Shown here in pieces: positions 1-64,000 of a stretch of DNA of 64,000 nt. Below the pieces are notes generated by a model, which did no database searches, had not been told where the DNA came from, and worked only from the letters and a program-made list of their open reading frames with translations. Numbering within the stretch: the stretch's first letter is position 1; each line of letters opens with the position of its first letter. The DNA is taken from the IMG/VR virus record IMGVR_UViG_3300042349_000626; one strand, written 5' to 3'. This DNA comes from a virus (Duplodnaviria; Heunggongvirae; Uroviricota; Caudoviricetes). The position numbers and the translations under genes are program-made.

Positions 1-2
1 AT

Positions 3-3000
3 ACTGCTGGATCTACATTAATTAAAAATTATGAAAAAGATCCCAATCCAGGTGGCACATGTAAATCATTCACCACCTATTTTGATCCAGAAAGAAATCC
101 ATATAAGCATGAGCCTCTACCTGAAGGAAAGAAATCGGAAGGTAATACGGAGAAAGATGATTCGGAGTACACAAAACCTGGACAAGCTGGAGTAATTGCT
201 GCTGCTATTCCTGGACAAGCTCCTGCTAGTTTCTATGCTTTGTTTGCTGAGAATACATCAACTAATCCAACTGGTTCTAAACTTTGTGTTGAAATTGCTA
301 ATCCAAAATGTGGTTCTGAATCTGATTTGTCTGGTGGATTAAAAAATATTTTATCAGAAATGCTTGCTGCTAACCAACAATCTGGTGGGCAACTTGGCGA
401 CTATTATGTGAGTCAAATCAATGGAGAATTAGATAACTATACAAATGTTGCTAGAGGCTATGTTAATAAAGCAACTAGATTAGTTTCTAGTTTTGTGTCT
501 AGAGCAAAGGGCGAGATAATAAAAGTTGTTAGACAAGGCATAGATGGCTTGGTTGACTTAGCATTAACTGTGGACGTTGCTACTACAGATGCCCTAGGCA
601 ATGTTAATACCGGACCAGTTGCTCCCGACCTAGGAGTTGAACCTTTTACACCAATTACTAAAAAAGAAAGTAGATTAAAGCCAGTCATTGATACAATCAA
701 TGAAGTTCTTGATGATTTGGGTTGTAGTATTGCTGATTTTACTGATAGGCTAGCATCTTGGTTGACTGATTTACTTTTAGAAATTTTTATGGAGGCATTC
801 AATGCCGCCACTTGTTTGATTGATGCTGTAATTGAATCTATTATTAGTGAAATATTAAATGGTCTTGAAGAAATTTTATCTGTAGTTTTAGGACCACTAC
901 AAGATTTCTTAAGTATCTTAGCTGCCCCATTAAACATTATTGGATCGGCTATAAGTGCTGTCTTTGATTTGCTAGGTATTTCTTGTGATGGTCCGAATGC
1001 TGAGTGTGAAAAAGTTTCAAAGGAGTGTACTGACTGTGGTTCTGAAGACACTGAAGATTGGCTTGATAAATTACTCAAACAAATTGAAGATGGTCCTTTG
1101 GCAGGAACTTCTGTTTGTGCCGAATCAAAAGAATCGCCAGCTGATGAAGAAACAGGCATCGTATTTGTTGGGGGCATCTTTCAACCTCCAGGAGATGTAC
1201 CAACAGATGCTTCTCCTACAAGTTTGGAAAAAGTTTTTGCCTACAAATCAAATGATCTTCAAGTAGTTGAAGGACAAGATGCTGTTTTTACTATTATAAG
1301 AGAAGGAAATACTTTACTTTCTTCTAGTATAAAATATCAAGTTGTTAATTTATCTGCTACAGAAGGAGTGGATTTTATTAAGCCAAATACTGGAGGGACA
1401 ATTGGGTTTGCTCCTGGCGAGTATCAAAAAACAATAACATTTAAAACTCTTGCTGATGATGTTGATGAAGGCATAGAAAAATTTGCTATTAGATTATCAG
1501 AATCTGTTACCCCAGAGGGATCAAGAACTATATTTCCTGACGGAACAATTTTTGAATGTGAAATTTTAAATTATGATTTAAATTCTATACAACCTCCTGT
1601 GGGAGGATTTGATTTTGAGGCACCTAATGGTTTGACTCCTGCTACAACATCTATAATCAAACCACCATCAAATTTTGTTACAACACCAGTAACAACTTTG
1701 ACTCCAGTGAACAATATTATTCCTACTGTGCCATTGTATACAGTAATACCAGAGAAAACATTTTATTATGAGGGCACGGAAATAGTATTCAATATTTTTA
1801 CTAAAAATGTAAAAGATAATACTGAATTAAATTATACTATTTTTGGTGATGTTGTTGCTGCTGATATTGTTGGTGGTCAACTTACAGGATCATTTATTGT
1901 TGTGGATAACAAAGCAACTGTTAAAATTACAACAACAACAGACAATGATTTAGTTGGTGAAATTGTAAATGATGATGGAACTATATCAACAGAAAACATA
2001 CCAGACCCAACAGAAAGATTAATCTTTGGCATTGATGATACAAATGTTTTCGCTAGTGTTTCTATATTGGGTGATGATATTCCAGTAGAACCATACTATT
2101 TTGTAGAAGCTGATAAGAATGTTTATGCTGAGGGAGAAACGATAGTTTATACAATAACATCCTATAATGTTCCCAACAATACGGTAGTTACATACGAACT
2201 TTCTGGACCAGGCATTACAGAAACTGATATTATCGAGTATGAATTATCTGGCACGTTTACTGTAGTTGATAATAAAGCTACAGTAAACGTACAGTTAACG
2301 GCAGATTCTGATATAGAACAGTCGGAACTATTAATCTTCACCATTACTGGTGTTGATAATGGAGATTTTACTACGGTAATAATTGAGCCAGATAAAACAA
2401 TTCAAGATCCTGTGGGCACTGTTGTTACCCCAACATTCTTTGTTCAATCTGATAAAATTGAATATGAGGAAGGAGAAACAGCAGAATTTACTATCACCAC
2501 AACTAATGTTCCTAATGGAACTAAATTACAATATGTTTTGTATGGTCCTTCGTTAAAATCATCTGATATTATTAATGGTGTACTGTTTGATACGTTTGTT
2601 GTTTATAATAACACAGCAAAAATTTATATTGGTATTAATAAAGACTTAGAAATTGAAAGCAATGAAGTGATCACTTTTGTTATCAATGGGACTGGAGCTT
2701 CGGCACAAATTATTGTGTTGGGAGAAATCGTTGAACCTCCTGTTGTGGTTCCTGATGTTATTAAACCTTGTATAACATCTCCATCAGCTGGTGTTCCTGT
2801 CACGAATGAATCTGGGGCAATCGTTAGCATACCAATTATTGATAGAGGGTGTCCGTATCAAAAACCACCTAGAGTAATCATACGTGGGAAAGGATATGGA
2901 GCTTCTGCTATTGCTTTGTTGGATGAAAACGGATATGTGAGTGAAGTAAGAGTGACAAGAACTGGCAGAGGATATGTAAAAAATACTTCTGTTAATCAAA

Positions 3001-3308
3001 ACTTAACCTGTGTCATTGATTCATATACATTATTGAATCCAGGTAGAGGGTATACTTCAGAACCAGAAGTATACATTGACGGTCAACTTGGAATTGCTAG
3101 AGCAAGAATAAATGATCTCGGATATGTTTTTAGTGTAGAAGTTCTCGACAGAACAAAAACCTTTAAGGATATTCCTAGTATTATAATTAGAGGTGGCGGT
3201 GGTGCTGGTGCTAGAGTATTACCTAGTTTAAATTGCCTAGATAAGGTAGAACTTGAAACCAAAGGCTATGCCAAAATTGGAACAGGTAAATATATTGATT
3301 GCCCATAA
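3..3308 (+). CDS. large virion structural/surface protein, 5'-partial (frame open from window start; ORF track starts it at TTG 240); Calx-beta-like domain plus three tandem ~100-aa repeats
   Basis: No stop in frame from nt 3. Segment VVEGQDAVFTIIREGN...GVDF...TITF...DDVDEGIEKFAIRL fits a Calx-beta pattern. Three repeats begin YYEGTEIVFNIF / YAEGETIVYTIT / YEEGETAEFTIT. Confidence 0.55.
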   Translation, partial: TAGSTLIKNYEKDPNPGGTCKSFTTYFDPERNPYKHEPLPEGKKSEGNTEKDDSEYTKPGQAGVIAAAIPGQAPASFYALFAENTSTNPTGSKLCVEIANPKCGSESDLSGGLKNILSEMLAANQQSGGQLGDYYVSQINGELDNYTNVARGYVNKATRLVSSFVSRAKGEIIKVVRQGIDGLVDLALTVDVATTDALGNVNTGPVAPDLGVEPFTPITKKESRLKPVIDTINEVLDDLGCSIADFTDRLASWLTDLLLEIFMEAFNAATCLIDAVIESIISEILNGLEEILSVVLGPLQDFLSILAAPLNIIGSAISAVFDLLGISCDGPNAECEKVSKECTDCGSEDTEDWLDKLLKQIEDGPLAGTSVCAESKESPADEETGIVFVGGIFQPPGDVPTDASPTSLEKVFAYKSNDLQVVEGQDAVFTIIREGNTLLSSSIKYQVVNLSATEGVDFIKPNTGGTIGFAPGEYQKTITFKTLADDVDEGIEKFAIRLSESVTPEGSRTIFPDGTIFECEILNYDLNSIQPPVGGFDFEAPNGLTPATTSIIKPPSNFVTTPVTTLTPVNNIIPTVPLYTVIPEKTFYYEGTEIVFNIFTKNVKDNTELNYTIFGDVVAADIVGGQLTGSFIVVDNKATVKITTTTDNDLVGEIVNDDGTISTENIPDPTERLIFGIDDTNVFASVSILGDDIPVEPYYFVEADKNVYAEGETIVYTITSYNVPNNTVVTYELSGPGITETDIIEYELSGTFTVVDNKATVNVQLTADSDIEQSELLIFTITGVDNGDFTTVIIEPDKTIQDPVGTVVTPTFFVQSDKIEYEEGETAEFTITTTNVPNGTKLQYVLYGPSLKSSDIINGVLFDTFVVYNNTAKIYIGINKDLEIESNEVITFVINGTGASAQIIVLGEIVEPPVVVPDVIKPCITSPSAGVPVTNESGAIVSIPIIDRGCPYQKPPRVIIRGKGYGASAIALLDENGYVSEVRVTRTGRGYVKNTSVNQNLTCVIDSYTLLNPGRGYTSEPEVYIDGQLGIARARINDLGYVFSVEVLDRTKTFKDIPSIIIRGGGGAGARVLPSLNCLDKVELETKGYAKIGTGKYIDCP

Positions 3309-4504
3309 TGTCTGTAACTAACAAACCCGCTTCAAATCCAGATGTAACAAAAGGAACTGTTCCTAATGCTGATGGAGATCTTTCTTTTAAATATGGCGAA
3401 GGTCCAATACCAGATTATTCTTATCTGTTAGGCAAATGGACTCTTACTACGTATACATTTCCTGAAGATGGATCTTCTGGCTTTGCTATAACTGATGGTA
3501 AATCAGCATTCCACATAGACAATCAGGGAAACATAATCTTTGGCACTGGGTCTCCATCTCAAAGTGGATGTGGTGGCAAACTGATTATGAAATCAGAAGC
3601 ACAACTACAAAAAACAGGATCTGTTTCAATTGAAGTTCAAGGAAGACCAGACGACGGTTCTGTAAAAAAGGAAACGAATGCTACTGGAGGCATAAGTGAA
3701 ACTAAACTGCCTGCTTACTCGCTAAAAGTATATGGAGATGTGTTAATTGAATGTATTGGTGGTGAAGCAGTTATAAAAGGAGAAAACATTACCTTAAATG
3801 CTGCTAGCACACTTAATTTAAATTCAGGAAAAGATATTAATCTCACGGCAGGTAAAGAGGGTGGTAGAATTAATATGTTTGGTGGAACTTTTTCACTCAA
3901 TACTAGCTTCTTTGAAAAAAATCTGAGTGGTGGTGAATACTCCAAGGGAGCAGGCGAAGTACAAATAGAACAGTACAACCCAAATGCTTCAACATCTGTT
4001 TCAACACCAGGAAGTGTTAATTATACAGTCAATGGTAATTATGATCTCGGAGTTACTGGAGACTATAAACAAATTGTTAATAAGAATTATTCATTGAGCG
4101 TTGATTTAGATTATGCTAGAGAAGTTAAAGGAAATGCCTCAGAAAAAACTGTAGGTAAACAGAAAACATCAATAACTGGAACAAAAATTCGTGAGTCATC
4201 ACAACAAGAGTCATATGTGTTAGAAGTAGGAGCAAATCCAACACCAGAAATAGCTGCTTATAAGGTATCTAGTGGCGGCAAAGTTGAAATGAGTACCACC
4301 ACAGGTGGATTTAAATTTGAGGCTGCTGCTCAAGTAAGCACCATGACACTTGACGAAAAATCTTTCAAGGTAAATGTTGGTAAAGAATTGGGTGTGCTTG
4401 AGATGTCTGAAACGAAAGCAGAATTTTCTTATGGAAAGACATCAAAAATTACACTGGAGCCAGCTAAAATTTCTGTGGTGGCGACACAAATTTACCTAAA
4501 TTGA
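3299..4504 (+). CDS. Gly/Ser/Thr-rich structural protein, possibly beta-helical (baseplate or needle-like)
   Basis: 401-aa ORF overlapping the previous stop. Low-complexity G/S/T/N-rich repeats typical of fibrous virion proteins. Confidence 0.45.
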   Translation: MPIMSVTNKPASNPDVTKGTVPNADGDLSFKYGEGPIPDYSYLLGKWTLTTYTFPEDGSSGFAITDGKSAFHIDNQGNIIFGTGSPSQSGCGGKLIMKSEAQLQKTGSVSIEVQGRPDDGSVKKETNATGGISETKLPAYSLKVYGDVLIECIGGEAVIKGENITLNAASTLNLNSGKDINLTAGKEGGRINMFGGTFSLNTSFFEKNLSGGEYSKGAGEVQIEQYNPNASTSVSTPGSVNYTVNGNYDLGVTGDYKQIVNKNYSLSVDLDYAREVKGNASEKTVGKQKTSITGTKIRESSQQESYVLEVGANPTPEIAAYKVSSGGKVEMSTTTGGFKFEAAAQVSTMTLDEKSFKVNVGKELGVLEMSETKAEFSYGKTSKITLEPAKISVVATQIYLN

Positions 4505-4523
4505 AATTGGAAAACTGAAACCA

Positions 4524-4580
4524 GGAAATCAGCAAAAAATTCTCTGGTAAAAAATCACTCAAAAAGTCGAGCAATAAATA
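4524..4580. repeat. ~55-bp A-tract/hairpin element, copy 1 of 2 (GAAATC..AAAAAATT..GGTAAAAAATC..CAAAAAGT)
   Basis: Near-identical element at 6760-6815. Both lie directly upstream of a small gene. Confidence 0.5.
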
Positions 4581-4601
4581 CCAATAACATTGAGGTGTAT
4601 T

Positions 4602-4922
4602 ATGTTATCTACCCAGTATCGTCTTCGCTTAGAATCTATTTGTCAAAAAATTGTTGCTGGACAAACAGTAGAATTATCTGAAATGATATGGGCAGAAAAA
4701 TTAGCAAAATCAAATAGAAGTGCTGCCACTATACTTAGACAAGCAAGACGTACTGCTAATAATCCAGATATGGTTGAGGGAGATATGGATGATTTTTTGA
4801 ATCAACTTGATATTGGTGGCACTGGTCACGAATCTAAAGGTATTACTGGATTTGATAGTATTGATGAGATTGTTGACTGGTTTCGCCAAGACAAACCAGA
4901 AGACTGGAGACAGCGTGACTAG
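4602..4922 (+). CDS. hypothetical protein (ATG 4602 with GAGG RBS; ORF track starts it at 4590)
   Basis: ORF; the stop TAG lies immediately 5' of a TGGCACA element. Confidence 0.4.
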   Translation: MLSTQYRLRLESICQKIVAGQTVELSEMIWAEKLAKSNRSAATILRQARRTANNPDMVEGDMDDFLNQLDIGGTGHESKGITGFDSIDEIVDWFRQDKPEDWRQRD

Positions 4923-4964
4923 TGGCACAGGGGGGTTGACAGACCAGCTTAAAGCTGCTATTAT
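4923..4964 (+). promoter_or_regulatory. sigma70-like promoter with upstream TGGCACA: TGGCACA(4923)-G6-TTGACA(4936)-17-TATTAT(4959)
   Basis: Consensus -35, 17-bp spacer, -10. Member of the repeated element family. Confidence 0.5.
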
Positions 4965-4990
4965 ACATACATACACGGGTCGAGGAAACA

Positions 4991-5122
4991 ATGAAAGTTC
5001 CAAATTGGCAACACCACAGCAAAAAAGAACAGAAGCGTACCCTCAAGCCCCAAGCATTGAGAGCTGCCAGAAAGCGTAGGCAGGCACTGAAAAACCTCTT
5101 GACAGCAACGGGACGAATATGA
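4991..5122 (+). CDS. small highly basic protein (43 aa, K/R-rich)
   Basis: ATG preceded by GAGG. Not in the track because it is under 60 aa. Sits between the promoter and the tRNAs. Confidence 0.25.
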   Translation: MKVPNWQHHSKKEQKRTLKPQALRAARKRRQALKNLLTATGRI

Positions 5123-5146
5123 TACCATAGATTGGTATCAATTCAA

Positions 5147-5236
5147 GCGAGTGAGACTTGGTAGTCAGAGGAGTCTTATAAACTCTTTCCGCCAGATTAG
5201 CGGCTTTGAGGTGGTTCGAATCCACCCACTCGTACC
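5147..5236 (+). ncRNA. tRNA-like structured RNA: canonical T-arm (GGTGG-TTCGAAT-CCACC), 7-bp acceptor pairing, long variable-arm hairpin; D-arm and anticodon arm do not fit a canonical fold (loop CTTATAA would give UAU)
   Basis: Hand fold. Acceptor GCGAGTG/CACTCGT. The D-region contains TTGGTAG as in Leu-type D-loops. The anticodon arm needs a 6-7 bp stem or a 9-nt loop. Confidence 0.35.
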
Positions 5237-5238
5237 TT

Positions 5239-5311
5239 GCTCCTTTAGCAATCTGGCGAATGCACCGAACTCATAATTCGGCTAAGGTGGGTTCGATCCC
5301 CTCAAGGAGCA
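5239..5311 (+). tRNA. tRNA-Met (CAU), elongator type; could instead be a tRNA-Ile2 (lysidine) gene
   Basis: Perfect acceptor GCTCCTT/AAGGAGC. Anticodon stem CCGAA/TTCGG with loop CTCATAA. T-loop TTCGATC. 5-nt variable loop. Confidence 0.8.
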
Positions 5312-5312
5312 C

Positions 5313-5341
5313 TTGACAATCTGAGCAAAACCTGCTACAAT
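5313..5341 (+). promoter_or_regulatory. internal sigma70-like promoter TTGACA-17-TACAAT overlapping the 3' end of tRNA-Met
   Basis: Consensus spacing. AAAACCTGCTACA motif is shared with the 59601-59641 element. Confidence 0.5.
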
Positions 5342-5355
5342 TGTCACATACACAT

Positions 5356-5428
5356 GCCCGTGTAGTCCAACGGCAGAGACAGGGGACTTAAAATCCCTCC
5401 AGTGTCGGTTCGAATCCGACCACGGGTA
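5356..5428 (+). tRNA. tRNA with anticodon UAA (Leu-type anticodon arm GGGGA-CTTAAAA-TCCCT) but a short 5-nt variable loop
   Basis: Acceptor GCCCGTG/CACGGGT. 3-bp D-stem. T-arm GTCGG-TTCGAAT-CCGAC. Discriminator A. Confidence 0.65.
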
Positions 5429-5459
5429 TTCCACTAAATAAAACGAGTGGAAAAAAGTA

Positions 5460-5726
5460 ATGAAATACACACTTTCTCAATCATATTGCTTTTATATGGG
5501 CGAGGTAGTTCGTATGTATTTCATACAGGGTATGCCATATACCTTTGACGAACTTCCTGCCCTCATACAAGACCATCCTTCTGTCCAAACTGAAGCCCTA
5601 TCTAATAGGGATTTTGATGATGAAGACATGTTTATTTGGTCTAATTATTTGATGATGGAAGAGGCTCATCCGCTAATGTTTGAATTGGAATTTGAAAATC
5701 CTGAGTTACTACCTAAAGATGATTAA
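5460..5726 (+). CDS. hypothetical protein
   Basis: 88-aa ORF inside the tRNA cluster. Stop overlaps the next start (GATGATTAA). Confidence 0.4.
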   Translation: MKYTLSQSYCFYMGEVVRMYFIQGMPYTFDELPALIQDHPSVQTEALSNRDFDDEDMFIWSNYLMMEEAHPLMFELEFENPELLPKDD

Positions 5727-6243
5727 AGAATTTTTTAGATTAATCGAAGGACGATTCGAAAACAAAATCCAAGCATTTTCTAACCCAAGCAAGTATGCCT
5801 TTATTAGGGTAACCCATGTGAACTTGGGTGGTGGTTTGATTTATGGAGAACAAGCATACAATTATCAGTTAAACAAACCTTATCGTCAGTTTGTTCTTCA
5901 GCCCAAAGAAGAAAACGGACAAATTCATATCTATAATTATGAATTGATTGATAAAGAAAACTATACTGGTTTTAAAAGGCTTGACGAAATCGACCAGGAT
6001 GTGCTAAAATTAAAAAGTGGTTGTGACGTGTTCATGACTCCCAAAAACAATTCCTTCGTGGGTGGTATCCAGGGATGTAATTGTATGGTAGACTGGAATG
6101 GTCGTCAAACCTACCTCCAAAACGAAATTGAGATAACACCAACTCATTATTACGTTATGGATCGTGGATTCTGTGCTGAACATAAGCATCAGCTTTGGGG
6201 TTCTAAATACGGTAGGTTTGAATTTGTTAGAATGCCTGAGTAG
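5719..6243 (+). CDS. cpeT: CpcT/CpeT-family phycobilin lyase homolog
   Basis: Motifs NKIQAFSNPSKYAFIRV, GEQAYNY, PYRQFVL, GCDVFM, FEFVR match the CpcT/DUF1001 pattern as I remember it. Confidence 0.7.
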   Translation: MIKEFFRLIEGRFENKIQAFSNPSKYAFIRVTHVNLGGGLIYGEQAYNYQLNKPYRQFVLQPKEENGQIHIYNYELIDKENYTGFKRLDEIDQDVLKLKSGCDVFMTPKNNSFVGGIQGCNCMVDWNGRQTYLQNEIEITPTHYYVMDRGFCAEHKHQLWGSKYGRFEFVRMPE

Positions 6244-6307
6244 CTCAGCTGGATAGAGCAACGGTTTTGTAAACCGTAGGTCGTCGGTTCAAGTCCGACC
6301 TTAGGCT
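6234..6307 (+). tRNA. tRNA-Thr (UGU)
   Basis: Acceptor GCCTGAG/CTTAGGC. D-arm GCTC..GAGC. Anticodon arm ACGGT-TTTGTAA-ACCGT. T-arm GTCGG-TTCAAGT-CCGAC. Confidence 0.85.
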
Positions 6308-6411
6308 CTCGCTTTCACATGGACTGGAAATATCTGGTCGTAGTGATAGCGTTCAATGTAGGAACCAAAACCTCTCCTTGGTCTTAGTATTCTGTGTCCA
6401 AGTGAAGTAAA

Positions 6412-6441
6412 GAGGGGGGCTTAAGGTGATGCTCCCCCCTC
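6412..6441. other. strong GC hairpin (GAGGGGGG-14 nt loop-CCCCCCTC) with no U-run
   Basis: 8-bp G/C stem between tRNA-Thr and the tRNA-like element. Possible RNA processing or structure signal. Confidence 0.4.
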
Positions 6442-6450
6442 CTACCACAA

Positions 6451-6522
6451 CTTCTGGTAGTCTATTGGTAAGGACGGGTGGACAACACACATGGAAACTA
6501 GGTTCGATTCCTAGACAGAGGA
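6451..6522 (+). ncRNA. degenerate tRNA-like element (pseudo-tRNA or stable small RNA): good D-arm and T-arm, anticodon arm not foldable
   Basis: Acceptor 6 of 7 pairs. D-arm GTCT-ATTGGTAA-GGAC. T-arm CTAGG-TTCGATT-CCTAG. The 17 nt where the anticodon arm should be (GGTGGACAACACACATG) make at most 3 pairs. Confidence 0.3.
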
Positions 6523-6640
6523 AATAAGGTAAGGAAAGTAAAAGGAGCATGGGAACCGTATGGAGATACCGCACCTGCCTTGTTAACACCCCTCAAGCCT
6601 ATCTCGGGACGCCGAATGATGCTCAAACAGAGGGGTCACT

Positions 6641-6720
6641 GCCCAAGTGGTGAAATTGGTATACACGCATGACTTAGGATCATGTGCTTCGGCGTGGAGG
6701 TTCGAGTCCTCTCTTGGGCA
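6641..6720 (+). tRNA. tRNA-Leu (UAG), class II
   Basis: Acceptor GCCCAAG/CTTGGGC. D-loop AAATTGGTATA. Anticodon arm CATGA-CTTAGGA-TCATG. 11-nt variable arm. T-arm GGAGG-TTCGAGT-CCTCT. Discriminator A. Confidence 0.85.
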
Positions 6721-6759
6721 CTTCGGATTACAAATCCGAAATTCAAAAACTAAATACAT

Positions 6760-6815
6760 GAAATCGGGAAAAAAATTCCCGGTAAAAAATCGTCAAAAAA
6801 GTTGAGGGTAAAAAA
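6760..6815. repeat. ~55-bp A-tract/hairpin element, copy 2 (contains the CGGGAAAAAAATTCCCG hairpin)
   Basis: Homologous to 4524-4580. Directly upstream of ORF 6814. Confidence 0.5.
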
Positions 6816-6957
6816 TGAGCTTACTTTCTAAGAAAGACCATGAAATGGTCATCGAGGCACTAGAAACCCTAATCCAAACAAAGGAGGAATCTGACGATAA
6901 ATTTGAATACTATAATTTACTTAATTGGGTAAAATTGAAGCAAAAAGACAAATTCTG
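6814..6957 (+). CDS. small hypothetical protein (47 aa)
   Basis: ORF downstream of the repeated element. Under 60 aa, so absent from the track. Confidence 0.3.
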
Positions 6958-6965
6958 ACTTAATC

Positions 6966-7382
6966 ATGTCACTTCTTGAAATTCTATTCAATGAAAAATC
7001 TGAAATAGCTGTACAAACCAGAGTTTGTAGGTATTGTAAAAAAGAAAAACCATTAACTAAAGATTTCTATCACAGAAATCATTCTACCCAAAATGGTTTT
7101 AGATATGAATGTAAAGAATGTAGAAAACCGGGAGGTGTTAAAGACCCTTCAGCTTCTAAGAAATTGAAGAAAAAATATAATCTAAAAACACCACTCCTAG
7201 GCACTCCTTGTGCTTGTTGTGGAAAAACTGATCAACTGCTGGTTTGTGATCATATTCATGGAACTGAAACCATTCGTGGTTTTATTTGTGATAATTGTAA
7301 TGTTGGTATTGGGAGACTTGGTGATAGTATTGAAGGCGTAAAAAAGGCACTTAATTATCTTGAGGGAAATTATTTGACATAA
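6966..7382 (+). CDS. HNH homing endonuclease with N-terminal zinc ribbon, inserted in the tRNA cluster
   Basis: CRYCKKEKPL..GFRYECKEC zinc ribbon plus CDHIHG...GFICDNCN HNH motif. AT-rich. Lies between tRNA genes. Confidence 0.7.
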   Translation: MSLLEILFNEKSEIAVQTRVCRYCKKEKPLTKDFYHRNHSTQNGFRYECKECRKPGGVKDPSASKKLKKKYNLKTPLLGTPCACCGKTDQLLVCDHIHGTETIRGFICDNCNVGIGRLGDSIEGVKKALNYLEGNYLT

Positions 7383-7385
7383 CAA

Positions 7386-7457
7386 TGGAGTGTAGCTCAG
7401 TGGTAGAGCGGTCGGCTGTTAACCGATTGGTCGTAGGTTCGAATCCCACCACTCCAG
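7386..7457 (+). tRNA. tRNA-Asn (GUU)
   Basis: Acceptor TGGAGTG/CACTCCA. D-arm GCTC-AGTGGTA-GAGC. Anticodon arm GTCGG-CTGTTAA-CCGAT. T-loop TTCGAAT with one T-stem mismatch. Confidence 0.85.
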
Positions 7458-7460
7458 TTT

Positions 7461-7543
7461 GGGTAGGTGTCCGAGTGGTTTAAGGAACCTGACTGTAAAT
7501 CAGGCGGCTCTGTCCAACGTTGGTTCAAATCCAACCCTGCCCA
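7461..7543 (+). tRNA. tRNA-Tyr (GUA), class II with 14-nt variable arm
   Basis: Acceptor GGGTAGG/CCTGCCC. Anticodon arm CCTGA-CTGTAAA-TCAGG. T-arm GTTGG-TTCAAAT-CCAAC. Confidence 0.85.
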
Positions 7544-7587
7544 TTGGCGATACTGCCAAACCAGAATCCCTTCCGTGTGCTTTAAAA

Positions 7588-7612
7588 CCTCTCCTTCGGG
7601 AGGGGTTTTATT
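7588..7612 (+). terminator. intrinsic terminator (CCTCTCC-TTCG-GGAGGGG then TTTTATT) ending the tRNA cluster
   Basis: 7-bp stem with UUCG tetraloop plus a U-run. Confidence 0.6.
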
Positions 7613-7613
7613 G

Positions 7614-7621
7614 TATAAATA
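7614..7621 (+). promoter_or_regulatory. T4-type late promoter motif TATAAATA upstream of the giant structural gene
   Basis: Exact TATAAATA 37 nt upstream of ATG 7658, immediately after the terminator. Confidence 0.5.
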
Positions 7622-7657
7622 CTCGTAAGAAGAAAGCACACATAGGTCTGGGTAATT

Positions 7658-10600
7658 ATGGCTCTTACAAGACTTGATAATCTGTATTCAAGCAAAACTG
7701 GTAAATATCTATATGTTTCTCCAGACGATTTTAATGCTACTGATGAATTAGATAATAGAGGTAATTCTCCTCTACGTCCATTCAAAACAATTCAAAGAGC
7801 CTTTATTGAAGTAGCAAGATATTCGTATCTTCCTGGTCAAGATAACGATAGATTTGACCAGTTTAGCATCATGTTGATGCCTGGCGATCACTACATTGAC
7901 AACAGACCTGGATTAATTGAAGTTGATCGTGGCGAAAAGCAACGCTATTTTGATGCCAAAGAACTTATTATTGCAAATAGACAAGAAATTATTGATAGAG
8001 CATTTGGCGAAATTGCCATCGAATATGATGAAGCTGCCTGGGGTACTGATTGGGTAGTTCCTGGCGATCCTATTAATAGCGATTTGAACAGAGGATTTGA
8101 CTCATACCGTCTGATTCAAAAAAATCGTCAAGAAATTGTTGACGGTGCTTTTGCTCAAATTGCTATTACACACCCGACTTTTACAAATCCAAATTCAGCT
8201 AAATGCCAGCGTGATATTGGATATTTTGTTGATGCAGTATCTTTGGATGTATTGCTAGGTGGTGGAAATCGTTATACACGTAAGTTTTTACAAAATTATT
8301 TTAATAATTCTGGAACTGCTTGGATCGATAATGGTCTTCAGGGAGAAGAAGCAGAATCTACTACAGCATTTAATAAAGCCAGAGATTTGATGAAGGCTGC
8401 TGTAGCGAATCAGCTAACATTTAAAGATCTGACACTCACTATTGATCCTCTTACTGGTTCGAATACAACTGTTAATTCATGTGCTAACATTCAAACTACA
8501 ATTGCCACTCTTACAGCAATTGTCACAGATGTAATTAATGATGGCAATTTAGAATATCTTCCTGAAGAGACTATCGAAACAATCGGTCTTGGTGAATCTA
8601 AGTGTAAAAGAGATATTGGTTATATTGTTGATGCTGTTGCTGCTGACCTCGCTAATGGCGGAAATGCCAATATTGTGGCTGCTGCCAAATCATATTTTAC
8701 AAAAGAAGGTCTTCCTATTTCGAATGGTCTTTTAGGAGAAGAAGCACAATCTGTTATTGCTTTTAATGCTGCTAAAGTAATGATGAAAAAAGCTGTAACC
8801 AATCAGCTTTATTCTAAAGATCTGAATATTCTTTCTGGTCCAGCTGTTTATAATTCTGGTGGTCCAGTAGTTCCAAATCTACCATCAGGTAATGTTGCCA
8901 CTTGTGTCGATGTTCAAGCAACTATTGATACTTTAATCGGTATTATAACGACTGCTATTTCTGATGGAGACATCACAAGTCTTGCTAATGTTCAAATTAC
9001 AGGAGACATTCCTGTATTTAATTACAACAGAGCACTTGAAGAGTGGCAAGACAACTCAATTCTTGATCTTAGCAATCCAGATAACGTTCTATACAAATTT
9101 AACGCTTCTACTGGTGGTGCTATCGTTCCTAGAGGTTGTTCTCTAATCGGTTATGATCTTCGTAGAACAATTGTACGTCCTCTCTATGTACCCGATCCTG
9201 CTGACGGAACACAAGAAAGAACTTCGATCTTTAATCTAACTGGTGGTTGCTATATTTGGCAGTTTACTATTAAAGATGGTGATCTTTCTGAGAATTCTCC
9301 TTTATATGACAACAACGATAAAGTAGGTAAGGTTTATTTCCAAAAGGGTAACAATACTCAATTAGCAATTCCTGAGTATTCTCACCACAAGATTACTATC
9401 ATGACTTATGCCGATCTAGATGATCTAGATCTGTATTACAATAAAGTCGCTACTGCTTTCGCTTTATTCCAACCAACAATTGATGATGGTGATTTAGAAG
9501 CATTACCACAAGAAAATAGAATTGTTGGTCCTCTTTCTGACACTAGAAGTATTGTAAATATTCGTCTTAAGCAGTCAACAAATCCATCCAGAACTACGAT
9601 TGTAGCTACTACTAAAATTGCTCATGGATATTTTGTAAACCAGTATGTTGCTATTGTAGATAACGGTCTTAATGATCTACTAAATGGTACTTTTAAAGTA
9701 ACTGCTGTTGATCAAGAAGATCCAAGAATATTTGAGTATCAAGTTGCTACTACACCAGCAATTTTAGGTCTTGATATTAATGAAAACGGATACAGCAATT
9801 CAACAACTCCATCATTAAATCTTAGCGCCAGAGCACAAGCAGAAATTGACTCCGTAGAATCTGCTTCGCCATACGTATTCAACTGCTCGATTAGATCCAC
9901 CTGGGGTCAGTGTGGTATGTGGGCGGATGGATCTAAGGCAACTGGATTCAAGTCGATGGTTGTTGCCCAGTATACGGGTGTTTCTCTACAAAGAGATGAT
10001 AGAGCGTTTATTCGCTATGATGAATTTAGTAATACTTGGAATCAGGCGTCACTTGTAGATGCTTTTGCTACAATTCCTTATCACAGCAAAGGTGATGCTT
10101 ACTGGAAAGATGACTGGAGAAACTTCCACATTCGTGCTTCAGATGATGCTTTCATTCAGTGTGTTTCGGTATTCGCTGTAGGCTTCTTTGATCACTTCTT
10201 AATGGAATCTGGTGGTGACATGTCCATCACCAACTCCAACTCCAACTTCGGTAACACTTCACTTCATGCTGTAGGATTTAAAGGATTCTCATTCAACCAG
10301 GATAAGGGTGGTTATATTACTGATATTATTCCTGTAAAGGAGATTGATGACAGTGCTTTTAACGAAGTAGAACTAAAGTACTATTCAATTGCTTTACAAG
10401 TATCAAAAGATGTAGCCAATCAAACCAAACTTTATTATGGTAGCGATGATTCCTATGATCCATTTGATAGACCATCTACATCAATTAGTGGATATAGACT
10501 AGGTGCTAAAACAGATGAAAAGATTTATCTTAAGTTAAAATCACCTGCCGGAACTACGGAAGAATACTTCTCTTCAGTTACACCAAACGGATTTAAAAAG

Positions 10601-13600
10601 TATACTGTTTCGTTAGAAACTTTAAATCCAGATGGTATTTCAATTGATAATAGAGCACAGGATGCTTCAAATATCATTGAAACTAATAAAACATTCATTC
10701 AGCAAGAAGCATACGGATATATCACACAAAAGTATCCAAATCTTCTAACAAATACTAACATCGAAATTTCTACATGTGAAAGAGACATTGGTTATTTTGT
10801 TGATGCTGTAATTCAAGATTTACGTCTTGGTGGCAATATTAACACTATTCAAGCTGCCGAAGGTTATTATATTGGCGGTCAATTAGCATACATTTCTAAT
10901 GAATTAAACGAAACAATAGAAGCTCTTGATTACGTCAAGAATCTTTGTATTTCGACGATGAGAAATTATGATTATCTCATCAGAAATTGTGTAACGACAC
11001 AGGGTTCTGCTATTGTCGATATTGGTGACACAAGTGGAATCTTGATTGGAATGAAAGTAACCCAGTATGATTACAATCTAATTAATTTTACTGATGGTAA
11101 ATTGAATCCTGGTGCTACACCAGTACAGTTAAACCCAGTTATTCCTAATAACGTATATGTTAAGAAAATTATTGATGCTAACAGAATTGAGCTAGGTAAT
11201 CTTGGCAGTAAATTAGAACAAGGTTTGTCTGTCCCAGCAAACTTAAATTCTTCTTCTGCTTATCTATACTTTGAATTACCAAAAACAACATCAATTGTAG
11301 ATAGCGATTCTAATCTTGTTGGTTCTTGGGCAGCGACTCCAGCTAAAAAAGATAATACTTTAATACAAGATACCAGCACTTGGGGTCCTACTGCTGGCAA
11401 TGGCTATCCTGAGTGTTCTGGTGTTGCTACTATTATTCAGGAGTATTTTGTAAATATATTCTTGATTCTTAATCAAGGTTTAACTCCTCTTGGCGGTAAA
11501 GAAGTTGATGCTTCCAATTTAATTCTTGCTAATAAGAATTTAATCGCTGAGGAAGCAGTTGATAGAATGCTTATTGCTAACCCAGGATTTGTAGTTCCTG
11601 GTGGCAATCAACAATGTACTGATGACGTTAAATTAATTATTGATGCTATTGCTTATAATATTAAGTACGGCGGTAATAGTAGAGTTTATGATGCTGCTAG
11701 AGTATATGTACTTCAGCCTAATTTACTTAATGGAGAAAGAACTCAGGCTGTTCAAGTTTATACTCAAGTAAGAGATCTTGCTATCCAGGCAATGAGAAAT
11801 CAGGTGATTACTATTCAAGGTGATCACAATTTAACTCAGTACATCGATAATACTGTTATTGGTGATCTTTCTGGTCAAGCTGGAGTCTATGATTCAGCTA
11901 ATGATTGTGCTGATATTGCTAGCACAATTACTACATTTAATGGTATTATTACTGGAGCTATTGGTACTGACGCTGATCCAGGTGATCTTGTTGGAATTAC
12001 CAGAACTGAACCAGAATTTAATAATGTAACTCGTGTAGAACCAGTTGTCGATACTGCTAATCTTGCTTCTAGAGCAACACTATTCACTGTTAATGTTGGT
12101 GGTGGTACTTCAAACCCACACAATTTTGAAACAGGAACTGCTGTTCGTCTTGTTCCTAAAGCAAGAGAAAGTACGAATCCAGATAAGAGAGTTATTCGTC
12201 TCCCAAGAGGATTCCAAACTAACACAGTTTATTATGTAATTGCTCCAGGAAGAAGCACTTCACCAGAAGATTATTCTGATGAAACAACATATCCAAACAC
12301 GTTTGGTCCTGATGAATCTACCAAGATCATGCTTGCTAGGACTAAAGAAAATGCTGCTGCTGGTATTTACATCTATTCGTCAGAAACAGATTCTGTAGAC
12401 GAAGAAGTAGAAATTGAACTTCAGCAGTATGTTCTTGATGAAACTTATGATCTACATCAATACCTATGTAACTTTATTACTGGTCAAACTGATGTAATTC
12501 AGACAGATGTACCACACGTTTTTGATGTCCCTTCTACATTAAATACAGTACATAAAGTTTTCTTTAGATCATTTGGTGATCCTAGTGAATCAGAATTGCC
12601 ACAAATTACTAGCGGTGGCATAACAGAGCCAATTGATACTAACACATATTACTATGCTAGATTTGTTACACCAAAAACTTTCGCTCTTTTCTATACTCCA
12701 ACTGAAGCAATTTCTGGTACTCCTAGAATCACTTTTACTGCTGGATTTGGTAAGAATTTCTATGTATTCTCGGATAAGAGAGAAAGCCCAGTAAAATTTG
12801 ATGCTACTTTAGTAAATGCTGATACTACTACTGGTCAATGGTATATTAACACCAAGAATGAAATTAGCAATCAATTTAATATTATTAGAAGAATTCAAGA
12901 ACTTGGCGATACCTTAAAAGATGCTAGAAGTAAGAACACTTTCTACAGAAGACTTAGAGATAATAGAACAGCTCAAGACAGAATTTATCGTTTAAGATAT
13001 GTAATTCCTGAGTATGCTCAAGGTGTTCGTGATCCTCTCAATGGATTTGTTCTTAAAGCAAGAACTGACGAAACAAGAAGACTTCTCCCACAAAAAATTG
13101 TTTTAGCTCCTGTTGCTGTTGGATCTCCTAATCTTGCTTATTTTGAAATTCAATTACAGCAACCAACTGGCGGAACAATCGCCCAGCAATTAGGATTACC
13201 TAAATCTCAGTTAGATCTTAATTTTGAATATGATCCATACAACATTAATCAAGTAAAAGTAATTGATAGTGATAAAACACAAAGTAAAGTATCATTTAGC
13301 ATTCAATCTGCTAGACAAGTTAATGTAAATGGAACAAATCTTATTGAGTTAACTGTATTTGATTACGGAATTACCAACGATCAGTTGAGAAATGAGAAAT
13401 TCACTACGGTCAAAATTGATGCTCCTCAAGGGGGAACTTTCCGATTTAATACATTAAACAGTGTATCAAATAATAGAATTACTTGGTCTGGTTTTTCTGC
13501 TGGTTCTGGCTACCTACAAGGTTACTTTAATGTAGATGGAACTGATGAACATTACTTAATCATCAAAAATATTGATGATAATAAGAGAATTGAGTATAAT

Positions 13601-16600
13601 TCACTTATTGATACTGTATTCACTCAACCTGTTCTTGACATTGATGGAGAACCAGTATTTGATGGTGATGGAAATGCCGTATTGATTTTTGCTTTTCTAC
13701 AAGCCAAAGAAAACAGCGTAGGAAGTGTAAACAATTCATTAAGTAAATCTGATAGAAAAGATTATCTATACAGCATTAAGGATTCTAATGTTCTTACAAT
13801 AACTCCTGGTGATATTATTGAAGATGATGACAGCACTCAATATAGAGTTATATCAGTTGAGGATGCTGGTCAAATTGAAGATTCTTTCTACATCTTTGAT
13901 ATTGATGAAATCCAAAGACGTATTCCTAATCAGCAAGCTGGTATTTACTACCTAACTTGCCTTAAAGGTAATATCTCGCCATTCCCAACTGGACCTGGAG
14001 TTGGTACTAACTTTAGAAACTTTAAGTTTAGTCAGCCAATTTCTCAACTGTATCCATTAGATTATAAGAATGATCCTCTGTGGTTCCAGGTAAGAGCAGA
14101 TGGTTCTAGAGATACTTCTATTGTAGACGTTCCTCCAACCATTTGTGCTGCTGATAACTTTGTTCATGGTTTAGTAACAACTAACGATTCTAAGAACAGT
14201 GAAACTAAAGAAGTTGTTTTAGATTTTATTAATAATCCTGCTTTAAACAGATATGATTACGTAGTTAATCCTATTGCTGCTCAAGCAGGAAATGCTACTT
14301 CTGGTTCTGAGGATAGATTAATTCCTATCTCTGGTGATTCTCCATACCCAACTGAAGGTAGACTATATGTAGAACTTCGTAGACCATCTATTGCTCGTTC
14401 TGGCAACCACACCTTCGAATATCTAGGTTTTGGTCCTGGTAACTACTCAACTGGTTTCCCACTAAGACAAGAAGTTGTTCTTTCCGATATTCAGGATTTC
14501 TATGCTCAATCTAAGAAAGAAGATGGTGGTATTGTATTCTATACTGGTCTAAACTCCAACGGTGACCTTTATATTGGTAACCGTAAAATTAATGCTATTA
14601 CTGGTGAAGAGACATATTTAGAAAGGGCTCAATTAATTTCATCCGATGATGAAACAGATGATTTGGGTGGTCTAGTTACTACGTTCGAACTCCCTGTTGT
14701 ATTTGAAAAAGATATTACTGTAGATGGCAATGCTAACTTTAATAATCCAGTAACAATTAATGTAGAACCATCTGAACCATTTGCTCTAACTGTTGTATCT
14801 AATTTAAATTCTTCCGCTGGTGAAGATGTAACATTAGATAGTGCCACGTTTGCTTTAAGTGACATTCCTTCGGAAGGTAATATTGTATTGAGTAAAAATA
14901 ATATTTACTCTGCCATATTTACTTTAAATCCACGAGGTAACACTGCTTTAAGTGGTCAAAATTACAGCATTAGAACTCATGTAAACCAAACAAACGGCAA
15001 TATTCCTTCCAATTACACTCCAAATCAAGAATTAAGCACTCTTGGATTGAATGTAACATTTGGATCTGCTTCTCCTACTCCAGGTGATATTCTTCTAAAA
15101 GGAGCCCAAGTAGACAAAACTGGATCACTTGGATGGATTTACAGTAATTTCTATGATTTAATTACATCCAATGTATTCACTGTAACTGCTTTAGGTTCAA
15201 ATATTGTTCAGTTTACACTTCAGGTAGGCGTAACAAATAGTCAAATTGGTATTACTCAAGGTTCTAAATTAAAAATTGGTGGATTTACTGGAAGATATGC
15301 TAATTTAAATGGTCTTAGAACTGTTGGCACTGTCACCACAAATACATTCCAAGTAATCTCGCCGTTTATTATTTCCACCAGTGTCGATGATCCTACTATC
15401 ATTCCAGCTGGATGGAGTATTGAAATTTCTAGAAATTCCTGGAAAGAATTTGGTGTTCTTGGAGCGGAAACTTTAAGAACAAATACACAAAATTATGGAG
15501 ATTTTAAACTTGGTATTAATACTCTTGCTAGAGCAAAACATGGCACTGACGGAGATCAATTAACTGGTTTTGTTTCTCAAGCAGTCGATCCTAGAGCTAA
15601 TCTAGATATCGTTGGTAATGCCTTTATTAGTGGCAGAACTTTAAGTACTTCTCCAAACAACTTTATTAACAATCCTCTATTATCAAATAGAACATTTAAT
15701 AAAGTTGATCATGCTTTTATTGTTGGATTTGATCCAAAAACAAATGCTCCTCAAGATGAAGTTGTTCTAAGAGTTGCTTCCACAACTATAGGAACTGCTT
15801 CAAATGCTGGTGGAAGAATTGGTATCAACACCACGTTATCTGAGTTGGATAGAAACTTTGTTGTTAAAGGTAACGCTAGAATTACTAATGATCTTAAGTT
15901 AGAATCTAATCTAGCAATTAACGGTGGATCATTAACAACTACAAGTACATCGTTTAATATTCTTGATACTATTGCCACAGATGTAAACGCTTTCAGTGTT
16001 GCTGAAGAGTTAAACATTGCTAATATTACTAATGAAAATCAATTAATCAACATTGGTAATGTATCAAACACTCAAGAATTTAACATTGGTAGATTTGTTC
16101 AAACTAGCCAGTTGTGGATTCATAGTAACTCTACTAATTCTTTAGTCGATATTGGTACTGTAAGTGAATCTAGTGCTAATACTAGTATTATTAGAATGGG
16201 TGGTGCTTTTGGAAAACTTAGTAACGTAGAAAGCTTATTTAAAATCAGGAACCGTTATACTGAAATTGATGGTAATCTATCAATCGGTACTTACAATCCA
16301 CCAGGAACAGGTTTCTCGGAATTCCAAACTAATTCTAGAGAAGTTGAAATGTTCAGCAGAAACATTTCAACACTTGATTTTGCTACATCAGTAACAAGAT
16401 TAAACATTGGTGGTGCTGGTGGTTTCACCACAATCAATAATACTCTGGTAGTGAAAAATGCTGCTGAGGTTAATGGTGATATTACATTAATTGGTGGATT
16501 GAACGCTGGAGCGTTTACGGTAAGGAGAGGTTCTTTCGGAACTCCAACTACTATACATGTAAGAGGAAATATTGATCTCCTAAACGTCGATATTTTCAAA

Positions 16601-18172
16601 AAAGTAATCATCCAAAGAACTATTGATACTCAAGGATTATCATTCTGGGGAGGAACGACATATCAAGTTGATCCATCAAATGCCGAAGAATATTTCCTAC
16701 CTATTGGGGAGCAAAGTTTCAACGAGTTTGGTATTGGTGATTATGTTTTAATTGATCGTTCTGTACAAGTTACTGGTCAAGATACTGTATCTTCTCCTGT
16801 TGGAGAGCAATATAGTGAATTAGTACAGGTTATTGAACTTACTAATCTAAACGATATTTCTGATTTACCACTTAGAGTTAAAGTAAAGCGAGCTAGAAAT
16901 GCTCTTACTGGCGAAGGTTTGATGATATCTGGTCCTAATGTTGGATCCAGCACAGGTGTTTATCGTTATCTTAGAACTGATCACCCAGATAATGCTGTTC
17001 TTGTAAAATATACTTTAGCAAATGATGTAAGTTATATTGATGAAGTAAGTGGATTGAATAATCCTGGTTCGGGAACAGTTCAAACAATTGCTACTGGTGT
17101 ATTCAGCGGATCTGTAATTCCTGGCGATATTCTGAGATTTAGTGATAGTGAATTAGCTAATGTTAATGCTATTAATCAGACAACTAATCAACTTTTCAGA
17201 ATTAATGATGGCGGCAACCCAGCGAATACTGTGTTCCAAGTTGATTCTACAACTGGTAATACAATTATAGCAGGAACTTTAGATTTAAATAAAACCTTCA
17301 CACTTATTGGATCTTCAACAACAAATCAAGATAGATTTGTAATTACTAATGGCACTTCTCAAAGATTTGCTGTTGATAGTGCTACTGGCAACACATGTAT
17401 TTTTGGAAATCTTGGTGTTGGTGGTTCGACTTGTGATAGATTTAAAGTTGATGGCGCTACATCAAATACCACTTTACGTGGTGGAAATCTATTAATTACT
17501 GACAACAATCCTGTTGATGATGGTGATGGTGGATTAGTATTTGGTCAGAAACTATTCTTACAAAATACTACAGGAAATCTGACTATTTCTGGAACGTTAA
17601 CTACTGAAGGATCTGGTACTAGCACTTTTGCTGGTGATGTTAAAATTAACGGCGGTGATTTAACAGTTAATAAGATTGTTAGTGATGGTGATGGTGGAAC
17701 ATTAGAGCAAAAATTATTTGAAATTGGCAATGATGGATCTATGGATTTTGCTGGAGTAAATGGATTCTTTACTCCATCGGGTGCTAGAAAATGGGTATAC
17801 GTTGGTGGTGGCGAAGATGTCATCGAGGGGGTTGCTAATGTGAATTATTTCCTTTCTCCTTCTGCTGACACCATCTTCAAACTTCCACAAAATCCAACGA
17901 CTGGTGATATGATTAGAGTAGTAGATGTTGGTGGAAATCTAACTTATAATATCTCATTGAGATTTAGAGCACCTTCGACTGTTCGTGTTCAGGGAGACAA
18001 TACAAACTCTGGACAAGGACCAGCTATCGGGTCTACATATAATGGTGGTGAACTTGTAGTACAATCTCCAAATGCTGCTCTCGGATTAATTTACATTGGT
18101 CCATTAAATTATGATGGTACTACTACTGGGGCTCCTCCATCACAACAAGGTTGGTGGTTAATGGAAATCTAA
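7658..18172 (+). CDS. giant virion structural protein (3504 aa) with four N-terminal ~140-aa repeats; probably fibre- or tail-associated
   Basis: Uninterrupted ORF. Repeats CQRDIGYFVDAV..GGGN, CKRDIGYIVDAV..GGNAN, CERDIGYFVDAV..GGNIN, CTDDVKLIIDAI..GGNSR. T/N/S/G-rich C-terminal half. Confidence 0.8.
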   Translation: MALTRLDNLYSSKTGKYLYVSPDDFNATDELDNRGNSPLRPFKTIQRAFIEVARYSYLPGQDNDRFDQFSIMLMPGDHYIDNRPGLIEVDRGEKQRYFDAKELIIANRQEIIDRAFGEIAIEYDEAAWGTDWVVPGDPINSDLNRGFDSYRLIQKNRQEIVDGAFAQIAITHPTFTNPNSAKCQRDIGYFVDAVSLDVLLGGGNRYTRKFLQNYFNNSGTAWIDNGLQGEEAESTTAFNKARDLMKAAVANQLTFKDLTLTIDPLTGSNTTVNSCANIQTTIATLTAIVTDVINDGNLEYLPEETIETIGLGESKCKRDIGYIVDAVAADLANGGNANIVAAAKSYFTKEGLPISNGLLGEEAQSVIAFNAAKVMMKKAVTNQLYSKDLNILSGPAVYNSGGPVVPNLPSGNVATCVDVQATIDTLIGIITTAISDGDITSLANVQITGDIPVFNYNRALEEWQDNSILDLSNPDNVLYKFNASTGGAIVPRGCSLIGYDLRRTIVRPLYVPDPADGTQERTSIFNLTGGCYIWQFTIKDGDLSENSPLYDNNDKVGKVYFQKGNNTQLAIPEYSHHKITIMTYADLDDLDLYYNKVATAFALFQPTIDDGDLEALPQENRIVGPLSDTRSIVNIRLKQSTNPSRTTIVATTKIAHGYFVNQYVAIVDNGLNDLLNGTFKVTAVDQEDPRIFEYQVATTPAILGLDINENGYSNSTTPSLNLSARAQAEIDSVESASPYVFNCSIRSTWGQCGMWADGSKATGFKSMVVAQYTGVSLQRDDRAFIRYDEFSNTWNQASLVDAFATIPYHSKGDAYWKDDWRNFHIRASDDAFIQCVSVFAVGFFDHFLMESGGDMSITNSNSNFGNTSLHAVGFKGFSFNQDKGGYITDIIPVKEIDDSAFNEVELKYYSIALQVSKDVANQTKLYYGSDDSYDPFDRPSTSISGYRLGAKTDEKIYLKLKSPAGTTEEYFSSVTPNGFKKYTVSLETLNPDGISIDNRAQDASNIIETNKTFIQQEAYGYITQKYPNLLTNTNIEISTCERDIGYFVDAVIQDLRLGGNINTIQAAEGYYIGGQLAYISNELNETIEALDYVKNLCISTMRNYDYLIRNCVTTQGSAIVDIGDTSGILIGMKVTQYDYNLINFTDGKLNPGATPVQLNPVIPNNVYVKKIIDANRIELGNLGSKLEQGLSVPANLNSSSAYLYFELPKTTSIVDSDSNLVGSWAATPAKKDNTLIQDTSTWGPTAGNGYPECSGVATIIQEYFVNIFLILNQGLTPLGGKEVDASNLILANKNLIAEEAVDRMLIANPGFVVPGGNQQCTDDVKLIIDAIAYNIKYGGNSRVYDAARVYVLQPNLLNGERTQAVQVYTQVRDLAIQAMRNQVITIQGDHNLTQYIDNTVIGDLSGQAGVYDSANDCADIASTITTFNGIITGAIGTDADPGDLVGITRTEPEFNNVTRVEPVVDTANLASRATLFTVNVGGGTSNPHNFETGTAVRLVPKARESTNPDKRVIRLPRGFQTNTVYYVIAPGRSTSPEDYSDETTYPNTFGPDESTKIMLARTKENAAAGIYIYSSETDSVDEEVEIELQQYVLDETYDLHQYLCNFITGQTDVIQTDVPHVFDVPSTLNTVHKVFFRSFGDPSESELPQITSGGITEPIDTNTYYYARFVTPKTFALFYTPTEAISGTPRITFTAGFGKNFYVFSDKRESPVKFDATLVNADTTTGQWYINTKNEISNQFNIIRRIQELGDTLKDARSKNTFYRRLRDNRTAQDRIYRLRYVIPEYAQGVRDPLNGFVLKARTDETRRLLPQKIVLAPVAVGSPNLAYFEIQLQQPTGGTIAQQLGLPKSQLDLNFEYDPYNINQVKVIDSDKTQSKVSFSIQSARQVNVNGTNLIELTVFDYGITNDQLRNEKFTTVKIDAPQGGTFRFNTLNSVSNNRITWSGFSAGSGYLQGYFNVDGTDEHYLIIKNIDDNKRIEYNSLIDTVFTQPVLDIDGEPVFDGDGNAVLIFAFLQAKENSVGSVNNSLSKSDRKDYLYSIKDSNVLTITPGDIIEDDDSTQYRVISVEDAGQIEDSFYIFDIDEIQRRIPNQQAGIYYLTCLKGNISPFPTGPGVGTNFRNFKFSQPISQLYPLDYKNDPLWFQVRADGSRDTSIVDVPPTICAADNFVHGLVTTNDSKNSETKEVVLDFINNPALNRYDYVVNPIAAQAGNATSGSEDRLIPISGDSPYPTEGRLYVELRRPSIARSGNHTFEYLGFGPGNYSTGFPLRQEVVLSDIQDFYAQSKKEDGGIVFYTGLNSNGDLYIGNRKINAITGEETYLERAQLISSDDETDDLGGLVTTFELPVVFEKDITVDGNANFNNPVTINVEPSEPFALTVVSNLNSSAGEDVTLDSATFALSDIPSEGNIVLSKNNIYSAIFTLNPRGNTALSGQNYSIRTHVNQTNGNIPSNYTPNQELSTLGLNVTFGSASPTPGDILLKGAQVDKTGSLGWIYSNFYDLITSNVFTVTALGSNIVQFTLQVGVTNSQIGITQGSKLKIGGFTGRYANLNGLRTVGTVTTNTFQVISPFIISTSVDDPTIIPAGWSIEISRNSWKEFGVLGAETLRTNTQNYGDFKLGINTLARAKHGTDGDQLTGFVSQAVDPRANLDIVGNAFISGRTLSTSPNNFINNPLLSNRTFNKVDHAFIVGFDPKTNAPQDEVVLRVASTTIGTASNAGGRIGINTTLSELDRNFVVKGNARITNDLKLESNLAINGGSLTTTSTSFNILDTIATDVNAFSVAEELNIANITNENQLINIGNVSNTQEFNIGRFVQTSQLWIHSNSTNSLVDIGTVSESSANTSIIRMGGAFGKLSNVESLFKIRNRYTEIDGNLSIGTYNPPGTGFSEFQTNSREVEMFSRNISTLDFATSVTRLNIGGAGGFTTINNTLVVKNAAEVNGDITLIGGLNAGAFTVRRGSFGTPTTIHVRGNIDLLNVDIFKKVIIQRTIDTQGLSFWGGTTYQVDPSNAEEYFLPIGEQSFNEFGIGDYVLIDRSVQVTGQDTVSSPVGEQYSELVQVIELTNLNDISDLPLRVKVKRARNALTGEGLMISGPNVGSSTGVYRYLRTDHPDNAVLVKYTLANDVSYIDEVSGLNNPGSGTVQTIATGVFSGSVIPGDILRFSDSELANVNAINQTTNQLFRINDGGNPANTVFQVDSTTGNTIIAGTLDLNKTFTLIGSSTTNQDRFVITNGTSQRFAVDSATGNTCIFGNLGVGGSTCDRFKVDGATSNTTLRGGNLLITDNNPVDDGDGGLVFGQKLFLQNTTGNLTISGTLTTEGSGTSTFAGDVKINGGDLTVNKIVSDGDGGTLEQKLFEIGNDGSMDFAGVNGFFTPSGARKWVYVGGGEDVIEGVANVNYFLSPSADTIFKLPQNPTTGDMIRVVDVGGNLTYNISLRFRAPSTVRVQGDNTNSGQGPAIGSTYNGGELVVQSPNAALGLIYIGPLNYDGTTTGAPPSQQGWWLMEI

Positions 18173-18173
18173 G

Positions 18174-19784
18174 ATGCCGAAAAATTACAACGCTGTAAGA
18201 ACACAAAAGGCATTACCAATTGGATCGGTAATGCCTTGGACTGGGGTATTAACTAGAATCCCCAAGGGGTGGCTATTGTGTAATGGTGCTGAAGTTAGAG
18301 CCGATGAATATCCTTTGTTAGCTAGAATTCTCAAGGATAGTTATGGTGGTACTGGTTTCGATGGTTCTTTTCCAGATTATGAGGGAACTTTTAGATTGCC
18401 TGCCGTAAATCAAAAAACTCTTGCTGATATAGGACCAGAACATTTTAATGCTAACGCTAGTATAGCACCATCATCTATTGATGATATTTCTGCTGGAAAT
18501 GTTGTCATTCAATATCTTGGAGATGAAGGAGATTTGGGTCCTCCAACAACTGTTTTTGCTACTACAGATATTAATTTTACCTACACTCCAGATCCAGACG
18601 GATTTATTGCTGCTTATACTACTTCTGGATCTGGAATTGCTACTGGCTCCACACAAGTATTTAAAAATATCTCTGCTACTGGAGGTACTGGAACAGGAGC
18701 ATTATTTACTGTAATTGTTGCTAGTGACGGAACATATTCTGTAGCTATTAAAAATAAAGGACAAGGTTATACACAAGGAAATATTTTAACCATAAGTGGA
18801 GCTAATATAGGTGGCGGAGGTAATGCTATAGTAACGGTTGATTCTATAGGTAATTCTTATTTTCAAGGAACTGTTGAAGGGCAAACATTTATTGGTGGGT
18901 TTGATGTTCGTTCTGTGTATGTAGTCCCAAGAAAATTGGGAAGAGATCACATGCCACAGCACGTACACCCAGGATCTTATGAAACGATTAATAAAAATGA
19001 TTCTGATACAGTTCCTGGTACTGGTGTGGGAGTTTGGGACAATCCCCAAATATTTTTAGCTCAAACATATGAGCAAACTAATGGAGACCCTAATGAATTT
19101 TGTTTTCCATTAAATCAAAATCCTGACGGTCCTTTAAGTAGTAATGGTGTTGCCAATTATTGGGGAGATCAAACTGGTCTTAATAGTAATGAAGCAACGG
19201 TTGGTTCTTCGAGTAGTCCTTTCCAACAAGGGTATGGAAAATACGCTCTAGCTGTTATTGGTGGAACAAAACCACCTAGAACACACATACCTATTCAAAC
19301 TAGTGCCGCTGCTCACGGTGTGGGCAAAACTTGGTTTACGTCAGCAAAAAAATTAAGAACTAGATCATCAGGTGAAACAGAAACTTCTGATTTAACTAAT
19401 ATTAGAACTACTGGTAGATTAAATGTAAATAGTTTTGTACCATTTTCTGATGAAACAGCTCCAATTAAACAACCAAATTACGATTCGGGGGGCAACGGAA
19501 GCGATCAAGCAGATAATTTTAAAAAGACGCTTTATAATACTGCCGCTGTTAGTTTTACAGTTACAGCTAAAGCTGACGCTAGTGTAAATGATGTTATTGA
19601 AACTCATGACCACGAAAGTGAATTTTTAGTTACTTATGATCCAGGTAATTTAAATATTAGAGATTTTATTTCTGTTAATTGTCAGCCAAATGTTATTCCT
19701 GATAATGTACCAGAAGCTTTACAAATCGCTTTCACATTAACTTCGCCATCATTATCCATAACAAATTTAATTAGGGCATATTAA
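18174..19784 (+). CDS. tail fibre protein with N-terminal phage tail-collar domain
   Basis: PKGWLLCNGAEVRADEYPLLARILKDSYGG..FRLP fits the tail-collar motif. Start is 2 nt after the upstream stop. Confidence 0.7.
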   Translation: MPKNYNAVRTQKALPIGSVMPWTGVLTRIPKGWLLCNGAEVRADEYPLLARILKDSYGGTGFDGSFPDYEGTFRLPAVNQKTLADIGPEHFNANASIAPSSIDDISAGNVVIQYLGDEGDLGPPTTVFATTDINFTYTPDPDGFIAAYTTSGSGIATGSTQVFKNISATGGTGTGALFTVIVASDGTYSVAIKNKGQGYTQGNILTISGANIGGGGNAIVTVDSIGNSYFQGTVEGQTFIGGFDVRSVYVVPRKLGRDHMPQHVHPGSYETINKNDSDTVPGTGVGVWDNPQIFLAQTYEQTNGDPNEFCFPLNQNPDGPLSSNGVANYWGDQTGLNSNEATVGSSSSPFQQGYGKYALAVIGGTKPPRTHIPIQTSAAAHGVGKTWFTSAKKLRTRSSGETETSDLTNIRTTGRLNVNSFVPFSDETAPIKQPNYDSGGNGSDQADNFKKTLYNTAAVSFTVTAKADASVNDVIETHDHESEFLVTYDPGNLNIRDFISVNCQPNVIPDNVPEALQIAFTLTSPSLSITNLIRAY

Positions 19785-19785
19785 C

Positions 19786-20664
19786 ATGGCAAAATATTAC
19801 ACTAGAGAAAAAGCAAAATATGGTGGTATTACAGGCATCATAATGCCCTTTATGGTTAAATTGCCTGATGTTAATATTCCCGATCAATCTACTTGGAAAA
19901 CTTTATTACCTGCTGGCTATTTGAGATGTGATGGCAGCATTCTTTCTGCTGAGGTTTATCCTGGTCTTGCTGCTATTTTAGGAACAGGACAAAATTCTAA
20001 ATTTGCTAAAAATCCAGATGTTCTTACAAGTAATCAATTTCAACTTCCGGATTTAGGATCAAAATATGTTAGATGTGCTAATTCAACTGGTCAATATCTT
20101 AATCTAACATTGGATCAAGATCCATCAATTACTAAAGTTGGAGCGGAAACAATAGTACAATCATTGGTTGGAGATTCGGTAACAATTAGATATGGGGGAA
20201 GTTTTGAAGTTATTGGTCAAGAAAATTCTTTTGGTGGAAACCCTCTATACAAAACTTCTACTGGGTTTGTTTTGAATTCTCCATTAACAGAAGAAAATTT
20301 TCAAGCTCACGGTCACGATGCCGATGTTGGGGTGTTTACGTATTTGGGTAATTGGACAGATACTTCATATGTTCAAAATAGAGGTAGTAGAGGCGGAAAT
20401 GATTCACAAACTGAAGGATCTAATAATGTTGTTCCTTTAGATGGTCCCGAAGGATCTACATTTACAATAAATCATACTCATGGTATTAATTTACCTGGAT
20501 CAACGGAATTAAAAGATAATACAACACTAAAATATCAATTTTTTAATACTGACATTGCTGCTGATGGTCTAGAAAGTGAAGTCATTATTACTACTGAAAA
20601 TGTTAAAAAATTGGACACTGCTATATCACCTTACATGTTAGTAGAATTTATTATCAAGATATAA
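19786..20664 (+). CDS. tail fibre/collar-domain protein
   Basis: PAGYLRCDGSILSAEVYPGLAAILGTG...QLPDLGSKYVR collar-like motif. Confidence 0.6.
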   Translation: MAKYYTREKAKYGGITGIIMPFMVKLPDVNIPDQSTWKTLLPAGYLRCDGSILSAEVYPGLAAILGTGQNSKFAKNPDVLTSNQFQLPDLGSKYVRCANSTGQYLNLTLDQDPSITKVGAETIVQSLVGDSVTIRYGGSFEVIGQENSFGGNPLYKTSTGFVLNSPLTEENFQAHGHDADVGVFTYLGNWTDTSYVQNRGSRGGNDSQTEGSNNVVPLDGPEGSTFTINHTHGINLPGSTELKDNTTLKYQFFNTDIAADGLESEVIITTENVKKLDTAISPYMLVEFIIKI

Positions 20665-20668
20665 AAAT

Positions 20669-22102
20669 ATGCCCAGTCAAGATTTTACTAGTTCGACATC
20701 TTGGACAGCACCCTTTGCTTGTAGAAATGTAACTGCTACAGCTATCGGTGGTGGTGGATCTGGCTATAAAGATAGAACTGATAATCAAGATGGTGGTGGC
20801 GGCGGCGGCGGTGGATTTGCTAGATCTACGAGATCAGTAGCTGGCGGAACCGTTGTATCCATAACTGTTGGATCTGGTGGTAATCAGCCAGGAAATAATA
20901 ATTCCAACAACGGCGGAACTACTATAATTAGTGGTGGACCATTAGGTGTAACTGCTACTGGGGGGAGAGGAGGCACTGACGGGCAAGGTGGAAATGGTGG
21001 TAGTGGATCTGGAGATGAAACTGGTGGTGGACAAGATGGAACAAAAGATTCCGACAATAACACTACTGGCGGCGAAGGTGGTGGAGCAGGAAGACCAGGA
21101 GGTAATTCTGGACGCTGTGGTAATTCTCTGGGGGGACAAGGAACAAATTTAGATGGGTCTCAGGCAGGATGTACTGGTGGTAAAAGGGGAGGTAATTATG
21201 GAGCTGGTGGAGCTGGTAATACTAATGGAGGTGAGGCAGGCGCTGGCGCTAATGGAGCTGCTCGATTAGTATGGGATTTTCATCCACCACAAATAAATTC
21301 ATTTACTGCTAGTACTCAAACTAATCCAGTTCCAGGAACATTAAGTAGTACTATAACACTAACTTGGAGCACTACTTATGCTAGCAGTGTAACAATTGAT
21401 CAAGGAGTTGGTGGAGTTGCTGTTAATTCTGGTGGGTTCTCAGTTAATACTGGTCTTCAATCTGTCGCTGGATCTAATTCTCCAGCACAAAGAACTTATA
21501 CAATAACAGCCACTGGTCCTGGAGGAACTGTCACCGCCACTGCTACTGCTAGTGTTTATAATGATGGTACTCCAAATGATTACTCCGTACCAAGTCAAAC
21601 AAATTTAGAACCAAGTACATTAACCAGCATTTCGATTGGAACAATTACTGGCATAGATGTTACAATTAATGCCCAAGGTGGTCCTGGTGTACAAGTATCA
21701 ACTAATAATTCTTCTTGGGCTGGATCTGTTTTTGTATCTAATAACAATCCTTTATTTGTTAGAGCTGTTTCTCCCCCATTCAATACTGATCCATCTGGGT
21801 TAACTAATTCTTCTAGTTTTTATGTTGATGTGGGTCCCATTCGAAGATTTTTTACCTTAACAACTAGAGCGCCTGATGTCAACGAGACATTTAATTACCC
21901 AAATGAAGATGATAGAGTTCCTTTTCCTGATATAGATACTATACCCGATCCAGCTGAACCTTATATTATATCTAACACATTAACTGTTGATGATATTGAA
22001 ATACCTGTAGAAATTAAAACTAATAATTCTAATGTACAAATTAGAAAAAAAACTCCTGGCTCATCTGCTTGGGGCGAATGGATCGATATAAGGAGTATTT
22101 AA
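20669..22102 (+). CDS. Gly-rich fibre-like protein, paralog 1 (shared ~260-aa C-terminal module)
   Basis: Poly-Gly tracts (GGGGGGGGF). C-terminus TRAPDVNETFNYPNEDDR..DIDTIP..TLTVDDIEIPVEIKTNNSNVQIRKK..WGEWIDIRSI. Confidence 0.6.
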   Translation: MPSQDFTSSTSWTAPFACRNVTATAIGGGGSGYKDRTDNQDGGGGGGGGFARSTRSVAGGTVVSITVGSGGNQPGNNNSNNGGTTIISGGPLGVTATGGRGGTDGQGGNGGSGSGDETGGGQDGTKDSDNNTTGGEGGGAGRPGGNSGRCGNSLGGQGTNLDGSQAGCTGGKRGGNYGAGGAGNTNGGEAGAGANGAARLVWDFHPPQINSFTASTQTNPVPGTLSSTITLTWSTTYASSVTIDQGVGGVAVNSGGFSVNTGLQSVAGSNSPAQRTYTITATGPGGTVTATATASVYNDGTPNDYSVPSQTNLEPSTLTSISIGTITGIDVTINAQGGPGVQVSTNNSSWAGSVFVSNNNPLFVRAVSPPFNTDPSGLTNSSSFYVDVGPIRRFFTLTTRAPDVNETFNYPNEDDRVPFPDIDTIPDPAEPYIISNTLTVDDIEIPVEIKTNNSNVQIRKKTPGSSAWGEWIDIRSI

Positions 22103-23407
22103 ATGCCGTTACCTCCAGCAGTATCAGTAAATTGGACTACATCTCAAGTTGGTGTTGGCGCTCCTTTTGGATGGAATATATCAAATAGTGGAAACACTAT
22201 AAGATTTGATGTACAGGATTCTGCTAATTGTGGCGGTCCTAATGGTAATGTTCAAAATGGTGTTGCTACAGCAGTATTGAGTGCTCAAGCAAGATTTAAT
22301 ATGACTGTTTCGTTAACTGGTCTGGGAGAAAGTCAAGATCCTGGATTTGAAAATATGAGTTTGAGATTCAATGGAGCCGAAATAATTAGAGCAACATCTC
22401 CAGGTGGACAACAAGGTTGTGCTGTAGGAAGACCAGTAAATCAAACAATAGTAGTTCCTGGCCCATATTTTCTAGCTAAAAATAGCACTAATTCTTTTCA
22501 ATTAAATTTTAGCACGACAGACTCTTTATTCCACGTTGGTTGTTTTTATCAATGTAATTTGACTTTTACCTTATTAGATCCTCCAGAAATTTTTGAATTT
22601 TATGCTGATCCAAATCCACAAACTAGTGGTATTTTAGGTGTACCATCAGCAAATACAGCATTTTTTTGGAATACTTTTGGGGCACAAACATTAAACATTA
22701 ATCAAGGAGTTGGCGAACTTTCTTCGATTGCTGGATCAACTGGAACAGTTAACACTGGTCTTCAATCTATCACAGGATCAGTTTCGCCAGCAACTAAAAC
22801 TTATACACTAACAGCAGCAAATAGTGCTGGCACAACGACTGCTCAAACTACAGTATCAGTATATAATGATAATACTCCAACTGGGTTCAGTATACCAAAT
22901 CAAAATAATGTAGAACCAAATAGTCCTGTAATTATACAAACATCAGCAATTGAAGGAATAGACATGATAACTGTTGCTAGTGGTGGTCCAGGTGTTCAAG
23001 TTTCTACCAACGGCGTTAATTATGCTAATACAACTACTATAAGTAACAATCAACAATTATACGTAAAAGTTTTTTCTTTACCATTTAACACAGATCCTTC
23101 TGGTTTAACTAACTCTACTCAGTATTATGTTGATGTTGGACCAACTAGATCAACTTTTACAGTGACAACAAGAGCACCAGATGTTAATGAAACCTTCAAT
23201 TACCCAAATGAAGATGATAGATTACCATCTCCAGATATTGATACAATACCTGGAACACCAGATTCATATATAACATCGGATACTTTAACGGTTGATGATA
23301 TTGAAATACCAGTTGAAGTTAAAGTTAGTAATCCAAATGTTCAAGTGAGAATAAAACCTTCTGGTTCTACTAATTGGAATAATTGGCAAGATGTAAGGAG
23401 TATATAA
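22103..23407 (+). CDS. fibre-like protein, paralog 2 (different N-terminal domain, same C-terminal module)
   Basis: C-terminal region is near-identical in pattern to paralogs 1 and 3 (...NPNVQVRIKPSGSTNWNNWQDVRSI). Confidence 0.6.
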   Translation: MPLPPAVSVNWTTSQVGVGAPFGWNISNSGNTIRFDVQDSANCGGPNGNVQNGVATAVLSAQARFNMTVSLTGLGESQDPGFENMSLRFNGAEIIRATSPGGQQGCAVGRPVNQTIVVPGPYFLAKNSTNSFQLNFSTTDSLFHVGCFYQCNLTFTLLDPPEIFEFYADPNPQTSGILGVPSANTAFFWNTFGAQTLNINQGVGELSSIAGSTGTVNTGLQSITGSVSPATKTYTLTAANSAGTTTAQTTVSVYNDNTPTGFSIPNQNNVEPNSPVIIQTSAIEGIDMITVASGGPGVQVSTNGVNYANTTTISNNQQLYVKVFSLPFNTDPSGLTNSTQYYVDVGPTRSTFTVTTRAPDVNETFNYPNEDDRLPSPDIDTIPGTPDSYITSDTLTVDDIEIPVEVKVSNPNVQVRIKPSGSTNWNNWQDVRSI

Positions 23408-24967
23408 ATGGCATCATCAACTTTTAGTGCTACCTACACATCTAGCCAAACTATATCTATTCCAGCAAATGCTACCAACATTTCTATTCAAGTTGCTGCT
23501 GCTAGGGGTGGATCTGGTGGTTATGATGCCAATACTCCTGGGGGAACTTATGGAGCTGGTAGATTCGGAACATTTAATATACAACCATCATTTGTTGCTA
23601 GAAATTTACAATTTAATATTGGTACGATTGGTGGCGATGGAACGAGTAGCCAAGGTAGTGCTCCTGGTGGCGGTGGGGGTGGTGGTGTTGCTTCTGGTGG
23701 AACAGGTGGTCGTGCTGGTCCACAGGGATCTTCTGGAGGTGGCGGTGGCGGTGGCGGAGCCACTGGTGTTTATGATAGTTATTCTGGTTCTTGGATCATT
23801 GTTGCTGGTGGCGGCGGCGGTGGCGGTGGAGCAGCATACCCAGGCGTTAATGGTTTAATAGGTGATGTTGCTCTTAATTGGGTAGGTTCTGTTTCTCCAA
23901 TCAGTAACGGTGGTGGTGGTGGTAATTGTCCTAGTGATGGATCTGGTGGTGGTGGAGGCGGAGGTGGTGCTAGCGGAGGAGGTGGAGGATATAATGGTTT
24001 TGACGTGAGTGTTGGAAACGTCAATGCTAGGGGTGGATACGGTGGTGGTAGCGGATATAACACTACATACGCTTCATTAACTTCATCAAATATTAATAAT
24101 GGTAACGGATATATTTTTATTCAATACACTTTATTAACTCCAGAAATTAATAATTTTTCGGCAAATCCAAATCCACAAACTAGTGGATCTGATGGTATTC
24201 AAAATTATGACACTACATTAAGTTGGAATACATCAGATACAACATCTGTTTCTATAAGTAATATTGGTGTGGTTGGTTCTAGTGGTTCTGCTAGTATTAC
24301 AAATTTACCTCAATCAACAGTTGGTTCGTCTTCTCCTGCCACGAGATCTTATACATTAACTGCTTGTGCTGGATCTAATTGTGTCAATCAAACTATAACC
24401 GTTGAAGTTTTTAATGATAATACACCAGATAATTATAGTATTTCTAATCAAAGTAATTTAGAACCAAATACTTTAACGACTACCAGTACAACAACTATAA
24501 CTGGAATTGATATGCAAACTATAGTATCTGCTGGACCAGGAGTTCAAGTTTCTAATAATAGCGTAAATTGGTCTGGATCTGTTTTGGTATCAAATAATAA
24601 CGTAATTTTTGCTAGAGCTTCGTCTCCTCCATTTAATACAGATCCTTCTGGTTTAACTAATTCTTCACAGTTTTACATTGATATTGGTCCAGTTAGAAGA
24701 TTTTTTACACTGACAACAAGAGCACCAGATGTCAGTGAAACGTTTAATTTTTCTAATAAAGATGATAAAGTTCCTTATCCAGATATAGACACTATAACAA
24801 CTCCTCCAGACAATCCAGCGGAACAATATATTAGTTCGAATACTTTAAGTGTCGATGATATTGAAATACCAGTTGAAATTAAAACCAATAATTCAAATAT
24901 ACAGATTAGAGTAAAACGAGCTGGAGCTAGCAGTTGGGAAAATTGGCAAGATACTAGATCAATATAA
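23408..24967 (+). CDS. Gly-rich fibre-like protein, paralog 3
   Basis: Long poly-Gly runs. C-terminus ...NSNIQIRVKRAGASSWENWQDTRSI. Confidence 0.6.
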   Translation: MASSTFSATYTSSQTISIPANATNISIQVAAARGGSGGYDANTPGGTYGAGRFGTFNIQPSFVARNLQFNIGTIGGDGTSSQGSAPGGGGGGGVASGGTGGRAGPQGSSGGGGGGGGATGVYDSYSGSWIIVAGGGGGGGGAAYPGVNGLIGDVALNWVGSVSPISNGGGGGNCPSDGSGGGGGGGGASGGGGGYNGFDVSVGNVNARGGYGGGSGYNTTYASLTSSNINNGNGYIFIQYTLLTPEINNFSANPNPQTSGSDGIQNYDTTLSWNTSDTTSVSISNIGVVGSSGSASITNLPQSTVGSSSPATRSYTLTACAGSNCVNQTITVEVFNDNTPDNYSISNQSNLEPNTLTTTSTTTITGIDMQTIVSAGPGVQVSNNSVNWSGSVLVSNNNVIFARASSPPFNTDPSGLTNSSQFYIDIGPVRRFFTLTTRAPDVSETFNFSNKDDKVPYPDIDTITTPPDNPAEQYISSNTLSVDDIEIPVEIKTNNSNIQIRVKRAGASSWENWQDTRSI

Positions 24968-24970
24968 ATA
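24963..24970 (+). promoter_or_regulatory. TATAAATA late-promoter motif
   Basis: Exact motif 20 nt upstream of ATG 24990. Confidence 0.4.
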
Positions 24971-24989
24971 CAAAAAATAAGGTGATGAT

Positions 24990-25166
24990 ATGAAAAAGAC
25001 ATTTGTAGATGCCCCCAACATGTCTCCGAAAGAAGAGTACTATCGCTCACAAATTATTTCTGTAAATAACATTAAAGAAAACGAAAAATTAGAAATTAAA
25101 GCATCGGAACCAATTCAAGTTAGAATTAATGGGGGACCATGGCAAGATATAAGACCACTACAGTGA
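24990..25166 (+). CDS. 58-aa protein carrying only the C-terminal motif of the paralog family (..IQVRINGGPWQDIRPLQ)
   Basis: Hand-translated ORF (under 60 aa). Its terminal motif matches the ends of the three paralogs. Confidence 0.4.
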   Translation: MKKTFVDAPNMSPKEEYYRSQIISVNNIKENEKLEIKASEPIQVRINGGPWQDIRPLQ

Positions 25167-25167
25167 A

Positions 25168-25175
25168 TATAAATA
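25168..25175 (+). promoter_or_regulatory. TATAAATA late-promoter motif upstream of the 1822-aa fibre gene
   Basis: Exact motif 29 nt upstream of ATG 25204. Confidence 0.45.
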
Positions 25176-25203
25176 AAGAATAGCGGATATTGTCATAAAA
25201 TAA

Positions 25204-28200
25204 ATGCCATTTAGTAGTACGCCAGTATATGTTGGGCTTGGAGATCAAGTAGAAGTTAGATACCCAACACCATCAACTTGGAATACAAAAGTATCAGTTA
25301 ACGTTCAAATTGGAACTGGTTCTGATCCTGATGGCATTATTTTTGGTACGAGAATACCAGATTCGAGACCAGATAGTTTTAGCTTTAACGATCAACAAGC
25401 ATTTATTAACACAAGTACCACAACAGTACTTACAACAATTGAAAGATCTACTACATATTATTCAAATGAAATTTTAGTTAATGGAATTGAAATTGAAATT
25501 CCTGCTGTAGTAACGGTTACTACTAGTGGTCCGAAAGGAACTACGACAGGAGCAAATGCCGCTGCTGCTTTTAGAATAGATCGTGGTGGTTCTATAGGTC
25601 CTTGGATTACGTCAGGAACTGTACGTCAAGGCGATAAGATCAGATTACGATTAACCACCGAAAATTGGTATACTACAACAACTAATGTAACCCTCAGACT
25701 TTCAGATGAAACGTGGGGAACAAATGTAGGGCAACCTAGTGCTGTAGTAAGTGATACTTGGTCTGTTACTACACGAGCACAAGATCAACTTGTAAATTCT
25801 TGGCAGTTTACTGATTTTGTTGATGTTATTGCTACAGAATTTGGTACATACAAAACACAAAATATACCCATCACTGGCATTGATTCTGATGCTGTTTTAA
25901 GAGCTACATCTACTGGTAATGTACAGATTTCTAAAGATAATTCAACTTGGTCTCAATCTGTAACTGGTCTTGTTTTAAACAATACATTATATACACGAAT
26001 TGCTATTGGATCTACGTATACAACTAAAACATCTGGATCCGTAACTATTTTTTCAAATGATGCTGATACTTTAACTGGCGGTTACGAAAATAACGATGCT
26101 GGAACTTATGGGTCTGGAACTTTTCAAGTAATACAAGCAATTGGAACTGTAACAGATAACTGGTATGTTTGGACAGAAGTAGATAGATATCCAAATACTG
26201 TTTCTTTATCTCCTATTTTTACTCCATCCGATGATGGAACAATTGATAATGTTGTAGTTAGTTCTACAAATACTTTTAATGCTGCTGAACCAGACAGAAC
26301 TTATTTTACCAATTTCAATATTTCTGGATTGGGTACAGAATATCCAAGCAATACATATGCTGAAGCAGCAACCCCAATTAATCCTTCGTATCTTTCTAGT
26401 TCACTACCGTTAAATACTACTCCAACTTCAAATCAAACTGTACAAGTTCTTTGTTCTGTAACTAGTGGTGATGCTCAAATTAGAAAGAATAATACAGGAA
26501 CTTGGGTACAACAATTATATGTTCAAAATGGCGATCAAGTAAATTTAAGATTAACTGCTTCTCCCAATTTCAATACTACAAAAACTAGTTCAATTAGAAT
26601 ATCTGGTCCTCCATCAGCTGGTCCTAATGGGAACCCCACGGCAGGTCCAACAACACCTACATTTGCTGATAAAGTAGATACAATTACTTTAAAAACACGA
26701 CTTTCTAGAAGCACTCCATATCCATTCAGAGCTAGAGATAATTATACCGCTTTGCCTGGACAAACATATATTGTAACCATACCAATTGCTGGTCTTGATG
26801 TAGCTACCACAGCACAAGCAGTAGATGCCGAATCAACTGTAGGAGCAAATGTACAAGTAAGTGTAGATAACGTAACATTTGCTAAAACTGTTACTGTTCC
26901 TGCTACTGCTGAAGTAGTATATGTAAGAGCAACTGCTTCAAATACTCAAGGTAATGTTGTTAGTGCTGCTTATAGAATTGGAAGCACTACTGATGTTTGG
27001 AAAATACAAACACAAATAGAAGACAATATTTATGCTAGTTACAGTGGTGGTGTTGGTGCTAGTGGGTCTTTTGTTGAATATAATCTCCCAGCTTATGTAC
27101 AGCAATTATCTTTTGTAATGTATGGTGGTGGTGGCGGAAATGGTGGTGATGATGCCCCAAATAGTTTTGGTGGAAGGGGTGGTTTTAGTACAATATTAAA
27201 GGGTGTAATTAATTTACCTCAAGAAGTGTTGAATGATGACAATTTAAGAAATCTAAAAATATATACAGGAAATTCTGGTAGATTTGGTGTAAATTTCTTG
27301 AGTGGTGCTCAAGGTGGAGCTGGTGGTTGGGGTTATGCTATTGGTGGTGATGGTGGTAATGCTGGTCCTAGCGATAAATCAGGTGGAGGAGGCGGAGGCG
27401 GTGGTGCTTCCGCTATTACATTAGGGGATGGAACTTTACTTGTTATGGCTGGAGGTGGTGGCGGCGGTGCTGGTGCTGGTAATGACACTACGCTTCAACA
27501 AACAAATCAAAATGGCAACTATACAGGAATAACTACATTAAGAACATCTTTAAATGGATTGAATTTTAATGGTTCTGATGGTCAATCTAATCTCACCGAT
27601 GGTGGTGGTGGAGGCGGTGGTGGTGGTGGCTTTGGAGCTGGTGGAATAATTCCGCCAAACAAAGTTGATGAAAGTGGTGTTGTAATCCAAACAACTGATT
27701 TAGATGCTATTGGTGGCACAACTGGAGATCTTTATTATAATTCAAATTACGCCACAATAACAGAAACAACTGGTTTAAATTTGGGTGCTGGACCACAAGA
27801 GTTTGGCTATGTAATGTTAACTTATTCTCCGCAGGACATTACACCAGAACCATTTTTCTTCCCTGAAGTAGATAATGCTTCTCCTGCTACTCAATACACT
27901 TCAGAAAAAGTTCAAATTTTTGGAATCACTGGTGGAGTTATATCTACATTGATTGGTAATAATGCCCAAGTTAGAACTTGTAATCCAAATGATCCAAATA
28001 CCTGTGGAGCATGGGGACAATCAGCAATTATTTTCAATGAAGGATATGTTCAAGTCAGATTTACAACTGGCAATGATTATTTTACGACTTACAGAGCAAA
28101 CGTTACGATTGGTAATGTAACTTCATTCTTTAATGTAAATACTGGCGAACCCCCAGATAATAATCCAGCGCCATTTACAATACCAAATAAAATAGATCAA

Positions 28201-30672
28201 GCAGTTAATACTTTAATTGAAAGTGATATTGTGTATGTGTCTGGGATTAACATACCAGTAAATATAACTGCTAGCAATGGAGCACAAATTTCTATTTGTA
28301 CTCCATCTGGGACATGTGATACCTACCAAAATTCTCCTAGACAAATATCGAACGGTCAGGGCTTTAAGGTTAGATTGTTATCATCACCAGATAATTTAAC
28401 ATCTGTTTTTACTGACGTAGCTATAGGAACTGGTCCATCAGTTGAGTGGGAAGTTAGAACAATTAAAAGTTTTGATACTTCGCCAATCGGTTTTATTTTC
28501 ACTGATTTATCTAATGTTCCGCTCAATACTCTCGTAAATAGTAACACCAGAACAATACAGGGTATTGATACATCTATTGTTGCTACTGTGACTGGTGGAG
28601 CTTCTGTAATATTAAATGCCAATACAGCAAATCCAATACTTCCTGTCGGAAATACAACCACATTCACTGTAAGCAATCTTGATAGTATTCAATTACGATA
28701 TACGACTAGCGGTATAAATGGAGATCCAAAACAATTTATTGTAACTGTTGGAACTTATAGCACTACATGGACAGTCACAAACGAAGGGCAGTTAGGAACA
28801 ACACCAACACCATTTTTATTCACGCCAGTACTTGCTACTGGTCCTGGTACATTTACTGATTCTGAAATTATCACAATTAGTGGTCTGGGTCAAACAGTAA
28901 GTATATTTTCTACTGGTGGTGGATTAATTAGTATCAATGGTGGTAGTTTTCAATTGTTGACTGCCTCTAATCCAGGAACTGTTAGTAATGGTAATACAAT
29001 TAGAGTTAGATTAAAATCAAGTGAAATAGAAGCATTTTCTCTTTCTACCAATATATACGTTGGTTCATTTAATACCCCATTCTCGGTAATTACCCCTGGA
29101 CCAGAGCCAGAACCTGTATTTGGGCAGTATTACAGCAGTCCTTTTGTAATTAAGGTATTAGGTTCCGATCAAATTAAATTTAATACTAAATTTGATGGCA
29201 TGGCAATTGGATCAATTATGCCTGTATTTAAAGATAATACCCAAGTAGATGAATGGGGAATTTCTGAGGATAAATTGAATGGTAAAGCCAACTCTAGATT
29301 TCCTGGGTGGATTTATTGTGATGGTAGATTTGTTTCACCACAAGATTATCCACTTCTTTATCAAGTAATTGGAAATACTTTCGGGGCAAATCTTGCTGGG
29401 GAATTTAGAGTTCCTGACATGAGAAATAGAAAACTTCTCGGAACAGGAAACGTAGATAACCAATCACCATCTTCGCCAATTGTCACACCAGAATATGGTC
29501 CAGCAAAACAAAGTGGAAATGGTTCTGCTTTTATTCCAGGATCTTTTGGTGGAATGTGGTACATTGACACTATTGCCGATCCTGGTATAGATGAATTGGA
29601 ACAAGTAGAAACCCCAGCAACTGGACAACCAGCTCAAGATAGTCAATTTTTTGCTGTTGCTCAAATTATCACAACTGGTTATTCTGAAGTATCAGATACA
29701 ATCGAATTTGCTGTTAGTGGACAAGTATCTGGTCAGGTTTCTTTAAAAGAAACTAAACTTTTTGATGTTCCATTCCACCAGCATAATCTTATTACTGGAC
29801 AAGCTGATTTAGGTAGTGTTAAAGGAAGAGTTGGGTGGGGAAGTCCTGGTGGTGCCCCTAGTGGAGTTGATATAGGACAAAAAGGCGGAAATTCAGCATC
29901 TCCTCCTCTAGAAGGAACGGCAACTATTAATCTGTGGGGATATCATACTGGGAATCAATATCAATTGCTGAGCGATCCTTCAAATAGTGATGAAAGCGCC
30001 AACACTCTTAGAACAACTAATTCAATTGCTACATATGGTACTGTTTGGGGTAAAAAAATCGGAGAATATGGTTTATGTCTCCCTCCAGGAAAACAAGGAA
30101 ACTTCTTAAATCCTAATACAGATCCTGGACCAACTCAGGATGAATATCAATGTATTGAGTTTTTACAAATATTTGATACGTCTTGTGGTAGCCCTACTAC
30201 TGCCGAAATTCATAATTCAATTACTATTAGACAGCCAAACTCAGCAATATTTGGTGAAATTTATAATTACGTAGATAATAATGCTTTGCCAGCAGACACA
30301 GTTTCTGGCAATAATTTAAGATGGATTGGAGCTGTAACTATTCCTAGAAGATTTATTAGCGTTTCTAAGTTTTCTCCTTCAACAAAACTTTCCCATTCCC
30401 ATTATCTTTCGTTGTCTGCTATAACTAATACTAATACCGTATTTTCTTATGGTAATAGTATTGGGGGCGGAACATCGTTTGGTGGGGCACCTACCAATTC
30501 TTCAGTTTCTGTCGTATTTACTGCTGCTCAAGTTGGACTTGAAGTTTTCCCAGGAACATTTACTTTAGGTTTAGGAAAACAGTTGATACCGTCGCCAGCA
30601 TTCTCTCCAAATGATTTGGTGCCACTTGTTACACCTTATACTAAAGTTAGATGGGTAATCAAAGCATATTAA
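25204..30672 (+). CDS. long tail fibre protein (1822 aa) with Gly-rich blocks and a C-proximal tail-collar domain
   Basis: FPGWIYCDGRFVSPQDYPLLYQVIGNTFGANLAGEFRVPDMRNRKLLG collar motif. Gly blocks resemble those of paralogs 1 and 3. Confidence 0.75.
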   Translation: MPFSSTPVYVGLGDQVEVRYPTPSTWNTKVSVNVQIGTGSDPDGIIFGTRIPDSRPDSFSFNDQQAFINTSTTTVLTTIERSTTYYSNEILVNGIEIEIPAVVTVTTSGPKGTTTGANAAAAFRIDRGGSIGPWITSGTVRQGDKIRLRLTTENWYTTTTNVTLRLSDETWGTNVGQPSAVVSDTWSVTTRAQDQLVNSWQFTDFVDVIATEFGTYKTQNIPITGIDSDAVLRATSTGNVQISKDNSTWSQSVTGLVLNNTLYTRIAIGSTYTTKTSGSVTIFSNDADTLTGGYENNDAGTYGSGTFQVIQAIGTVTDNWYVWTEVDRYPNTVSLSPIFTPSDDGTIDNVVVSSTNTFNAAEPDRTYFTNFNISGLGTEYPSNTYAEAATPINPSYLSSSLPLNTTPTSNQTVQVLCSVTSGDAQIRKNNTGTWVQQLYVQNGDQVNLRLTASPNFNTTKTSSIRISGPPSAGPNGNPTAGPTTPTFADKVDTITLKTRLSRSTPYPFRARDNYTALPGQTYIVTIPIAGLDVATTAQAVDAESTVGANVQVSVDNVTFAKTVTVPATAEVVYVRATASNTQGNVVSAAYRIGSTTDVWKIQTQIEDNIYASYSGGVGASGSFVEYNLPAYVQQLSFVMYGGGGGNGGDDAPNSFGGRGGFSTILKGVINLPQEVLNDDNLRNLKIYTGNSGRFGVNFLSGAQGGAGGWGYAIGGDGGNAGPSDKSGGGGGGGGASAITLGDGTLLVMAGGGGGGAGAGNDTTLQQTNQNGNYTGITTLRTSLNGLNFNGSDGQSNLTDGGGGGGGGGGFGAGGIIPPNKVDESGVVIQTTDLDAIGGTTGDLYYNSNYATITETTGLNLGAGPQEFGYVMLTYSPQDITPEPFFFPEVDNASPATQYTSEKVQIFGITGGVISTLIGNNAQVRTCNPNDPNTCGAWGQSAIIFNEGYVQVRFTTGNDYFTTYRANVTIGNVTSFFNVNTGEPPDNNPAPFTIPNKIDQAVNTLIESDIVYVSGINIPVNITASNGAQISICTPSGTCDTYQNSPRQISNGQGFKVRLLSSPDNLTSVFTDVAIGTGPSVEWEVRTIKSFDTSPIGFIFTDLSNVPLNTLVNSNTRTIQGIDTSIVATVTGGASVILNANTANPILPVGNTTTFTVSNLDSIQLRYTTSGINGDPKQFIVTVGTYSTTWTVTNEGQLGTTPTPFLFTPVLATGPGTFTDSEIITISGLGQTVSIFSTGGGLISINGGSFQLLTASNPGTVSNGNTIRVRLKSSEIEAFSLSTNIYVGSFNTPFSVITPGPEPEPVFGQYYSSPFVIKVLGSDQIKFNTKFDGMAIGSIMPVFKDNTQVDEWGISEDKLNGKANSRFPGWIYCDGRFVSPQDYPLLYQVIGNTFGANLAGEFRVPDMRNRKLLGTGNVDNQSPSSPIVTPEYGPAKQSGNGSAFIPGSFGGMWYIDTIADPGIDELEQVETPATGQPAQDSQFFAVAQIITTGYSEVSDTIEFAVSGQVSGQVSLKETKLFDVPFHQHNLITGQADLGSVKGRVGWGSPGGAPSGVDIGQKGGNSASPPLEGTATINLWGYHTGNQYQLLSDPSNSDESANTLRTTNSIATYGTVWGKKIGEYGLCLPPGKQGNFLNPNTDPGPTQDEYQCIEFLQIFDTSCGSPTTAEIHNSITIRQPNSAIFGEIYNYVDNNALPADTVSGNNLRWIGAVTIPRRFISVSKFSPSTKLSHSHYLSLSAITNTNTVFSYGNSIGGGTSFGGAPTNSSVSVVFTAAQVGLEVFPGTFTLGLGKQLIPSPAFSPNDLVPLVTPYTKVRWVIKAY

Positions 30673-30697
30673 AATAAATACTAAAAAAACTACAGCA

Positions 30698-31639
30698 ATG
30701 GGAAAATTAAATTTTAATCCTGACGATTTTGTATTTGAAAAGTTGCCTTCTCCTGATGAGAAAAAAACAATTCTTGAGTATGATGCAAAAAACAGATTAA
30801 TTCTTCTAAGAACTAAAGACGAAACTGGTAATTATGTTTACAACAGTGTAGTAATTAGTTCGGCAATCAATGAAAATATTTTAAAAAATATTCCTGATGA
30901 GTGGTCAAATGACAACGATAGAATTATTTTGTTCGCCATCTACGAAAATGGTGATTATATAATTGAAAAGGAAAAATTGAAATATGATTTTTCTACAAAA
31001 AATACTAGATGGATTCAATATACATCTGACTTCTTAACTATAGAACAAGCAAAAGAATTATATAATATTCTGAATGCTGCTATCACTATCGACACGGAAG
31101 TAAAAAATTATAATGCTACTAAAGAGTATTTGGAATTATCTAAAACTGCTTATTATCTTTCCGAATTCAATAAAAAAAATGATCATTTTATTGAGGAATT
31201 GTTGAGAGGAACTGATCATAAGGTTCTCCCAGATGCTCCAGAACTTTTTGAAAATGAAAAGGAAATGTGGATTACGTGGAGAAATAAACTTCGTGATTTG
31301 GATAAAATCCGTGATGATTTTGAAACTGATTTAGATTATATAATTTGGATTGAGGAAATGAAATGGCCCATAAGACCAGATCAATACTATTCAAAGTATT
31401 CTAATTTAGAAGAGGAATATTTAAGTACTCCAGATCAATTTGTAAATAATCCACAATTTTTGAATCTTAAATCATCTTCCGATTCAACAATGGAAGTTAC
31501 AAAATTTGCTGAAATGATTAGAACGTATGAAGTATCTGGGTTTGAAATTAACCCAACAACATCAAAACTTGTGGCCAAATATAATTTAATTAAAGATATC
31601 GAAGAGTTTAAAACTATTAAAATGAAGGAGATGGAATGA
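30698..31639 (+). CDS. hypothetical protein
   Basis: 313-aa ORF, acidic and K/E-rich. Confidence 0.5.
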   Translation: MGKLNFNPDDFVFEKLPSPDEKKTILEYDAKNRLILLRTKDETGNYVYNSVVISSAINENILKNIPDEWSNDNDRIILFAIYENGDYIIEKEKLKYDFSTKNTRWIQYTSDFLTIEQAKELYNILNAAITIDTEVKNYNATKEYLELSKTAYYLSEFNKKNDHFIEELLRGTDHKVLPDAPELFENEKEMWITWRNKLRDLDKIRDDFETDLDYIIWIEEMKWPIRPDQYYSKYSNLEEEYLSTPDQFVNNPQFLNLKSSSDSTMEVTKFAEMIRTYEVSGFEINPTTSKLVAKYNLIKDIEEFKTIKMKEME

Positions 31640-32025
31640 TGATAACTAGAGATTTTTTAGAGTGGATTGAATACTATACAGAAACTCAGAAAAAAACGAT
31701 GATGATTCTGAGAACTGTTGGACCAGACAATGTAACGGACACGGAAAAAGCAAATCAAATTTATTCAGCATATTATCAAAATCTACAGCCAGAATCACCT
31801 GAGTTATTTGACAAACTATTGTATAATGAATTTACATTTGTGGAATTTGATACCGAAGAGCAAGCATATCTATTTGCCACTGAGAATTTTCCAATGAATC
31901 GAGATGGCGATCCTGATTATTTTGTTCAGGTTGTGGTATTTTCGAACGGTAATTTGGCTTACTCGAACGATAATCTACGATCATTTTCTGACAGAATACC
32001 GCCCCCAGTTCAGCCACCTGCTTAA
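31636..32025 (+). CDS. hypothetical protein
   Basis: 129-aa ORF, ATGA-coupled to the previous gene. Confidence 0.5.
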   Translation: MMITRDFLEWIEYYTETQKKTMMILRTVGPDNVTDTEKANQIYSAYYQNLQPESPELFDKLLYNEFTFVEFDTEEQAYLFATENFPMNRDGDPDYFVQVVVFSNGNLAYSNDNLRSFSDRIPPPVQPPA

Positions 32026-32026
32026 T

Positions 32027-32068
32027 TGGCACAAGGGGGTTGACTGCCCTCTTTTTTTGTGCCATACT
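32027..32068 (+). promoter_or_regulatory. composite boundary element: TGGCACA-AGGGGG-TTGACT(32040)-17 (contains T7)-CATACT(32063)
   Basis: Weak GGGG/CCCT stem plus T7 run, then a consensus-spaced -35/-10. Sits just after the stop of ORF 31636. Confidence 0.55.
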
Positions 32069-32090
32069 ATCTTTATTGAAACGCTTCGCC

Positions 32091-33317
32091 ATGAAACTCC
32101 GCCCTCAACAAGAGCAGAGCATTGCCGCCATGATCAAGCACCAGTTTGGGCAGATCATTGCTCCCACTGGAGCTGGCAAGACTCTCATCATGATTTATGA
32201 TGCTATTCGTCGAATGAACGAATCTAGCAGACCACTGACCATTGTTGTGTGTGCTCCTCGTATTCTCCTGGCAGAGCAGCTGTCCAGCGAGTTTCTTGAG
32301 CACATTGATTTTGCCAATATTCTTCACGTTCATAGCGGCGAGACTCATCACAAAAGCACCACCAAGCCCGATGTGATTGCTGCTTGGGATGAAGTTGTAG
32401 ATAATCATAAACTCATTTTTACTACCTATAATTCTCTTCGTCGTGTTAACGAGTCAGAAATCAATATCGATGTTGCTTATTTTGATGAAGCCCACAATAG
32501 CACTCGTGTAGATTTCTTTGACTCTGTGGCATCCTGTAATGCTACCAACTATTATTATTTCACTGCTACTCCTAAGCATCGTCGTTCTTCGCTTGGCACT
32601 GGCATGAACAACAGCATGGTATTCGGTCAGATTATTTCTAACATTTCAGCTCCAGAACTTGTAGAGCAAGGCAATATTCTTCGTCCTACCATTCAGATTC
32701 ATGAAGTTGATTATGAGCGTCAGAAAGGTCTCACTGCTGCTGACAACGACGCCAGCACCCTGATCGACATGATCGACGGACTGGACTCTAGGAACGCCCA
32801 GAAGGTGCTTGTGGCTGCTCCCAGCAGCAAGATCCTCTGGCAAATGCTGTCGAGCACCAAGGTGCTCTCAGACCTCGCTGAGCGAGGCTTTGATGTTCTT
32901 CATATTACCAGCAAGTTTGGTGCTTATGTCAACCAAACCAAAGTTGATCGTGAGACTTTCTTCGACACTTTCAATTCTTGGGGTCAAGATCCTAACCGTA
33001 AGTTTATTATCTTCCACTACAGTATTCTGTCCGAAGGCATCAACGTTCATGGTCTGACTCACACCATCTTGCTTCGTAACCTGCCGATTGTGGAAATGGC
33101 ACAGACCATCGGGCGTGTGATCCGTCTTAACAAAGACGACGCTAGGGACGTTGAGTGTGGTAAAATCGAGGCAGGAAACTTCGCTATGTACCGAAAGCCC
33201 ACTGGGTTCGTCACCGTTCCCGTCTTCAAGAACTACGGCAAGAAAACCCAGCGTCGTCTGGAAGAAGTCGTAAACACCATTTTTGTTCAAGGTCAACCCG
33301 CCATTGATGTACGATGA
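32091..33317 (+). CDS. SF2 DEAH-box helicase (ResIII/UvsW-like)
   Basis: Motifs APTGAGKT (I), FDEAHN (II), FTATP (III), SEGINV (V), QTIGRVIR (VI). True start ATG 32091; the track's 32040 start runs through the promoter. Confidence 0.75.
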   Translation: MKLRPQQEQSIAAMIKHQFGQIIAPTGAGKTLIMIYDAIRRMNESSRPLTIVVCAPRILLAEQLSSEFLEHIDFANILHVHSGETHHKSTTKPDVIAAWDEVVDNHKLIFTTYNSLRRVNESEINIDVAYFDEAHNSTRVDFFDSVASCNATNYYYFTATPKHRRSSLGTGMNNSMVFGQIISNISAPELVEQGNILRPTIQIHEVDYERQKGLTAADNDASTLIDMIDGLDSRNAQKVLVAAPSSKILWQMLSSTKVLSDLAERGFDVLHITSKFGAYVNQTKVDRETFFDTFNSWGQDPNRKFIIFHYSILSEGINVHGLTHTILLRNLPIVEMAQTIGRVIRLNKDDARDVECGKIEAGNFAMYRKPTGFVTVPVFKNYGKKTQRRLEEVVNTIFVQGQPAIDVR

Positions 33318-34300
33318 CACTCAAACGATCAATTGATTACAAGGATCAACTACTCACTTTCAAACAACTTGAGGGTGTAGTTGCTCGTAAAGACATTATC
33401 ACTGGTCCTGCTGAAGCTATTGTTGCTCAAGCAAAGATCAATGATTTTTCCTGGGAATCTGCTGTTCAAACATATTCGAAGTTCACGAAAGAAGAACAAG
33501 CAGACATTCGTAAGTCTGGACAGCAATTGCTGGCTGGATACTATGATCCCCTCACAAATACCATAGGTTCTCCTGGTTCTAACCCCACAGAAGCCAGGGG
33601 TATCATGATTACCCAAATGTATCTCAATCAGGATCGTTGCTGTGCTTATAGTGGCGACGGTCCATATCATATTTTAGATTTTCAGGTAGAACACATTGAT
33701 CCTATTGCTGGTGATCATCCAGAAAATATTGTACTTGTCCTTGCTAACATCAACGAGAACAAGAAGCAATCTGCTCAAAATTTTATTCAACGTTGTGAAC
33801 GTCGATATGAAATGGGAGAGCTTGAATATACTATCTGGTATAAGTCTATGAAAGACGCTGTGAAGCGTAATCATAAGATGAAAGCGGAGATTCTTTCTAT
33901 GAGTGAGCATGAATTGTGTCAGTATTGGCTCACTCGTACCACACCCAAATACGACAAATATGTGTGGCGTAACATTGGGATGTCTTCGCTGAGTGAATTC
34001 CGTATCCTCAAGGGTTCTGGAATCAAGCGAGCTGGTGGCACTCAGGGGAACTACGTGGACATCCTCAACACTATCGCTGCCGAGCACCTGTTCGGAAATC
34101 CTGACGTAGCACGAGACATCTACGAGTGTGCTAGAATGTTCAGGAGCAATTTTCTCAATGGACGGATTCAGCGTGAGGAATATGCCATGTTTAACATGGA
34201 GATTATAGAGTTGTCAGATCACATCAATCCAGGTTATAATAGAGAAAAGTTTTACAACAACATCGTTCGGAACAACTATTCATGGCCTCATCTAAACTGA
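33314..34300 (+). CDS. protein with C-terminal HNH nuclease motif
   Basis: CCAYSG..H..VEHIDP...N..NENKK HNH-like motif. ATGA overlap with the helicase stop. Confidence 0.55.
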   Translation: MTLKRSIDYKDQLLTFKQLEGVVARKDIITGPAEAIVAQAKINDFSWESAVQTYSKFTKEEQADIRKSGQQLLAGYYDPLTNTIGSPGSNPTEARGIMITQMYLNQDRCCAYSGDGPYHILDFQVEHIDPIAGDHPENIVLVLANINENKKQSAQNFIQRCERRYEMGELEYTIWYKSMKDAVKRNHKMKAEILSMSEHELCQYWLTRTTPKYDKYVWRNIGMSSLSEFRILKGSGIKRAGGTQGNYVDILNTIAAEHLFGNPDVARDIYECARMFRSNFLNGRIQREEYAMFNMEIIELSDHINPGYNREKFYNNIVRNNYSWPHLN

Positions 34301-35139
34301 CCAACCATTCCCTGTACCGCTACGCTGGCGGTAAAAATAGGATGAAAAATGAGATTATCGACATTATCAAGGATGTTTATCCTGGTGTCGATTATGTTGT
34401 TTCTCCTTTTCTTGGCGGCGGTTCGGTTGAGATGCTGCTTGCCTCTCAAGGCATTCAAGTACAGGCATACGATATTTTTCGTTCCCTTGCCGATTTTTGG
34501 GAAATACTGACTACCGAAGGTGGCAACCGATTGGCGGATGAAGTCACTAAACATTATCCGTTGATTGATAGTGATCATTATAAATCTTTTCTGCCATTAA
34601 TGGATAGTGAAGATAAATTTACCCGTGCCTGGGCATTCTATATTGCTATCAAGGGATCTTATTCTGGAAAGATTGGATGCTCCACTGTACGCTCTAGGGC
34701 AGAATTTCGCTTGGTTGGTGTGGAAAAGCTTAGGAAATTCAATAATCCCAACTTTAGTTTCAACTATGGCAGTTGTTTCGACACCATTCCCCAGCATGTA
34801 GATGATTTCATGTATTTGGATCCACCGTACTACGAAACTGTCAGCCATTATTATGGTAAGGATGGTGAACTACATAAGACGTTCGACCATGAAGAGTTTG
34901 CCGAGATTCTTAAATCTCATCGTGGCGGCTTTGTAATGTCCTACGATAACAGCGAAAGTGTTCAAAACCTTTATAAGGATTGGACTGAGTTTCGATACTT
35001 GACTTTCCCGTATCAAATGTCTGGCACTAAGCGGTATGAGAAAACGGAACTCATCATCGTTAAATATCCAGAAAATCCCAAACCAAAACCCAAAAGTATA
35101 CTAGAAACGTTTTTAACACAGGAGAATGTAAATGTATGA
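34282..35139 (+). CDS. dam: Dam-family N6-adenine DNA methyltransferase
   Basis: YAGGK, SPFLGGGSVEM (AdoMet site), YLDPPYY (catalytic DPPY). Overlaps the HNH gene stop by 19 nt. Confidence 0.85.
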   Translation: MASSKLTNHSLYRYAGGKNRMKNEIIDIIKDVYPGVDYVVSPFLGGGSVEMLLASQGIQVQAYDIFRSLADFWEILTTEGGNRLADEVTKHYPLIDSDHYKSFLPLMDSEDKFTRAWAFYIAIKGSYSGKIGCSTVRSRAEFRLVGVEKLRKFNNPNFSFNYGSCFDTIPQHVDDFMYLDPPYYETVSHYYGKDGELHKTFDHEEFAEILKSHRGGFVMSYDNSESVQNLYKDWTEFRYLTFPYQMSGTKRYEKTELIIVKYPENPKPKPKSILETFLTQENVNV

Positions 35140-35332
35140 AACCCTCACAGAATTCGAACGAGCACTCGCTCGTTTTGGTGATAAAGTTGGACTCATTGCC
35201 GGACTTGAAATTGCGGATAAAATCTCTCCAGAAGATGCTTATCAACAAATCAAGGAACTTTACAAAGAACTTAAGAGCCTCCGTAAACAAGAAAAATCTA
35301 GTTGGCAACAACTCGACTACGACAACAAGTAG
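35132..35332 (+). CDS. small helical hypothetical protein, start overlapping the dam stop
   Basis: 66-aa ORF; ATGTATGA overlap with dam. Confidence 0.45.
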   Translation: MYETLTEFERALARFGDKVGLIAGLEIADKISPEDAYQQIKELYKELKSLRKQEKSSWQQLDYDNK

Positions 35333-35474
35333 AGTTTGTTCACGTTGTGAAATTGAAAAACCATTAGATAAAGATCATTATCAAGTTGTAAAATCTTTTA
35401 GGTCGGGATTTTCTTATTATTGTAATGATTGCTCTATCGAAATGAGAAAGACCTCACCAGGAAATAAGAAATAA
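35333..35474 (+). pseudogene. start-less zinc-ribbon segment homologous to the N-terminus of HNH endonuclease 6966 (VCSRCEIEKPLDKDHY..GFSYYCNDC); remnant or +1 fusion
   Basis: In frame 0, directly after the TAG of 35132. No ATG/GTG/TTG of its own. Clear motif match to CRYCKKEKPLTKDFY..GFRYECKEC. Confidence 0.35.
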
Positions 35475-35492
35475 ATAGTAAAAAACATTCAA

Positions 35493-35924
35493 ATGACGCT
35501 TATAGAAGCCTTACAAAAATTAAAATCTTTTTCCGAAGATTTGTATTCTATTATTAATGGATACAATTATACTGGATATGATAAATTTTTGGAAAAGTAT
35601 TCTTTGTCTATTTCAACTCAATTAAAAGCTATACTTCGTTCCATAGAAGTTAATGATCAGTTTACATTTAAATATGCTATCACCAATATTAGTAGTAAAT
35701 TAAACAAAATTTATTATATTGGAGAATTGAATCAAATTTTTGTATCTAATGATATAAAATATTTTGATATGAATCAAGCTATGGAATGGTGTGATGATAA
35801 TTGGTCTAATATGTCTGAATATATTAACGACATAGAAATAGAAATTATTACGTGTATGGAAAATTATGAAAACATTTTTCAATACATGAATCAAAAATTT
35901 GCTGCTCGTTTTTACAATAGATAA
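35493..35924 (+). CDS. hypothetical protein, markedly AT-rich
   Basis: 143-aa ORF, N/I/Y-rich, flanked by higher-GC genes. Confidence 0.45.
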   Translation: MTLIEALQKLKSFSEDLYSIINGYNYTGYDKFLEKYSLSISTQLKAILRSIEVNDQFTFKYAITNISSKLNKIYYIGELNQIFVSNDIKYFDMNQAMEWCDDNWSNMSEYINDIEIEIITCMENYENIFQYMNQKFAARFYNR

Positions 35925-35925
35925 C

Positions 35926-36186
35926 ATGACTTTATACTACTACGCCATATTTGCTTTCTTTGCTATCATTGCTTATATGATGGTAGTAGATAAAAACGTC
36001 GTCATATTTATTGACTTGATGTTTCGCTATGCTGGGGTTCAACTCAAGCGAGCATGGTGGATTGTCAGATTTCACCCAATCAACCCAATCCCACGCTGGA
36101 CTCTCAAATGGAGAGTCGAGAGGATGACCAGGCAACTGGAAAAAGATCTTAAGATCAACACAAAGGGCTTGACGGACCCCGACTGA
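35926..36186 (+). CDS. small membrane protein
   Basis: Hydrophobic N-terminus YYYAIFAFFAIIAYMMVV. Confidence 0.35.
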   Translation: MTLYYYAIFAFFAIIAYMMVVDKNVVIFIDLMFRYAGVQLKRAWWIVRFHPINPIPRWTLKWRVERMTRQLEKDLKINTKGLTDPD

Positions 36187-36219
36187 GCTGCTACCATACA
36201 ACCATCAACGAATTTCGCC

Positions 36220-36402
36220 ATGACCAAGTACGACAAACTTATGGACGCTATTAAAGATCACCTGTATGGTTACTATATCAGTGGTCAGCAGAATGATGGT
36301 TGGGATGAATCAGATGCTCAGGAGAGTGCTCATGCTATTCTCAAAGCAGTTGAAGAGTATCAATCTTCTCCTCTAGCAAAAAGTTGGAGGGCATCTGATT
36401 AA
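36220..36402 (+). CDS. hypothetical protein
   Basis: ORF; TAATG coupling to the next gene. Confidence 0.4.
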   Translation: MTKYDKLMDAIKDHLYGYYISGQQNDGWDESDAQESAHAILKAVEEYQSSPLAKSWRASD

Positions 36403-36551
36403 TGTCACATTTAAAAGTGATGAATCTCCTCAATTCATTGGCATCAGCTAAACAAATTTTGGGTGAGATGGGAGAGTATGACGATTATGACTTGGTGGAG
36501 CTTCTCGAAATGAAATACGAGAAGATCTACGTCCAACTATCCAAAAACTGA
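36402..36551 (+). CDS. hypothetical protein (49 aa)
   Basis: Hand-translated; TAATG start. Confidence 0.3.
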   Translation: MSHLKVMNLLNSLASAKQILGEMGEYDDYDLVELLEMKYEKIYVQLSKN

Positions 36552-36563
36552 CTTTACTTTATC

Positions 36564-36791
36564 ATGGACATCCGTATTCACAACAAGTCTGGCGACTACG
36601 TTTCTATTGAAGATTATATTCAAGAAATGGAAAGCACCATCATTACTCTTCAGGCAACCATTGTTCAGCTTGAGTATCAAATGAAGACTCACACTCCAGC
36701 GGAACCCAAGGAAGCTCCCAAAACTGATTACGAAAAACTCAAAGAAGAAATTCTTGAAGAAGTAAACCTTGTTATTTCAGATCTACTATGA
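36564..36791 (+). CDS. hypothetical protein
   Basis: ORF in the coupled series. Confidence 0.4.
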   Translation: MDIRIHNKSGDYVSIEDYIQEMESTIITLQATIVQLEYQMKTHTPAEPKEAPKTDYEKLKEEILEEVNLVISDLL

Positions 36792-37174
36792 CATTTTCAG
36801 AACCTGTTCTTGGCACTGCCACTAAAAAAATTAAACTCAATTGGTGGGAATATTGGATTGGTCACTGTTGGATGACTGGATGGCAAAGTATTGGTGGAGC
36901 ATTTCGTATCTGGTCAGATTTGATGACAGATAACTTTGCTGATTATGCTCTACCTAGGACTGTAGAAGATCCATTTGAAGAATGTCGTGATTGGTTCTGG
37001 GTATCTCTTGGCGAAGATAACACTTATCCCCGAGAGTTTCTTGAGTATCTACAACAGATGGTGGATGACATTGAGACAGGTAAAGAAGAACTGATTCCAC
37101 TGGACGAAGATTTCTTTGAACGCTTGAAAGAACTTGTTGCTGATGTTGATTTAGAAGAGGATGATTTACGATAA
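36788..37174 (+). CDS. hypothetical protein
   Basis: ORF, ATGA-coupled. Confidence 0.45.
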   Translation: MTFSEPVLGTATKKIKLNWWEYWIGHCWMTGWQSIGGAFRIWSDLMTDNFADYALPRTVEDPFEECRDWFWVSLGEDNTYPREFLEYLQQMVDDIETGKEELIPLDEDFFERLKELVADVDLEEDDLR

Positions 37175-37658
37175 CGACAAGCTAAACGAAATTTACCACG
37201 CCACTTGGCCAAATTTAGGATGGGCAAAACGTATGACTGAACACAATCTCCCTGTGCCTGATGATATGTGCTGGGTTAATCTCACCAAAGAAGAAATAGA
37301 AGAACTTCGTAGTAAAAAACACACACTCACCGAATATGGTAGAGAACAATTGAGAAAACTTATGACACACGAAGAAATGCTTGATGAAGCAGAGCGTCGT
37401 GAGAAAAGCAATCGTGTTCTTCAAAGATATAATGATTACTACAATATGGAATGTGCTGGACTTCCTCACGGCACACCCATCACACCAGAACATCAACAAA
37501 TGATTACATTCCAATCTATGATTGATGCTCTACGTTGTGAGAACCTCAACCGTGAGTATAATGAGATTGCCATTTCTGATATTGAGGATTTGATTCAACG
37601 ACTTGATGAACAAGCAACTAAGTTTCTACAACGAGTGAGAGAGAATAATGACCGATAA
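37161..37658 (+). CDS. hypothetical protein
   Basis: 165-aa ORF. Confidence 0.45.
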   Translation: MIYDNDKLNEIYHATWPNLGWAKRMTEHNLPVPDDMCWVNLTKEEIEELRSKKHTLTEYGREQLRKLMTHEEMLDEAERREKSNRVLQRYNDYYNMECAGLPHGTPITPEHQQMITFQSMIDALRCENLNREYNEIAISDIEDLIQRLDEQATKFLQRVRENNDR

Positions 37659-38034
37659 AGAAAAAGAAGTATTGGAAATTGCCAGAAAGTTTATGGATGA
37701 ACATCACGAAGCAATGGCAGAACTTGCTGAGATTGAACGTAAAGAGTTTTATCGTTTCTTTGCAGTTGATTACTGTGCCACTGGTGAAGGACGATCTATT
37801 TGGTTGAAGATTTGTCGCAACTATCAATCATATGATGGCAAAGACCGTGAGAAAGAAAAGTGGGAAAAGTTTGTTGGTCATGAATACTATCTTCAATGTT
37901 CGGAAGAACAAACTGAAGAAGAGTTCTTTAAACGCTATGACAATCTAATTCCAGAACGTGTTAGAATCATGGTTGAGAAACGTGATCAACCAATCTTTAC
38001 TTGGGAAACACATTATCATTTTAACTATTCATGA
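37648..38034 (+). CDS. hypothetical protein
   Basis: 128-aa ORF. Confidence 0.45.
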   Translation: MTDKEKEVLEIARKFMDEHHEAMAELAEIERKEFYRFFAVDYCATGEGRSIWLKICRNYQSYDGKDREKEKWEKFVGHEYYLQCSEEQTEEEFFKRYDNLIPERVRIMVEKRDQPIFTWETHYHFNYS

Positions 38035-38228
38035 CTGACAAAGAACTTCACAACCCAGACGAGTTTTTGCTTGACAATATCAAATCCTACCATTATGAGG
38101 TGATGGATGAAGGCGAGCATGTATGGATGGCATTCTATTTTGAGAATGGTAACACAGGACACTTGAATATTTTCAGGAATAATGGTAAAATCAACACTCG
38201 TTATGAGGAATGGGTCAATGACTCTTGA
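38031..38228 (+). CDS. hypothetical protein
   Basis: ORF, ATGA-coupled. Confidence 0.4.
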   Translation: MTDKELHNPDEFLLDNIKSYHYEVMDEGEHVWMAFYFENGNTGHLNIFRNNGKINTRYEEWVNDS

Positions 38229-38505
38229 GATCAACGCTAACCAACCAGCATTCTCTATCGATGTGGAAGAACTGTTTGATGTGATTACAAACATCGTAGC
38301 ACATCCACACACTGTTATCACTTTCCACGACAAACAACGAGCAGCAAAAATCTTCCTCGCTCTTCAAGATTATGTGAGTAATCACGTTCAAGGACAGGAA
38401 GGTTTTGGTCACTTTGTAATGTCAGAACCTGCCCTTGATTTTGATACCTTTGTGGAGAATAACTTCAATGAAAAAGAACTGGAACAAATTCATAGCATGG
38501 GTTGA
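38218..38505 (+). CDS. hypothetical protein (start set at ATG 38218)
   Basis: ORF overlapping the previous stop. Confidence 0.4.
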   Translation: MTLEINANQPAFSIDVEELFDVITNIVAHPHTVITFHDKQRAAKIFLALQDYVSNHVQGQEGFGHFVMSEPALDFDTFVENNFNEKELEQIHSMG

Positions 38506-38689
38506 AGATGCTTATTGGGCATGTGGCAATGTAATTCATTTTCGTACTGACATCTACGAAACTAAAATAGATTACTGTGCCTTTTGGGAAGAAATAAACT
38601 GTGGGTGGTATCAAATGTATATCTATCCATATGATGATTGGTATAATCCTACCATATCAAAAGAACGTAAACTGAGGTTAAATCAATGA
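38468..38689 (+). CDS. hypothetical protein (start uncertain)
   Basis: ORF overlapping the previous gene by 38 nt in another frame. Confidence 0.3.
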   Translation: MKKNWNKFIAWVEDAYWACGNVIHFRTDIYETKIDYCAFWEEINCGWYQMYIYPYDDWYNPTISKERKLRLNQ

Positions 38690-38871
38690 AAGTACCGACT
38701 AAATCTGAACTCGTTCACCTGAAAATTCAGGCAGCAATGAGAGAAAACATTTTTGAAGAAGATCAAATGAAATACCTTGGTATTCGTGAAGGCGAGCACT
38801 GGTATCTTGTTGGCGGAAAGCATGAAGTTCCAGTATCATGTATTGAAGATTTTGAGATGAACCACCAATGA
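38686..38871 (+). CDS. hypothetical protein
   Basis: ORF, ATGA-coupled. Confidence 0.4.
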   Translation: MKVPTKSELVHLKIQAAMRENIFEEDQMKYLGIREGEHWYLVGGKHEVPVSCIEDFEMNHQ

Positions 38872-39074
38872 CACAAAGAGCACAACAATTAATGGACGCC
38901 ATCTGGAATGAGCGTAACACATGGGCGGACAGCGAGCAAAAACTCGTTGCCGCCATTATTCGTAAGACGATGGAACATGTGAGAACCATGACAGCACAGA
39001 AGATGAACAACTTGACAGTGCTGGATAAGGGTGATATGATGACGCTATCCAAAGAAGTGGAGAATCTCCCATGA
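38868..39074 (+). CDS. hypothetical protein
   Basis: ORF, ATGA-coupled. Confidence 0.4.
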   Translation: MTQRAQQLMDAIWNERNTWADSEQKLVAAIIRKTMEHVRTMTAQKMNNLTVLDKGDMMTLSKEVENLP

Positions 39075-39340
39075 AACTGTTTGACTATTTCCATCAATAC
39101 GATTACGGTCACGAGTGGTATTTGAATGTATTTTGTACCAGAGTGTTTAATTTGTTTCAATTTAACTTAGATTGGTCTGATTGGGGCTGTAGACCCATTT
39201 TTCTTTTGAATATTTTAGGGGAAAGTTTGTTTGGGTTTAATATTTCTGTATACAGGTTTTCATTTTCTTTTGATTTCCTTGCTTATCGTCAACGTGATTT
39301 AAATTGGTATCGTGATGAACCTTCCAGCGGTCTTAAATAA
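39071..39340 (+). CDS. hypothetical protein, W/F-rich
   Basis: ORF. Confidence 0.35.
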   Translation: MKLFDYFHQYDYGHEWYLNVFCTRVFNLFQFNLDWSDWGCRPIFLLNILGESLFGFNISVYRFSFSFDFLAYRQRDLNWYRDEPSSGLK

Positions 39341-39680
39341 ATGGATTATCGGATTTAAACCGATTAAGTATACAATTTTTTGGTATTGGTATCGTCTTAT
39401 CAATCATGATAACTGGCGTATGGATGACCACCAACGATATGCTGATTTCTGGTTGAATCTCAATCATGGTTGGGATCATATGAATTATGTTCATAAATTT
39501 GAAGAATACTGGGGTAAAGGTTCTTATCCACCAGAACGTATCATAGTATCAGAAGAAACATATGATGCTTTGATTGAACGTATTAATGCTCCCCCAGATC
39601 CAAAAGTTCAAGAAAGATTTCGTGAAATATTAAACAAAAAAGCACCCTGGGACGATGACTATGAACAACCCACTACTTGA
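39312..39680 (+). CDS. hypothetical protein
   Basis: 122-aa ORF. Confidence 0.4.
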   Translation: MMNLPAVLNKWIIGFKPIKYTIFWYWYRLINHDNWRMDDHQRYADFWLNLNHGWDHMNYVHKFEEYWGKGSYPPERIIVSEETYDALIERINAPPDPKVQERFREILNKKAPWDDDYEQPTT

Positions 39681-40179
39681 TAAATTTGATGAAATATACG
39701 GAAAATCTAAGGTAGAAACTGAGAAAGAAACTAAGGAAGAACCTGTAGATAAAAGAAAAGAAATTCTTGAAGAAGCAGAAGAAGAATTTGATAGAATCAT
39801 AGGCGGTAACATCCCATTTACTATATCAAATACTCCTATTAATTCTATTTCCGCCCCAGCAAAAGGAACACTTTCTATTAACGGTGGGGGTGAACTAACA
39901 GTATTTGATGGTAGCAATAATGTTGTGATACCTACAGGAACTGTAAGTAATGGTTCTTTACACATGGATGGTAGTTGGGTGACGCCAAATACCATAACAT
40001 CTCATGTTGTCAAACACAAGATGTTTACTATGGATCCTCAAAATGAAATGGAAGAACAATTTTGTAGAGTTCTTCGTGATGTTACCGATAAAAGAGCAAT
40101 TATAACAGGATTGACTGTTAATTCTGACGGTGGCGGAAGATTAAATTACTCTATTGAAATCGCTGGGACATATCCGTAA
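39655..40179 (+). CDS. hypothetical protein (acidic N-terminus, G/T/N-rich C-terminus)
   Basis: 174-aa ORF. Confidence 0.45.
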   Translation: MTMNNPLLDKFDEIYGKSKVETEKETKEEPVDKRKEILEEAEEEFDRIIGGNIPFTISNTPINSISAPAKGTLSINGGGELTVFDGSNNVVIPTGTVSNGSLHMDGSWVTPNTITSHVVKHKMFTMDPQNEMEEQFCRVLRDVTDKRAIITGLTVNSDGGGRLNYSIEIAGTYP

Positions 40180-40192
40180 AACTTATCAGTGC

Positions 40193-40221
40193 TTGACAGA
40201 CCACGATCACCCTGTTATTTT
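40193..40221 (+). promoter_or_regulatory. candidate sigma70 promoter TTGACAGACCA...-17-TATTTT upstream of rnlA
   Basis: Same TTGACAGACCA start as the 4936 promoter. Weak -10. Confidence 0.35.
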
Positions 40222-40241
40222 AATTGAAATTAATCAAGACC

Positions 40242-41411
40242 ATGAACTACGATTTTCCTGAAATTAATCATATTGACGATGTGATTCCTCACATTGAAGA
40301 TCTCCCTGAGTTCAAGGTGATGGTCAAGGATTGGTACACTGTCATCAATTATATGGTGGCGTTTGATGAAACGTTTTCGCTTGTTCGTGAGCGTAGTCAC
40401 CACAATATGAAGATTCGTCGTGAGTGTCGTGGTCTGATCTTTGATACTGAAACTGGCAATCTTATTTCTCGCCCATACCATAAGTTTTTCAATGTTGGCG
40501 AGCGTGAAGAAACTGCTATCAACAAAGTTAATCTGTATGAACCTCATGTGGTTCTGGAGAAACTTGATGGTTCTATGATCCGTCCGATTCCTACAAAAGA
40601 AGGTTTTCGTCTTGCTACCAAAGCAGGTGTTACTGATGTAGCAATGAATGCTGAGGTGTTTATTGCTGACAAACCAGAATATGCTAAGTTTATCCGTTCC
40701 TCTATTGCTTGTGGGATGACCCCCATTTTTGAATGGGTCTCTAGAAAAAATCGTATTGTAGTTGATTACCCAGAAGATAATTTAATTCTTACTGCTGTTA
40801 GGGACAATCTAAGTGGAACTTACCTCCACCATTCAGTCATTGTTGAAACTGGCAAAAACTACAATATTCCTGTTGTAAAATCACTTGCTGGACTTGCTGT
40901 TCAAAACATTGATTTGTTTGTCAATCAGGTTCGGGAATGGGATGATGGTGAAGGTATTGTGCTACGATTTAATAGTGGGCACATGGTTAAAGTGAAAGCA
41001 GATGAGTATGTGCTTCGTCACAAATCCAAGGAGCAGATCAGTCAGGAGAAAAACGTTCTCCAGACCATCCTAAGTGACTCTGTGGACGACGTTGTGCCCC
41101 TGCTCACCCCTGACGACGCCACCCGCCTTAAAGCGTTCCAGAACGCCTTCTGGCTATCTGTAGACGATCTTGCCAGCGAGATGGCAGACATGTATAATGC
41201 TGGTAACATCATGTATCCAGAGAAAAAGGATTTCGCTACCAAGTACGTACAACGTATGATTCTACCGATTCACGCTCCTATCATGTATGCTATGAAAGGT
41301 GGTAAGGGTTCCCGTGCTACCATTATAGATATGATCAGCAAGTCGCTAACGACTCAAACTAAAATTGAACAAAATCGCTGGTTGTGGGGGCATCTGAAAT
41401 GGAATGTGTAA
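40242..41411 (+). CDS. rnlA: RNA ligase 1 (T4 RnlA-like)
   Basis: ECRGLIFDTETG..ISRPYHKFFNV, KxDG motif EKLDGSM, FEWVSRKNRIVVDY resemble T4 Rnl1 blocks. ATG 40242; the track used TTG 40224. Confidence 0.75.
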   Translation: MNYDFPEINHIDDVIPHIEDLPEFKVMVKDWYTVINYMVAFDETFSLVRERSHHNMKIRRECRGLIFDTETGNLISRPYHKFFNVGEREETAINKVNLYEPHVVLEKLDGSMIRPIPTKEGFRLATKAGVTDVAMNAEVFIADKPEYAKFIRSSIACGMTPIFEWVSRKNRIVVDYPEDNLILTAVRDNLSGTYLHHSVIVETGKNYNIPVVKSLAGLAVQNIDLFVNQVREWDDGEGIVLRFNSGHMVKVKADEYVLRHKSKEQISQEKNVLQTILSDSVDDVVPLLTPDDATRLKAFQNAFWLSVDDLASEMADMYNAGNIMYPEKKDFATKYVQRMILPIHAPIMYAMKGGKGSRATIIDMISKSLTTQTKIEQNRWLWGHLKWNV

Positions 41412-41908
41412 TGCTGTGTGGTATACCAACGTCAGGTAAATCTACCTTCGTTGAACGTCTTCTCAAGACAGATTATTGGAAAAATTGTGTAGTGCTGTCC
41501 ACAGATTACTACATTGATTACTACACCAAGAAATTTGGGAAGACATACAACGAAGTGTTTGATGAATACATTGACGAAGCAACCAAAAGCATGAACAAAT
41601 GCTTGGCACATGCTATCGAAAATGAGAAGCACATCATCTGGGATCAAACCAATCTTGGTGTGAAAGCACGAAGAAAGAAACTGAATAAACTCCCGTCACA
41701 TTGTCACAGAGGAGCAATCTATTTTGAAGTTCCTTTGGAAGAAGCAATGGAACGTAATGAACACCGTGAAGGTAAGTTCATTCCAAAAAGCATTCTTCAT
41801 AGAATGTATCACCAATTTGAAATTCCCACTGTAGCAGAAGGATTTGATTATGTCGAATGTGGAACTGAAGAAATGCTTCGTCTTCGATCTCGATGGCACT
41901 ATTTGTGA
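41411..41908 (+). CDS. pseT: polynucleotide kinase, 5'-kinase (P-loop) domain, T4 PseT-like
   Basis: MLCGIPTSGKST Walker A. TAATG overlap with the rnlA stop. Frame ends at TGA 41906 inside the Pnk linker. Confidence 0.7.
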   Translation: MLCGIPTSGKSTFVERLLKTDYWKNCVVLSTDYYIDYYTKKFGKTYNEVFDEYIDEATKSMNKCLAHAIENEKHIIWDQTNLGVKARRKKLNKLPSHCHRGAIYFEVPLEEAMERNEHREGKFIPKSILHRMYHQFEIPTVAEGFDYVECGTEEMLRLRSRWHYL

Positions 41909-42311
41909 TGTTCGTCACCGAAGACAATATGTAGCAACGAAACCCCGTAACTGGGATGCTTGGAATGCTGGTCTGGTAAATGATACACCTAATGTAGCAG
42001 TACAAAAAGTATTTCAAGCACTTCGTAATGATCAGGAAGTTGACTTGATTATTGTTTCTGGTCGCTCAGATGACTATAAAGAACAAACTATCAAGTGGTT
42101 GACTGACAACGAAATCTTCTACGATGAGATTTATATGAGAAAGTATAAGGATCATCGTGATGATGCGGTTGTCAAAAATGAGATTGCGGATGAGATTGAG
42201 AAGACACACAAAATTCTTGGTGTGTTTGATGATCGCCAGCGTGTTGTCAACATGTGGATTGAGCGTGGCATCTGGGTGTTTGATGTTGGACAAGGCAAGG
42301 GACAGTTTTGA
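41844..42311 (+). CDS. pseT: polynucleotide kinase 3'-phosphatase (HAD) domain. Probably joined to the kinase ORF by a +1 frameshift (programmed or error) near 41867-41876
   Basis: FVFDLDGT (HAD motif I), VSGR, DDRQRVVNMW resemble the T4 Pnk C-domain. No ATG near the domain start; the track starts it at TTG. Confidence 0.65.
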   Translation: MIMSNVELKKCFVFDLDGTICDVRHRRQYVATKPRNWDAWNAGLVNDTPNVAVQKVFQALRNDQEVDLIIVSGRSDDYKEQTIKWLTDNEIFYDEIYMRKYKDHRDDAVVKNEIADEIEKTHKILGVFDDRQRVVNMWIERGIWVFDVGQGKGQF

Positions 42312-42313
42312 AA

Positions 42314-42356
42314 CTGACACAAGAGGGTTGACACCCTCTTTTTTATGGTCTATACT
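42314..42356 (+). promoter_or_regulatory. composite terminator/promoter: TGACACA-AGAGGGT-[TGAC loop]-ACCCTCT-T6; TTGACA(42328)-17-TATACT(42351)
   Basis: 7-bp stem plus U-run that is also an exact -35/17/-10. Lies just after the pnk stop. Confidence 0.6.
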
Positions 42357-42379
42357 GACTTCAGTTCAAACAAAAAAAC

Positions 42380-42580
42380 ATGTCCAGTTCTTCCTCTTCC
42401 TCCAGCGGTATCGGTTTCCCTGGTCTGCTGACTGTTCTGTTTGTTGGTCTGAAACTTACTGGCCACATTACTTGGCCATGGGTGTGGGTGCTGTCGCCGT
42501 TGTGGATTAGTGCTCTTATCTTTCTTTGTGCTGTTGCCACTATCGTGATTGTTGGTGTTATTACTGGTGCTTTCAAATGA
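42380..42580 (+). CDS. small membrane protein (poly-Ser N-terminus, two TM segments)
   Basis: 66-aa hydrophobic ORF. Confidence 0.45.
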   Translation: MSSSSSSSSGIGFPGLLTVLFVGLKLTGHITWPWVWVLSPLWISALIFLCAVATIVIVGVITGAFK

Positions 42581-42756
42581 TTGAAGCAATTGAAACCGCA
42601 ATCTACGAAGGAAAAATCCTCTGTGGATTTTCTACTCGTGAAGAATGTAAAACCTTTATCAAAGAAAAATACCCAGATATTGACCCCTTTGATGTTGAGT
42701 TGAAAACTCAATATCTTACTTATAACAAACCTTATAATGGTGGAGTGCCCCGATGA
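42577..42756 (+). CDS. hypothetical protein (59 aa)
   Basis: ATGA overlap with the previous stop. Confidence 0.35.
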   Translation: MIEAIETAIYEGKILCGFSTREECKTFIKEKYPDIDPFDVELKTQYLTYNKPYNGGVPR

Positions 42757-42892
42757 GAAGTTTTTTTGAGGAATATGTTGCTATTCCACTTGGCATTCTG
42801 ATGTTGATTTTTATTGCTCCAACTGCGGTGCTTGGTGGACTGAAACTTGCCGCAACTTTAGTTGATATGACTCCTGCTTGTGAGGTGAGCAA

Positions 42893-43075
42893 ATGAAACC
42901 AAAGTATCATGTGATTCTTGAATTAGCAATCGAGCAGGGTGTTCAACGTGGTTGGCGTCTTGCTCACAAACATGTAGAAAATCCTGAAGAGCATGTAATC
43001 ATTGATCGTATCAATGATGCTGTGATGTCTGCTATTACTGATTACTTTACCTTTGAAGATTCTGATTTCGTATGA
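42893..43075 (+). CDS. hypothetical protein
   Basis: 60-aa ORF, ATGA-coupled to the ligase gene. Confidence 0.4.
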   Translation: MKPKYHVILELAIEQGVQRGWRLAHKHVENPEEHVIIDRINDAVMSAITDYFTFEDSDFV

Positions 43076-44115
43076 ACACCGTCCGTAAACTTGCTTCCAT
43101 TAAACCTATTACTTACATCAAACCCATTGAAGGTGCTGATGCTATTGAGTGTGCTATCGTGGATGGTGGTTGGCCAGTAGTGGTCAAGAAAGGTGAGTAT
43201 AAAGTTGGTGATATTGCTATCTACCTTGAGATTGATAGTTGGGTGCCTCATGAACTTGCTCCATTCCTCAGTAAGGGTCAAGAACCCCGTGAGTATAATG
43301 GTGTGAAGGGTGAACGTCTCAAAACTGTTAAACTTCGTGGTCAAGTAAGTCAGGGTCTTTTGCTGCCGATTGAACTTACTTTCTGGCGTGATATTGGCAC
43401 CGACCTTACCGAATCGCTGGGTATTCAGAAGTGGGAACCGCCCATCCCTGCTCAACTTCAGGGAACGATGAAGGGTAACTTCCCCCACTTCATTCCTAAA
43501 ACTGACCAGGAGCGTTGCCAAAACCTTCGTAAAGACATCTTTGAGGAGCACGAAGGTGAAACCTATGAAGTAACTCTCAAACTTGATGGTAGCAGCACCA
43601 CCATTTATATCAAAGATGGTGAGATTGGTGTGTGTTCTCGGAACATTGACCTTAAGGAAACTGAGGGTAATAGTTTCTGGAAAGCAGCACGGGAACAGAA
43701 CATCATTGAACCTTTGCTTGAACTGAGCAAAGAGAAAGGTGAAGAGTATGCCATTCAAGGTGAGTTGATTGGTGAGGGTATTCAGGGTAATCCCGAGAAA
43801 CTCAAAGGTCAGCGTTTCTACCTGTTTGACATCTACAGCATCACTGAAGGTCGTTATTTTGAACCATTTGAGCGTTATACCGTTCTTGACCAACTGAGGA
43901 TGCTTGGTGCTGATGTGGAGCATGTTCCTATCATTGACCAACACGTTTTTGTTACCCAACAATACGAAACCATTGACGACCTTCTTAACTTTGCCGAAGG
44001 TCCATCGCTGAACCCACAGACCAAACGTGAAGGTATCGTATTCAAATCGTGGGATAGTGATTTCACTTTCAAAGCGATTGCTAACTCGTATCTCCTAAAG
44101 CATAAAGACCGATGA
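43072..44115 (+). CDS. second ATP-dependent RNA/polynucleotide ligase (KxDG nucleotidyltransferase with N-terminal OB-like module)
   Basis: Motif I TLKLDGSS. N-terminal pattern IKPIEGADAIECAIVDGGWPVVVKKGEYKVGDIAIYLEIDS resembles DraRnl-type RNA ligases as I remember them. Confidence 0.6.
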   Translation: MNTVRKLASIKPITYIKPIEGADAIECAIVDGGWPVVVKKGEYKVGDIAIYLEIDSWVPHELAPFLSKGQEPREYNGVKGERLKTVKLRGQVSQGLLLPIELTFWRDIGTDLTESLGIQKWEPPIPAQLQGTMKGNFPHFIPKTDQERCQNLRKDIFEEHEGETYEVTLKLDGSSTTIYIKDGEIGVCSRNIDLKETEGNSFWKAAREQNIIEPLLELSKEKGEEYAIQGELIGEGIQGNPEKLKGQRFYLFDIYSITEGRYFEPFERYTVLDQLRMLGADVEHVPIIDQHVFVTQQYETIDDLLNFAEGPSLNPQTKREGIVFKSWDSDFTFKAIANSYLLKHKDR

Positions 44116-44393
44116 ATGAAGAAGAACTCCCAGTATCAAACGAATTCATTACATTTGTAAGAATTCAACTTGACCACGAACAAAAGCAACAACTCAATCG
44201 TTTCCTCAATCTCCATTATCTAGGTGATGTAAATTGTAATGAGTATGATGAGAACTTCAAACTTGTTCCCAAATACCCAGAGAAAGAAACACAAGAGTTC
44301 AAAGATGCTATGTGGAGAGCAGGTATGTGTGTAGATTATCAAGTCAAAGTAGTGTATGATGTGAATGGTGGTTGTAAATTGGAGTTGCTATGA
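44112..44393 (+). CDS. hypothetical protein
   Basis: ORF, ATGA-coupled. Confidence 0.4.
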   Translation: MNEEELPVSNEFITFVRIQLDHEQKQQLNRFLNLHYLGDVNCNEYDENFKLVPKYPEKETQEFKDAMWRAGMCVDYQVKVVYDVNGGCKLELL

Positions 44394-44659
44394 AGTTATT
44401 TCAATACGATAAAAAAGTTTGGGGTGATGGTGAAACCTCTCATACTTGGCAGTTTGTTATTCTCAAAAATCGTTCATTCCTGTGGATGAATTATGAAAAT
44501 CCTACCGCTCATCATTGGTCTTCTGGTGGATTTCATATCACACTTTCTTTTCTTGCCAGTTCTCTTTTTGGTGTAGAACTTAATAACGACAAACAATCTC
44601 TTGCTTTTGAATTTTTCACAGAATACTTTGAGGGGTGGGATGATGACTTATCGTGCTGA
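44390..44659 (+). CDS. hypothetical protein
   Basis: ORF, ATGA-coupled. Confidence 0.4.
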   Translation: MKLFQYDKKVWGDGETSHTWQFVILKNRSFLWMNYENPTAHHWSSGGFHITLSFLASSLFGVELNNDKQSLAFEFFTEYFEGWDDDLSC

Positions 44660-44840
44660 AGAAATCTGGGAAGCATTCTGTGGGGAGCTTATTGTAGCAC
44701 CCACAGAGGATATGAGACAGGCACTTGCTACTTCTATTAGAGTAATTGCCGAACGAATGTATACTGATTTGGGTGAACTACAACACCCGTCCACTGTTCT
44801 TGAAGAAATTGCTGATGAGGTGGATGAGAACTATGACTGA
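44640..44840 (+). CDS. small protein, paralog A (MMTYRAEEIWEAF..)
   Basis: Homologous to 45209-45418 (shared IWE.F..ELIV.PT.DM.QALA.SIRVI). Confidence 0.45.
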   Translation: MMTYRAEEIWEAFCGELIVAPTEDMRQALATSIRVIAERMYTDLGELQHPSTVLEEIADEVDENYD

Positions 44841-45003
44841 AAGAGCAAAAAGAATTATGAAAGCATACGAAGCAGAGGATACATACAACTTTCCAAATGA
44901 TGGAGTTGCTGCTGCTCTCCGTAAGGTTGTAGAAGAACTCAAGTATATCGGTATTACTGAAAAGAACATCCTTGAACTTGCTGATGAATTGGAGGCACTC
45001 TAA
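44833..45003 (+). CDS. hypothetical protein
   Basis: ATGACTGA overlap with the previous gene. Confidence 0.35.
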   Translation: MTERAKRIMKAYEAEDTYNFPNDGVAAALRKVVEELKYIGITEKNILELADELEAL

Positions 45004-45212
45004 TGATTTTAGATGAAGAAATCCGTGAACTTGCTAACACCTATGGGTTTGATAGACACATATGTAAAACAACACACGACATTTACTGGGAATGTGATGA
45101 AAAAGACTTCTTGAAGTTTGCCCAAAAAATCTATCAAATGGGTTATGATGATGGTTGCTACGAAACATCTTATTCTACTGGATACACTGGACTTTTTGGG
45201 GAACCACAATGA
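45003..45212 (+). CDS. hypothetical protein
   Basis: ORF. Confidence 0.4.
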   Translation: MILDEEIRELANTYGFDRHICKTTHDIYWECDEKDFLKFAQKIYQMGYDDGCYETSYSTGYTGLFGEPQ

Positions 45213-45418
45213 TGACTAACACAGCACACCAAATCTGGGAAACATTCAAAGCAGAATTGATTGTAGAACCTACAGATGATATGAAACAAGCATTAGCATC
45301 TTCTATTCGTGTGATTTCTTCTCTCATTCATAGAGATGGAGTGCTTGCAAATGAACCTTGGCTTACTCATACTGCTCAAGAACTAAATGAAATCTCTTAT
45401 GATGTGGAGGCACTATGA
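45209..45418 (+). CDS. small protein, paralog B (MMTNTAHQIWETF..)
   Basis: Paralog of 44640-44840. Confidence 0.45.
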   Translation: MMTNTAHQIWETFKAELIVEPTDDMKQALASSIRVISSLIHRDGVLANEPWLTHTAQELNEISYDVEAL

Positions 45419-45582
45419 AACTCTACCGATACAAGAAAGACGGACACCTTTATACTCTCTATGAGCAGTTAAGACCATTCTATAATCTTGTAGCAGTTCC
45501 TTATTTTCCCAATCAAGGTATTCTTGCTAAAAGTAAGAGGAGTATTTCTATGAATGACTTTATTGTGGTTGCTGAACGATGA
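45415..45582 (+). CDS. hypothetical protein (55 aa)
   Basis: Hand-translated, ATGA-coupled. Confidence 0.3.
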   Translation: MKLYRYKKDGHLYTLYEQLRPFYNLVAVPYFPNQGILAKSKRSISMNDFIVVAER

Positions 45583-45713
45583 CTGAACCAACCGACGAAC
45601 AACTTGATGAACTCTGGGATGAGATCGGGGGGTATTACAATCTTTATCCCGAAGTTAGAAATACTATTCGTGAAGCACTCAATCGTTGGGGAAATGTGGA
45701 GGCACTGGAATGA
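45579..45713 (+). CDS. hypothetical protein (44 aa)
   Basis: Hand-translated, ATGA-coupled. Confidence 0.3.
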   Translation: MTEPTDEQLDELWDEIGGYYNLYPEVRNTIREALNRWGNVEALE

Positions 45714-45913
45714 TTGAACTCCTCAAAACTCCAATAAGATATGTGATAGATACTCAAAATAAAAAAATTTCTCTTCATCGAGAGGAAGACTTTGAAGTAT
45801 TATCTTTCAATACCACTGATGAGTTTATACATGCTCTAACATCTATTCGCAAAACAAACAACATTATCTGGTATGTAATTCCACCAGGATTGATTGAGGG
45901 TCCTCACAAATGA
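45710..45913 (+). CDS. hypothetical protein
   Basis: ORF, ATGA-coupled. Confidence 0.35.
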   Translation: MIELLKTPIRYVIDTQNKKISLHREEDFEVLSFNTTDEFIHALTSIRKTNNIIWYVIPPGLIEGPHK

Positions 45914-46089
45914 ACAAAGTTAAATTCGTAACGATCGCCCGCACAATTGATCCTAAGACACGTATTCATTATCTTGATGCTGTTGATGAGAATGGATACC
46001 ACTGGTCTGCGCAAATGGAAACTGGTGTAGAGCCTTGGATTACATACAAAGAAATTTGGAAAAAAGACCCACAGCAACCTTATGACTGA
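45910..46089 (+). CDS. hypothetical protein (59 aa)
   Basis: Hand-translated, ATGA-coupled. Confidence 0.3.
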   Translation: MNKVKFVTIARTIDPKTRIHYLDAVDENGYHWSAQMETGVEPWITYKEIWKKDPQQPYD

Positions 46090-46297
46090 CCTCGAAAAAC
46101 TATTAGAAAAACATAGTAGACGCCCACCATCGTTGTGGAATGTGATGAGACATGAGTTGGGATACTCTATTGATATGTGCGATGAGATTGTGTCTGCTGT
46201 TGAAGAATGGTTGCCACCAGAACATCCCACGAATGACTATCAATGGAATAAATGTGTTAGAATGATTCGTGAGAAACTTTGGGATCAACCAGAATGA
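46082..46297 (+). CDS. hypothetical protein
   Basis: ORF. Confidence 0.4.
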   Translation: MTDLEKLLEKHSRRPPSLWNVMRHELGYSIDMCDEIVSAVEEWLPPEHPTNDYQWNKCVRMIREKLWDQPE

Positions 46298-46488
46298 CTA
46301 AAGAACAAATTGAAATCTTACGATCACTCATCCGTGGTGAGATTGAAGCAGCACTGATGAATGAAAATGGGTATCGTTTTGCTTTTGAGCAAGAGCAATC
46401 AAATGATCAAGGATGGGAAACCTTCATAGATAGTTTCACACGACTTAGAATGACAACAACAGGAGGTGATTCAGTTGGGAATGTTTGA
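46294..46488 (+). CDS. hypothetical protein
   Basis: ORF, ATGA-coupled. Confidence 0.4.
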   Translation: MTKEQIEILRSLIRGEIEAALMNENGYRFAFEQEQSNDQGWETFIDSFTRLRMTTTGGDSVGNV

Positions 46489-46897
46489 CTATTTCCGATC
46501 ATCGTATGATCTTGGAGAACCATTTACTGAAACTGTGTGTCAATCCAAAACATTTCATGAACACTACAGGGGATCTCTCGATCTATACTGGTTAGATCCA
46601 TCGGGACGCCTGTGGGTTGTTGATGAAACTGACATATCCGACATGGTAGAATCTGATACTGCCTTCCTTGGCTTTGACTGGGTGCCAAACGGCAACCATG
46701 GCAAGGTTACACCTTGTCGGATCTCCAGAACTGTGGTAGTATACCCAGAGCAGTACAAAGGTCGGTGGGAAGACTGGCCCGAGTGCTCTCTCACTTTTTT
46801 CAATGGCAAATTACAACATTATGAAACAAGACCAAGACCTTTTCCCTCACAGCGGATTTCCAGTTCGTCTGGAGTATCAAGATGGCAAGGAACATAG
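46466..46897 (+). CDS. hypothetical protein (3' end overlaps the next gene by 95 nt; tail may be read-through)
   Basis: 143-aa ORF. Confidence 0.4.
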   Translation: MIQLGMFDYFRSSYDLGEPFTETVCQSKTFHEHYRGSLDLYWLDPSGRLWVVDETDISDMVESDTAFLGFDWVPNGNHGKVTPCRISRTVVVYPEQYKGRWEDWPECSLTFFNGKLQHYETRPRPFPSQRISSSSGVSRWQGT

Positions 46898-47198
46898 AAT
46901 CTGTTGGTTTCAATGCCAAAACCATCTGGAAAAGCATTTGACACGGTACAAGATCAAGGCAAAGGATGCTACCATTCATTACCAAGATCCTACTCTTGCT
47001 GTGCCACTTCCTGTAGTGGATAAGGAAGAACCTGTAGAAACTCCGAAGAAACGTGGCAGGAAGCCCAAACAACAACTATTCTCTTCACTAGAACAATTCT
47101 TTGAACCAAATGAAAAAACTGTGGCACCTGTGGGCACTAGCACTGGGGGAGAAAGCACACAAAAAAGACGACGTGGCCGACCGAGTAGCAATCGTTAG
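46803..47198 (+). CDS. AT-hook-containing putative DNA-binding protein
   Basis: KKRGRKPK and RRRGRPS AT-hook-like motifs in a basic C-terminal tail. Confidence 0.45.
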   Translation: MANYNIMKQDQDLFPHSGFPVRLEYQDGKEHRICWFQCQNHLEKHLTRYKIKAKDATIHYQDPTLAVPLPVVDKEEPVETPKKRGRKPKQQLFSSLEQFFEPNEKTVAPVGTSTGGESTQKRRRGRPSSNR

Positions 47199-47305
47199 GA
47201 CAATTATATTTGTTACATATTTTGTGACAAATGCTTTTATCATTGCTGGAGTAGTTCGCCATTGGAACGATGCTCCAGCACAAATTATTATTGAAGGAGT
47301 ACCAG

Positions 47306-47527
47306 ATGAGCAACCAGCAAGAACAAATTTTTTATGATGAAGGAGCATTTTATCTGAAGAAAACTCCATATGGACTTTGGCACTCTTTTGGCAAAGATGA
47401 GAAACCTATCATTACATCTCTCACAGAGGAACAATGTGTTAATGCTACTCGATGCTATCTTAAATGGTTGCAAGAAGGATTTCCCGAAGCACAAAAACAC
47501 GAAGGAGTAGTAGGTGGAAAACTCTAA
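47306..47527 (+). CDS. hypothetical protein
   Basis: ORF; MSNQQEQ start. Confidence 0.4.
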   Translation: MSNQQEQIFYDEGAFYLKKTPYGLWHSFGKDEKPIITSLTEEQCVNATRCYLKWLQEGFPEAQKHEGVVGGKL

Positions 47528-47674
47528 ATATCCATATCATGTGTTGGATCCAACGACACCCTGGTATGATTGGCTATGCTACTGCGAAATTTGTCATCAG
47601 TTACAAGTTGTGAACCAGCCAAAACTTGGTCGGTTTATACGCTATCGTGAGTACCTTAAAGAAGTTGGAATTCT

Positions 47675-48187
47675 ATGAACATCTTTGTCACATCACCATG
47701 GCCAGCAGAATCTGCTTTGTGTCTTCCTGACAAACATATTGTCAAGATGCCATTAGAATGCTGTCAAATGCTTTCGATAGTAGCATCTAAGTGGTATCAC
47801 AATTATGGTCCTCTTCATAAATCCGATGCCACTCCCTATGCTACAGAAAAGGGGGCATTCCGTAATCATCCATGTACACAATGGGCGGCAGAGTCTATCC
47901 ATAATGCCTATTGGCTGATTAAACATGGAATGAATCTATGTGATGAATTTGAACTTCGTTATGGAAAACCACATTCATGTTATTTTACTCTTTTGGAAGC
48001 ATATTACCTGTTTCCCAAGGGCAAAATTACAGAAGTAACACCATTTGCCCGTGCTATGCCAGATGAATTTAAACTTGACACAAGCATTGACACTTTTACT
48101 GCTTACAAGATGTATATTTCGTCCAAACCTTGGGTTGCATCTAATTATCTTCGTATGCCAGAACGTAAGCCCGAGTGGGTAGCATAA
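47675..48187 (+). CDS. conserved-looking hypothetical protein (MNIFVTSPWPAESALCLPDKHIVKMPLECCQMLS..)
   Basis: 170-aa ORF. The N-terminal pattern looks like a recurrent phage family I cannot name. Confidence 0.45.
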   Translation: MNIFVTSPWPAESALCLPDKHIVKMPLECCQMLSIVASKWYHNYGPLHKSDATPYATEKGAFRNHPCTQWAAESIHNAYWLIKHGMNLCDEFELRYGKPHSCYFTLLEAYYLFPKGKITEVTPFARAMPDEFKLDTSIDTFTAYKMYISSKPWVASNYLRMPERKPEWVA

Positions 48188-48189
48188 TT

Positions 48190-48369
48190 ATGTCTGAATA
48201 TAATTTTGAATATGAATCTTTACAGGATAGAATCAGCTATCTTGAGAATGAGGTGGAGCGTCTCAAGTCGGAACTGATTGAGACAGATAATACCATCTAC
48301 GAGATCCTGAACAGGCTTGACACCCTGGATGGAATGACGTATAATAGCGAGAGATTCAAATGGAGATGA
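48190..48369 (+). CDS. small coiled-coil protein
   Basis: ORF; heptad-like LENEVERLKSELIE. Confidence 0.35.
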   Translation: MSEYNFEYESLQDRISYLENEVERLKSELIETDNTIYEILNRLDTLDGMTYNSERFKWR

Positions 48370-48713
48370 CCATGACCACATACAAAGATGTCTGGGACAC
48401 GATGAATGAGCTTGACATGATGACATCCAAAATTGGATATATCAAAACAAGCATTGATACTGCTCTTGAAGCAATTGACAATCGGGATTATCAAAAAGCA
48501 GAATCTTTGATGTTTATGTGTTCTGAATTTGTTGAGTATTATCTTCAAGATTACGATACCAAATTTCAACGTGCTTGGGCAACAACCACCGCTGTTGGCA
48601 AAGAACTTGATGACGTGAGGGCAAAACTCTCTCGCCTTGAAAATCCAGACAATCCTCACTACACAGAAGAAGAAATGGAAGCAATGACCAACGAAATCGA
48701 AATTGAGCAATGA
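48360..48713 (+). CDS. hypothetical protein
   Basis: 117-aa ORF. Confidence 0.4.
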   Translation: MEMTMTTYKDVWDTMNELDMMTSKIGYIKTSIDTALEAIDNRDYQKAESLMFMCSEFVEYYLQDYDTKFQRAWATTTAVGKELDDVRAKLSRLENPDNPHYTEEEMEAMTNEIEIEQ

Positions 48714-48982
48714 AACAAATACATTTGTTTGTACAAGAAGGGTGTCGTCCCTGTCTGTATGCCGAAACACAACTAAAAAAAGTTGAAGGCTGGGAGAATG
48801 TGATTACTATTACGAATGCCAAAGAGAATGGCGAATGGTCTCAGTTTGCCAAAGATTGTGGTGTTGAAGCAACACCAACGCTTGTGGCGTTGATCGATGG
48901 CAACATTGTTGCTCGTATGGCTGGATCACAACATATGACTAGTACATTCTGGGAAACTACAATTTATAATCATGGAAAGTAA
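48710..48982 (+). CDS. thioredoxin/glutaredoxin-fold protein (NrdH/NrdC-like)
   Basis: CxxC active site EGCRPC near the N-terminus. 90 aa, consistent with a small redoxin. Confidence 0.55.
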   Translation: MKQIHLFVQEGCRPCLYAETQLKKVEGWENVITITNAKENGEWSQFAKDCGVEATPTLVALIDGNIVARMAGSQHMTSTFWETTIYNHGK

Positions 48983-49247
48983 TGATCTTTTTGTGTGTCA
49001 GTGTGGTGAGATAGATCATCAACTGGTGCTATCATTTGATGCTGGTCCAGATTTCAATGATACTATTTGGTTTCATGTACATCTGTCTGACCTTGGCATT
49101 TTGAATCGTATCAAATATGCTTTCTTATACATATTTGGTAAAAAATCTAGGTATGGTGGCGGAGCATTTGCTGAGGTTCTACTAGACAAACAAACAACTA
49201 AAGAATTTATTGATACATTAACTAAACACTACGAGGTAATGAAGTAA
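48972..49247 (+). CDS. hypothetical protein
   Basis: ORF. Confidence 0.4.
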   Translation: MESNDLFVCQCGEIDHQLVLSFDAGPDFNDTIWFHVHLSDLGILNRIKYAFLYIFGKKSRYGGGAFAEVLLDKQTTKEFIDTLTKHYEVMK

Positions 49248-49465
49248 TGGCACTGTCCGAATCTGTAGCAACCAGTTTAAAAGAAGCTGAAGCATCGCTT
49301 CGTAATGCTCTTGCTTATGCTGCTCGCCAAGAACGTCCGCTTGTGTGTAAAACCATCTCTGCTATGATTGGGGACATTGATTCTCTCATGAAAATTGATG
49401 AGTTCATCGACAAGCTAGAAGAGCGTATGGATGGTGGCAAGGGCATGTTTGGTCCCTTTACATAA
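49247..49465 (+). CDS. hypothetical protein
   Basis: ORF, TAATG-coupled. Confidence 0.4.
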   Translation: MALSESVATSLKEAEASLRNALAYAARQERPLVCKTISAMIGDIDSLMKIDEFIDKLEERMDGGKGMFGPFT

Positions 49466-49557
49466 CTTCACACAAATATAAAAACATTATAAAGGCATCA
49501 ATACATTTCGATTAAATAGATGTATAATGTGTTGAAACGCTGACACAAGAGGTAACC

Positions 49558-49722
49558 ATGACTCTCCCAAAACAACCAAATAGTAGTCTCAACAATGAAG
49601 AATGGAATGAGATGGTTGCCTTAAGGAACGCCATTCATGACCTTCCCCAGTCAGTTTCTCCAGAAAAAATGGAACAATTTACAGCGTATCTTGTGAGAAG
49701 CATCCGAGAAAATGGTGGGTGA
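49558..49722 (+). CDS. hypothetical protein (54 aa)
   Basis: Hand-translated. RBS AAGAGG lies within a CTGACACAAGAGG motif. Extended -10 TGTATAAT at 49519-49527. Confidence 0.3.
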   Translation: MTLPKQPNSSLNNEEWNEMVALRNAIHDLPQSVSPEKMEQFTAYLVRSIRENGG

Positions 49723-49734
49723 CAGTTGAGCAAG

Positions 49735-49776
49735 TGGCACAGGGGGCTTGACGCCCCCTTTGTTTTGCCCTATATT
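49735..49776 (+). promoter_or_regulatory. composite terminator/promoter: TGGCACA-GGGGGC-[TTGAC]-GCCCCC-TTTGTTTT; TTGACG(49748)-17-TATATT(49771)
   Basis: 6-bp GC stem with the -35 in the loop. Immediately after the stop of ORF 49558. Confidence 0.6.
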
Positions 49777-49801
49777 AAGTGAGTCAACAACAGAGGACCA
49801 C

Positions 49802-50257
49802 ATGGCAACCCGCTCACGAATCGGCATCATGCTTCCCGACGAATCTGTGCTCTCGGTGTACCACCACTGGGATGGCTACCCAGAGTGGCTTGGTCGTATT
49901 CTCAAGACCCACTACAACAGCCGTGAGAAAGCGTCTGAACTGATCGACGGCGGTGATATGAGTTCCTGCTGGACTGAAGATCGTTGGACTACTGAAACCA
50001 TTCAGTTGAATCCTTATGTTTCTGAAGCAAATACTTCTACGAAAGAAGTAGAATACGGTCCTCAGTATTATTCTCAGCGTGGCGATGATTGCCCCCCTCG
50101 GCATGATGACAACAAGTATGATTATCTTGCCGATGGCGAGGAGTATGCTTACCTGTTCACTCTCGATGGCGAGTGGATCTGCTATGATCGCCACCAGTTT
50201 GAAGAGAACACTATGCCCACCATTGCTGAGATTCCTTCGGGAGCACTGGCAGTCTGA
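49802..50257 (+). CDS. hypothetical protein (true start ATG 49802 with GAGGA RBS; the track's 49748 start runs through the promoter)
   Basis: 151-aa ORF. Leader contains GAGTCAACAACAG. Confidence 0.5.
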   Translation: MATRSRIGIMLPDESVLSVYHHWDGYPEWLGRILKTHYNSREKASELIDGGDMSSCWTEDRWTTETIQLNPYVSEANTSTKEVEYGPQYYSQRGDDCPPRHDDNKYDYLADGEEYAYLFTLDGEWICYDRHQFEENTMPTIAEIPSGALAV

Positions 50258-50261
50258 CAAC

Positions 50262-50304
50262 TGGCACACACCACCCCACAACGGGGTGGTTTCACCCCTA
50301 TAAT
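50262..50304 (+). promoter_or_regulatory. composite element, hairpin-abutting variant: TGGCACA-CCACCCC/GGGGTGG hairpin-TATAAT(50299)
   Basis: Same stop-TGGCACA-hairpin-(-10) layout as 62830-62873, with no TTGACA. Confidence 0.45.
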
Positions 50305-50327
50305 GAGTAGGTACTCAAGCAAACGAC

Positions 50328-50489
50328 ATGGTTACTGACACCACCCAAGACGCTCAGATCCGCCACACCATCCGAATGGCAGTGCTGGACATGGATCTCC
50401 GTCTGCTCCAGCGTATTGCCTACGAGGTTCGTTGTGAAGAGATGGGTATTCACCCTGATACTTGGCAACTGTTCCCCATTGAAGACTGA
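50328..50489 (+). CDS. hypothetical protein (53 aa)
   Basis: Hand-translated ORF downstream of the element. Confidence 0.3.
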   Translation: MVTDTTQDAQIRHTIRMAVLDMDLRLLQRIAYEVRCEEMGIHPDTWQLFPIED

Positions 50490-50514
50490 TTGTAAACCTT
50501 ATTATTTTATTACC

Positions 50515-50664
50515 ATGAGCAAGCAACTTCTGATCTCCATGCTTCGTAAAGGCGCCAACGGTCAAGAAATTCTCAACATTCTTGACGTTATTGCCAGTGA
50601 TACTGTGACAGAAGACAACAGCGAATCTTTCGCTGCTCCTACCCTCGACGAAATTTCTTTCTGA
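50515..50664 (+). CDS. hypothetical protein (49 aa)
   Basis: Hand-translated. Confidence 0.3.
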   Translation: MSKQLLISMLRKGANGQEILNILDVIASDTVTEDNSESFAAPTLDEISF

Positions 50665-50666
50665 TT

Positions 50667-50951
50667 ATGATTTCTCTTCCCGTGATCGACCAACCAATCG
50701 TTGAAGATACGAATGATAATCTTCACATTGATCAGAATGATCTTAACATTACACTGACTTATACTGAGCATGAAATGCTCTGTGATGTATTGCTTCAAGC
50801 AGTTGAAATTATTAGTTTTGCTTGTCCTTATGGGTATTTTGATTTGCCCATGGACAGCGAACTGATTCAACGATTCTCTACCATTGAGAATCTTCGTGAA
50901 CGCTTCAATCATGCCTGGTCCGATCGCTTTAACAACAATGAAATTCACTGA
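50667..50951 (+). CDS. hypothetical protein
   Basis: 94-aa ORF. Confidence 0.4.
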   Translation: MISLPVIDQPIVEDTNDNLHIDQNDLNITLTYTEHEMLCDVLLQAVEIISFACPYGYFDLPMDSELIQRFSTIENLRERFNHAWSDRFNNNEIH

Positions 50952-51213
50952 TCTTGACTTCCAACCCCATCCCACCTATGCTACTGATGGGGTTCAAGCA
51001 AAGCACATCTTTCCCAATGGTTATGGTGTGAGTGTGGTACGATTTCCTGGATCCTATGGTTATTCTCAGGATCTGTATGAAGTAGCAGTCATCAAAGGTA
51101 CGGTAGATGACTTTGAACTGTGCTATGATACTCCCATCACTGAGGATGTTCTTGGTCATCGTGATGAGCAAGATGTAGAAATCATTATGGAAGAGGTTGC
51201 TGCTTTGACATGA
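50938..51213 (+). CDS. hypothetical protein (start at internal ATG 50938)
   Basis: ORF, ATGA-coupled to the next gene. Confidence 0.4.
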   Translation: MKFTDLDFQPHPTYATDGVQAKHIFPNGYGVSVVRFPGSYGYSQDLYEVAVIKGTVDDFELCYDTPITEDVLGHRDEQDVEIIMEEVAALT

Positions 51214-51371
51214 TTGCTCGTATTCTTGGTACTGGAGCAGGTGTATTTCTCATCCTGCTGATTCTATTGTCGAGGGGCATTCCAGTATTATTCTTTATGA
51301 AGATGCTGCCCCTCGTTCTTCTTCTTATCGTAGCAGCAGCGTTAATCTACGCGGGTGTTACTTCTGACTAA
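51210..51371 (+). CDS. small two-TM membrane protein (53 aa) directly upstream of the SPFH gene; possible NfeD-like partner
   Basis: Hand-translated MIARILGTGAGVFLILLILLSRGIPVLFFMKMLPLVLLLIVAAALIYAGVTSD. Confidence 0.4.
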   Translation: MIARILGTGAGVFLILLILLSRGIPVLFFMKMLPLVLLLIVAAALIYAGVTSD

Positions 51372-51398
51372 TTCTTGTTCTTTACTCCCTAACTAACT

Positions 51399-52217
51399 AT
51401 GTCTACTGGCAAAATTGTTCTTGGTGCTGGCGGTGTTCTGCTCGCTCTCGTGCTCACTGCTGGTCAATTCACCACCATCAACACTGGCGAAAATGGTCTC
51501 TATGTGGGATTTGATGGTCAGGTGAAGAATGAAGTGCTGACTCCTGGTATTAAATACGATGGTTTCGGTTCTATCAAAGTCTTCAACACTCGTAAGATTA
51601 CTGTTCAATCAGATAACCTGACTCCTAAGACTAAAGACAACACCATCATGAAAGATATGGATGTTGTGGTTACTTATAGTCTGTCTCCCACTTCGCTGTA
51701 TGATTTCTATACTGCTTATGACATGAGTAATCATGGTGTCAGTGAGAATGGACAGATTGAACTGATGGCAAGTTTCATCAAGCGTCTGATTACGTCTGCT
51801 GTGAATCAATCGGTTGACGAATATCCTGCTCTGGATGTAAACAGCAGTCTGGATAAGATTCAGGATACTATCAAACAGAATTTGATTCTTGCTCTGGATA
51901 AGAACAATTTGGGTGGTAAGATTGACATTGAATCTGTTGTGGTTGTGAAGGCAGATCTTCCCGAGGATCTGGTTGCTGCTGTGAACCGTGTGGTGACTGC
52001 TCAATCTGCTGAGAAAGAACAGATTGTGAAGAACCGTACTGCTGAACTGAAATCGAACGAGAACAAATCTCTTGCTTCGACTATCACTCCGTCCTATCTT
52101 GAGTATCAGCGTAATGAGATTCTCCGTGAAGCAATGAAGAATGGTAGCATCCAAAAGATGATTATCGTGAACGGTGCTAAGATGGACATTCTGCCTGGTG
52201 GTTTCGACGGTAAGTGA
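51399..52217 (+). CDS. SPFH/band-7 (stomatin/prohibitin/HflK-C-like) membrane protein
   Basis: N-terminal TM helix, then TINTGENGLYVGFDGQVKNEVLTPGIKY and later blocks typical of SPFH domains. C-terminal coiled-coil region. Confidence 0.6.
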   Translation: MSTGKIVLGAGGVLLALVLTAGQFTTINTGENGLYVGFDGQVKNEVLTPGIKYDGFGSIKVFNTRKITVQSDNLTPKTKDNTIMKDMDVVVTYSLSPTSLYDFYTAYDMSNHGVSENGQIELMASFIKRLITSAVNQSVDEYPALDVNSSLDKIQDTIKQNLILALDKNNLGGKIDIESVVVVKADLPEDLVAAVNRVVTAQSAEKEQIVKNRTAELKSNENKSLASTITPSYLEYQRNEILREAMKNGSIQKMIIVNGAKMDILPGGFDGK

Positions 52218-52219
52218 TT

Positions 52220-52387
52220 ATGATTGAACTCCTCGCCAGTGCTCTTATTGCTTCCAGCAATCAATCCGAGCAAATTAACAAATTCTGTGCTTATGTAGTG
52301 GGTATCCCATATGCTAGTGATAACTTCACTGACGAGGAATGGGAAAGGTTTAAATACTGTAGAGAACGATTAGGATATGATAACTAA
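52220..52387 (+). CDS. hypothetical protein (55 aa)
   Basis: Hand-translated, starts 3 nt after the SPFH stop. Confidence 0.3.
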   Translation: MIELLASALIASSNQSEQINKFCAYVVGIPYASDNFTDEEWERFKYCRERLGYDN

Positions 52388-52586
52388 AGATGGATATGCT
52401 ACGGTCCCCTGGGGGGACCGTTTTGTTTTAATACACAATGGCTTTCAGCTCAGTGATCACAAGACAGATGAGCAAGCAATTGAAGCACTCAAGAAACATA
52501 GGGAGAAAAACAAACCGAAGCCACCCAAACGTGCCAGTAAGAAAACTGGCACACGCTCCAAGTCAAAGGGTAAAATTGACTTATAA
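52377..52586 (+). CDS. small protein with basic K-rich tail
   Basis: 69-aa ORF. Confidence 0.35.
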   Translation: MITKDGYATVPWGDRFVLIHNGFQLSDHKTDEQAIEALKKHREKNKPKPPKRASKKTGTRSKSKGKIDL

Positions 52587-52781
52587 TACATGTAGTTGAG
52601 GAACCACTATGTACAACGTCACAGAAAATCAAGTCAATGAAGCAGTTGAACTTGTATTCGACACACTTCAATTAGAACCTAATTTGGCAAGCGATTTTCA
52701 TAGATTACTTGTTGATTGGTTGGATGTCAATAATGTAGAAATTATCGAATAAAAATAAATAGTTGGAAATGGTAGCATAAA

Positions 52782-54404
52782 ATGTCAGCAACTACTTCCA
52801 TAGAAAGTTTACAGTGCTTCGCATTTGCTTATTATGCTATAAATCCAACTATTACTAATGTTCACCAACAAAATTGGTATGATATATTTGATATAACACA
52901 ATTATCTCAACAAGAAATAAAAAACAAATCTAATTTATTGAGATCTACATATGGCAATCATTTGAGTTCAACGTTTAGTTCAAACATATTTGAAAATGTA
53001 TTGAACCAATATGGAAGCACATTAACAGCTACAGGAAAAGTTAGCATTAGTGAATATGTTAAGAAAGTATATCTTGTTGCCAAGAAAGTTGCTGCCACTT
53101 CTTTATTAGATAAGTGGTCACAATACGTGTTTCTTGATCAATCAGATTCTTTCACTACACTGGTTAAAAATACTGCTTTACAAAGAATCGCTTCAGCATT
53201 TGATATGCTAGGCAAAGATGATTTACTTTCCCCAGTAGATATGTTTGCCGTAAAGAAAACTAAAATTACTACAATTCTTACTGATTTCAACAAGCATATA
53301 ATTAATGCTACCGATGAACAATTGCTAGCAAATACTATTTGGGGTAAAACTGGCAAGAATACATATAGAACTTTATCAAACAAGTATTTCAAATCAAAAT
53401 CTATGATTGGAATATCATTGAAATTACCTGAAGCGATTACTGGATCAGGAATAATAAAAATTGTTGGTACTGAAAATGTTGATTCATCTCTTCTTGGTTT
53501 TGTAGATCCATATACAAAATTGATTGCTGCTATGTTAGCACATCCAACACAAACAAAAAAATTAATTGAGGACGTTATTGATATTGAATTTGATAATTTT
53601 AGAATAACACCTGATTTATTATCATGGGAGTACCCCATTACGTTTAGATATAAAGATGTTGTAGATCCCAGAACAGGATTAGAATTACACAAACAAAATC
53701 TTCGATTTAAATTGATGACATGGAGCAGTCAAGGATTTAATGCTTCGTGGTATAAAGGACAAGAAGCACCAGGAAATTGGACTGGTGGAGCCACAACTAT
53801 TCCTATTGGCGAACTATTTGTTAGATACAATGAATATTCTGGAATTTTAAATGAATTGGTTAAATTAAGAAGAGCAGCATTTTTCTATGCTATTCATGGA
53901 TCTACTAAAGATCCCTCATCAATAATACCTAAAAATTTGAAGTCTGAATATGAGAAGGCATTAAATGATGTGGAAAAGAAAATGATACTCACATCAGACA
54001 AAAGAGCCAACGTGGGCGAAGCAAAGAATTTGATAACGTTTTTGGAGGCATATTCTCCATCTTCCAACAAATATCATGTTTATCAGGAACATCTCATATT
54101 AAGTACAACAAGACCTATGAGAAATTCATCTAGGATTGTAACTAAAGATCCTAAGAGATTGAATGCTCACTACATTGCTTGTCAATGTGCTTGGTTTTTG
54201 TTTAGAGGTGGTCCTTCAATGCACAAATATCTCAAACAAAGAATGTTCTTATCATTGTTTGGTTTAATTACTAAGAGTGGATACAAAATCTTTCAAGGTA
54301 ATGAGAACACTGTTATGGAAGATTACCTCCAGAAATCATTCAAGAAAAACAAGAAGAATTTTGTAGCATACTTCAATGCTGCTCCCCACATCGTATTGTC
54401 ATAG
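52782..54404 (+). CDS. 540-aa hypothetical protein, strongly AT-rich relative to its neighbours (candidate moron)
   Basis: Long clean ORF. I recognise no motifs. Confidence 0.55.
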   Translation: MSATTSIESLQCFAFAYYAINPTITNVHQQNWYDIFDITQLSQQEIKNKSNLLRSTYGNHLSSTFSSNIFENVLNQYGSTLTATGKVSISEYVKKVYLVAKKVAATSLLDKWSQYVFLDQSDSFTTLVKNTALQRIASAFDMLGKDDLLSPVDMFAVKKTKITTILTDFNKHIINATDEQLLANTIWGKTGKNTYRTLSNKYFKSKSMIGISLKLPEAITGSGIIKIVGTENVDSSLLGFVDPYTKLIAAMLAHPTQTKKLIEDVIDIEFDNFRITPDLLSWEYPITFRYKDVVDPRTGLELHKQNLRFKLMTWSSQGFNASWYKGQEAPGNWTGGATTIPIGELFVRYNEYSGILNELVKLRRAAFFYAIHGSTKDPSSIIPKNLKSEYEKALNDVEKKMILTSDKRANVGEAKNLITFLEAYSPSSNKYHVYQEHLILSTTRPMRNSSRIVTKDPKRLNAHYIACQCAWFLFRGGPSMHKYLKQRMFLSLFGLITKSGYKIFQGNENTVMEDYLQKSFKKNKKNFVAYFNAAPHIVLS

Positions 54405-54416
54405 ACACCACACAAA

Positions 54417-54457
54417 CCGTCACGGGGGCTTGACCAGCCCCTTTTTCATGCTATGAT
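54417..54457 (+). promoter_or_regulatory. composite terminator/promoter (degenerate TGGCACA): GGGGC-[TTGACCA]-GCCCC-T5; TTGACC(54430)-16-TATGAT(54452)
   Basis: Hairpin plus U-run followed by a good -10. Just after the stop of ORF 52782. Confidence 0.5.
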
Positions 54458-54482
54458 ACGAGGGTAGTCAAGGGAGACCCCC

Positions 54483-54674
54483 ATGAGCACCACCACTAAG
54501 AAGCCCTATCCCCTGGGCATTGACAACCCCATGATCATTCGTGCTAGGATTGGTACGAGCAAGTGGGAGATCATTGATCGTGAGACTCGCCACTGCCTTG
54601 GTGTCTACCCCAATGAGTTTACTGCCTACGATGCTCGACGTGCCATGCTACGTTACGCTGGTTACGATGCCTGA
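54483..54674 (+). CDS. hypothetical protein
   Basis: 63-aa ORF with AGGGAG RBS. Confidence 0.45.
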   Translation: MSTTTKKPYPLGIDNPMIIRARIGTSKWEIIDRETRHCLGVYPNEFTAYDARRAMLRYAGYDA

Positions 54675-54768
54675 GCACAGTGGGACAGTTCTGAAAGTGG
54701 CACACTGACCACCACAGATCCGTCCCACACACCCTATAATTACAGAGTAATCAACGGAGCACCTTCCC

Positions 54769-55173
54769 ATGAACACCACACTCACCGCTGAGAAAATCGA
54801 AGATTACGCTGTGATGCTGTGTGATGCCCTCTACATGAACCTGAAGAATCAGCAGATTCGCTCTCACCAGCGTTCGATTCGTGAAGAAATCAACATGGAT
54901 TACCATGCTCAAAAGATCGAAGAAATCAAAAATCATGGTCCCAGTGTCGAATTCTATTTTCGTCGTGGTCGTAAGTATCTGAAACTGATCATGAAGGATT
55001 CTGGTGGACAGCAACATGTTCATGCTTTCATTGATCGTAACAACGGTGAAGTATTCAAACCAGCATCATGGTCTGGTCCAGCAAAAGATGTACGTTTCAA
55101 TTTGACACTGGAGCAATCCCGTGAGTGGTTGTATGAACATGCTGATTGGGCAGGAGGTTATCTGTACAAATGA
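54769..55173 (+). CDS. hypothetical protein
   Basis: 134-aa ORF. Confidence 0.45.
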   Translation: MNTTLTAEKIEDYAVMLCDALYMNLKNQQIRSHQRSIREEINMDYHAQKIEEIKNHGPSVEFYFRRGRKYLKLIMKDSGGQQHVHAFIDRNNGEVFKPASWSGPAKDVRFNLTLEQSREWLYEHADWAGGYLYK

Positions 55174-55316
55174 AAACAACTTACGCTTTTTTGGCAGTTG
55201 TAGCCATTCTCGGCTACAACGCCTTTCTCATCAAACGTGACACCCAATTGTTCAAAGCATATGATACAATATGCCAAGAACAACCACACCACCCAAATTG
55301 TAAGTATTCCAAATGA
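55170..55316 (+). CDS. small membrane protein (48 aa)
   Basis: Hand-translated, ATGA-coupled. Confidence 0.3.
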   Translation: MKTTYAFLAVVAILGYNAFLIKRDTQLFKAYDTICQEQPHHPNCKYSK

Positions 55317-55416
55317 TTGAAGAAGAAACACCAATTGATGATCTGTTCATGATGGCACTCGAAGAGAAGGCTGCGGAACTTGAAATCACTGTTGATTACT
55401 ACATTGCTGAGTTTTT

Positions 55417-55674
55417 ATGATTCGAGTATCCGTTAGAGATCTTACACATTGTCCTGAATGCGGAACTAATTGGGTTACTTCCGCAATACCTGAGGAACGG
55501 CGAGAGCATTACTCTTGGCCATACTTCTTTTCCCGTATTAATGCTTGTTACAATATAGAAACAGATCGTACAGAATACTATCAATGTCCTGATTGTAAAC
55601 ATACATTCCCACGATTTGGTCCTGATGTCAAGACATACGAGGTTGACAAAACCGAGTATGCTACATATACTTGA
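55417..55674 (+). CDS. zinc-ribbon protein (CPEC...CPDC)
   Basis: Two CxxC pairs. Confidence 0.45.
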   Translation: MIRVSVRDLTHCPECGTNWVTSAIPEERREHYSWPYFFSRINACYNIETDRTEYYQCPDCKHTFPRFGPDVKTYEVDKTEYATYT

Positions 55675-55695
55675 TTAGTTTTTTACTTACTCCAT

Positions 55696-55848
55696 ATGAC
55701 TGTTAGCATCGAACAAGCAAACGCTATCATCAAAGAACTTCGTGAAGTAAACAGTGCTCTTCAGAAAGAAAATGAGTTTCTTCGTGATGAGCTTGAAGAA
55801 TTGAAGTTCGAACTGTCCTGTGAAATAGACAAAGAGTATGATGTCTGA
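55696..55848 (+). CDS. small coiled-coil protein (50 aa)
   Basis: Hand-translated. Confidence 0.3.
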   Translation: MTVSIEQANAIIKELREVNSALQKENEFLRDELEELKFELSCEIDKEYDV

Positions 55849-56101
55849 TCTTATTATTGACTTTGATAATCATCTCAAGCATGGTCATGTATATCTTGTA
55901 GAAGTTGCTTTGCCATTACAAGATGCTCCCGAAGATGTACCCAATTGTATCACTGCTGATGTGTATGTGATAGCAAATAATTCACATCAAGCATTGTATA
56001 TTGTTAATTCTATGTACCCTGATAATGATGGAGCAACTACAGGAGAAGAACCAATTACAGAGTACGAGTATGCTGCCCGTAGGAACAGAAGTGTATTATA
56101 A
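55838..56101 (+). CDS. hypothetical protein
   Basis: 87-aa ORF. Confidence 0.4.
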   Translation: MMSDLIIDFDNHLKHGHVYLVEVALPLQDAPEDVPNCITADVYVIANNSHQALYIVNSMYPDNDGATTGEEPITEYEYAARRNRSVL

Positions 56102-56427
56102 TAACATGTATGGTCATGTACGATTTGTATGTGAGAAATATATGACCATCTGTGTTAAAGAATTTCCAACAGAACCAGTACGGGATGTATGTTTGATCGT
56201 GTATCCCGACAGATATGATAAAGTTGAACTTGTAAGAGGAAACCATTCACACGAATTATGACTTATTTTTCTGATTTTGAACATGTGGATTACCTGGATG
56301 ATTACAACGCCAGGCAGAATATCCTACAGGATATAGAAAATGTCTATTTGAAGGACACTATCGAAACTGTCCCAAATGACTTATTAGATGAGTTTGATTT
56401 CTGTAACATCAACTGAACACATCAACA

Positions 56428-56715
56428 ATGAGCAAGTTTCAATCGACTGTCTCCACAGTAGCAGCATTGGCTAGTATTTTTGCTGCTGGTGCTGCTGGAT
56501 ATAAACTGGCACAGAATCAGCCAGAATACAAACCAGAAGAACCACAGCCTGCCATTGAACAGAAATTAACTCAATTGGAGCAGAAGCTAGAAGAAAAGCT
56601 CACCACACCCCTCCAGCAGCCCCAGCAGCAGGCTCCTGTTGTACCACAGCTGCCACCCACGCCACAAGTGCCCCCAGCTCCTCCAGAGTCCCCTACACAA
56701 GAGGTAACACCATGA
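56428..56715 (+). CDS. TM/signal peptide plus Pro/Gln-rich protein
   Basis: N-terminal hydrophobic segment, then a PQ-rich tail. Confidence 0.4.
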   Translation: MSKFQSTVSTVAALASIFAAGAAGYKLAQNQPEYKPEEPQPAIEQKLTQLEQKLEEKLTTPLQQPQQQAPVVPQLPPTPQVPPAPPESPTQEVTP

Positions 56716-56972
56716 AAATGAGAATTATTCGAAGGCCATCGTTAACAAACAATCCTGATATTCACTGGTATCATGCTCAAGTACGACGATTTGGTATTTG
56801 GGTAGAATGTCGTGATGATTTGTTCATGATGTTGAAGTATACGAGTGAGATGATGTCACAATCACATGATACTAGTCTCGAACGTGTGGAGCGTTTCGTA
56901 GAATATGCCATGAGGAAGGAAGATATGTTCCCTAAATCAAAGAACATTGTCCTCAAAGAGTATGAAACCTGA
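56712..56972 (+). CDS. hypothetical protein
   Basis: ORF, ATGA-coupled. Confidence 0.4.
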   Translation: MKMRIIRRPSLTNNPDIHWYHAQVRRFGIWVECRDDLFMMLKYTSEMMSQSHDTSLERVERFVEYAMRKEDMFPKSKNIVLKEYET

Positions 56973-57183
56973 TGTAAAAGCAAGAATCATATCATCTATT
57001 CTTGTAATCACAGCGTATTACATTACCATGTACCATGACACTGTAACAGGTGCCAAGTTATACATGGTAGCCAATGCCCTAGCACTTCCGTATATGATAC
57101 GGAATAAGTGTTGGGATGTTGTGGCTCTACTCTCTTTCCTGATCCTTGTGGGTCTCCCCAAGGTGTTGACATCCACCAACTGA
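56947..57183 (+). CDS. small membrane protein
   Basis: Hydrophobic ORF. Confidence 0.35.
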   Translation: MSSKSMKPDVKARIISSILVITAYYITMYHDTVTGAKLYMVANALALPYMIRNKCWDVVALLSFLILVGLPKVLTSTN

Positions 57184-57217
57184 TCTGCTACACTGTTCTC
57201 ATACATCACTGAAAATC

Positions 57218-57439
57218 ATGGAACACGACGAAATGTACTTTGTAATCGAAGGCAAAGCCATCACACTCGATGAGATGGGTGCCGCTGTAATCTGTAATGT
57301 CAACCAAGATGGTCAAGTTGACTGGGATTCTTTTGATCTGATTGATTGGATGGATCTCTCTCCTGATCAGTATCAATTGTACAAAGCAGTCGTTGACTTT
57401 CTTCAACAGCACACTCCTCACCCCATGTATGTCAAATGA
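57218..57439 (+). CDS. hypothetical protein, acidic
   Basis: ORF. Confidence 0.4.
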   Translation: MEHDEMYFVIEGKAITLDEMGAAVICNVNQDGQVDWDSFDLIDWMDLSPDQYQLYKAVVDFLQQHTPHPMYVK

Positions 57440-57672
57440 ACATAGTAGCAGATCACGTCAGGGAACTTGCCGAGTTAGTTCCTGTAACTCAAACTGAATA
57501 CCAACCAATTCCAAAACAATCTCTCACACCAAAAGAACAGCAACTGTTCTGGAGGTATCATGGACATTTCCCAAATGACTTCGCCCGTGGAATAGCAGAA
57601 TGTCTTCCTGAAAACTGTAAGTTTGTAACTTACGATCATCTGTCAAATAGAGTTACGGTGGAGGTAGTATGA
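57436..57672 (+). CDS. hypothetical protein
   Basis: ORF, ATGA-coupled. Confidence 0.4.
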   Translation: MNIVADHVRELAELVPVTQTEYQPIPKQSLTPKEQQLFWRYHGHFPNDFARGIAECLPENCKFVTYDHLSNRVTVEVV

Positions 57673-57914
57673 CACCAGATCAAGAACAACGACAACAAGA
57701 AAGAGAGTATGAGTCTGTGTCTGAGCAATCAGACCAGATTTTATTATACATGCAAGATCGCTTTCAAGAATTGATGTCTGAGAATCGTATGGATGATGCC
57801 ATTGCCTTAGGTGATGAGTATATCGAATGGATTGGTCAGTATCCTGATGAAGTGTTCTTGTATTACAATGAGAAAGAACTGAAACAGGATTACAAGGAAA
57901 GAAAACGTAAATGA
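57669..57914 (+). CDS. hypothetical protein
   Basis: ORF. Confidence 0.4.
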   Translation: MTPDQEQRQQEREYESVSEQSDQILLYMQDRFQELMSENRMDDAIALGDEYIEWIGQYPDEVFLYYNEKELKQDYKERKRK

Positions 57915-58489
57915 TACACACATTCACCCCAGAGTTTTTCTTTTATCATTCCATACCAAATCACCAACAACACAAGGAGATTATTCTTCCTAAACTAGAG
58001 AAGGATAAAGATCGTGCTTTTCGTGCTACTGCTAATGGTACATGTATTACTACTAGTACACTGAGTAACTTTGATTTGTTTCATGAAGAGTTTGTACGAG
58101 AAGTGATCTGGAATCCATTTAATCAAATGTTAAGTGAGTTTGATATTCATTTGAATAAGATTAAATTGACGAATTCAAAGGTGAATGCTGTGTGGTGGAA
58201 TTACTACGAACCAAATGAAATCTGTCATCCACATAGGCATTATCAATCAGATTTCACAGGAATCTATCTTCTACATCTAGAAGAACCCAATCCAACAAGA
58301 TTTCTACCAACGAATAATTCGTCAAATACTTATCCATTGTTCGATGGTATTGTATTGTCTGAACAATGTAAAGAAGGAGATGTATTAATCTTTCCAGGTA
58401 AGATTCTACATTGGACTGTACCTATCTCAACACCACGTTGGATTGTTGCTTTTGACATTAATGTGGGCAGCTATCACAAGAGTATTTGA
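57911..58489 (+). CDS. hypothetical protein; weak resemblance to cupin/2OG-Fe(II) oxygenase (HPHRH...H)
   Basis: 192-aa ORF; the His cluster is only suggestive. Confidence 0.35.
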   Translation: MIHTFTPEFFFYHSIPNHQQHKEIILPKLEKDKDRAFRATANGTCITTSTLSNFDLFHEEFVREVIWNPFNQMLSEFDIHLNKIKLTNSKVNAVWWNYYEPNEICHPHRHYQSDFTGIYLLHLEEPNPTRFLPTNNSSNTYPLFDGIVLSEQCKEGDVLIFPGKILHWTVPISTPRWIVAFDINVGSYHKSI

Positions 58490-58761
58490 TTGTGCCACTG
58501 ATTCAACTGGCACACACCACTCACCAACACCACTCAGCAGCCCCTACAATAAGCACAGTTCAAACAACTCACATGAACACCACTGTCACCATCACTCTCA
58601 CTCCTGAGCAGCGTACAGCTCTTGCTGATGCTCTTTATATTCGAGCAATGGATCTTCAAGCCAACGTTCATGGAACAGATCGTAATGTGGCAATGAATGA
58701 AGTTGCTGCTTGTTTGCTCGATCAAATGGATTATCCTGTACATGAATGGATGAATGTATGA
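58486..58761 (+). CDS. hypothetical protein
   Basis: ORF. Confidence 0.35.
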   Translation: MIVPLIQLAHTTHQHHSAAPTISTVQTTHMNTTVTITLTPEQRTALADALYIRAMDLQANVHGTDRNVAMNEVAACLLDQMDYPVHEWMNV

Positions 58762-59261
58762 TCAAAGCAGCAGTATTTTGTGGTAAAATCATTCCTGGTT
58801 ACTATGTTTCCACCGATGGACGTGTATTCACTACTAGAATCAGAATCAGAAACAAAGGAAAGATTACTCGGTTTGACAACACAGGACCAATGGTAGAAAT
58901 GATACAAACAAGATGGAATAAAAAACAAGATTACCTATCTGTTCGCCTAGCAATACCATATGGATTATTACCCAATGATGAACACTACCAAAAGAAAAGA
59001 AAAAATTTAAATTGTACAACATATCAACGTAGAGTATATGTTCATAGGTTAGTAATGGAAACATATAAACCAATAGAAAAGTATCCACCTGATAGATTGA
59101 AAACACATTGGAAAGAATTACCATCACCAGTCAAAGAGATTATAAGTGAAATGATCTATGTTAATCATATGGATCATGTACAAACAAATAATCATGTAAG
59201 TAATCTTGAATGGGTAACACCACAAGAAAACTCTATTAGGGCAGCTACTTTCCGCAGGTAG
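58746..59261 (+). CDS. HNH homing endonuclease, second copy, AT-rich island
   Basis: YYVSTDGRVFT...VHRLV...VNHMDHVQTNNHVSNLEWVTPQEN is a classic phage HNH homing-endonuclease signature. Confidence 0.75.
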   Translation: MDECMIKAAVFCGKIIPGYYVSTDGRVFTTRIRIRNKGKITRFDNTGPMVEMIQTRWNKKQDYLSVRLAIPYGLLPNDEHYQKKRKNLNCTTYQRRVYVHRLVMETYKPIEKYPPDRLKTHWKELPSPVKEIISEMIYVNHMDHVQTNNHVSNLEWVTPQENSIRAATFRR

Positions 59262-59302
59262 AGTATCCAGTGTATGACTGAGATGTTCTCAATGATACCT
59301 TT

Positions 59303-59343
59303 GAGTTTTCCACATACCTGTGGAAAAACCTGTGGAAAACTAG
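59303..59343. repeat. hairpin repeat copy 1 (AGTTTTCCACA-N4-CCTGTGGAAAA..CTAG)
   Basis: Inverted repeat TTTTCCACA/TGTGGAAAA. Direct repeat of 59553-59587. Confidence 0.5.
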
Positions 59344-59552
59344 TATATTAATAAATGTTTAAAAAAACATAGTTGAGTGTTTTGAATTGCTCACATAAGC
59401 TTTCGTTAATTGTTGCTGAAAGCATGGAAATGTACGGAGGTGTTGTTGTCTAAGCCCGCCACCACTCGAAAGTCAAGGATTTATGTGCCAGTTCTCCAAG
59501 TGTCACACAGGGGCTTGACAAATAGTTCTATATATGCTTCGAGCACCTCCAA

Positions 59553-59587
59553 GATAGTTTTCCACAACCCTGTGGAAAAACTCCTAG
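59553..59587. repeat. hairpin repeat copy 2
   Basis: Same 30-35 bp unit. The two copies flank about 210 bp of structured non-coding sequence. Confidence 0.5.
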
Positions 59588-59600
59588 CCACTTCGAGGAC

Positions 59601-59641
59601 TGGCACAGGGGGTTGACAAGCCCAGAAAAACCTGCTACACT
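59601..59641 (+). promoter_or_regulatory. sigma70-like promoter TGGCACA-G5-TTGACA(59613)-17-TACACT(59636), no hairpin
   Basis: Exact spacing. Shares AAAACCTGCTACA with the tRNA-cluster promoter. Confidence 0.55.
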
Positions 59642-59656
59642 GTATTCATGAAGTTC

Positions 59657-59733
59657 GGAAATCTCAAAAATCGAGAAATCCCAAAAATCCAAAAAACTCA
59701 AAAACTTGAAATTTAAGGTTTTTGAGATTTTCC
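59657..59733. repeat. A-tract iterons (AAATCTCAAAAA x3-4 at ~10-11 bp phasing) bracketed by the imperfect inverted repeat GGAAATCTCAAAAA / TTTTTGAGATTTTCC
   Basis: Seen directly. A similar array lies at 61125-61190. Confidence 0.45.
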
Positions 59734-59764
59734 AAAAACTTCAAAGTTAAACTTTAACATTTAA

Positions 59765-60001
59765 TTGATGAACATGAAAACCATTAACAACATTGATTCT
59801 ACTGCTATTAACACTGTAACACAAGATAGTGATAACCTTGTTACTATTACATTTAACAGTGGTAAGAGCTATAATTACCGTGATACCACTGGTAATTTTG
59901 TAAATACCGTTGAGAATGCTGTAGAAAACAACCAAAGTGTTGGTCGTTTGTTCAATCGAGCACTAAAAGAAGATCAAACTCTTCAACTAGTCACTGTTTG
60001 A
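59765..60001 (+). CDS. hypothetical protein, AT-rich
   Basis: 78-aa ORF. Confidence 0.4.
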   Translation: MMNMKTINNIDSTAINTVTQDSDNLVTITFNSGKSYNYRDTTGNFVNTVENAVENNQSVGRLFNRALKEDQTLQLVTV

Positions 60002-60050
60002 ACAATAAATAACCCAAATACCACAACAACTGGAGTAAATTGAGTTAAAA

Positions 60051-60209
60051 ATGGCAAAAACAAGTCGTAAGTACACAGATCCCGTTAAAGATCTGCCCCT
60101 TGAAGATGACTACGAGAATTTTGGATACGATATCCAAAACGCTAAACGTTATTCCACAAGGAACAAACGCCAGACCAAATTCAAGGACTACGATGATTAT
60201 GGTGAGTGA
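60051..60209 (+). CDS. small basic/acidic protein (52 aa)
   Basis: Hand-translated. Confidence 0.3.
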   Translation: MAKTSRKYTDPVKDLPLEDDYENFGYDIQNAKRYSTRNKRQTKFKDYDDYGE

Positions 60210-60221
60210 ATAAAATATTTC

Positions 60222-60250
60222 AAGGGGGGCATTAGCCCCTCTTTTTTTAT
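60222..60250 (+). terminator. intrinsic terminator (GGGGGGC-ATTA-GCCCCTC then T7)
   Basis: 7-bp GC stem plus U-run after ORF 60051. Confidence 0.6.
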
Positions 60251-60410
60251 ACACATCCACAAGGGCATTCATAGCACGTTTAGGTGCCCCTGCCTCTATG
60301 ACACTGTGACACTTCGGCAAGTGGCATAGAGGGGCTTCCAGGGGGCTCTCAGGGGTGCCATACTATGTTCATCGGGGGAACACCCCGACCCACACTACTC
60401 AAAGGATCAA

Positions 60411-60590
60411 ATGACCTCTCAGCAACTGCTCCAGACCGCTCGTAACGTGCTCACCGCCACTTCGAGCGACACTGGTCGTCCTGCCCTTCGGAAGGCTGCC
60501 ATGGCAGCTGGTCGTACCCAACAGCAGGTGGACAAGGCTAGCACCATGCGTCTGGCACTGTGGAGCCGTGGCTTTAAGTCCGCCATCTGA
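60411..60590 (+). CDS. small GC-rich hypothetical protein (59 aa)
   Basis: Hand-translated; AAGGA RBS. The track shows only minus-strand shadows here. Confidence 0.4.
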   Translation: MTSQQLLQTARNVLTATSSDTGRPALRKAAMAAGRTQQQVDKASTMRLALWSRGFKSAI

Positions 60591-60592
60591 AC

Positions 60593-60634
60593 TGGCACAA
60601 GGGGGTTGACACCAGCCCCCACCCATGTTATTCT
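60593..60634 (+). promoter_or_regulatory. composite element: TGGCACA-AGGGGG-TTGACA(60606) in a GGGGG/CCCCC hairpin -17- TATTCT(60629)
   Basis: Just after the stop of ORF 60411. Confidence 0.5.
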
Positions 60635-60657
60635 TGATCTGTACCTGAGAAATCCAA

Positions 60658-60825
60658 ATGGATTACTTCAACACCAACATCGTTGCCCGTCATGAAGACA
60701 CCACCATGCTGAATGCTTGGATGGTTGAACACTTCAACTTCGTGCTTTCTATGCCTTGGTTGACTGATGCTGAGATTGACATGTATGAAGATGAGAAAGC
60801 AATGTACCTTTGTTACGATGTATGA
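60658..60825 (+). CDS. hypothetical protein (55 aa)
   Basis: Hand-translated. Confidence 0.3.
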   Translation: MDYFNTNIVARHEDTTMLNAWMVEHFNFVLSMPWLTDAEIDMYEDEKAMYLCYDV

Positions 60826-60910
60826 TGGTTGACACTTACAACTTTACTGGTGACGCTGTGACAGTTCTAGGACTGGTCGGTGTCATCTCCACTGGCATCA
60901 TCCTGGTGCT

Positions 60911-61123
60911 ATGCTTCACTCGTTACTACAACTCACCCCTTCGGAAATGATGGATCGTCAAGTTCTTCAAGAACAACTTGTTCAACAAATGTTGGATGAC
61001 ATGGATCTTAAAACAGTGATGTCATTGTGTTATGACTATCTTCAAGAGGGTTATGATAAGTATAGTGATGAAGAATTGAAGGAAGAGGTAGAACAGTATT
61101 ATCCTGAAATTTTAGAAAACTAA
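60911..61123 (+). CDS. hypothetical acidic protein
   Basis: 70-aa ORF. Confidence 0.4.
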   Translation: MLHSLLQLTPSEMMDRQVLQEQLVQQMLDDMDLKTVMSLCYDYLQEGYDKYSDEELKEEVEQYYPEILEN

Positions 61124-61140
61124 AAAATCTAAAAATCTCA

Positions 61141-61190
61141 AAAACTGAGAAATCTAAAAAACTCAAAAGTTAAGATTTCTCAGTTTTTTT
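61141..61190 (+). terminator. long AU-rich hairpin (15-bp stem AAAACTGAGAAATCT/AGATTTCTCAGTTTT, 17-nt loop) ending in a T-run; sits in the second A-tract array
   Basis: Perfect inverted repeat 18 nt after the stop of ORF 60911. Confidence 0.45.
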
Positions 61191-61325
61191 AACATTAAAC
61201 TTTAATCTTTAATCTTATGTCTAATATATTAACCTTTCAAGATTATATAAAGAATGAATTAGAAGAACAAGATATAAAGAATAAAGAATACGAATACGAT
61301 GACTATAGTATAACTACAGATATAG

Positions 61326-61382
61326 ATTATACTACTCAAGAGTAGTATATTATACCCTCTAGACCACAATCTAGAGGGTATT
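61326..61382. other. two tandem perfect hairpins (ATATACTACTC/GAGTAGTATAT and ACCCTCTAGA/TCTAGAGGGT), the second followed by TTTTAGTGTTT
   Basis: Seen directly. Could be a bidirectional terminator or a structured RNA. Confidence 0.45.
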
Positions 61383-61433
61383 TTAGTGTTTGTCAAGGGG
61401 TGCTGTGCCACTTTCTGAACTGTCCACTCCCCC

Positions 61434-61462
61434 TTGACACCGCTGGTTGTTGTTGCTATGCT
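61434..61462 (+). promoter_or_regulatory. sigma70-like promoter TTGACA(61434)-17-TATGCT(61457). A divergent TGGCACA-GCACCCC-TTGACA element lies on the minus strand at 61391-61410
   Basis: Plus-strand promoter before gene 61519. A second TATACT..CAACCCACCA leader sits at 61482-61500. Confidence 0.45.
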
Positions 61463-61518
61463 TGGTGTGTGGTTGAGAGAAGTATACTCAACCCACCAAT
61501 CAATTCTTAACAACAACC

Positions 61519-61758
61519 ATGAACAACGAGTTTGTGAAGTCTTTCGTGTCCACCCTGATGTATAATCTAGCAACGGTGGTTGCTATCATCGTGGGTGTGG
61601 CACTGTTTGTTGCTAACCGTGCCCAGCAGTGGTACAACTCAGGCGGGCGAGAAACCCTCCTAAAGTATACTCAACGTGTGCTGCTGTTTGTGAGTTCTAC
61701 CACAGAAAAAGCCTACTATTGGGCATGTGATGTGACAGAATCTGAACTGGCACACTAA
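61519..61758 (+). CDS. small membrane protein
   Basis: 79-aa ORF with an N-terminal TM helix. Its last codons encode the TGGCACA motif. Confidence 0.45.
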   Translation: MNNEFVKSFVSTLMYNLATVVAIIVGVALFVANRAQQWYNSGGRETLLKYTQRVLLFVSSTTEKAYYWACDVTESELAH

Positions 61759-61803
61759 CACCCCCAGGGGGGCATCGTGCCCCCTATACTGAACAAGTCA
61801 ACA
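61747..61803 (+). promoter_or_regulatory. composite element plus conserved leader: TGGCACA-GGGGGCA/TGCCCCC hairpin-TATACT(61785)-GAACAAGTCAAC
   Basis: Copy 1 of the 20-mer CTATACTGAACAAGTCAAC(C). Confidence 0.5.
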
Positions 61804-61813
61804 CAATTCTATT

Positions 61814-62005
61814 ATGTTTGACCTCGCTTTTGTCACTCCTAAATCTAAAAAAGCAAAGAACAGATTTGCTAACCTGATGAACAGCAACCCAGAGTGTATT
61901 GTGGAACAAATTAAAGAGAACCGTGTGTTCCTTCGTTCTCACAATGGGAAGAACTTCTTCTGGGTTGCTGTCAAGAATGACCCAGACTGGAGTGTAGACT
62001 TCTGA
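61814..62005 (+). CDS. hypothetical protein
   Basis: 63-aa ORF 24 nt after the -10. Confidence 0.4.
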   Translation: MFDLAFVTPKSKKAKNRFANLMNSNPECIVEQIKENRVFLRSHNGKNFFWVAVKNDPDWSVDF

Positions 62006-62010
62006 CCCTG

Positions 62011-62081
62011 TGCCAGTTGGGGCACTGTCCACCAACACCAGCAGGGGGCACCACCAGCCCCCTATACTGAACAAGTCAACC
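62011..62081 (+). promoter_or_regulatory. composite element plus leader: inverted TGTGCCA, GGGGGC/GCCCCC hairpin, TATACT(62063), leader copy 2
   Basis: 20-mer CTATACTGAACAAGTCAACC at 62062-62081. Confidence 0.5.
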
Positions 62082-62096
62082 AAACGACACCCGATC

Positions 62097-62825
62097 ATGC
62101 TTCACTTCTCCCACGGCAACGCTAAGCTTGGCAAGGGCACAGTGATTTTCAACCTGCCTGCTGGCAGCACCTGCCCAGGTGCTCTCCAGTGCTTCTCCAT
62201 GGCGGTTGCTGATGCTAACGGCAAGCGTTCGATTGTTGACGGTCAACACACCCAATTCCGCTGCTTTGCTGCTTCTTCTGAGGTTCAGTATGACGCTGTT
62301 TATGCCAACCGCCAGCACAACTTTAAAACAATTGTTGAAGCTCTCAAGTCTGGCAATTGTGCTGATTTTATTAACACCGAACTCCAGAAAGCACGCAAAA
62401 AGAATACTAAACTCGTCCGAATTCATGAGTCTGGTGACTTCTTCTCTGCCGCCTATCTGCTCTCGTGGATGCTTGTTGCTCAGGCAAATCCTGATCTGAA
62501 GTTCTACTGCTACAGCAAGAATCTGCCACTGTTTGTTGGTTTGGTGTTGCCCTCTAACTTCTACTTCACTGCCTCCTATGGTGGTAAGTTCGACTATCTC
62601 ATCGATGAGGGCAAGTTTACACGCTACGCCAAGGTGTTCATGACCGAAGCTGATGCTAACGCTGCTGGTCTTAAGTTAGATTCACAGGATCAGTCTTGCT
62701 TTGAGGAAGGTCCCTTCGCTCTGCTGGTTCACGGCACCCAACCCAAGGGCAGCGAGTGGGGCAAAGCAGCGAGGGCAAACCGTAAGATCCAGAAGGCTAA
62801 AGTCAAGCAGCCTCAGCCAGTCTGA
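62097..62825 (+). CDS. hypothetical Cys-rich protein (true start ATG 62097)
   Basis: 242-aa ORF, GC-rich. CPGALQC motif. Confidence 0.5.
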   Translation: MLHFSHGNAKLGKGTVIFNLPAGSTCPGALQCFSMAVADANGKRSIVDGQHTQFRCFAASSEVQYDAVYANRQHNFKTIVEALKSGNCADFINTELQKARKKNTKLVRIHESGDFFSAAYLLSWMLVAQANPDLKFYCYSKNLPLFVGLVLPSNFYFTASYGGKFDYLIDEGKFTRYAKVFMTEADANAAGLKLDSQDQSCFEEGPFALLVHGTQPKGSEWGKAARANRKIQKAKVKQPQPV

Positions 62826-62829
62826 CAAG

Positions 62830-62886
62830 TGGCACACAGGGGGCAGCAATGCCCCCACCCCACCCCCTATACTGAACAAGTCAACC
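62830..62886 (+). promoter_or_regulatory. composite element plus leader copy 3: TGGCACA-GGGGGCA/TGCCCCC hairpin-TATACT(62868)-GAACAAGTCAACC
   Basis: Seen directly; starts 5 nt after the stop of ORF 62097. Confidence 0.5.
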
Positions 62887-62897
62887 ACAGGCACCCC

Positions 62898-63167
62898 ATG
62901 ACCTACGCCTTCACCGACACCGTACAGATCGATGAGCAGTGGGAGATCCCCACCAACCTCGACGCCGTTCTCTCTAAGGTGGACGAAATCCTGGAGAATC
63001 GGTATTGCATCTGGGGAGAATTCACCACCAGTGGTGACAACGAGTGGGCAACAGATCTGGCGATCCAAGGTATCCTGGAGGGCAAGAATCCTTCGGAGAT
63101 TGCTGATACAATCGCCAGTGAGTATGACCCCACCCCCGACATCATGCCTATCGGGGAGATGTTCTGA
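62898..63167 (+). CDS. hypothetical acidic protein
   Basis: 89-aa ORF (ATG 62898). Confidence 0.45.
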   Translation: MTYAFTDTVQIDEQWEIPTNLDAVLSKVDEILENRYCIWGEFTTSGDNEWATDLAIQGILEGKNPSEIADTIASEYDPTPDIMPIGEMF

Positions 63168-63169
63168 AA

Positions 63170-63230
63170 TGTTACAGGGGCATCCACAGGGGTGCCCCTC
63201 CCCATGCTAGAATTCCAGAGTCAACCACAC
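63170..63230 (+). promoter_or_regulatory. variant element: AGGGGCA/TGCCCCT hairpin-GCTAGAAT-CCAGAGTCAACCACAC leader
   Basis: Same layout with -10-like TAGAAT and an AGTCAACCACA leader. Confidence 0.4.
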
Positions 63231-63238
63231 AGCCACCG

Positions 63239-63400
63239 ATGAGAATCGAAGTCCGCTACCAGACCCCCTACAACCACACCGAGTGGCGGTCTCAGTGGTT
63301 CCCCACCCTGGAGGAGGCACAGCGTATGGTAGAATTCTACCTGAGCTGTGGATCACCCTCCCACATCGCCCCCAGCAGCCTCGCCCAGTTCGACCGATGA
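63239..63400 (+). CDS. hypothetical protein (53 aa)
   Basis: Hand-translated, GC-rich. Confidence 0.3.
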   Translation: MRIEVRYQTPYNHTEWRSQWFPTLEEAQRMVEFYLSCGSPSHIAPSSLAQFDR

Positions 63401-63567
63401 TCAACCGCCTCTCTGCCGCCATCCTCGCCACCGCTGCTCTGGGCATCACGGTGGGGCTGCCGCTGTTCTCCTGCCTCAGGGATAGTAAGGCACTCCAGAG
63501 CACCGCCCCCCTGTGCCACCCCACAGAGCGGCTGAGCGACTGCCTGGATCAGCTGCCCACCGTCTAG
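63397..63567 (+). CDS. small membrane/secreted protein (56 aa)
   Basis: ATGA-coupled; hydrophobic N-terminus. Confidence 0.35.
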   Translation: MINRLSAAILATAALGITVGLPLFSCLRDSKALQSTAPLCHPTERLSDCLDQLPTV

Positions 63568-63593
63568 ACTGAATCACGACGACACCCACCCCC

Positions 63594-63770
63594 ATGATCA
63601 AGACCATCGCTCTGCTCTGCCTCGGTGCTGCCTTCTACGCCCCCATCGCTGCTGTAGGATCTGCTGCTGTGGGGTTCGCTGCCGACACCGTGAGCAGCCT
63701 CAACGCCGCCACCGCTGCCCGTTGTGACACCTACAATTCTGTCCTCCCTGGTGCTTGCCAGATGCCTTGA
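63594..63770 (+). CDS. small protein with signal-peptide-like N-terminus (58 aa)
   Basis: Hand-translated MIKTIALLCLGAAFYAPIAA... Confidence 0.35.
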   Translation: MIKTIALLCLGAAFYAPIAAVGSAAVGFAADTVSSLNAATAARCDTYNSVLPGACQMP

Positions 63771-63796
63771 GAGGCTCTATACTGAACAAGTCAACC
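63755..63796 (+). promoter_or_regulatory. TTGCCA(63755)-17-TATACT(63778) plus leader copy 4 (CTATACTGAACAAGTCAACC)
   Basis: Seen directly; the -35 lies inside the end of the upstream ORF. Confidence 0.5.
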
Positions 63797-63811
63797 ACAG
63801 ACACCCGACCG

Positions 63812-63985
63812 ATGTTCATCACCAACGAAGCTGCCCGTAACGACCTCGCCTGCCAGATGGCGATGGCATCCTACATGAAGCAGCTCCAGGCAGAGGAGCA
63901 ACGCCGCCAGGAGATCCGCCAGGGTCTCCGCCCCGCCCCCACCTGGAGCGAGGGTGGCACCTGGAACATCTCCGACCGCCACTGA
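63812..63985 (+). CDS. hypothetical protein (57 aa)
   Basis: ORF 29 nt after the -10. Confidence 0.4.
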   Translation: MFITNEAARNDLACQMAMASYMKQLQAEEQRRQEIRQGLRPAPTWSEGGTWNISDRH

Positions 63986-64000
63986 TCCACACGGGGGCAC

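What the first reader, a model, noticed from the sequence alone, without database searches (positions are those of the whole stretch)
5147..7543. tRNA cluster with non-canonical members: a UAA-anticodon tRNA lacking the long variable arm, and two tRNA-like RNAs whose anticodon arms do not fold
Six tRNAs fold canonically by hand: Met/Ile-CAU, Thr-UGU, Leu-UAG, Asn-GUU, Tyr-GUA and a UAA tRNA. The UAA tRNA (5356-5428) has a Leu-type anticodon arm (GGGGA-CTTAAAA-TCCCT) and a class-II-like 3-bp D-stem, but only a 5-nt variable loop. That is unusual for tRNA-Leu and raises the question of which synthetase charges it. Element 5147-5236 has a perfect T-arm and acceptor and a long variable hairpin, but an odd D-region and an anticodon arm that needs a 9-nt loop or a 6-7-bp stem (UAU / possible quadruplet TTAT). 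Element 6451-6522 has a good D-arm and T-arm but no anticodon stem. These could be decaying tRNA genes. By analogy with the two stable non-tRNA species in the T4 tRNA operon, they could instead be processed small RNAs or decoys for anticodon nucleases.
Basis: partly seen in the sequence, partly recalled or inferred. Interest (0 to 1): 0.55.

Follow-up and report, generated by a model that had tools for sequence, protein, structure and literature searches.

The report
Three noncanonical phage tRNA-family RNAs
A cyanophage tRNA operon holds three odd members that are not decaying genes: each belongs to a conserved phage RNA family, namely an AUA-reading tRNA with an extra hairpin arm, a tRNA-shaped RNA with no anticodon, and a leucine tRNA lacking the textbook long arm.

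Summary
The cluster is real: ARAGORN elements and Rfam's tRNA model passes 6. None of the three oddities is a decaying gene.

A (5147-5234) folds as 7-bp acceptor, short D arm, 7-bp anticodon stem, canonical loop CUUAUAA, a 4-bp extra arm with loop CAGAUUA, and a normal T arm. At least 120 viral contigs carry it. Every helix except the D arm covaries, and U33-UAU-A37 is invariant in 143 copies. It is most likely a phage-specific AUA (Ile) decoder.

B (6451-6522) keeps the acceptor, D and T arms. The anticodon arm is replaced by a short covarying stem with a bulged A and a GACAA pentaloop. Its discriminator base varies. It occurs unannotated in S-PM2, S-RIM8 and others, plus at least 120 contigs. 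It is a non-decoding tRNA mimic whose partner is unknown. It cannot be an anticodon-nuclease decoy.

C (5356-5428) belongs to a short-variable-loop tRNA-Leu family found in phages of very diverse hosts. It keeps the bacterial LeuRS identity elements (A73, D-loop), and LeuRS does not need the long arm.

Seen in passing: a covarying three-helix RNA (6358-6445) and an abiF-like antitoxin-type RNA (6589-6636).

I found no paper describing A or B.

The parts
5099..5128 (+). sigma-70-like promoter (TTGACA-18-TACCAT) 19 nt upstream of A
   Evidence: consensus match only
5147..5234 (+). Element A, a noncanonical tRNA(UAU). Acceptor 5147-5153/5227-5233 with G1.U72, A73 at 5234. D arm 5155-5166. 7-bp anticodon stem 5168-5174/5182-5188. 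Loop CUUAUAA 5175-5181 with anticodon 5177-5179. Extra arm 5189-5203 with loop CAGAUUA 5193-5199. Tail CUUUGA 5204-5209. T arm 5210-5226.
5239..5311 (+). tRNA(CAU), either Met or Ile2. It starts 4 nt after A's discriminator. In A-bearing contigs the tRNA called next after A is most often a CAU tRNA.
5313..5341 (+). sigma-70-like promoter (TTGACA-17-TACAAT) 14 nt upstream of C
5356..5428 (+). Element C, tRNA-Leu(UAA) with a 5-nt variable loop (5399-5403). Anticodon 5389-5391, 3-bp D stem, G1.U72, A73.
5719..6243 (+). CpeT/CpcT-family ORF embedded in the tRNA cluster (context)
6234..6307 (+). tRNA-Thr(UGU), canonical
6358..6445 (+). Three-helix structured RNA candidate just upstream of B, with no Rfam match
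6451..6522 (+). Element B, an anticodon-less tRNA mimic. Acceptor 6451-6456/6516-6521. D arm 6460-6475 (GUCU/GGAC). Middle hairpin 6476-6491 with pentaloop GACAA 6481-6485 and bulged A at 6489. T arm 6498-6514.
6589..6636 (+). abiF-like RNA hairpin ending 4 nt upstream of tRNA-Leu(UAG), below Rfam threshold here
   Evidence: PMC12373285
6641..6720 (+). tRNA-Leu(UAG), canonical class II
6966..7382 (+). Endonuclease VII-family ORF, probably a homing endonuclease, inside the cluster (context)
7386..7457 (+). tRNA-Asn(GUU), canonical
7461..7543 (+). tRNA-Tyr(GUA), canonical class II
7588..7603 (+). intrinsic-terminator-like hairpin plus T run that closes the cluster

Best explanation
This is a promoter-driven tRNA operon of an AT-rich (39% GC) T4-like cyanophage. 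It supplies decoders for A/U-ending codons that are frequent in this phage and that I expect, from general knowledge, to be rare in its GC-richer Synechococcus hosts. Each of its three odd members represents a conserved, phage-borne RNA family.

(A) 5147-5234 is a working tRNA(UAU) that reads AUA, most likely as isoleucine. It descends from the ordinary cyanophage tRNA-Ile(UAU). It gained a hairpin with a fixed loop (CAGAUUA) in the variable region. Its D stem then shrank to 3-4 bp while its anticodon stem grew to 7 bp. As a result the summed D-plus-anticodon stack (3+7) equals the canonical 4+1+5. IleRS is a class I enzyme that leaves the variable side of the tRNA exposed, so it can tolerate the extra arm. 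The fixed loop is probably a handle for a protein or a tertiary contact that has not been identified.

(C) 5356-5428 is a working tRNA-Leu(UAA) charged by host LeuRS. That enzyme reads A73 and the D-loop/elbow, not the variable arm or the anticodon.

(B) 6451-6522 is transcribed and processed like its tRNA neighbours but cannot decode. It is a tRNA-shaped scaffold (acceptor, Glu-type D arm, T arm) that presents a short hairpin with a GACAA pentaloop. It most likely binds or titrates a factor that recognises the tRNA body, not the anticodon.

Shown here: structure, conservation, covariation, distribution, synteny and the meaning of the codons. Inferred: expression, processing, charging and every binding partner.
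For: A:
- At least 120 IMG/VR contigs carry it, plus S-SRM01 and S-SKS1, unannotated in both.
- 53 distinct variants give 99.7% paired cells and 15 of 27 compensatory pairs, with 0 of 500 shuffles as high. The minimum-free-energy fold equals the comparative fold.
- TTATA (U33-UAU-A37) is present in all 143 copies. The extra-arm loop is CAGATTA in 135 of 143.
- The D region is identical in 126 of 127 copies found with a pattern that does not include it.
- L164 and L200 carry the same extra arm on a canonical tRNA(UAU) body. L164's acceptor stem equals that of S-CREM1's tRNA-Ile(UAU).
- In S-PM2 the syntenic slots are canonical Ile-UAU, Met-CAU and class II Leu-UAA.
- In loci with at least 8 tRNAs, 36 have A only, 33 have canonical Ile-UAU only and 6 have both.
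- AUA makes up 12.5 per 1000 codons. It aligns with Ile in homologs much as AUU and AUC do.
- No copy turned up in cellular genomes, apart from two contigs in metagenome-assembled genomes (MAGs) that carry phage-like tRNA arrays.

C:
- It scores 57.3 bits on the Rfam tRNA model.
- 73 phage records from very diverse hosts match it, mostly annotated tRNA-Leu.
- Eight checked homologs are 73-75 nt and carry UAA, CAA or UAG.
- The family shares A73 and the D arm NNCCAAY(N)GGYAGAGNN; G1.U72 is present in most members.
- Short and long Leu-UAA never co-occur in loci with at least 8 tRNAs: 11 short, 15 long, 0 both.
- UUA is the phage's top Leu codon and aligns with Leu.
- E. coli LeuRS needs A73, A15-U48, G18G19 and A20a, but not the variable arm (PMC9976931).

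B:
- It is present, unannotated, in six distinct cyanophages of several genera and in at least 120 contigs.
- 61 variants give 97.6% paired cells and 8 of 20 compensatory pairs. RNAalifold predicts the middle stem independently.
- The pentaloop is GACAA in 117 of 125 copies. The discriminator base varies: A 77, U 36, C 8, G 4.
- In some phages only 2-3 nt separate it from the neighbouring tRNA.

Expression: sigma-70-like promoters lie before A and C, and a terminator follows Tyr.
Against: - There are no expression, processing or charging data for any of the three.
- A coexists with a canonical Ile-UAU in 6 large arrays, so the two may not be fully redundant.
- A's D loop lacks the usual A14 and has only one nucleotide between the acceptor and D stems.
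- AUA aligns slightly more often with Leu than AUU does (16% against 11%). The data come from few proteins, and this weakly leaves room for non-Ile charging.
- The loci were selected for carrying A or B, so the co-occurrence counts are biased.
- For B, no partner is known. The mechanism is a class of explanation, not a demonstrated one.
- C's identity elements were read by hand with my own numbering.
Confidence: 0.55

Rival explanations
1. A and B are decaying tRNA pseudogenes, remnants of gene loss in a fast-evolving tRNA cluster.
For: Rfam's tRNA model fails both. GenBank records leave them unannotated. Real deletion derivatives exist, with the 5' half of A fused to the next tRNA. Sullivan et al. 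2010 footnote 'one tRNA as a pseudogene' in cyanophage genomes (PMC3037559).
Against: Dozens of distinct variants keep every helix through compensatory changes, and the loops are invariant. B is conserved at 78-100% identity across several Kyanoviridae genera. A's D region is identical in 126 of 127 copies. Pseudogenes would accumulate stem-breaking changes.
Confidence: 0.02
2. A is a nev-tRNA-like recoder: a class II body charged with Leu (or Ser) by an anticodon-blind synthetase. It would insert that amino acid at AUA, either stochastically or at special sites.
For: Nematode nev-tRNA-Ile(UAU) is exactly such a molecule and is charged only with Leu (PMC3333845). A has a long extra arm, A73 and G18G19. 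A coexists with canonical Ile-UAU in 6 arrays. AUA aligns with Leu slightly more than AUU does.
Against: AUA is a common codon here (12.5 per 1000) and aligns mainly with Ile, so general mis-insertion would be costly. A lacks the A14 and A15-U48 part of the LeuRS set. Most copies have C2-G71, which is an antideterminant for E. coli SerRS, and A73 instead of G73 (PMC9976931). The extra arm has 0-1 nt on its 5' side and 6 nt on its 3' side, unlike what I recall of Leu, Ser or Tyr arms. The lineage traces to tRNA-Ile(UAU) bodies, not tRNA-Leu.
Confidence: 0.1
3. A and/or B are decoys for host anticodon nucleases.
For: Phage tRNA arrays are known counter-defences against tRNA-cleaving systems (background knowledge). 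The cluster also carries an antitoxin-type abiF-like RNA (PMC12373285), so decoy RNAs live in this neighbourhood.
Against: B has no anticodon loop at all, so it cannot mimic an anticodon-nuclease substrate. To my knowledge, cyanobacteria read AUA with a lysidine-modified CAU tRNA. If so, A's UAU loop matches no host tRNA. A also keeps decoder geometry and the invariant U33 and A37.
Confidence: 0.07
4. B is only a cis-acting processing signal, a tRNA-like 'punctuation' mark for RNase P and 3' processing, with no function as a free RNA.
For: It always sits inside tRNA clusters, sometimes 2-3 nt from a neighbour. The acceptor and T arms, which RNase P needs, are intact.
Against: Real tRNAs on both sides already supply such sites. 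A punctuation mark would not need an invariant 22-nt D arm, a covarying middle stem, a fixed bulged A or a fixed pentaloop.
Confidence: 0.12
5. B is a tRNA-Glu-derived mimic. It would act on enzymes that read the tRNA-Glu core and not the anticodon, such as glutamyl-tRNA reductase at the entry to tetrapyrrole synthesis, or GluRS. This would tie it to the phage's pigment genes.
For: B's body scores best against phage tRNA-Glu(UUC): best 24 and mean 11.9, against His mean 10.8. Its D stem GUCU/GGAC, with U11-A24 and U13.G22, is identical to that of many phage tRNA-Glu. A CpeT bilin-lyase-family gene lies within the same cluster.
Against: The similarity margin over His is small. The acceptor stem is unlike tRNA-Glu and the discriminator varies. 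The statements about GluTR and GluRS recognition come from memory, and nothing was tested.
Confidence: 0.07

Closest known systems
nev-tRNA-Ile(UAU) of nematodes (PMC3333845)
   Same: A tRNA with a long variable arm and a UAU anticodon, outside the Leu/Ser/Tyr set. It is expressed and conserved within one lineage.
   Different: nev-tRNAs derive from tRNA-Leu, carry its identity set and are charged with Leu. A traces to phage tRNA-Ile(UAU) bodies. It has a reduced D arm, a 7-bp anticodon stem and an extra arm with a 7-nt invariant loop. AUA still means Ile in this phage.
tRNA-Sec (RF01852) and allo-tRNAs (PMC5389517)
   Same: Long extra arm, an anticodon stem longer than 5 bp, and a compact D arm with a UGGU-type loop. 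A's best Rfam hit is tRNA-Sec.
   Different: A has the standard 7/5 acceptor/T arrangement, not 8/5, 9/4, 8/4 or 9/3. Its score is below threshold (34.1 against 47). Its anticodon is UAU, not UCA.
Canonical cyanophage tRNA-Ile(UAU), e.g. S-PM2 and S-CREM1
   Same: Same loop CUUAUAA, G1.U72, A73 and the same slot before tRNA(CAU). L164 and L200 bridge the two forms.
   Different: The canonical form is 72-75 nt, with a 4-bp D stem, a 5-bp anticodon stem and a 5-nt variable loop.
Animal mitochondrial tRNA-Leu(UUR) and engineered minimal E. coli tRNA-Leu (PMC9976931)
   Same: A Leu acceptor without a long variable arm. Identity rests on A73 plus D-loop/elbow elements.
   Different: C is a natural phage tRNA used in a bacterial cytoplasm. 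The review states that tRNA-Leu keeps the long arm everywhere except animal mitochondria, so the phage family is an unlisted exception.
Non-aminoacylated viral or cellular tRNA-like RNAs (MHV68 vtRNAs, mascRNA, the T4 stable RNAs from its tRNA region) and the engineered 'tRNA scaffold' (all from memory)
   Same: A tRNA-shaped RNA made by the tRNA processing machinery that does not decode. In the scaffold method a hairpin replaces the anticodon arm, exactly as in B.
   Different: B is a distinct sequence family restricted, as far as seen, to cyanophage-like contigs. None of those RNAs shares its GACAA hairpin or Glu-type D arm.
P22 boxB GACAA pentaloop, a GNRA-like fold bound by an arginine-rich peptide (from memory)
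   Same: The same five-base loop on a short stem.
   Different: Different context and a bulged A on the 3' strand. T4-like phages have no N-type antiterminator that I know of. This is a resemblance only.

Membership tests
tRNA (Rfam RF00005) | Score at or above the gathering threshold (29 bits) | tested here: met
   C scores 57.3 bits. Not met for A, which gets no RF00005 hit. Not met for B, which scores 27.8 bits. A divergent B in L036 scores 39.6.
tRNA (functional decoder) | 7-nt anticodon loop with U33 and a purine at 37, on a stem whose stack with the D stem has canonical length | tested here: met
   A: the loop is CUUAUAA or a variant, and U33-UAU-A37 is invariant in 143 copies. The stem covaries, and 3+7 layers equal 4+1+5 (my inference). 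C: the loop is CUUAAAA.
tRNA (functional decoder) | The same feature, applied to B | tested here: not met
   B has a 5-nt loop GACAA closed by a covarying Watson-Crick pair (G-C 31, A-U 16, C-G 11). ARAGORN's anticodon calls are inconsistent among homologs.
Class II tRNA (Leu/Ser/Tyr type) | Base-paired long variable arm between the anticodon and T stems | tested here: met
   A has a 4-5 bp arm, and 3 of its 4 pairs are compensatory. C does not meet this feature, since it has a 5-nt loop.
tRNA-Sec (RF01852) | 13-bp acceptor/T branch (8/5 in bacteria), UCA anticodon, score of at least 47 bits | tested here: not met
   A has 7/5, a UAU anticodon and 34.1 bits.
allo-tRNA (PMC5389517) | 8/4 or 9/3 acceptor/T configuration | tested here: not met
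   A has a 7-bp acceptor and a 5-bp T stem, both covarying. A8 cannot pair with C80 (direct reading).
nev-tRNA-like Leu-charged missense tRNA | tRNA-Leu-derived body carrying LeuRS determinants (A73 plus D-loop/Levitt elements) | tested here: inconclusive
   A73 and G18G19 are present. A14 and A15-U48 are absent from A's UUGGUA D loop. The relatives with canonical bodies look Ile-like. Charging was not testable.
tRNA-Ile (bacterial IleRS identity) | A35, U36, A37, A38 and A73. Position 34 is normally G or lysidine. | tested here: inconclusive
   In A, A35, U36, A37 and A73 are invariant. Position 38 is A in most copies but varies, and position 34 is U. AUA aligns with Ile. Aminoacylation is not testable with these tools.
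Bacterial tRNA-Leu (E. coli LeuRS identity set, PMC9976931) | A73, A15-U48, G18G19 and A20a. The long arm is characteristic but not required. | tested here: met
   C shows A73, A14, A15, GG, the A after N20, and U48 by direct reading. The D arm is conserved across the family. The long arm is absent. The numbering is mine.
tRNA-His / tRNA-Ala / tmRNA tRNA-like domain (anticodon-independent charging routes for B) | G-1:C73 (His); G3.U70 (Ala, tmRNA) | tested here: not met
   In B, position -1 is A or U and the discriminator varies. Pair 3:70 is U-A in 60 of 61 variants.
abiF RNA (RF03085) | Score of at least 37 bits; in bacteria, association with an abiF/Abi_2 gene | tested here: inconclusive
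   The window copy scores 32.6 bits, with an 18-nt insert in the terminal loop. Copies in L003, L006 and L036 score 45-56 bits. No Abi_2 gene was looked for.

The most novel reading that the evidence does not exclude
A splits identity and decoding onto two arms. The real anticodon arm (UAU) reads AUA. The extra arm is an anticodon-arm look-alike: a 4-5 bp stem with a 7-nt loop, C-A-GAU-U-A, displaying the GAU triplet of the host's major tRNA-Ile. It would serve as the handle by which IleRS, or another anticodon-arm-binding factor, accepts, modifies or protects a tRNA whose U34 the host machinery is not tuned for. B would be the complementary case, a tRNA body stripped of any anticodon and kept only as a protein-binding scaffold.
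Probability: 0.08. Interest if true: 0.85.

Novelty: new variant of a known kind. Interest (0 to 1): 0.6.

Why it matters
Phage tRNAs are usually counted as ordinary codon-usage helpers or, more recently, as spare parts against tRNA-cleaving defences. Here one small operon holds three conserved departures from the textbook cloverleaf.

- An isoleucine-codon reader with an added arm. As far as I found, this is the first class-II-shaped tRNA(UAU) outside nematodes.
- A leucine tRNA family without the long arm. A recent review says this arm is lost only in animal mitochondria.
- A tRNA body that carries a hairpin where the anticodon should be.

The D region of A and the D arm of B are almost invariant, and the cores of A's two loops and B's pentaloop are conserved in nearly every copy. 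That pattern points to specific partners that could be found by pull-down. Standard annotation misses A and B, so phage tRNA censuses and codon-supply models are incomplete. The short tRNA-Leu and the hairpin-bearing scaffolds are also ready-made parts for tRNA engineering.

Tried and rejected
- **Quadruplet or 9-nt-loop reading of A.** Rejected. The 7-bp stem with a 7-nt loop is both the minimum-free-energy fold and the covarying fold.
- **A as tRNA-Sec or allo-tRNA.** Rejected. It has 7/5 geometry, a sub-threshold score and the wrong anticodon.
- **B read as a 7-nt loop with anticodon ACA.** Rejected. The would-be 32:38 positions covary as Watson-Crick pairs, and the middle base varies between C and U.
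- **B charged through His, Ala or tmRNA-type rules.** Rejected. It lacks G-1 and G3.U70, and its discriminator varies.
- **Kissing interaction between A's extra-arm loop (CCAGAUU) and the D loop of the next tRNA (AAUCUGG in the window).** The match is perfect here. It is not kept in S-SRM01 or S-SKS1, and there is no covariation. Dropped.
- **Pairing of the extra-arm loop with A's own T loop.** No covariation appears when the T loop changes.
- **Single-sequence fold of B.** It gives a different fold, specific to the window's variant and not shared by homologs.
- **Literature.** Nine searches found no paper on A, B or the short phage tRNA-Leu.
- **Whole-region phage BLAST.** There is no close relative; only tRNA-sized pieces match.
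- **Deciding whether the CAU tRNA is Met or Ile2.** The window copy has C4-G69 and C5-G68, like E. coli tRNA-Ile2 as I recall it. Homologs do not. Left undecided.

Full report
**What the window is**

The region lies in an AT-rich (38.9% GC) phage genome. Nearly all ORFs are on one strand. A CpeT-family gene and an endonuclease VII-family gene sit inside the tRNA cluster, and a 3504-aa ORF follows it. Only tRNA-sized pieces match deposited phages, all of them Synechococcus or Prochlorococcus phages. So this is a T4-like cyanophage with no close sequenced relative.

**The observation**

ARAGORN reports eight elements between 5147 and 7544: 'Ile-UAU' (5147-5236), Met-CAU, Leu-UAA, Thr-UGU, 'Leu-CAA' (6451-6522), Leu-UAG, Asn-GUU and Tyr-GUA. 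A (5147-) scores 34.1 bits on tRNA-Sec, below the threshold of 47. B (6451-) scores 27.8 bits on tRNA, below 29, with the anticodon arm skipped. Sigma-70-like promoters precede A (5099-5128) and the UAA tRNA (5313-5341, TTGACA-17-TACAAT). A terminator-like hairpin follows Tyr (7588-7603).

**Element A**

Read directly, A has these parts:
- a 7-bp acceptor with G1.U72 and A73;
- a single nucleotide (A8), then a D arm GAC(U)-UGGU-(A)GUC;
- a 7-bp anticodon stem with loop CUUAUAA;
- a 4-bp arm with the 7-nt loop CAGAUUA;
- a tail CUUUGA and a canonical T arm.

This is also the minimum-free-energy fold.

BLAST found A unannotated in S-SRM01 (95.5% identity) and S-SKS1 (86%). Fifty-three distinct copies align with one indel. 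In the stated structure 99.7% of pair cells are standard pairs and 15 of 27 pairs show compensatory changes. None of 500 column shuffles reaches these values, and slid registers fall to about 40% paired.

The segment U33-UAU-A37 is present in all 143 copies. The extra-arm loop is CAGAUUA in 135 of 143. A second scan used only the extra arm and the T loop. It showed that 126 of 127 copies have the identical D region. So the stems drift and compensate while the D region and both loops are fixed. That is the signature of a functional RNA with specific contacts.

**Where A comes from and what it reads**

In S-PM2 the same slots hold a canonical 75-nt tRNA-Ile(UAU), a tRNA(CAU) and a class II tRNA-Leu(UAA). 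Two contigs (L164, L200) carry a tRNA(UAU) with an ordinary 4-bp D stem and 5-bp anticodon stem, but with the same extra arm and loop. L164's acceptor stem equals that of S-CREM1's tRNA-Ile(UAU), and both pass the Rfam tRNA model. G1.U72 and A73 are shared by A and by canonical cyanophage Ile-UAU. The simplest history is ordinary tRNA-Ile(UAU), then gain of the hairpin, then a shorter D stem and a longer anticodon stem. The three D pairs plus seven anticodon-stem pairs give the same ten layers as the canonical 4+1+5. This is what a ribosome-competent tRNA needs (my inference).

Among loci with at least eight tRNAs, 36 have A only, 33 have canonical Ile-UAU only, 6 have both and 27 have neither. 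That gives an odds ratio of about 0.14, but the sample was selected for carrying A or B.

AUA is used at 12.5 per 1000 codons. In tblastn alignments it faces Ile 40%, Val 17% and Leu 16%. AUU faces Ile 48%, Val 16% and Leu 11%. So the codon keeps its standard meaning.

A scan of one genome per prokaryotic species found only two true copies. Both lie on MAG contigs with arrays of 16-20 tRNAs and are probably phage.

I therefore read A as a phage-specific AUA decoder, most likely Ile-accepting. IleRS is a class I enzyme, and from general knowledge such enzymes leave the variable side of the tRNA solvent-exposed. The role of the fixed extra-arm loop is unknown. It displays GAU, the major Ile anticodon, but with A33 and U37 where real Ile-GAU loops have CUGAUAA. 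I rate an 'anticodon mimic' reading as unlikely but not excluded.

The nearest precedent is the nematode nev-tRNA-Ile(UAU), which is Leu-charged (PMC3333845). A lacks its tRNA-Leu ancestry and part of the LeuRS identity set.

**Element B**

B matches unannotated sequence in DSL-LC03, S-RIM32, S-CREM1, S-RIM8, S-PM2 and S-SZBM1 at 78-100% identity, always inside tRNA clusters. It occurs in at least 120 IMG/VR contigs.

ARAGORN's calls for these homologs disagree: Leu-CAA, His-AUG, a two-base anticodon, or no call.

Sixty-one distinct copies align without gaps. The acceptor (6 bp plus a G.A), the D arm (GUCU/GGAC, invariant) and the T arm are kept. The middle region is p1 p2 s1 s2 s3 - GACAA - s3' s2' s1' - A - q2 q3. 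The s pairs covary: GCA/UGC, GUG/CAC, GCG/CGC and CCC/GGG. So does p2:q2: G-C, C-G and A-U. The bulged A is invariant. Overall 97.6% of cells are paired, 8 of 20 pairs are compensatory and 0 of 500 shuffles score as high. RNAalifold finds the stem on its own.

The loop is GACAA in 117 of 125 copies. The discriminator base is A 77, U 36, C 8 and G 4. This argues against charging by a synthetase that reads position 73.

B has no G-1 and no G3.U70. Its body is closest to phage tRNA-Glu(UUC), with His next. In some phages only 2-3 nt separate it from the neighbouring tRNA, so it must be processed with them.

B is therefore a non-decoding tRNA mimic, in effect a natural 'tRNA scaffold' presenting a hairpin. 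It cannot be an anticodon-nuclease decoy. I favour a role as a ligand or titrator of a factor that recognises the tRNA body, but nothing here identifies that factor.

**Element C**

The UAA tRNA scores 57.3 bits. It has a 5-nt variable loop, a 3-bp D stem, G1.U72 and A73.

BLAST finds 73 phage records, mostly annotated tRNA-Leu. Their hosts include Vibrio, Lactobacillus, Bacillus, Streptomyces, Pseudomonas, Rhodococcus, Myxococcus and Sinorhizobium. Eight that I fetched are 73-75 nt before any encoded CCA, with anticodons UAA, CAA or UAG. The viral contigs add 55 distinct short tRNA-Leu with UAA, UAG, CAA, GAG or AAG. All share the D arm NNCCAAY(N)GGYAGAGNN and A73.

Short and long Leu-UAA never co-occur in loci with at least eight tRNAs: 11 short, 15 long, 0 both. 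UUA is the phage's most used Leu codon and aligns with Leu.

[quoted passage not shown] It adds that truncated tRNA-Leu stays active, and that tRNA-Leu keeps the long arm everywhere except animal mitochondria (PMC9976931). C carries those elements by direct reading. The feature is a family trait of many phages and not a local oddity, although it contradicts the textbook rule.

**Other things in the cluster**

- A three-helix element at 6358-6445, just upstream of B, recurs in 18 distinct contigs. It gives 97.6% paired cells, 10 of 21 compensatory pairs and 0 of 500 shuffles, with no Rfam match.
- An abiF-like hairpin at 6589-6636 ends 4 nt before tRNA-Leu(UAG) and scores 32.6 bits against a threshold of 37. 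Copies above threshold lie 4-8 nt upstream of tRNAs in S-CREM1, S-SZBM1 and L036.
- abiF-motif RNA was recently shown to neutralise the AbiF toxin by direct binding (PMC12373285). The phage copies may therefore be pseudo-antitoxins.
- Together with B, this suggests that cyanophage tRNA clusters double as launch pads for small protein-binding RNAs.

**Limits**

Everything about expression, processing, charging and partners is inferred. Several comparisons rest on memory: P22 boxB, MHV68 vtRNAs, the T4 stable RNAs, and GluRS/GluTR recognition.

Nine literature searches found no description of A or B. The library lacks most subscription journals, so prior description cannot be excluded.

Noticed in passing
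window 6358-6445: A conserved three-helix RNA candidate lies between tRNA-Thr and B. It has closing stem GUAGG.../...CCUAC, a hairpin with fixed loop UAGUAUUCUGUG, and a second hairpin. 18 distinct homologs give 97.6% paired cells, 10 of 21 compensatory pairs and 0 of 500 shuffles as high. No Rfam family matches it.
   Followed up: yes
window 6589-6636; L003:3062-3098, L006:2634-2670, L036:1596-1632: An abiF-motif RNA sits 4-8 nt upstream of a tRNA in cyanophage tRNA clusters. The window copy scores 32.6 bits against a threshold of 37, while the related loci score 45-56 bits. abiF RNA is an antitoxin-like binder of the AbiF toxin (PMC12373285), so these copies may be phage pseudo-antitoxins.
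   Followed up: partly
L164:6584-6676 and L200:4229-4321 (minus strand): These are tRNA(UAU) genes with a canonical D arm and a 5-bp anticodon stem that carry the same extra arm and CAGAUUA loop as A. They look like intermediates between ordinary tRNA-Ile(UAU) and A.
   Followed up: partly
IMG/VR loci, e.g. L036, L069, L257, L084; phage records: Short-variable-loop tRNA-Leu is not limited to UAA. UAG, CAA, GAG and AAG versions exist, sometimes several in one array (L036 has four).
   Followed up: partly
window 5147/5233 and 5356/5427; loci: A G1.U72 wobble at the top of the acceptor stem, together with A73, is shared by A, C, canonical cyanophage tRNA-Ile(UAU), class II tRNA-Leu(UAA), and short tRNA-Leu of unrelated phages. 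The window's tRNA-Leu(UAG) has G1-C72. Reason unknown.
   Followed up: partly
two 'bad' sequence variants listed; contigs not identified: In these deletion derivatives the 5' half of A, through the anticodon stem, is fused directly to the following tRNA(CAU). They appear to have arisen by deletion between short CC repeats. These are the true pseudogene forms.
   Followed up: no
L008 (S-SKS1, Llyrvirus) versus window and L007 (Kyanoviridae): The trio A, tRNA(CAU) and short tRNA-Leu(UAA) is shared in the same order by phages placed in different taxa: the window and S-SRM01 (Kyanoviridae) and S-SKS1 (genus Llyrvirus, no family listed in its record). This implies horizontal transfer of the block.
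   Followed up: no
L036:8727-8838, 9129-9246, 3439-3522, 10145-10228: Two Rfam tRNA hits of 112 and 118 nt may contain inserts or introns. Two further hits reach the tRNA-Sec threshold (47.0 and 48.4 bits). All lie in a large viral tRNA array.
   Followed up: no
window 5719-6243 and 6966-7382: A CpeT/CpcT-family gene and an endonuclease VII-family (homing-type) gene are embedded among the tRNAs. An HNH endonuclease gene sits a short way upstream of B in DSL-LC03, and DNA-endonuclease or GIY-YIG genes lie elsewhere in the S-RIM32, S-CREM1 and S-SZBM1 clusters.
   Followed up: partly
window 6722-6741: A perfect hairpin, UUCGGAUU-ACA-AAUCCGAA, starts immediately after tRNA-Leu(UAG). Not examined.
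   Followed up: no

Follow-up and report, generated by a model that had tools for sequence, protein, structure and literature searches.

Counterparts of the proteins analysed here are known from phage S-PM2, in which two homologues have been detected in virions: p225 (T4-GC 739) and a 1704-nt cluster assigned to p223 by its length (PMC3037559 Table S8). In chemostat coevolution of S-PM2d, high-frequency mutations arose in the cassette genes as well as in the fibre gene (PMC9910659 supplement), and the S-PM2 late promoter has been reported as NATAAATA (PMC2984593). Gly-rich domains form the receptor-binding tips of Pam3 gp24 and S16 gp38 (PMC9608196), and phage T4 Hoc has variable Ig domains and a constant C-terminal binding domain (PMC10385173).

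Organization of the locus

The window, a 64,000-nt stretch of DNA, contains the tail-fibre region of a T4-like cyanomyovirus, a marine cyanophage. Its relevant features are as follows.

7614..7621, + strand: late-promoter-like motif TATAAATA, upstream of the 3504-aa gene
20669..22102, + strand: gene A, ORF of 477 aa; the C-module HMM covers residues 210-477
22103..23407, + strand: gene B, ORF of 434 aa
23408..24967, + strand: gene C, ORF of 519 aa; matches phrog_29022 and phrog_2155 "virion structural protein" (E 3e-45 and 4e-44)
24963..24970, + strand: late-promoter-like motif TATAAATA, overlapping the gene C stop codon
24979..24985, + strand: AAGGTGA, visible in the sequence itself as a Shine-Dalgarno-like site 4 nt before the mini-gene ATG
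24990..25166, + strand: mini-gene, 58 aa; a stand-alone copy of the first half of the repeat domain described below (repeat HMM ~3-58)
25168..25175, + strand: late-promoter-like motif TATAAATA, between the mini-gene and the 1822-aa gene
25204..30672, + strand: ORF of the 1822-aa fibre protein, whose counterparts in S-PM2 and S-CAM1 carry the annotation gp12-like short tail fibre
30698..31639, + strand: 313-aa protein, putative tail-fibre assembly chaperone (phrog_4697 "tail assembly chaperone", E 2e-40)

Genes A, B, C and the mini-gene lie exactly where an earlier note on this DNA had placed them, the first three in tandem and back to back, with stop and start adjacent at 22102/22103 and 23407/23408. 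From 7658 to 24967 the genes abut with spacers of 0-4 nt, and the motif at 7614 is probably the start of a transcription unit that comprises the 3504-aa gene, two collar genes and then A, B and C. The window has just three copies of TATAAATA, each on the + strand and 20-37 nt before a start codon; the raw count (3 vs 4.5 expected by chance) shows no enrichment and is not enough by itself, and it is the placement that is informative. The mini-gene does have its own copy, as had been proposed, at 24963 and 20 nt upstream of the ATG. L002 and L004, which are the nearest relatives, keep this copy; other clades lack it, and there the mini-gene follows an ORF of ~82 aa (overlapping it in L001). As for the motif at 25168, in several other loci too a copy overlaps or follows the mini-gene stop codon. 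The gene of the 313-aa protein keeps its place downstream of the fibre gene across the loci and in S-PM2 and S-CAM1.

The shared C-terminal module

The three cassette proteins divide into the following parts.

Gene A, residues 1-209 (nt 20669-21295, + strand): Gly-rich head, PF21722
Gene A, residues ~210-301 (+ strand): Ig-like domain
Gene A, residues 302-403 (nt 21572-21877, + strand): full repeat domain, repeat HMM positions 1-99
Gene A, residues 404-477 (nt 21878-22099, + strand): C-terminal half-domain; repeat HMM positions 16-50 match residues 431-464
Gene B, residues 1-157 (nt 22103-22573, + strand): Cys-containing non-Gly head
Gene B, residues 158-258 (+ strand): Ig-like domain
Gene B, residues 259-360 (nt 22877-23182, + strand): full repeat domain, repeat HMM positions 1-99, E 2e-11
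Gene B, residues 361-434 (nt 23183-23404, + strand): C-terminal half-domain; repeat HMM 13-54 match residues 385-427, E 2e-5
Gene C, residues 1-247 (nt 23408-24148, + strand): Gly-rich head, homologous to the internal Gly-rich domain of the fibre
Gene C, residues 248-339 (+ strand): Ig-like domain
Gene C, residues 340-441 (nt 24425-24730, + strand): full repeat domain
Gene C, residues 442-519 (nt 24731-24964, + strand): C-terminal half-domain; repeat HMM 12-52 match residues 469-511

BLASTP with composition correction aligns A with B over 277 aa (55.6% identity, E 6e-96), A with C over 307 aa (55.4%, E 1e-97) and B with C over 288 aa (52.1%, E 8e-91), so that the C-terminal similarity is genuine homology and not low-complexity composition. 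The sharing noticed earlier is therefore real; its description as a near-identical C-terminal third is not accurate, since the module is ~275-280 aa long, makes up more than half of each protein and is 52-56% identical overall. Identity climbs toward the C-terminus, from 39-48% in the Ig-like domain through 56-69% in the repeat domain to 61-74% in the last 74 aa. The paralogous genes share 63-65% of their nucleotides, with exact runs of at most 24 nt, and thus are old duplicates without recent gene conversion.

Exchangeable heads

The heads of A and C are two different Gly-rich domains, and that of B is a novel Cys-containing beta domain. Residues 8-202 of A match Pfam PF21722 Gly_rich_2 (E 3.5e-10). 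The profile of the C-type head matches the Gly-rich domain inside the 1822-aa protein (residues 627-874, E 7e-24), and the C head gives weak PDB matches to the ALK Gly-rich region (E 0.02-0.05). Between the A head and C-type heads there is distant kinship only (hhalign probability 87.5%, ~75 columns), and profile comparison found no match of the A head to the 1822-aa protein; the proposed relation of both poly-Gly heads to the fibre thus holds for C and, for A, shrinks to this remote kinship. The B head, which had been called lectin-like, has no match in Pfam or PDB and no recognisable binding fold there, and is not demonstrably a lectin.

At least 187 relatives were found in metagenomes, with at least 13 mutually unrelated clusters of N-terminal domains, among them Gly-rich and SUEL-lectin heads (PF02140, above the Pfam threshold), on one common module that is always C-terminal. 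Beyond the head types of the window, the relatives have SUEL lectin and at least 10 further domains. The protein ends exactly at the module end in 101 of 120 family members, and a second half of the repeat follows in none of the 120; some relatives continue for ~45 aa beyond the half-domain, with a stretch that does not correspond to the second half. Syntenic loci hold between 1 and 4 copies. L004 is the closest distinct relative (its fibre is 82.6% and its B orthologue 76.7% identical), and its third gene carries an unrelated head on a module that is 62% identical; comparison among related phages thereby bears out the view in the earlier note that the family is modular and diversifies by shuffling domains on a constant module. 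In S-PM2 and S-CAM1 the cassette proteins have otherwise diverged, and the first half of the repeat still ends all three in each phage.

A receptor-binding or decoration character, also suggested earlier, is plausible: the SUEL lectin of relatives, the Gly-rich domains and the top structural neighbour, a PA14-domain cyanophage protein, all point to heads that may act as glycan or receptor binders.

A repeat divided between genes

The 1822-aa fibre contains eight copies of a beta-sandwich repeat of ~100 aa, and its parts are listed here.

Fibre N-terminal ~54 residues (25204..25365, + strand): proposed acceptor ("socket"), second half of the repeat (repeat HMM ~51-100)
Fibre residues 71-195, 204-330, 505-608, 881-987, 988-1092, 1094-1199 and 1201-1302 (+ strand): seven full repeats
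Fibre residues 404-467 (+ strand): partial repeat copy
Fibre residues 627-874 (+ strand): internal Gly-rich domain
Fibre residues 1367-1409 (+ strand): tail-collar domain

A repeat HMM of 102 positions, for which 84 full-length internal repeats of fibre proteins were the sole input, was compared with the orphan ends. The cassette tails match HMM positions 12-54 (E 2e-5 to 9e-5; hhalign 94.6%, columns 2-58), and in the mini-protein HMM 10-52 match residues 9-52 (E 3e-6; hhalign probability 89%). At the fibre N-terminus positions 51-89 match residues 3-41 (E 3.5e-9; hhalign probability 96%, E 2e-9, columns 51-90), and it alone among all window ORFs matches the second half only. By these profile matches the terminal motif of the cassette proteins is the first half of a repeat and not a free-standing tail, and the start of the 1822-aa gene is the missing second half, a division that the earlier note missed and that gives its idea of an anchoring module a concrete, testable mechanism.

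The second half opens the fibre in 12 distinct loci, where the N-termini begin at the identical point in 12 of 12, and the downstream fibre still opens with it in S-CAM1 (E 8e-11) and S-PM2 (E 5e-8). The S-PM2-type acceptor is found in 49 phage records and S-PM2-type donors in 49, with identical breakdowns of organism, host and identity; a record has a single acceptor and mostly three donors; donors and acceptor thus appear to co-occur in the 49 records. The junction varies between two clades: in the first, the fibre start "MPFSSTPVYV" goes with mini-gene and cassette ends "W.D(I/V)R..", and in the second "MA(K/R)(V/I)LVG" goes with the mini-gene end "W..IDPSDL" and cassette ends "W.(K/T/N)PN..". 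This covariation is essentially one event, and shared ancestry could therefore explain it.

The mini-gene

The mini-gene is a real coding gene. It is present in 14 syntenic loci with conserved length and position, each time directly upstream of the fibre gene, is under purifying selection (dN/dS 0.03-0.12) and is called in NCBI, JGI and ENA records. Some JGI records name its product "GrcA", obviously a transferred name. BLASTP against the cassette tails detects B alone (34% over 50 aa, E 9e-5); profile comparison aligns the mini family over its whole length with the final ~64 columns of the C-module family (probability 95%, E 3.4e-8). Homology, position and selection together uphold the earlier suggestion that it is a free copy of the tail.

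That the locus is an artefact or non-functional, with merely compositional similarity, a mini ORF arisen by chance or as the pseudogene remnant of a duplicated tail, and decaying paralogues, is extremely improbable, and is already refuted by the conservation data. The mini ORF is indeed short and hand-found, bears the transferred name, and lies near a motif that is unenriched across the window; yet the composition-corrected E values of A, B and C range from 1e-91 to 1e-97, dozens of contigs carry the cassette and mini ORFs intact, the homologues in S-PM2 belong to the virion, and selection and position are constrained as above. Stand-alone mini clusters number ~11 among 1.84 billion representatives.

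Proposed joining of heads to the fibre

A, B and C would be virion proteins of the tail-fibre or baseplate module, each with an exchangeable head, an Ig-like spacer, one complete repeat and the first half of another. The orphan C-terminal half of a cassette protein may pair in trans with the orphan N-terminal half of the fibre into one complete beta-sandwich; the head would therefore become an N-terminal extension of the fibre, and alternative heads A, B and C could therefore be mounted on one scaffold. Evolution would swap heads and leave the joint untouched, and the 58-aa mini-protein would be a bare plug, either capping headless fibre N-termini or, as a placeholder or chaperone, keeping them folded until displaced by a head. 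Such a plug and socket would be a way of mounting alternative host-recognition heads on one fibre. We regard this docking as an evenly balanced proposition. In its favour are the homology of the halves, their conserved cut and joint conservation, the co-occurrence in the 49 records, the single acceptor, the junction covariation, the rise in conservation toward the C-terminus, heads that look like receptor binders and, from S-PM2, the homologues in virions and the coevolution mutations, which fit a role in adsorption. Against it count the stoichiometry of four donors here to one acceptor type, the ~45-aa extension of some relatives and the B head with no recognisable binding fold.

An AF2 model of the B monomer places two beta-sandwiches at residues 162-356 (pLDDT 86-97), whose fold matches tandem Ig domains; the head is of low confidence and the tail, residues 361-434, mostly coil (pLDDT 67-88). 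A fusion of the mini-protein to fibre residues 1-64 was folded (AF2) with an alignment whose rows never span the junction. Strands flank the junction (pLDDT 74-87) in the order of an intact repeat; overall the model is moderate only (mean pLDDT 61, pTM 0.56), with low confidence in residues 84-122, the last strands of the putative domain, and weak PDB matches (E >= 0.05).

The lack of confidence in the fusion model, and the moderate pLDDT of the tail even in the B monomer, would also fit a constant anchor for some other partner (baseplate, the two collar-domain proteins, the 3504-aa protein or the capsid), the half-repeats being an evolutionary remnant that does not pair in trans and the mini-protein competing for or regulating the same virion site. 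The probable co-transcription of the cassette with the giant and collar genes, and not with the fibre gene, agrees with such an anchor. We nevertheless consider it unlikely: a lone half beta-sandwich is not expected to be stable, the two orphan halves break off at the same loop and have been conserved together from the window phage to S-PM2 and S-CAM1, their co-occurrence appears in 49 records, and the mini-gene always directly precedes the acceptor.

A variant of the docking reading, differing solely in the fate of the mini-protein, would make it mainly a transient assembly chaperone for the fibre N-terminal half-domain, later displaced by cassette tails and missing from mature virions, much as PapD and FimC complement pilins, with a displacement resembling donor-strand exchange. 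With a late promoter of its own and a strong Shine-Dalgarno sequence, the mini-gene in the clade of the window could yield its protein in excess; the gene lies immediately 5' of the fibre gene in 14/14 loci and is missing from S-PM2 and S-CAM1, as expected of an accessory factor. Against this, in other clades the gene lacks such a promoter, and downstream of the fibre gene there is already another gene for a putative fibre chaperone. The data fit a permanent cap as well as a transient placeholder, and the chaperone variant seems to us unlikely.

Relation to known phage proteins

A variable N-terminus on a constant C-terminus is also the architecture of T4 Hoc, and to this extent favours an anchor for another partner; no link of the cassette proteins to Hoc is found by sequence or Pfam. 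For docking of the halves on the fibre, T4 gp12 is a less favourable comparison: its N-terminus is baseplate-proximal, and if that of the 1822-aa fibre is so as well, the heads would lie near the baseplate and not at the distal tip, which counts against docking. The receptor-binding tips of Pam3 gp24 and S16 gp38 are built of Gly-rich domains of the same kind as some heads of the cassette family.

Gene order and genomic setting

The cassette lies in a T4-like cyanomyovirus segment of ~37% GC, and many metagenome contigs, as well as an NCBI contig of 192,177 bp, encode proteins identical to those of the window. The coordinates that the earlier note had assigned to the three tandem cassette genes, here called A, B and C, are exact. 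The genes of the locus stand in the following order.

gp5-like hub genes (phrog_1922, phrog_4540)
5147-7544, eight tRNA genes
7658-18172, gene for a 3504-aa protein
two tail-collar protein genes (PF07484)
20669-22102, + strand, cassette gene A (477 aa)
22103-23407, + strand, cassette gene B (434 aa)
23408-24967, + strand, cassette gene C (519 aa)
24990-25166, mini-gene (58 aa)
25204-30672, fibre gene (1822-aa collar-domain protein)
putative fibre chaperone gene (phrog_4697)

Megablast against 50,697 phage records yielded no DNA-level relatives of the locus, and only protein-level searches were informative; by these the nearest isolates are the Synechococcus phages Sf-FR1 (host WH8102), which has a mini-gene, and S-CAM1. 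The position of the cassette between two collar-domain genes and a long fibre gene is kept in 20 viral loci, Sf-FR1, S-CAM1 and S-PM2, and among the 20 viral contigs and Sf-FR1 the number of cassette genes varies from 1 to 4 with gene order unchanged. Pfam places the PF07484 tail-collar domain in the two upstream proteins and the 1822-aa protein, and finds no match to it in A, B, C or the mini-protein.

The eight tRNAs just upstream of the 3504-aa gene are Ile-tat, Met, Leu-taa, Thr, Leu-caa, Leu-tag, Asn and Tyr; the S-PM2 giant gene is likewise adjoined by a tRNA cluster, and its 3779-aa product, the counterpart of the 3504-aa protein, was mutated in a chemostat study. The 3504-aa protein carries several copies of the motif C(x)RDIGY(F/I)VDAV…GGN (e.g. 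KCQRDIGYFVDAV, KCKRDIGYIVDAV, TCERDIGYFVDAV), a pattern that suggests an internal repeat. Two distinct RNA ligase genes are found less than 3 kb apart (40224-41411 and 43072-44115), one T4 Rnl1-like (PF09511) and the other of the PF09414 type with an OB-fold domain (PF21189). It is in this stretch alone that the window has ~83% DNA identity to an isolate (S-CREM1). The terminal 62001-64000 segment has a GC content of 0.567 vs ~0.37 elsewhere in the window, an ORF within it (62010-62825) matches PF17338 'Gene product 88' (E 5e-42), and these last 2 kb may be horizontally acquired DNA.

The shared C-terminal module

The common C-terminal third of A, B and C that had been noticed by eye reflects true homology: composition-corrected BLASTP aligns 277-307 aa of each pair at 52-56% identity (E 1e-91 to 1e-97), so that the similarity is not mere low-complexity composition. 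Identity climbs toward the C-terminus, from 39-48% through 56-69% to 61-74%, while DNA identity is 63-65% without long identical tracts; the three genes are therefore long-established paralogues kept under constraint rather than recent copies. An HMM of the ~275-aa module (an Ig-like domain, a full repeat and a half-domain) covers A 210-477, B 165-434 and C 248-519 with E ~1e-116 to 1e-118, and its profile has no significant match among PDB sequences. The AF2 model of B has two confident beta-sandwiches (residues 162-253 and 267-356, pLDDT 86-97); the ~75 residues after them are largely coil. Foldseek with this model against PDB returns only generic tandem Ig-like matches such as titin and contactins, and the top neighbours in BFVD are cyanophage virion structural proteins, including a PA14-domain protein and S-PM2 Q5GQB5.

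A repeat domain divided between genes

The second sandwich of B is homologous to a ~100-aa repeat that occurs in the fibre as seven full copies and one partial copy. A repeat HMM of 102 positions was built from 84 full-length internal repeats only, leaving out fibre N-termini, cassette proteins and mini-proteins, and was then matched to the proteins of the locus.

Matches to the repeat HMM
A, full copy: residues 302-403, HMM 1-99, E ~1e-10
B, full copy: residues 259-360, HMM 1-99, E ~1e-10
C, full copy: residues 340-441, HMM 1-99, E ~1e-10
A, tail: residues 431-464, HMM 16-50, E 9e-5
B, tail: residues 385-427, HMM 13-54, E 2e-5
C, tail: residues 469-511, HMM 12-52, E 2e-5
Mini-protein: residues 9-52, HMM 10-52, E 3e-6
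Fibre N-terminus: residues 3-41, HMM 51-89, E 3.5e-9

Alignment by hhalign to the repeat gave probabilities of 94.6% for the tails (columns 2-58), 89% for the mini-protein and 96% for the fibre N-terminus (columns 51-90). By these positions the first half of the domain (the donor, or plug) closes each cassette protein and the mini-protein, and the second half (the acceptor, or socket) opens the fibre. The fragments are near-complementary on the repeat model, the mini-protein and tails covering HMM ~3-58 and the fibre N-terminus 51-100, with overlap only in the loop at ~49-58; the cut lies in this loop, after a conserved Trp. All 12 distinct fibre N-termini start at the identical point, and the repeat HMM gives no second-half-only match in any other window ORF. 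The sole other candidate, a 63-aa ORF at 54483-54674, has a weak second-half-like match (HMM 55-93, E 0.17) that is probably due to chance.

The same division is found in S-CAM1 (Anaposvirus) and S-PM2 (Nodensvirus), each of which has three 'virion structural proteins' with diverged bodies that all end in the first half, followed by a 'gp12 short tail fiber' that starts with the second half (E 8e-11 in S-CAM1, 5e-8 in S-PM2). Donor and acceptor gene types stand at 3:1 in these two phages and at 4:1 in the window. By tblastn the S-PM2 acceptor is found in 49 phage records, at one place each, and an S-PM2 donor in 49 phage records at 147 places, mostly three per genome; the identity, organism and host breakdowns of the two record sets are identical, and donors and acceptor appear to co-occur. 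Residues flanking the cut also differ in a coordinated manner between two clades in fibre, mini-protein and cassette tails, which is suggestive but effectively counts as a single event.

The mini-gene

The 58-aa mini-gene is genuine: it has homologues of 58-71 aa that immediately precede the fibre gene in 14 loci, and dN/dS is 0.03-0.12 in unsaturated pairs. Its own late-promoter motif, noticed previously, is indeed present in the window clade (TATAAATA at 24963-24970) together with an AAGGTGA Shine-Dalgarno sequence, and the claim that it ends in the same terminal motif as the cassette proteins is borne out by end-to-end profile alignment with the last ~64 columns of the cassette tails (probability 95%, E 3.4e-8). 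The C-terminus of phrog_2155 matches both the B tail (E 4e-8) and the mini-protein (E 4e-4). A mini profile search of 1.84 billion representatives recovered about 11 clusters of stand-alone minis, alongside long proteins with many repeats; the signal of cassette tails was too weak for them to be recovered, and the C-terminal position of the half-domain was therefore judged from the best 120 of 187 relatives of the module, described below.

Fusion of the mini-gene to the fibre by read-through or frameshifting was considered and rejected, since the frames differ and an in-frame TAA directly precedes the fibre ATG; the promoter motif between the genes and the maintenance of the split in 14 loci also speak against it. 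The name 'autonomous glycyl radical cofactor GrcA', which the mini-protein bears in several JGI records, has almost certainly been transferred to it in error, since Pfam detects no glycyl-radical domain and gives only sub-threshold RNA_pol_Rbc25 (E 0.005) and Phage_fiber_C (E 0.08) matches. In a clade recognized by the sequence MA(K/R)xLVG, an ORF of ~82 aa lies between cassette and mini-gene (12943-13191 in the Sf-FR1 locus L001, where it overlaps the mini-gene start, with equivalents in the syntenic loci L009, L010, L011, L017 and L018); the window clade lacks this ORF and instead has a TATAAATA ahead of the mini-gene.

Variable heads on a constant module

A C-module profile search of 5.8 billion proteins found 187 relatives. 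The N-terminal parts (heads) of the best 120 of these fall into at least 13 clusters without BLAST links between them, 101 of the 120 terminate exactly at the last module position, and none of the 120 continues into the second half of the repeat. The domain shuffling on a constant module that the earlier note proposed is accordingly seen in the unrelated head clusters, in the variation from one to four cassette genes per locus and in a replaced head: in the syntenic locus L004, where the fibre is 82.6% and the B orthologue 76.7% identical to those of the window, the third gene has an unrelated head on a module that is 62% identical. By sequence comparison of the two loci, this is head replacement in place.

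Two of the window's heads had been described as poly-Gly blocks related to those of the fibre. This holds for C, the head of which belongs to a 50-member Gly-rich cluster whose profile matches a fibre-internal Gly-rich domain (E 7e-24). The A head is at most remotely related to the fibre block and contains a Gly_rich_2 domain (PF21722, residues 8-202, 40.7 bits vs a cut-off of 24.3) that Pfam does not match in B or C. The C cluster is distinct from that of A and related to it at the profile level; composition-corrected BLASTP gives no match among the Gly-rich A head, the C head and the fibre, and the C-fibre relationship is visible by profiles only. The fibre domain in question, residues 627-874 (window 27082-27825), is homologous to the C head, and the scaffold therefore has a built-in head-type domain between repeat blocks. 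Gly-rich domains form the distal receptor-binding tips of Pam3 gp24 and S16 gp38 and resemble ALK (PMC9608196). The A and C heads share this likeness (PF21722/PF12810-type), A through its PF21722 match and C through ALK matches in PDB that are below significance, while the A head has no match among solved structures; the Gly-rich domain is C-terminal in gp24 and gp38 and N-terminal in A and C.

The lectin-like character suggested for the B head finds no backing in Pfam or in a profile search of PDB, neither of which gave a match. Because a homologue search with the head alone gave only 2 proteins, its model is shallow and of low confidence. A stand-alone 181-aa protein (P0161, on a 202-kb JGI contig) is 48% identical to the B head and is without the C-module, and a B-type head therefore also exists as a separate gene elsewhere. 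The SUEL/galactose-binding lectin domain PF02140 is not matched by Pfam in A, B or C; it is found in two relatives, P0041 (39.3 bits) and P0049 (35.6 bits; cut-off 31.4).

Two variations on the cassette gene occur among the relatives. In Sf-FR1, gene 23 (L001 9358-10272) encodes a Gly-rich head without the C-module and gene 24 (L001 10265-11266), overlapping it by 8 nt, a C-module without a head; the pair resembles a single cassette gene broken in two by a frameshift, for which programmed frameshifting, a pseudogene or a sequencing error could be the explanation. A conserved ~45-aa extension (…F.PL..R(S/T)G…TR..G.L.AKNI..) follows the half-domain in one class of cassette proteins; it is not present in the window and occurs in the following genes.

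L001 7968-9356
L006 9284-10978
L008 3754-5064
L010 2634-4025
L011 9626-11017

The possibility that this extension is a built-in second half of the repeat was rejected for lack of any match between the two.

A proposed plug-and-socket joint

The most economical reading is a joint in which the C-terminal half-domain of A, B, C or the mini-protein would complete the N-terminal half-domain of the fibre. Such a joint would explain the peak of conservation at the extreme C-terminus, the free exchange of heads, the mini-gene next to the socket, and the co-occurrence of donor and acceptor. Any protein ending in the first half, i.e. A, B, C or the bare 58-aa plug, could complete the fibre N-terminus; the completed joint would lengthen the repeat chain and place a variable head at its end, one virion could display mixed heads, and new specificities could be gained by grafting any binding domain onto the plug. 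The mini-protein itself may be either a lasting cap or a temporary placeholder on the fibre. That interchangeable recognition heads are mounted on a common fibre in this way, via a beta-sandwich domain split between two genes, is put forward tentatively, at slightly less than an even chance.

Pairing of the halves was modelled as a single chain of the mini-protein fused to fibre residues 1-64, with MSA rows unpaired and none across the junction, and with a depth limited by a homologue search (mini plus fibre 1-60 profile) that gave 12 proteins. The AF2 model has a mean pLDDT of 61 and a pTM of 0.56, with residues 20-80 at 74-87 and an unconfident last third. Strands are predicted at 33-38, 42-46 and 52-54 before the junction and at 66-69 and 73-79 after it, in the order of the intact repeat, and the model is consistent with, though no proof of, pairing of the halves. 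Foldseek with the fused model gives weak beta-sandwich, cupin and CBM matches (E >= 0.05) over ~84 columns.

Marine Synechococcus and Prochlorococcus myoviruses are among Earth's most abundant viruses, and to our knowledge their host recognition is largely unknown. T4 long-tail-fibre homologues are not recognised in them (PMC2984593), and our search found no fibre structure for this group. The locus supplies defined candidates for host recognition, among them heads of lectin and Gly-rich type, a rule by which more can be traced in metagenomes (any protein ending in the half-domain), and a concrete, testable attachment mechanism. If real, the split-domain joint would explain how specificities are swapped and multiplied without disturbing virion assembly, and would offer a tag of ~60 aa with which foreign binding domains could be loaded on such a fibre.

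Virion presence and coevolution in S-PM2

Evidence for the presence of the window's cassette proteins in virions comes only from homologues, those of S-PM2. T4-GC 739 of S-PM2 (1749 nt, p225) was detected in virions by MS, as was a 1704/1851-nt cluster (Sullivan et al. 2010 Table S8, PMC3037559); the label of the latter row is garbled, but in length it agrees with p223 and the orthologue of p223 in Syn1. Other phages have their 'virion structural protein' annotation by transfer from this S-PM2 MS result. In a 500-day chemostat coevolution of S-PM2d, there arose an in-frame insertion in cassette gene 1 (LN828717 170185), a frameshift deletion in cassette gene 2 (172568) and a SNP pair in the fibre gene (177699 and 177707), the 177699 SNP (mutation #63) being fixed in all three chemostats by day 39 (PMC9910659). 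The mutations were assigned to genes by coordinates because gene labels disagree between two supplement files. Genes homologous to those of the window are thus among those changing under host resistance.

Comparison with known systems

Genes of this kind are already known, as anonymous 'virion structural proteins', from S-PM2-like phages, and so is the theme of a conserved anchor with a variable binder in phage receptor-binding proteins. In the literature searched, the reversed polarity (variable part N-terminal, constant part C-terminal), the breadth of head shuffling and the splitting of a repeat domain between cassette or mini-protein and fibre are not described, and no functional or architectural account of the S-PM2-type genes beyond 'structural protein' was found. 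A close likeness in gene order is seen with S-PM2 p223/p224/p225 and p226 (T4-GC 737-740), with synteny of giant protein, gp12-like protein, collar protein, tandem paralogues, fibre and chaperone; equivalents in S-CAM1, Syn1, S-RIM44 and ACG-2014 are annotated 'virion structural protein' and 'gp12 short tail fiber'. The S-PM2-type paralogues end in the same first-half domain and their fibre opens with the second half. However, their homology to the window C-module is recognisable only in the terminal half-domain and parts of the Ig-like region, and S-PM2 and S-CAM1 lack a mini-gene and have a fibre of ~1040-1085 aa rather than 1822 aa.

T4 Hoc is described as a string of variable Ig-like domains that a conserved C-terminal binding domain displays on the virion (PMC10385173). 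Its monomeric beads-on-a-string Ig folds resemble the AF2 model of B. However, Hoc binds the capsid and belongs to the head-module genes, whereas the cassette lies in the tail-fibre module and shares the repeat and half-domain with the fibre gene. Neither Pfam nor sequence comparison links the cassette proteins to Hoc.

In phages CBA120 and G7C and in Klebsiella depolymerase phages, alternative receptor-binding proteins or tailspikes share conserved N-terminal adaptor or anchor domains. The likeness lies in a common attachment module, a differing binding part and horizontal exchange of modules, without any sequence relationship. The cassette differs in that its conserved part is C-terminal and its variable part N-terminal, and in that the conserved part is an incomplete domain matching an incomplete scaffold domain rather than a self-contained adaptor.

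In chaperone-usher pili one subunit has an incomplete Ig-like fold, and another polypeptide supplies the segment that completes it (donor-strand complementation and exchange); a single strand is donated, and the gap can first be occupied by a small dedicated protein that later gives way to the final partner. The term 'strand complementation' turned up in no phage tail-fibre paper in a literature search. The phage joint would resemble the pilus in completing an incomplete fold in trans and in allowing a small gap-filler, and would differ in that about half a sandwich (4-5 strands) would be donated, and in a phage virion, not a secreted pilus. There is a substantial chance, though one falling a little short of even, that the locus holds a new attachment mechanism; phage receptor-binding proteins would then have a 'plug-and-socket' that is genetically encoded and donor-strand-like.
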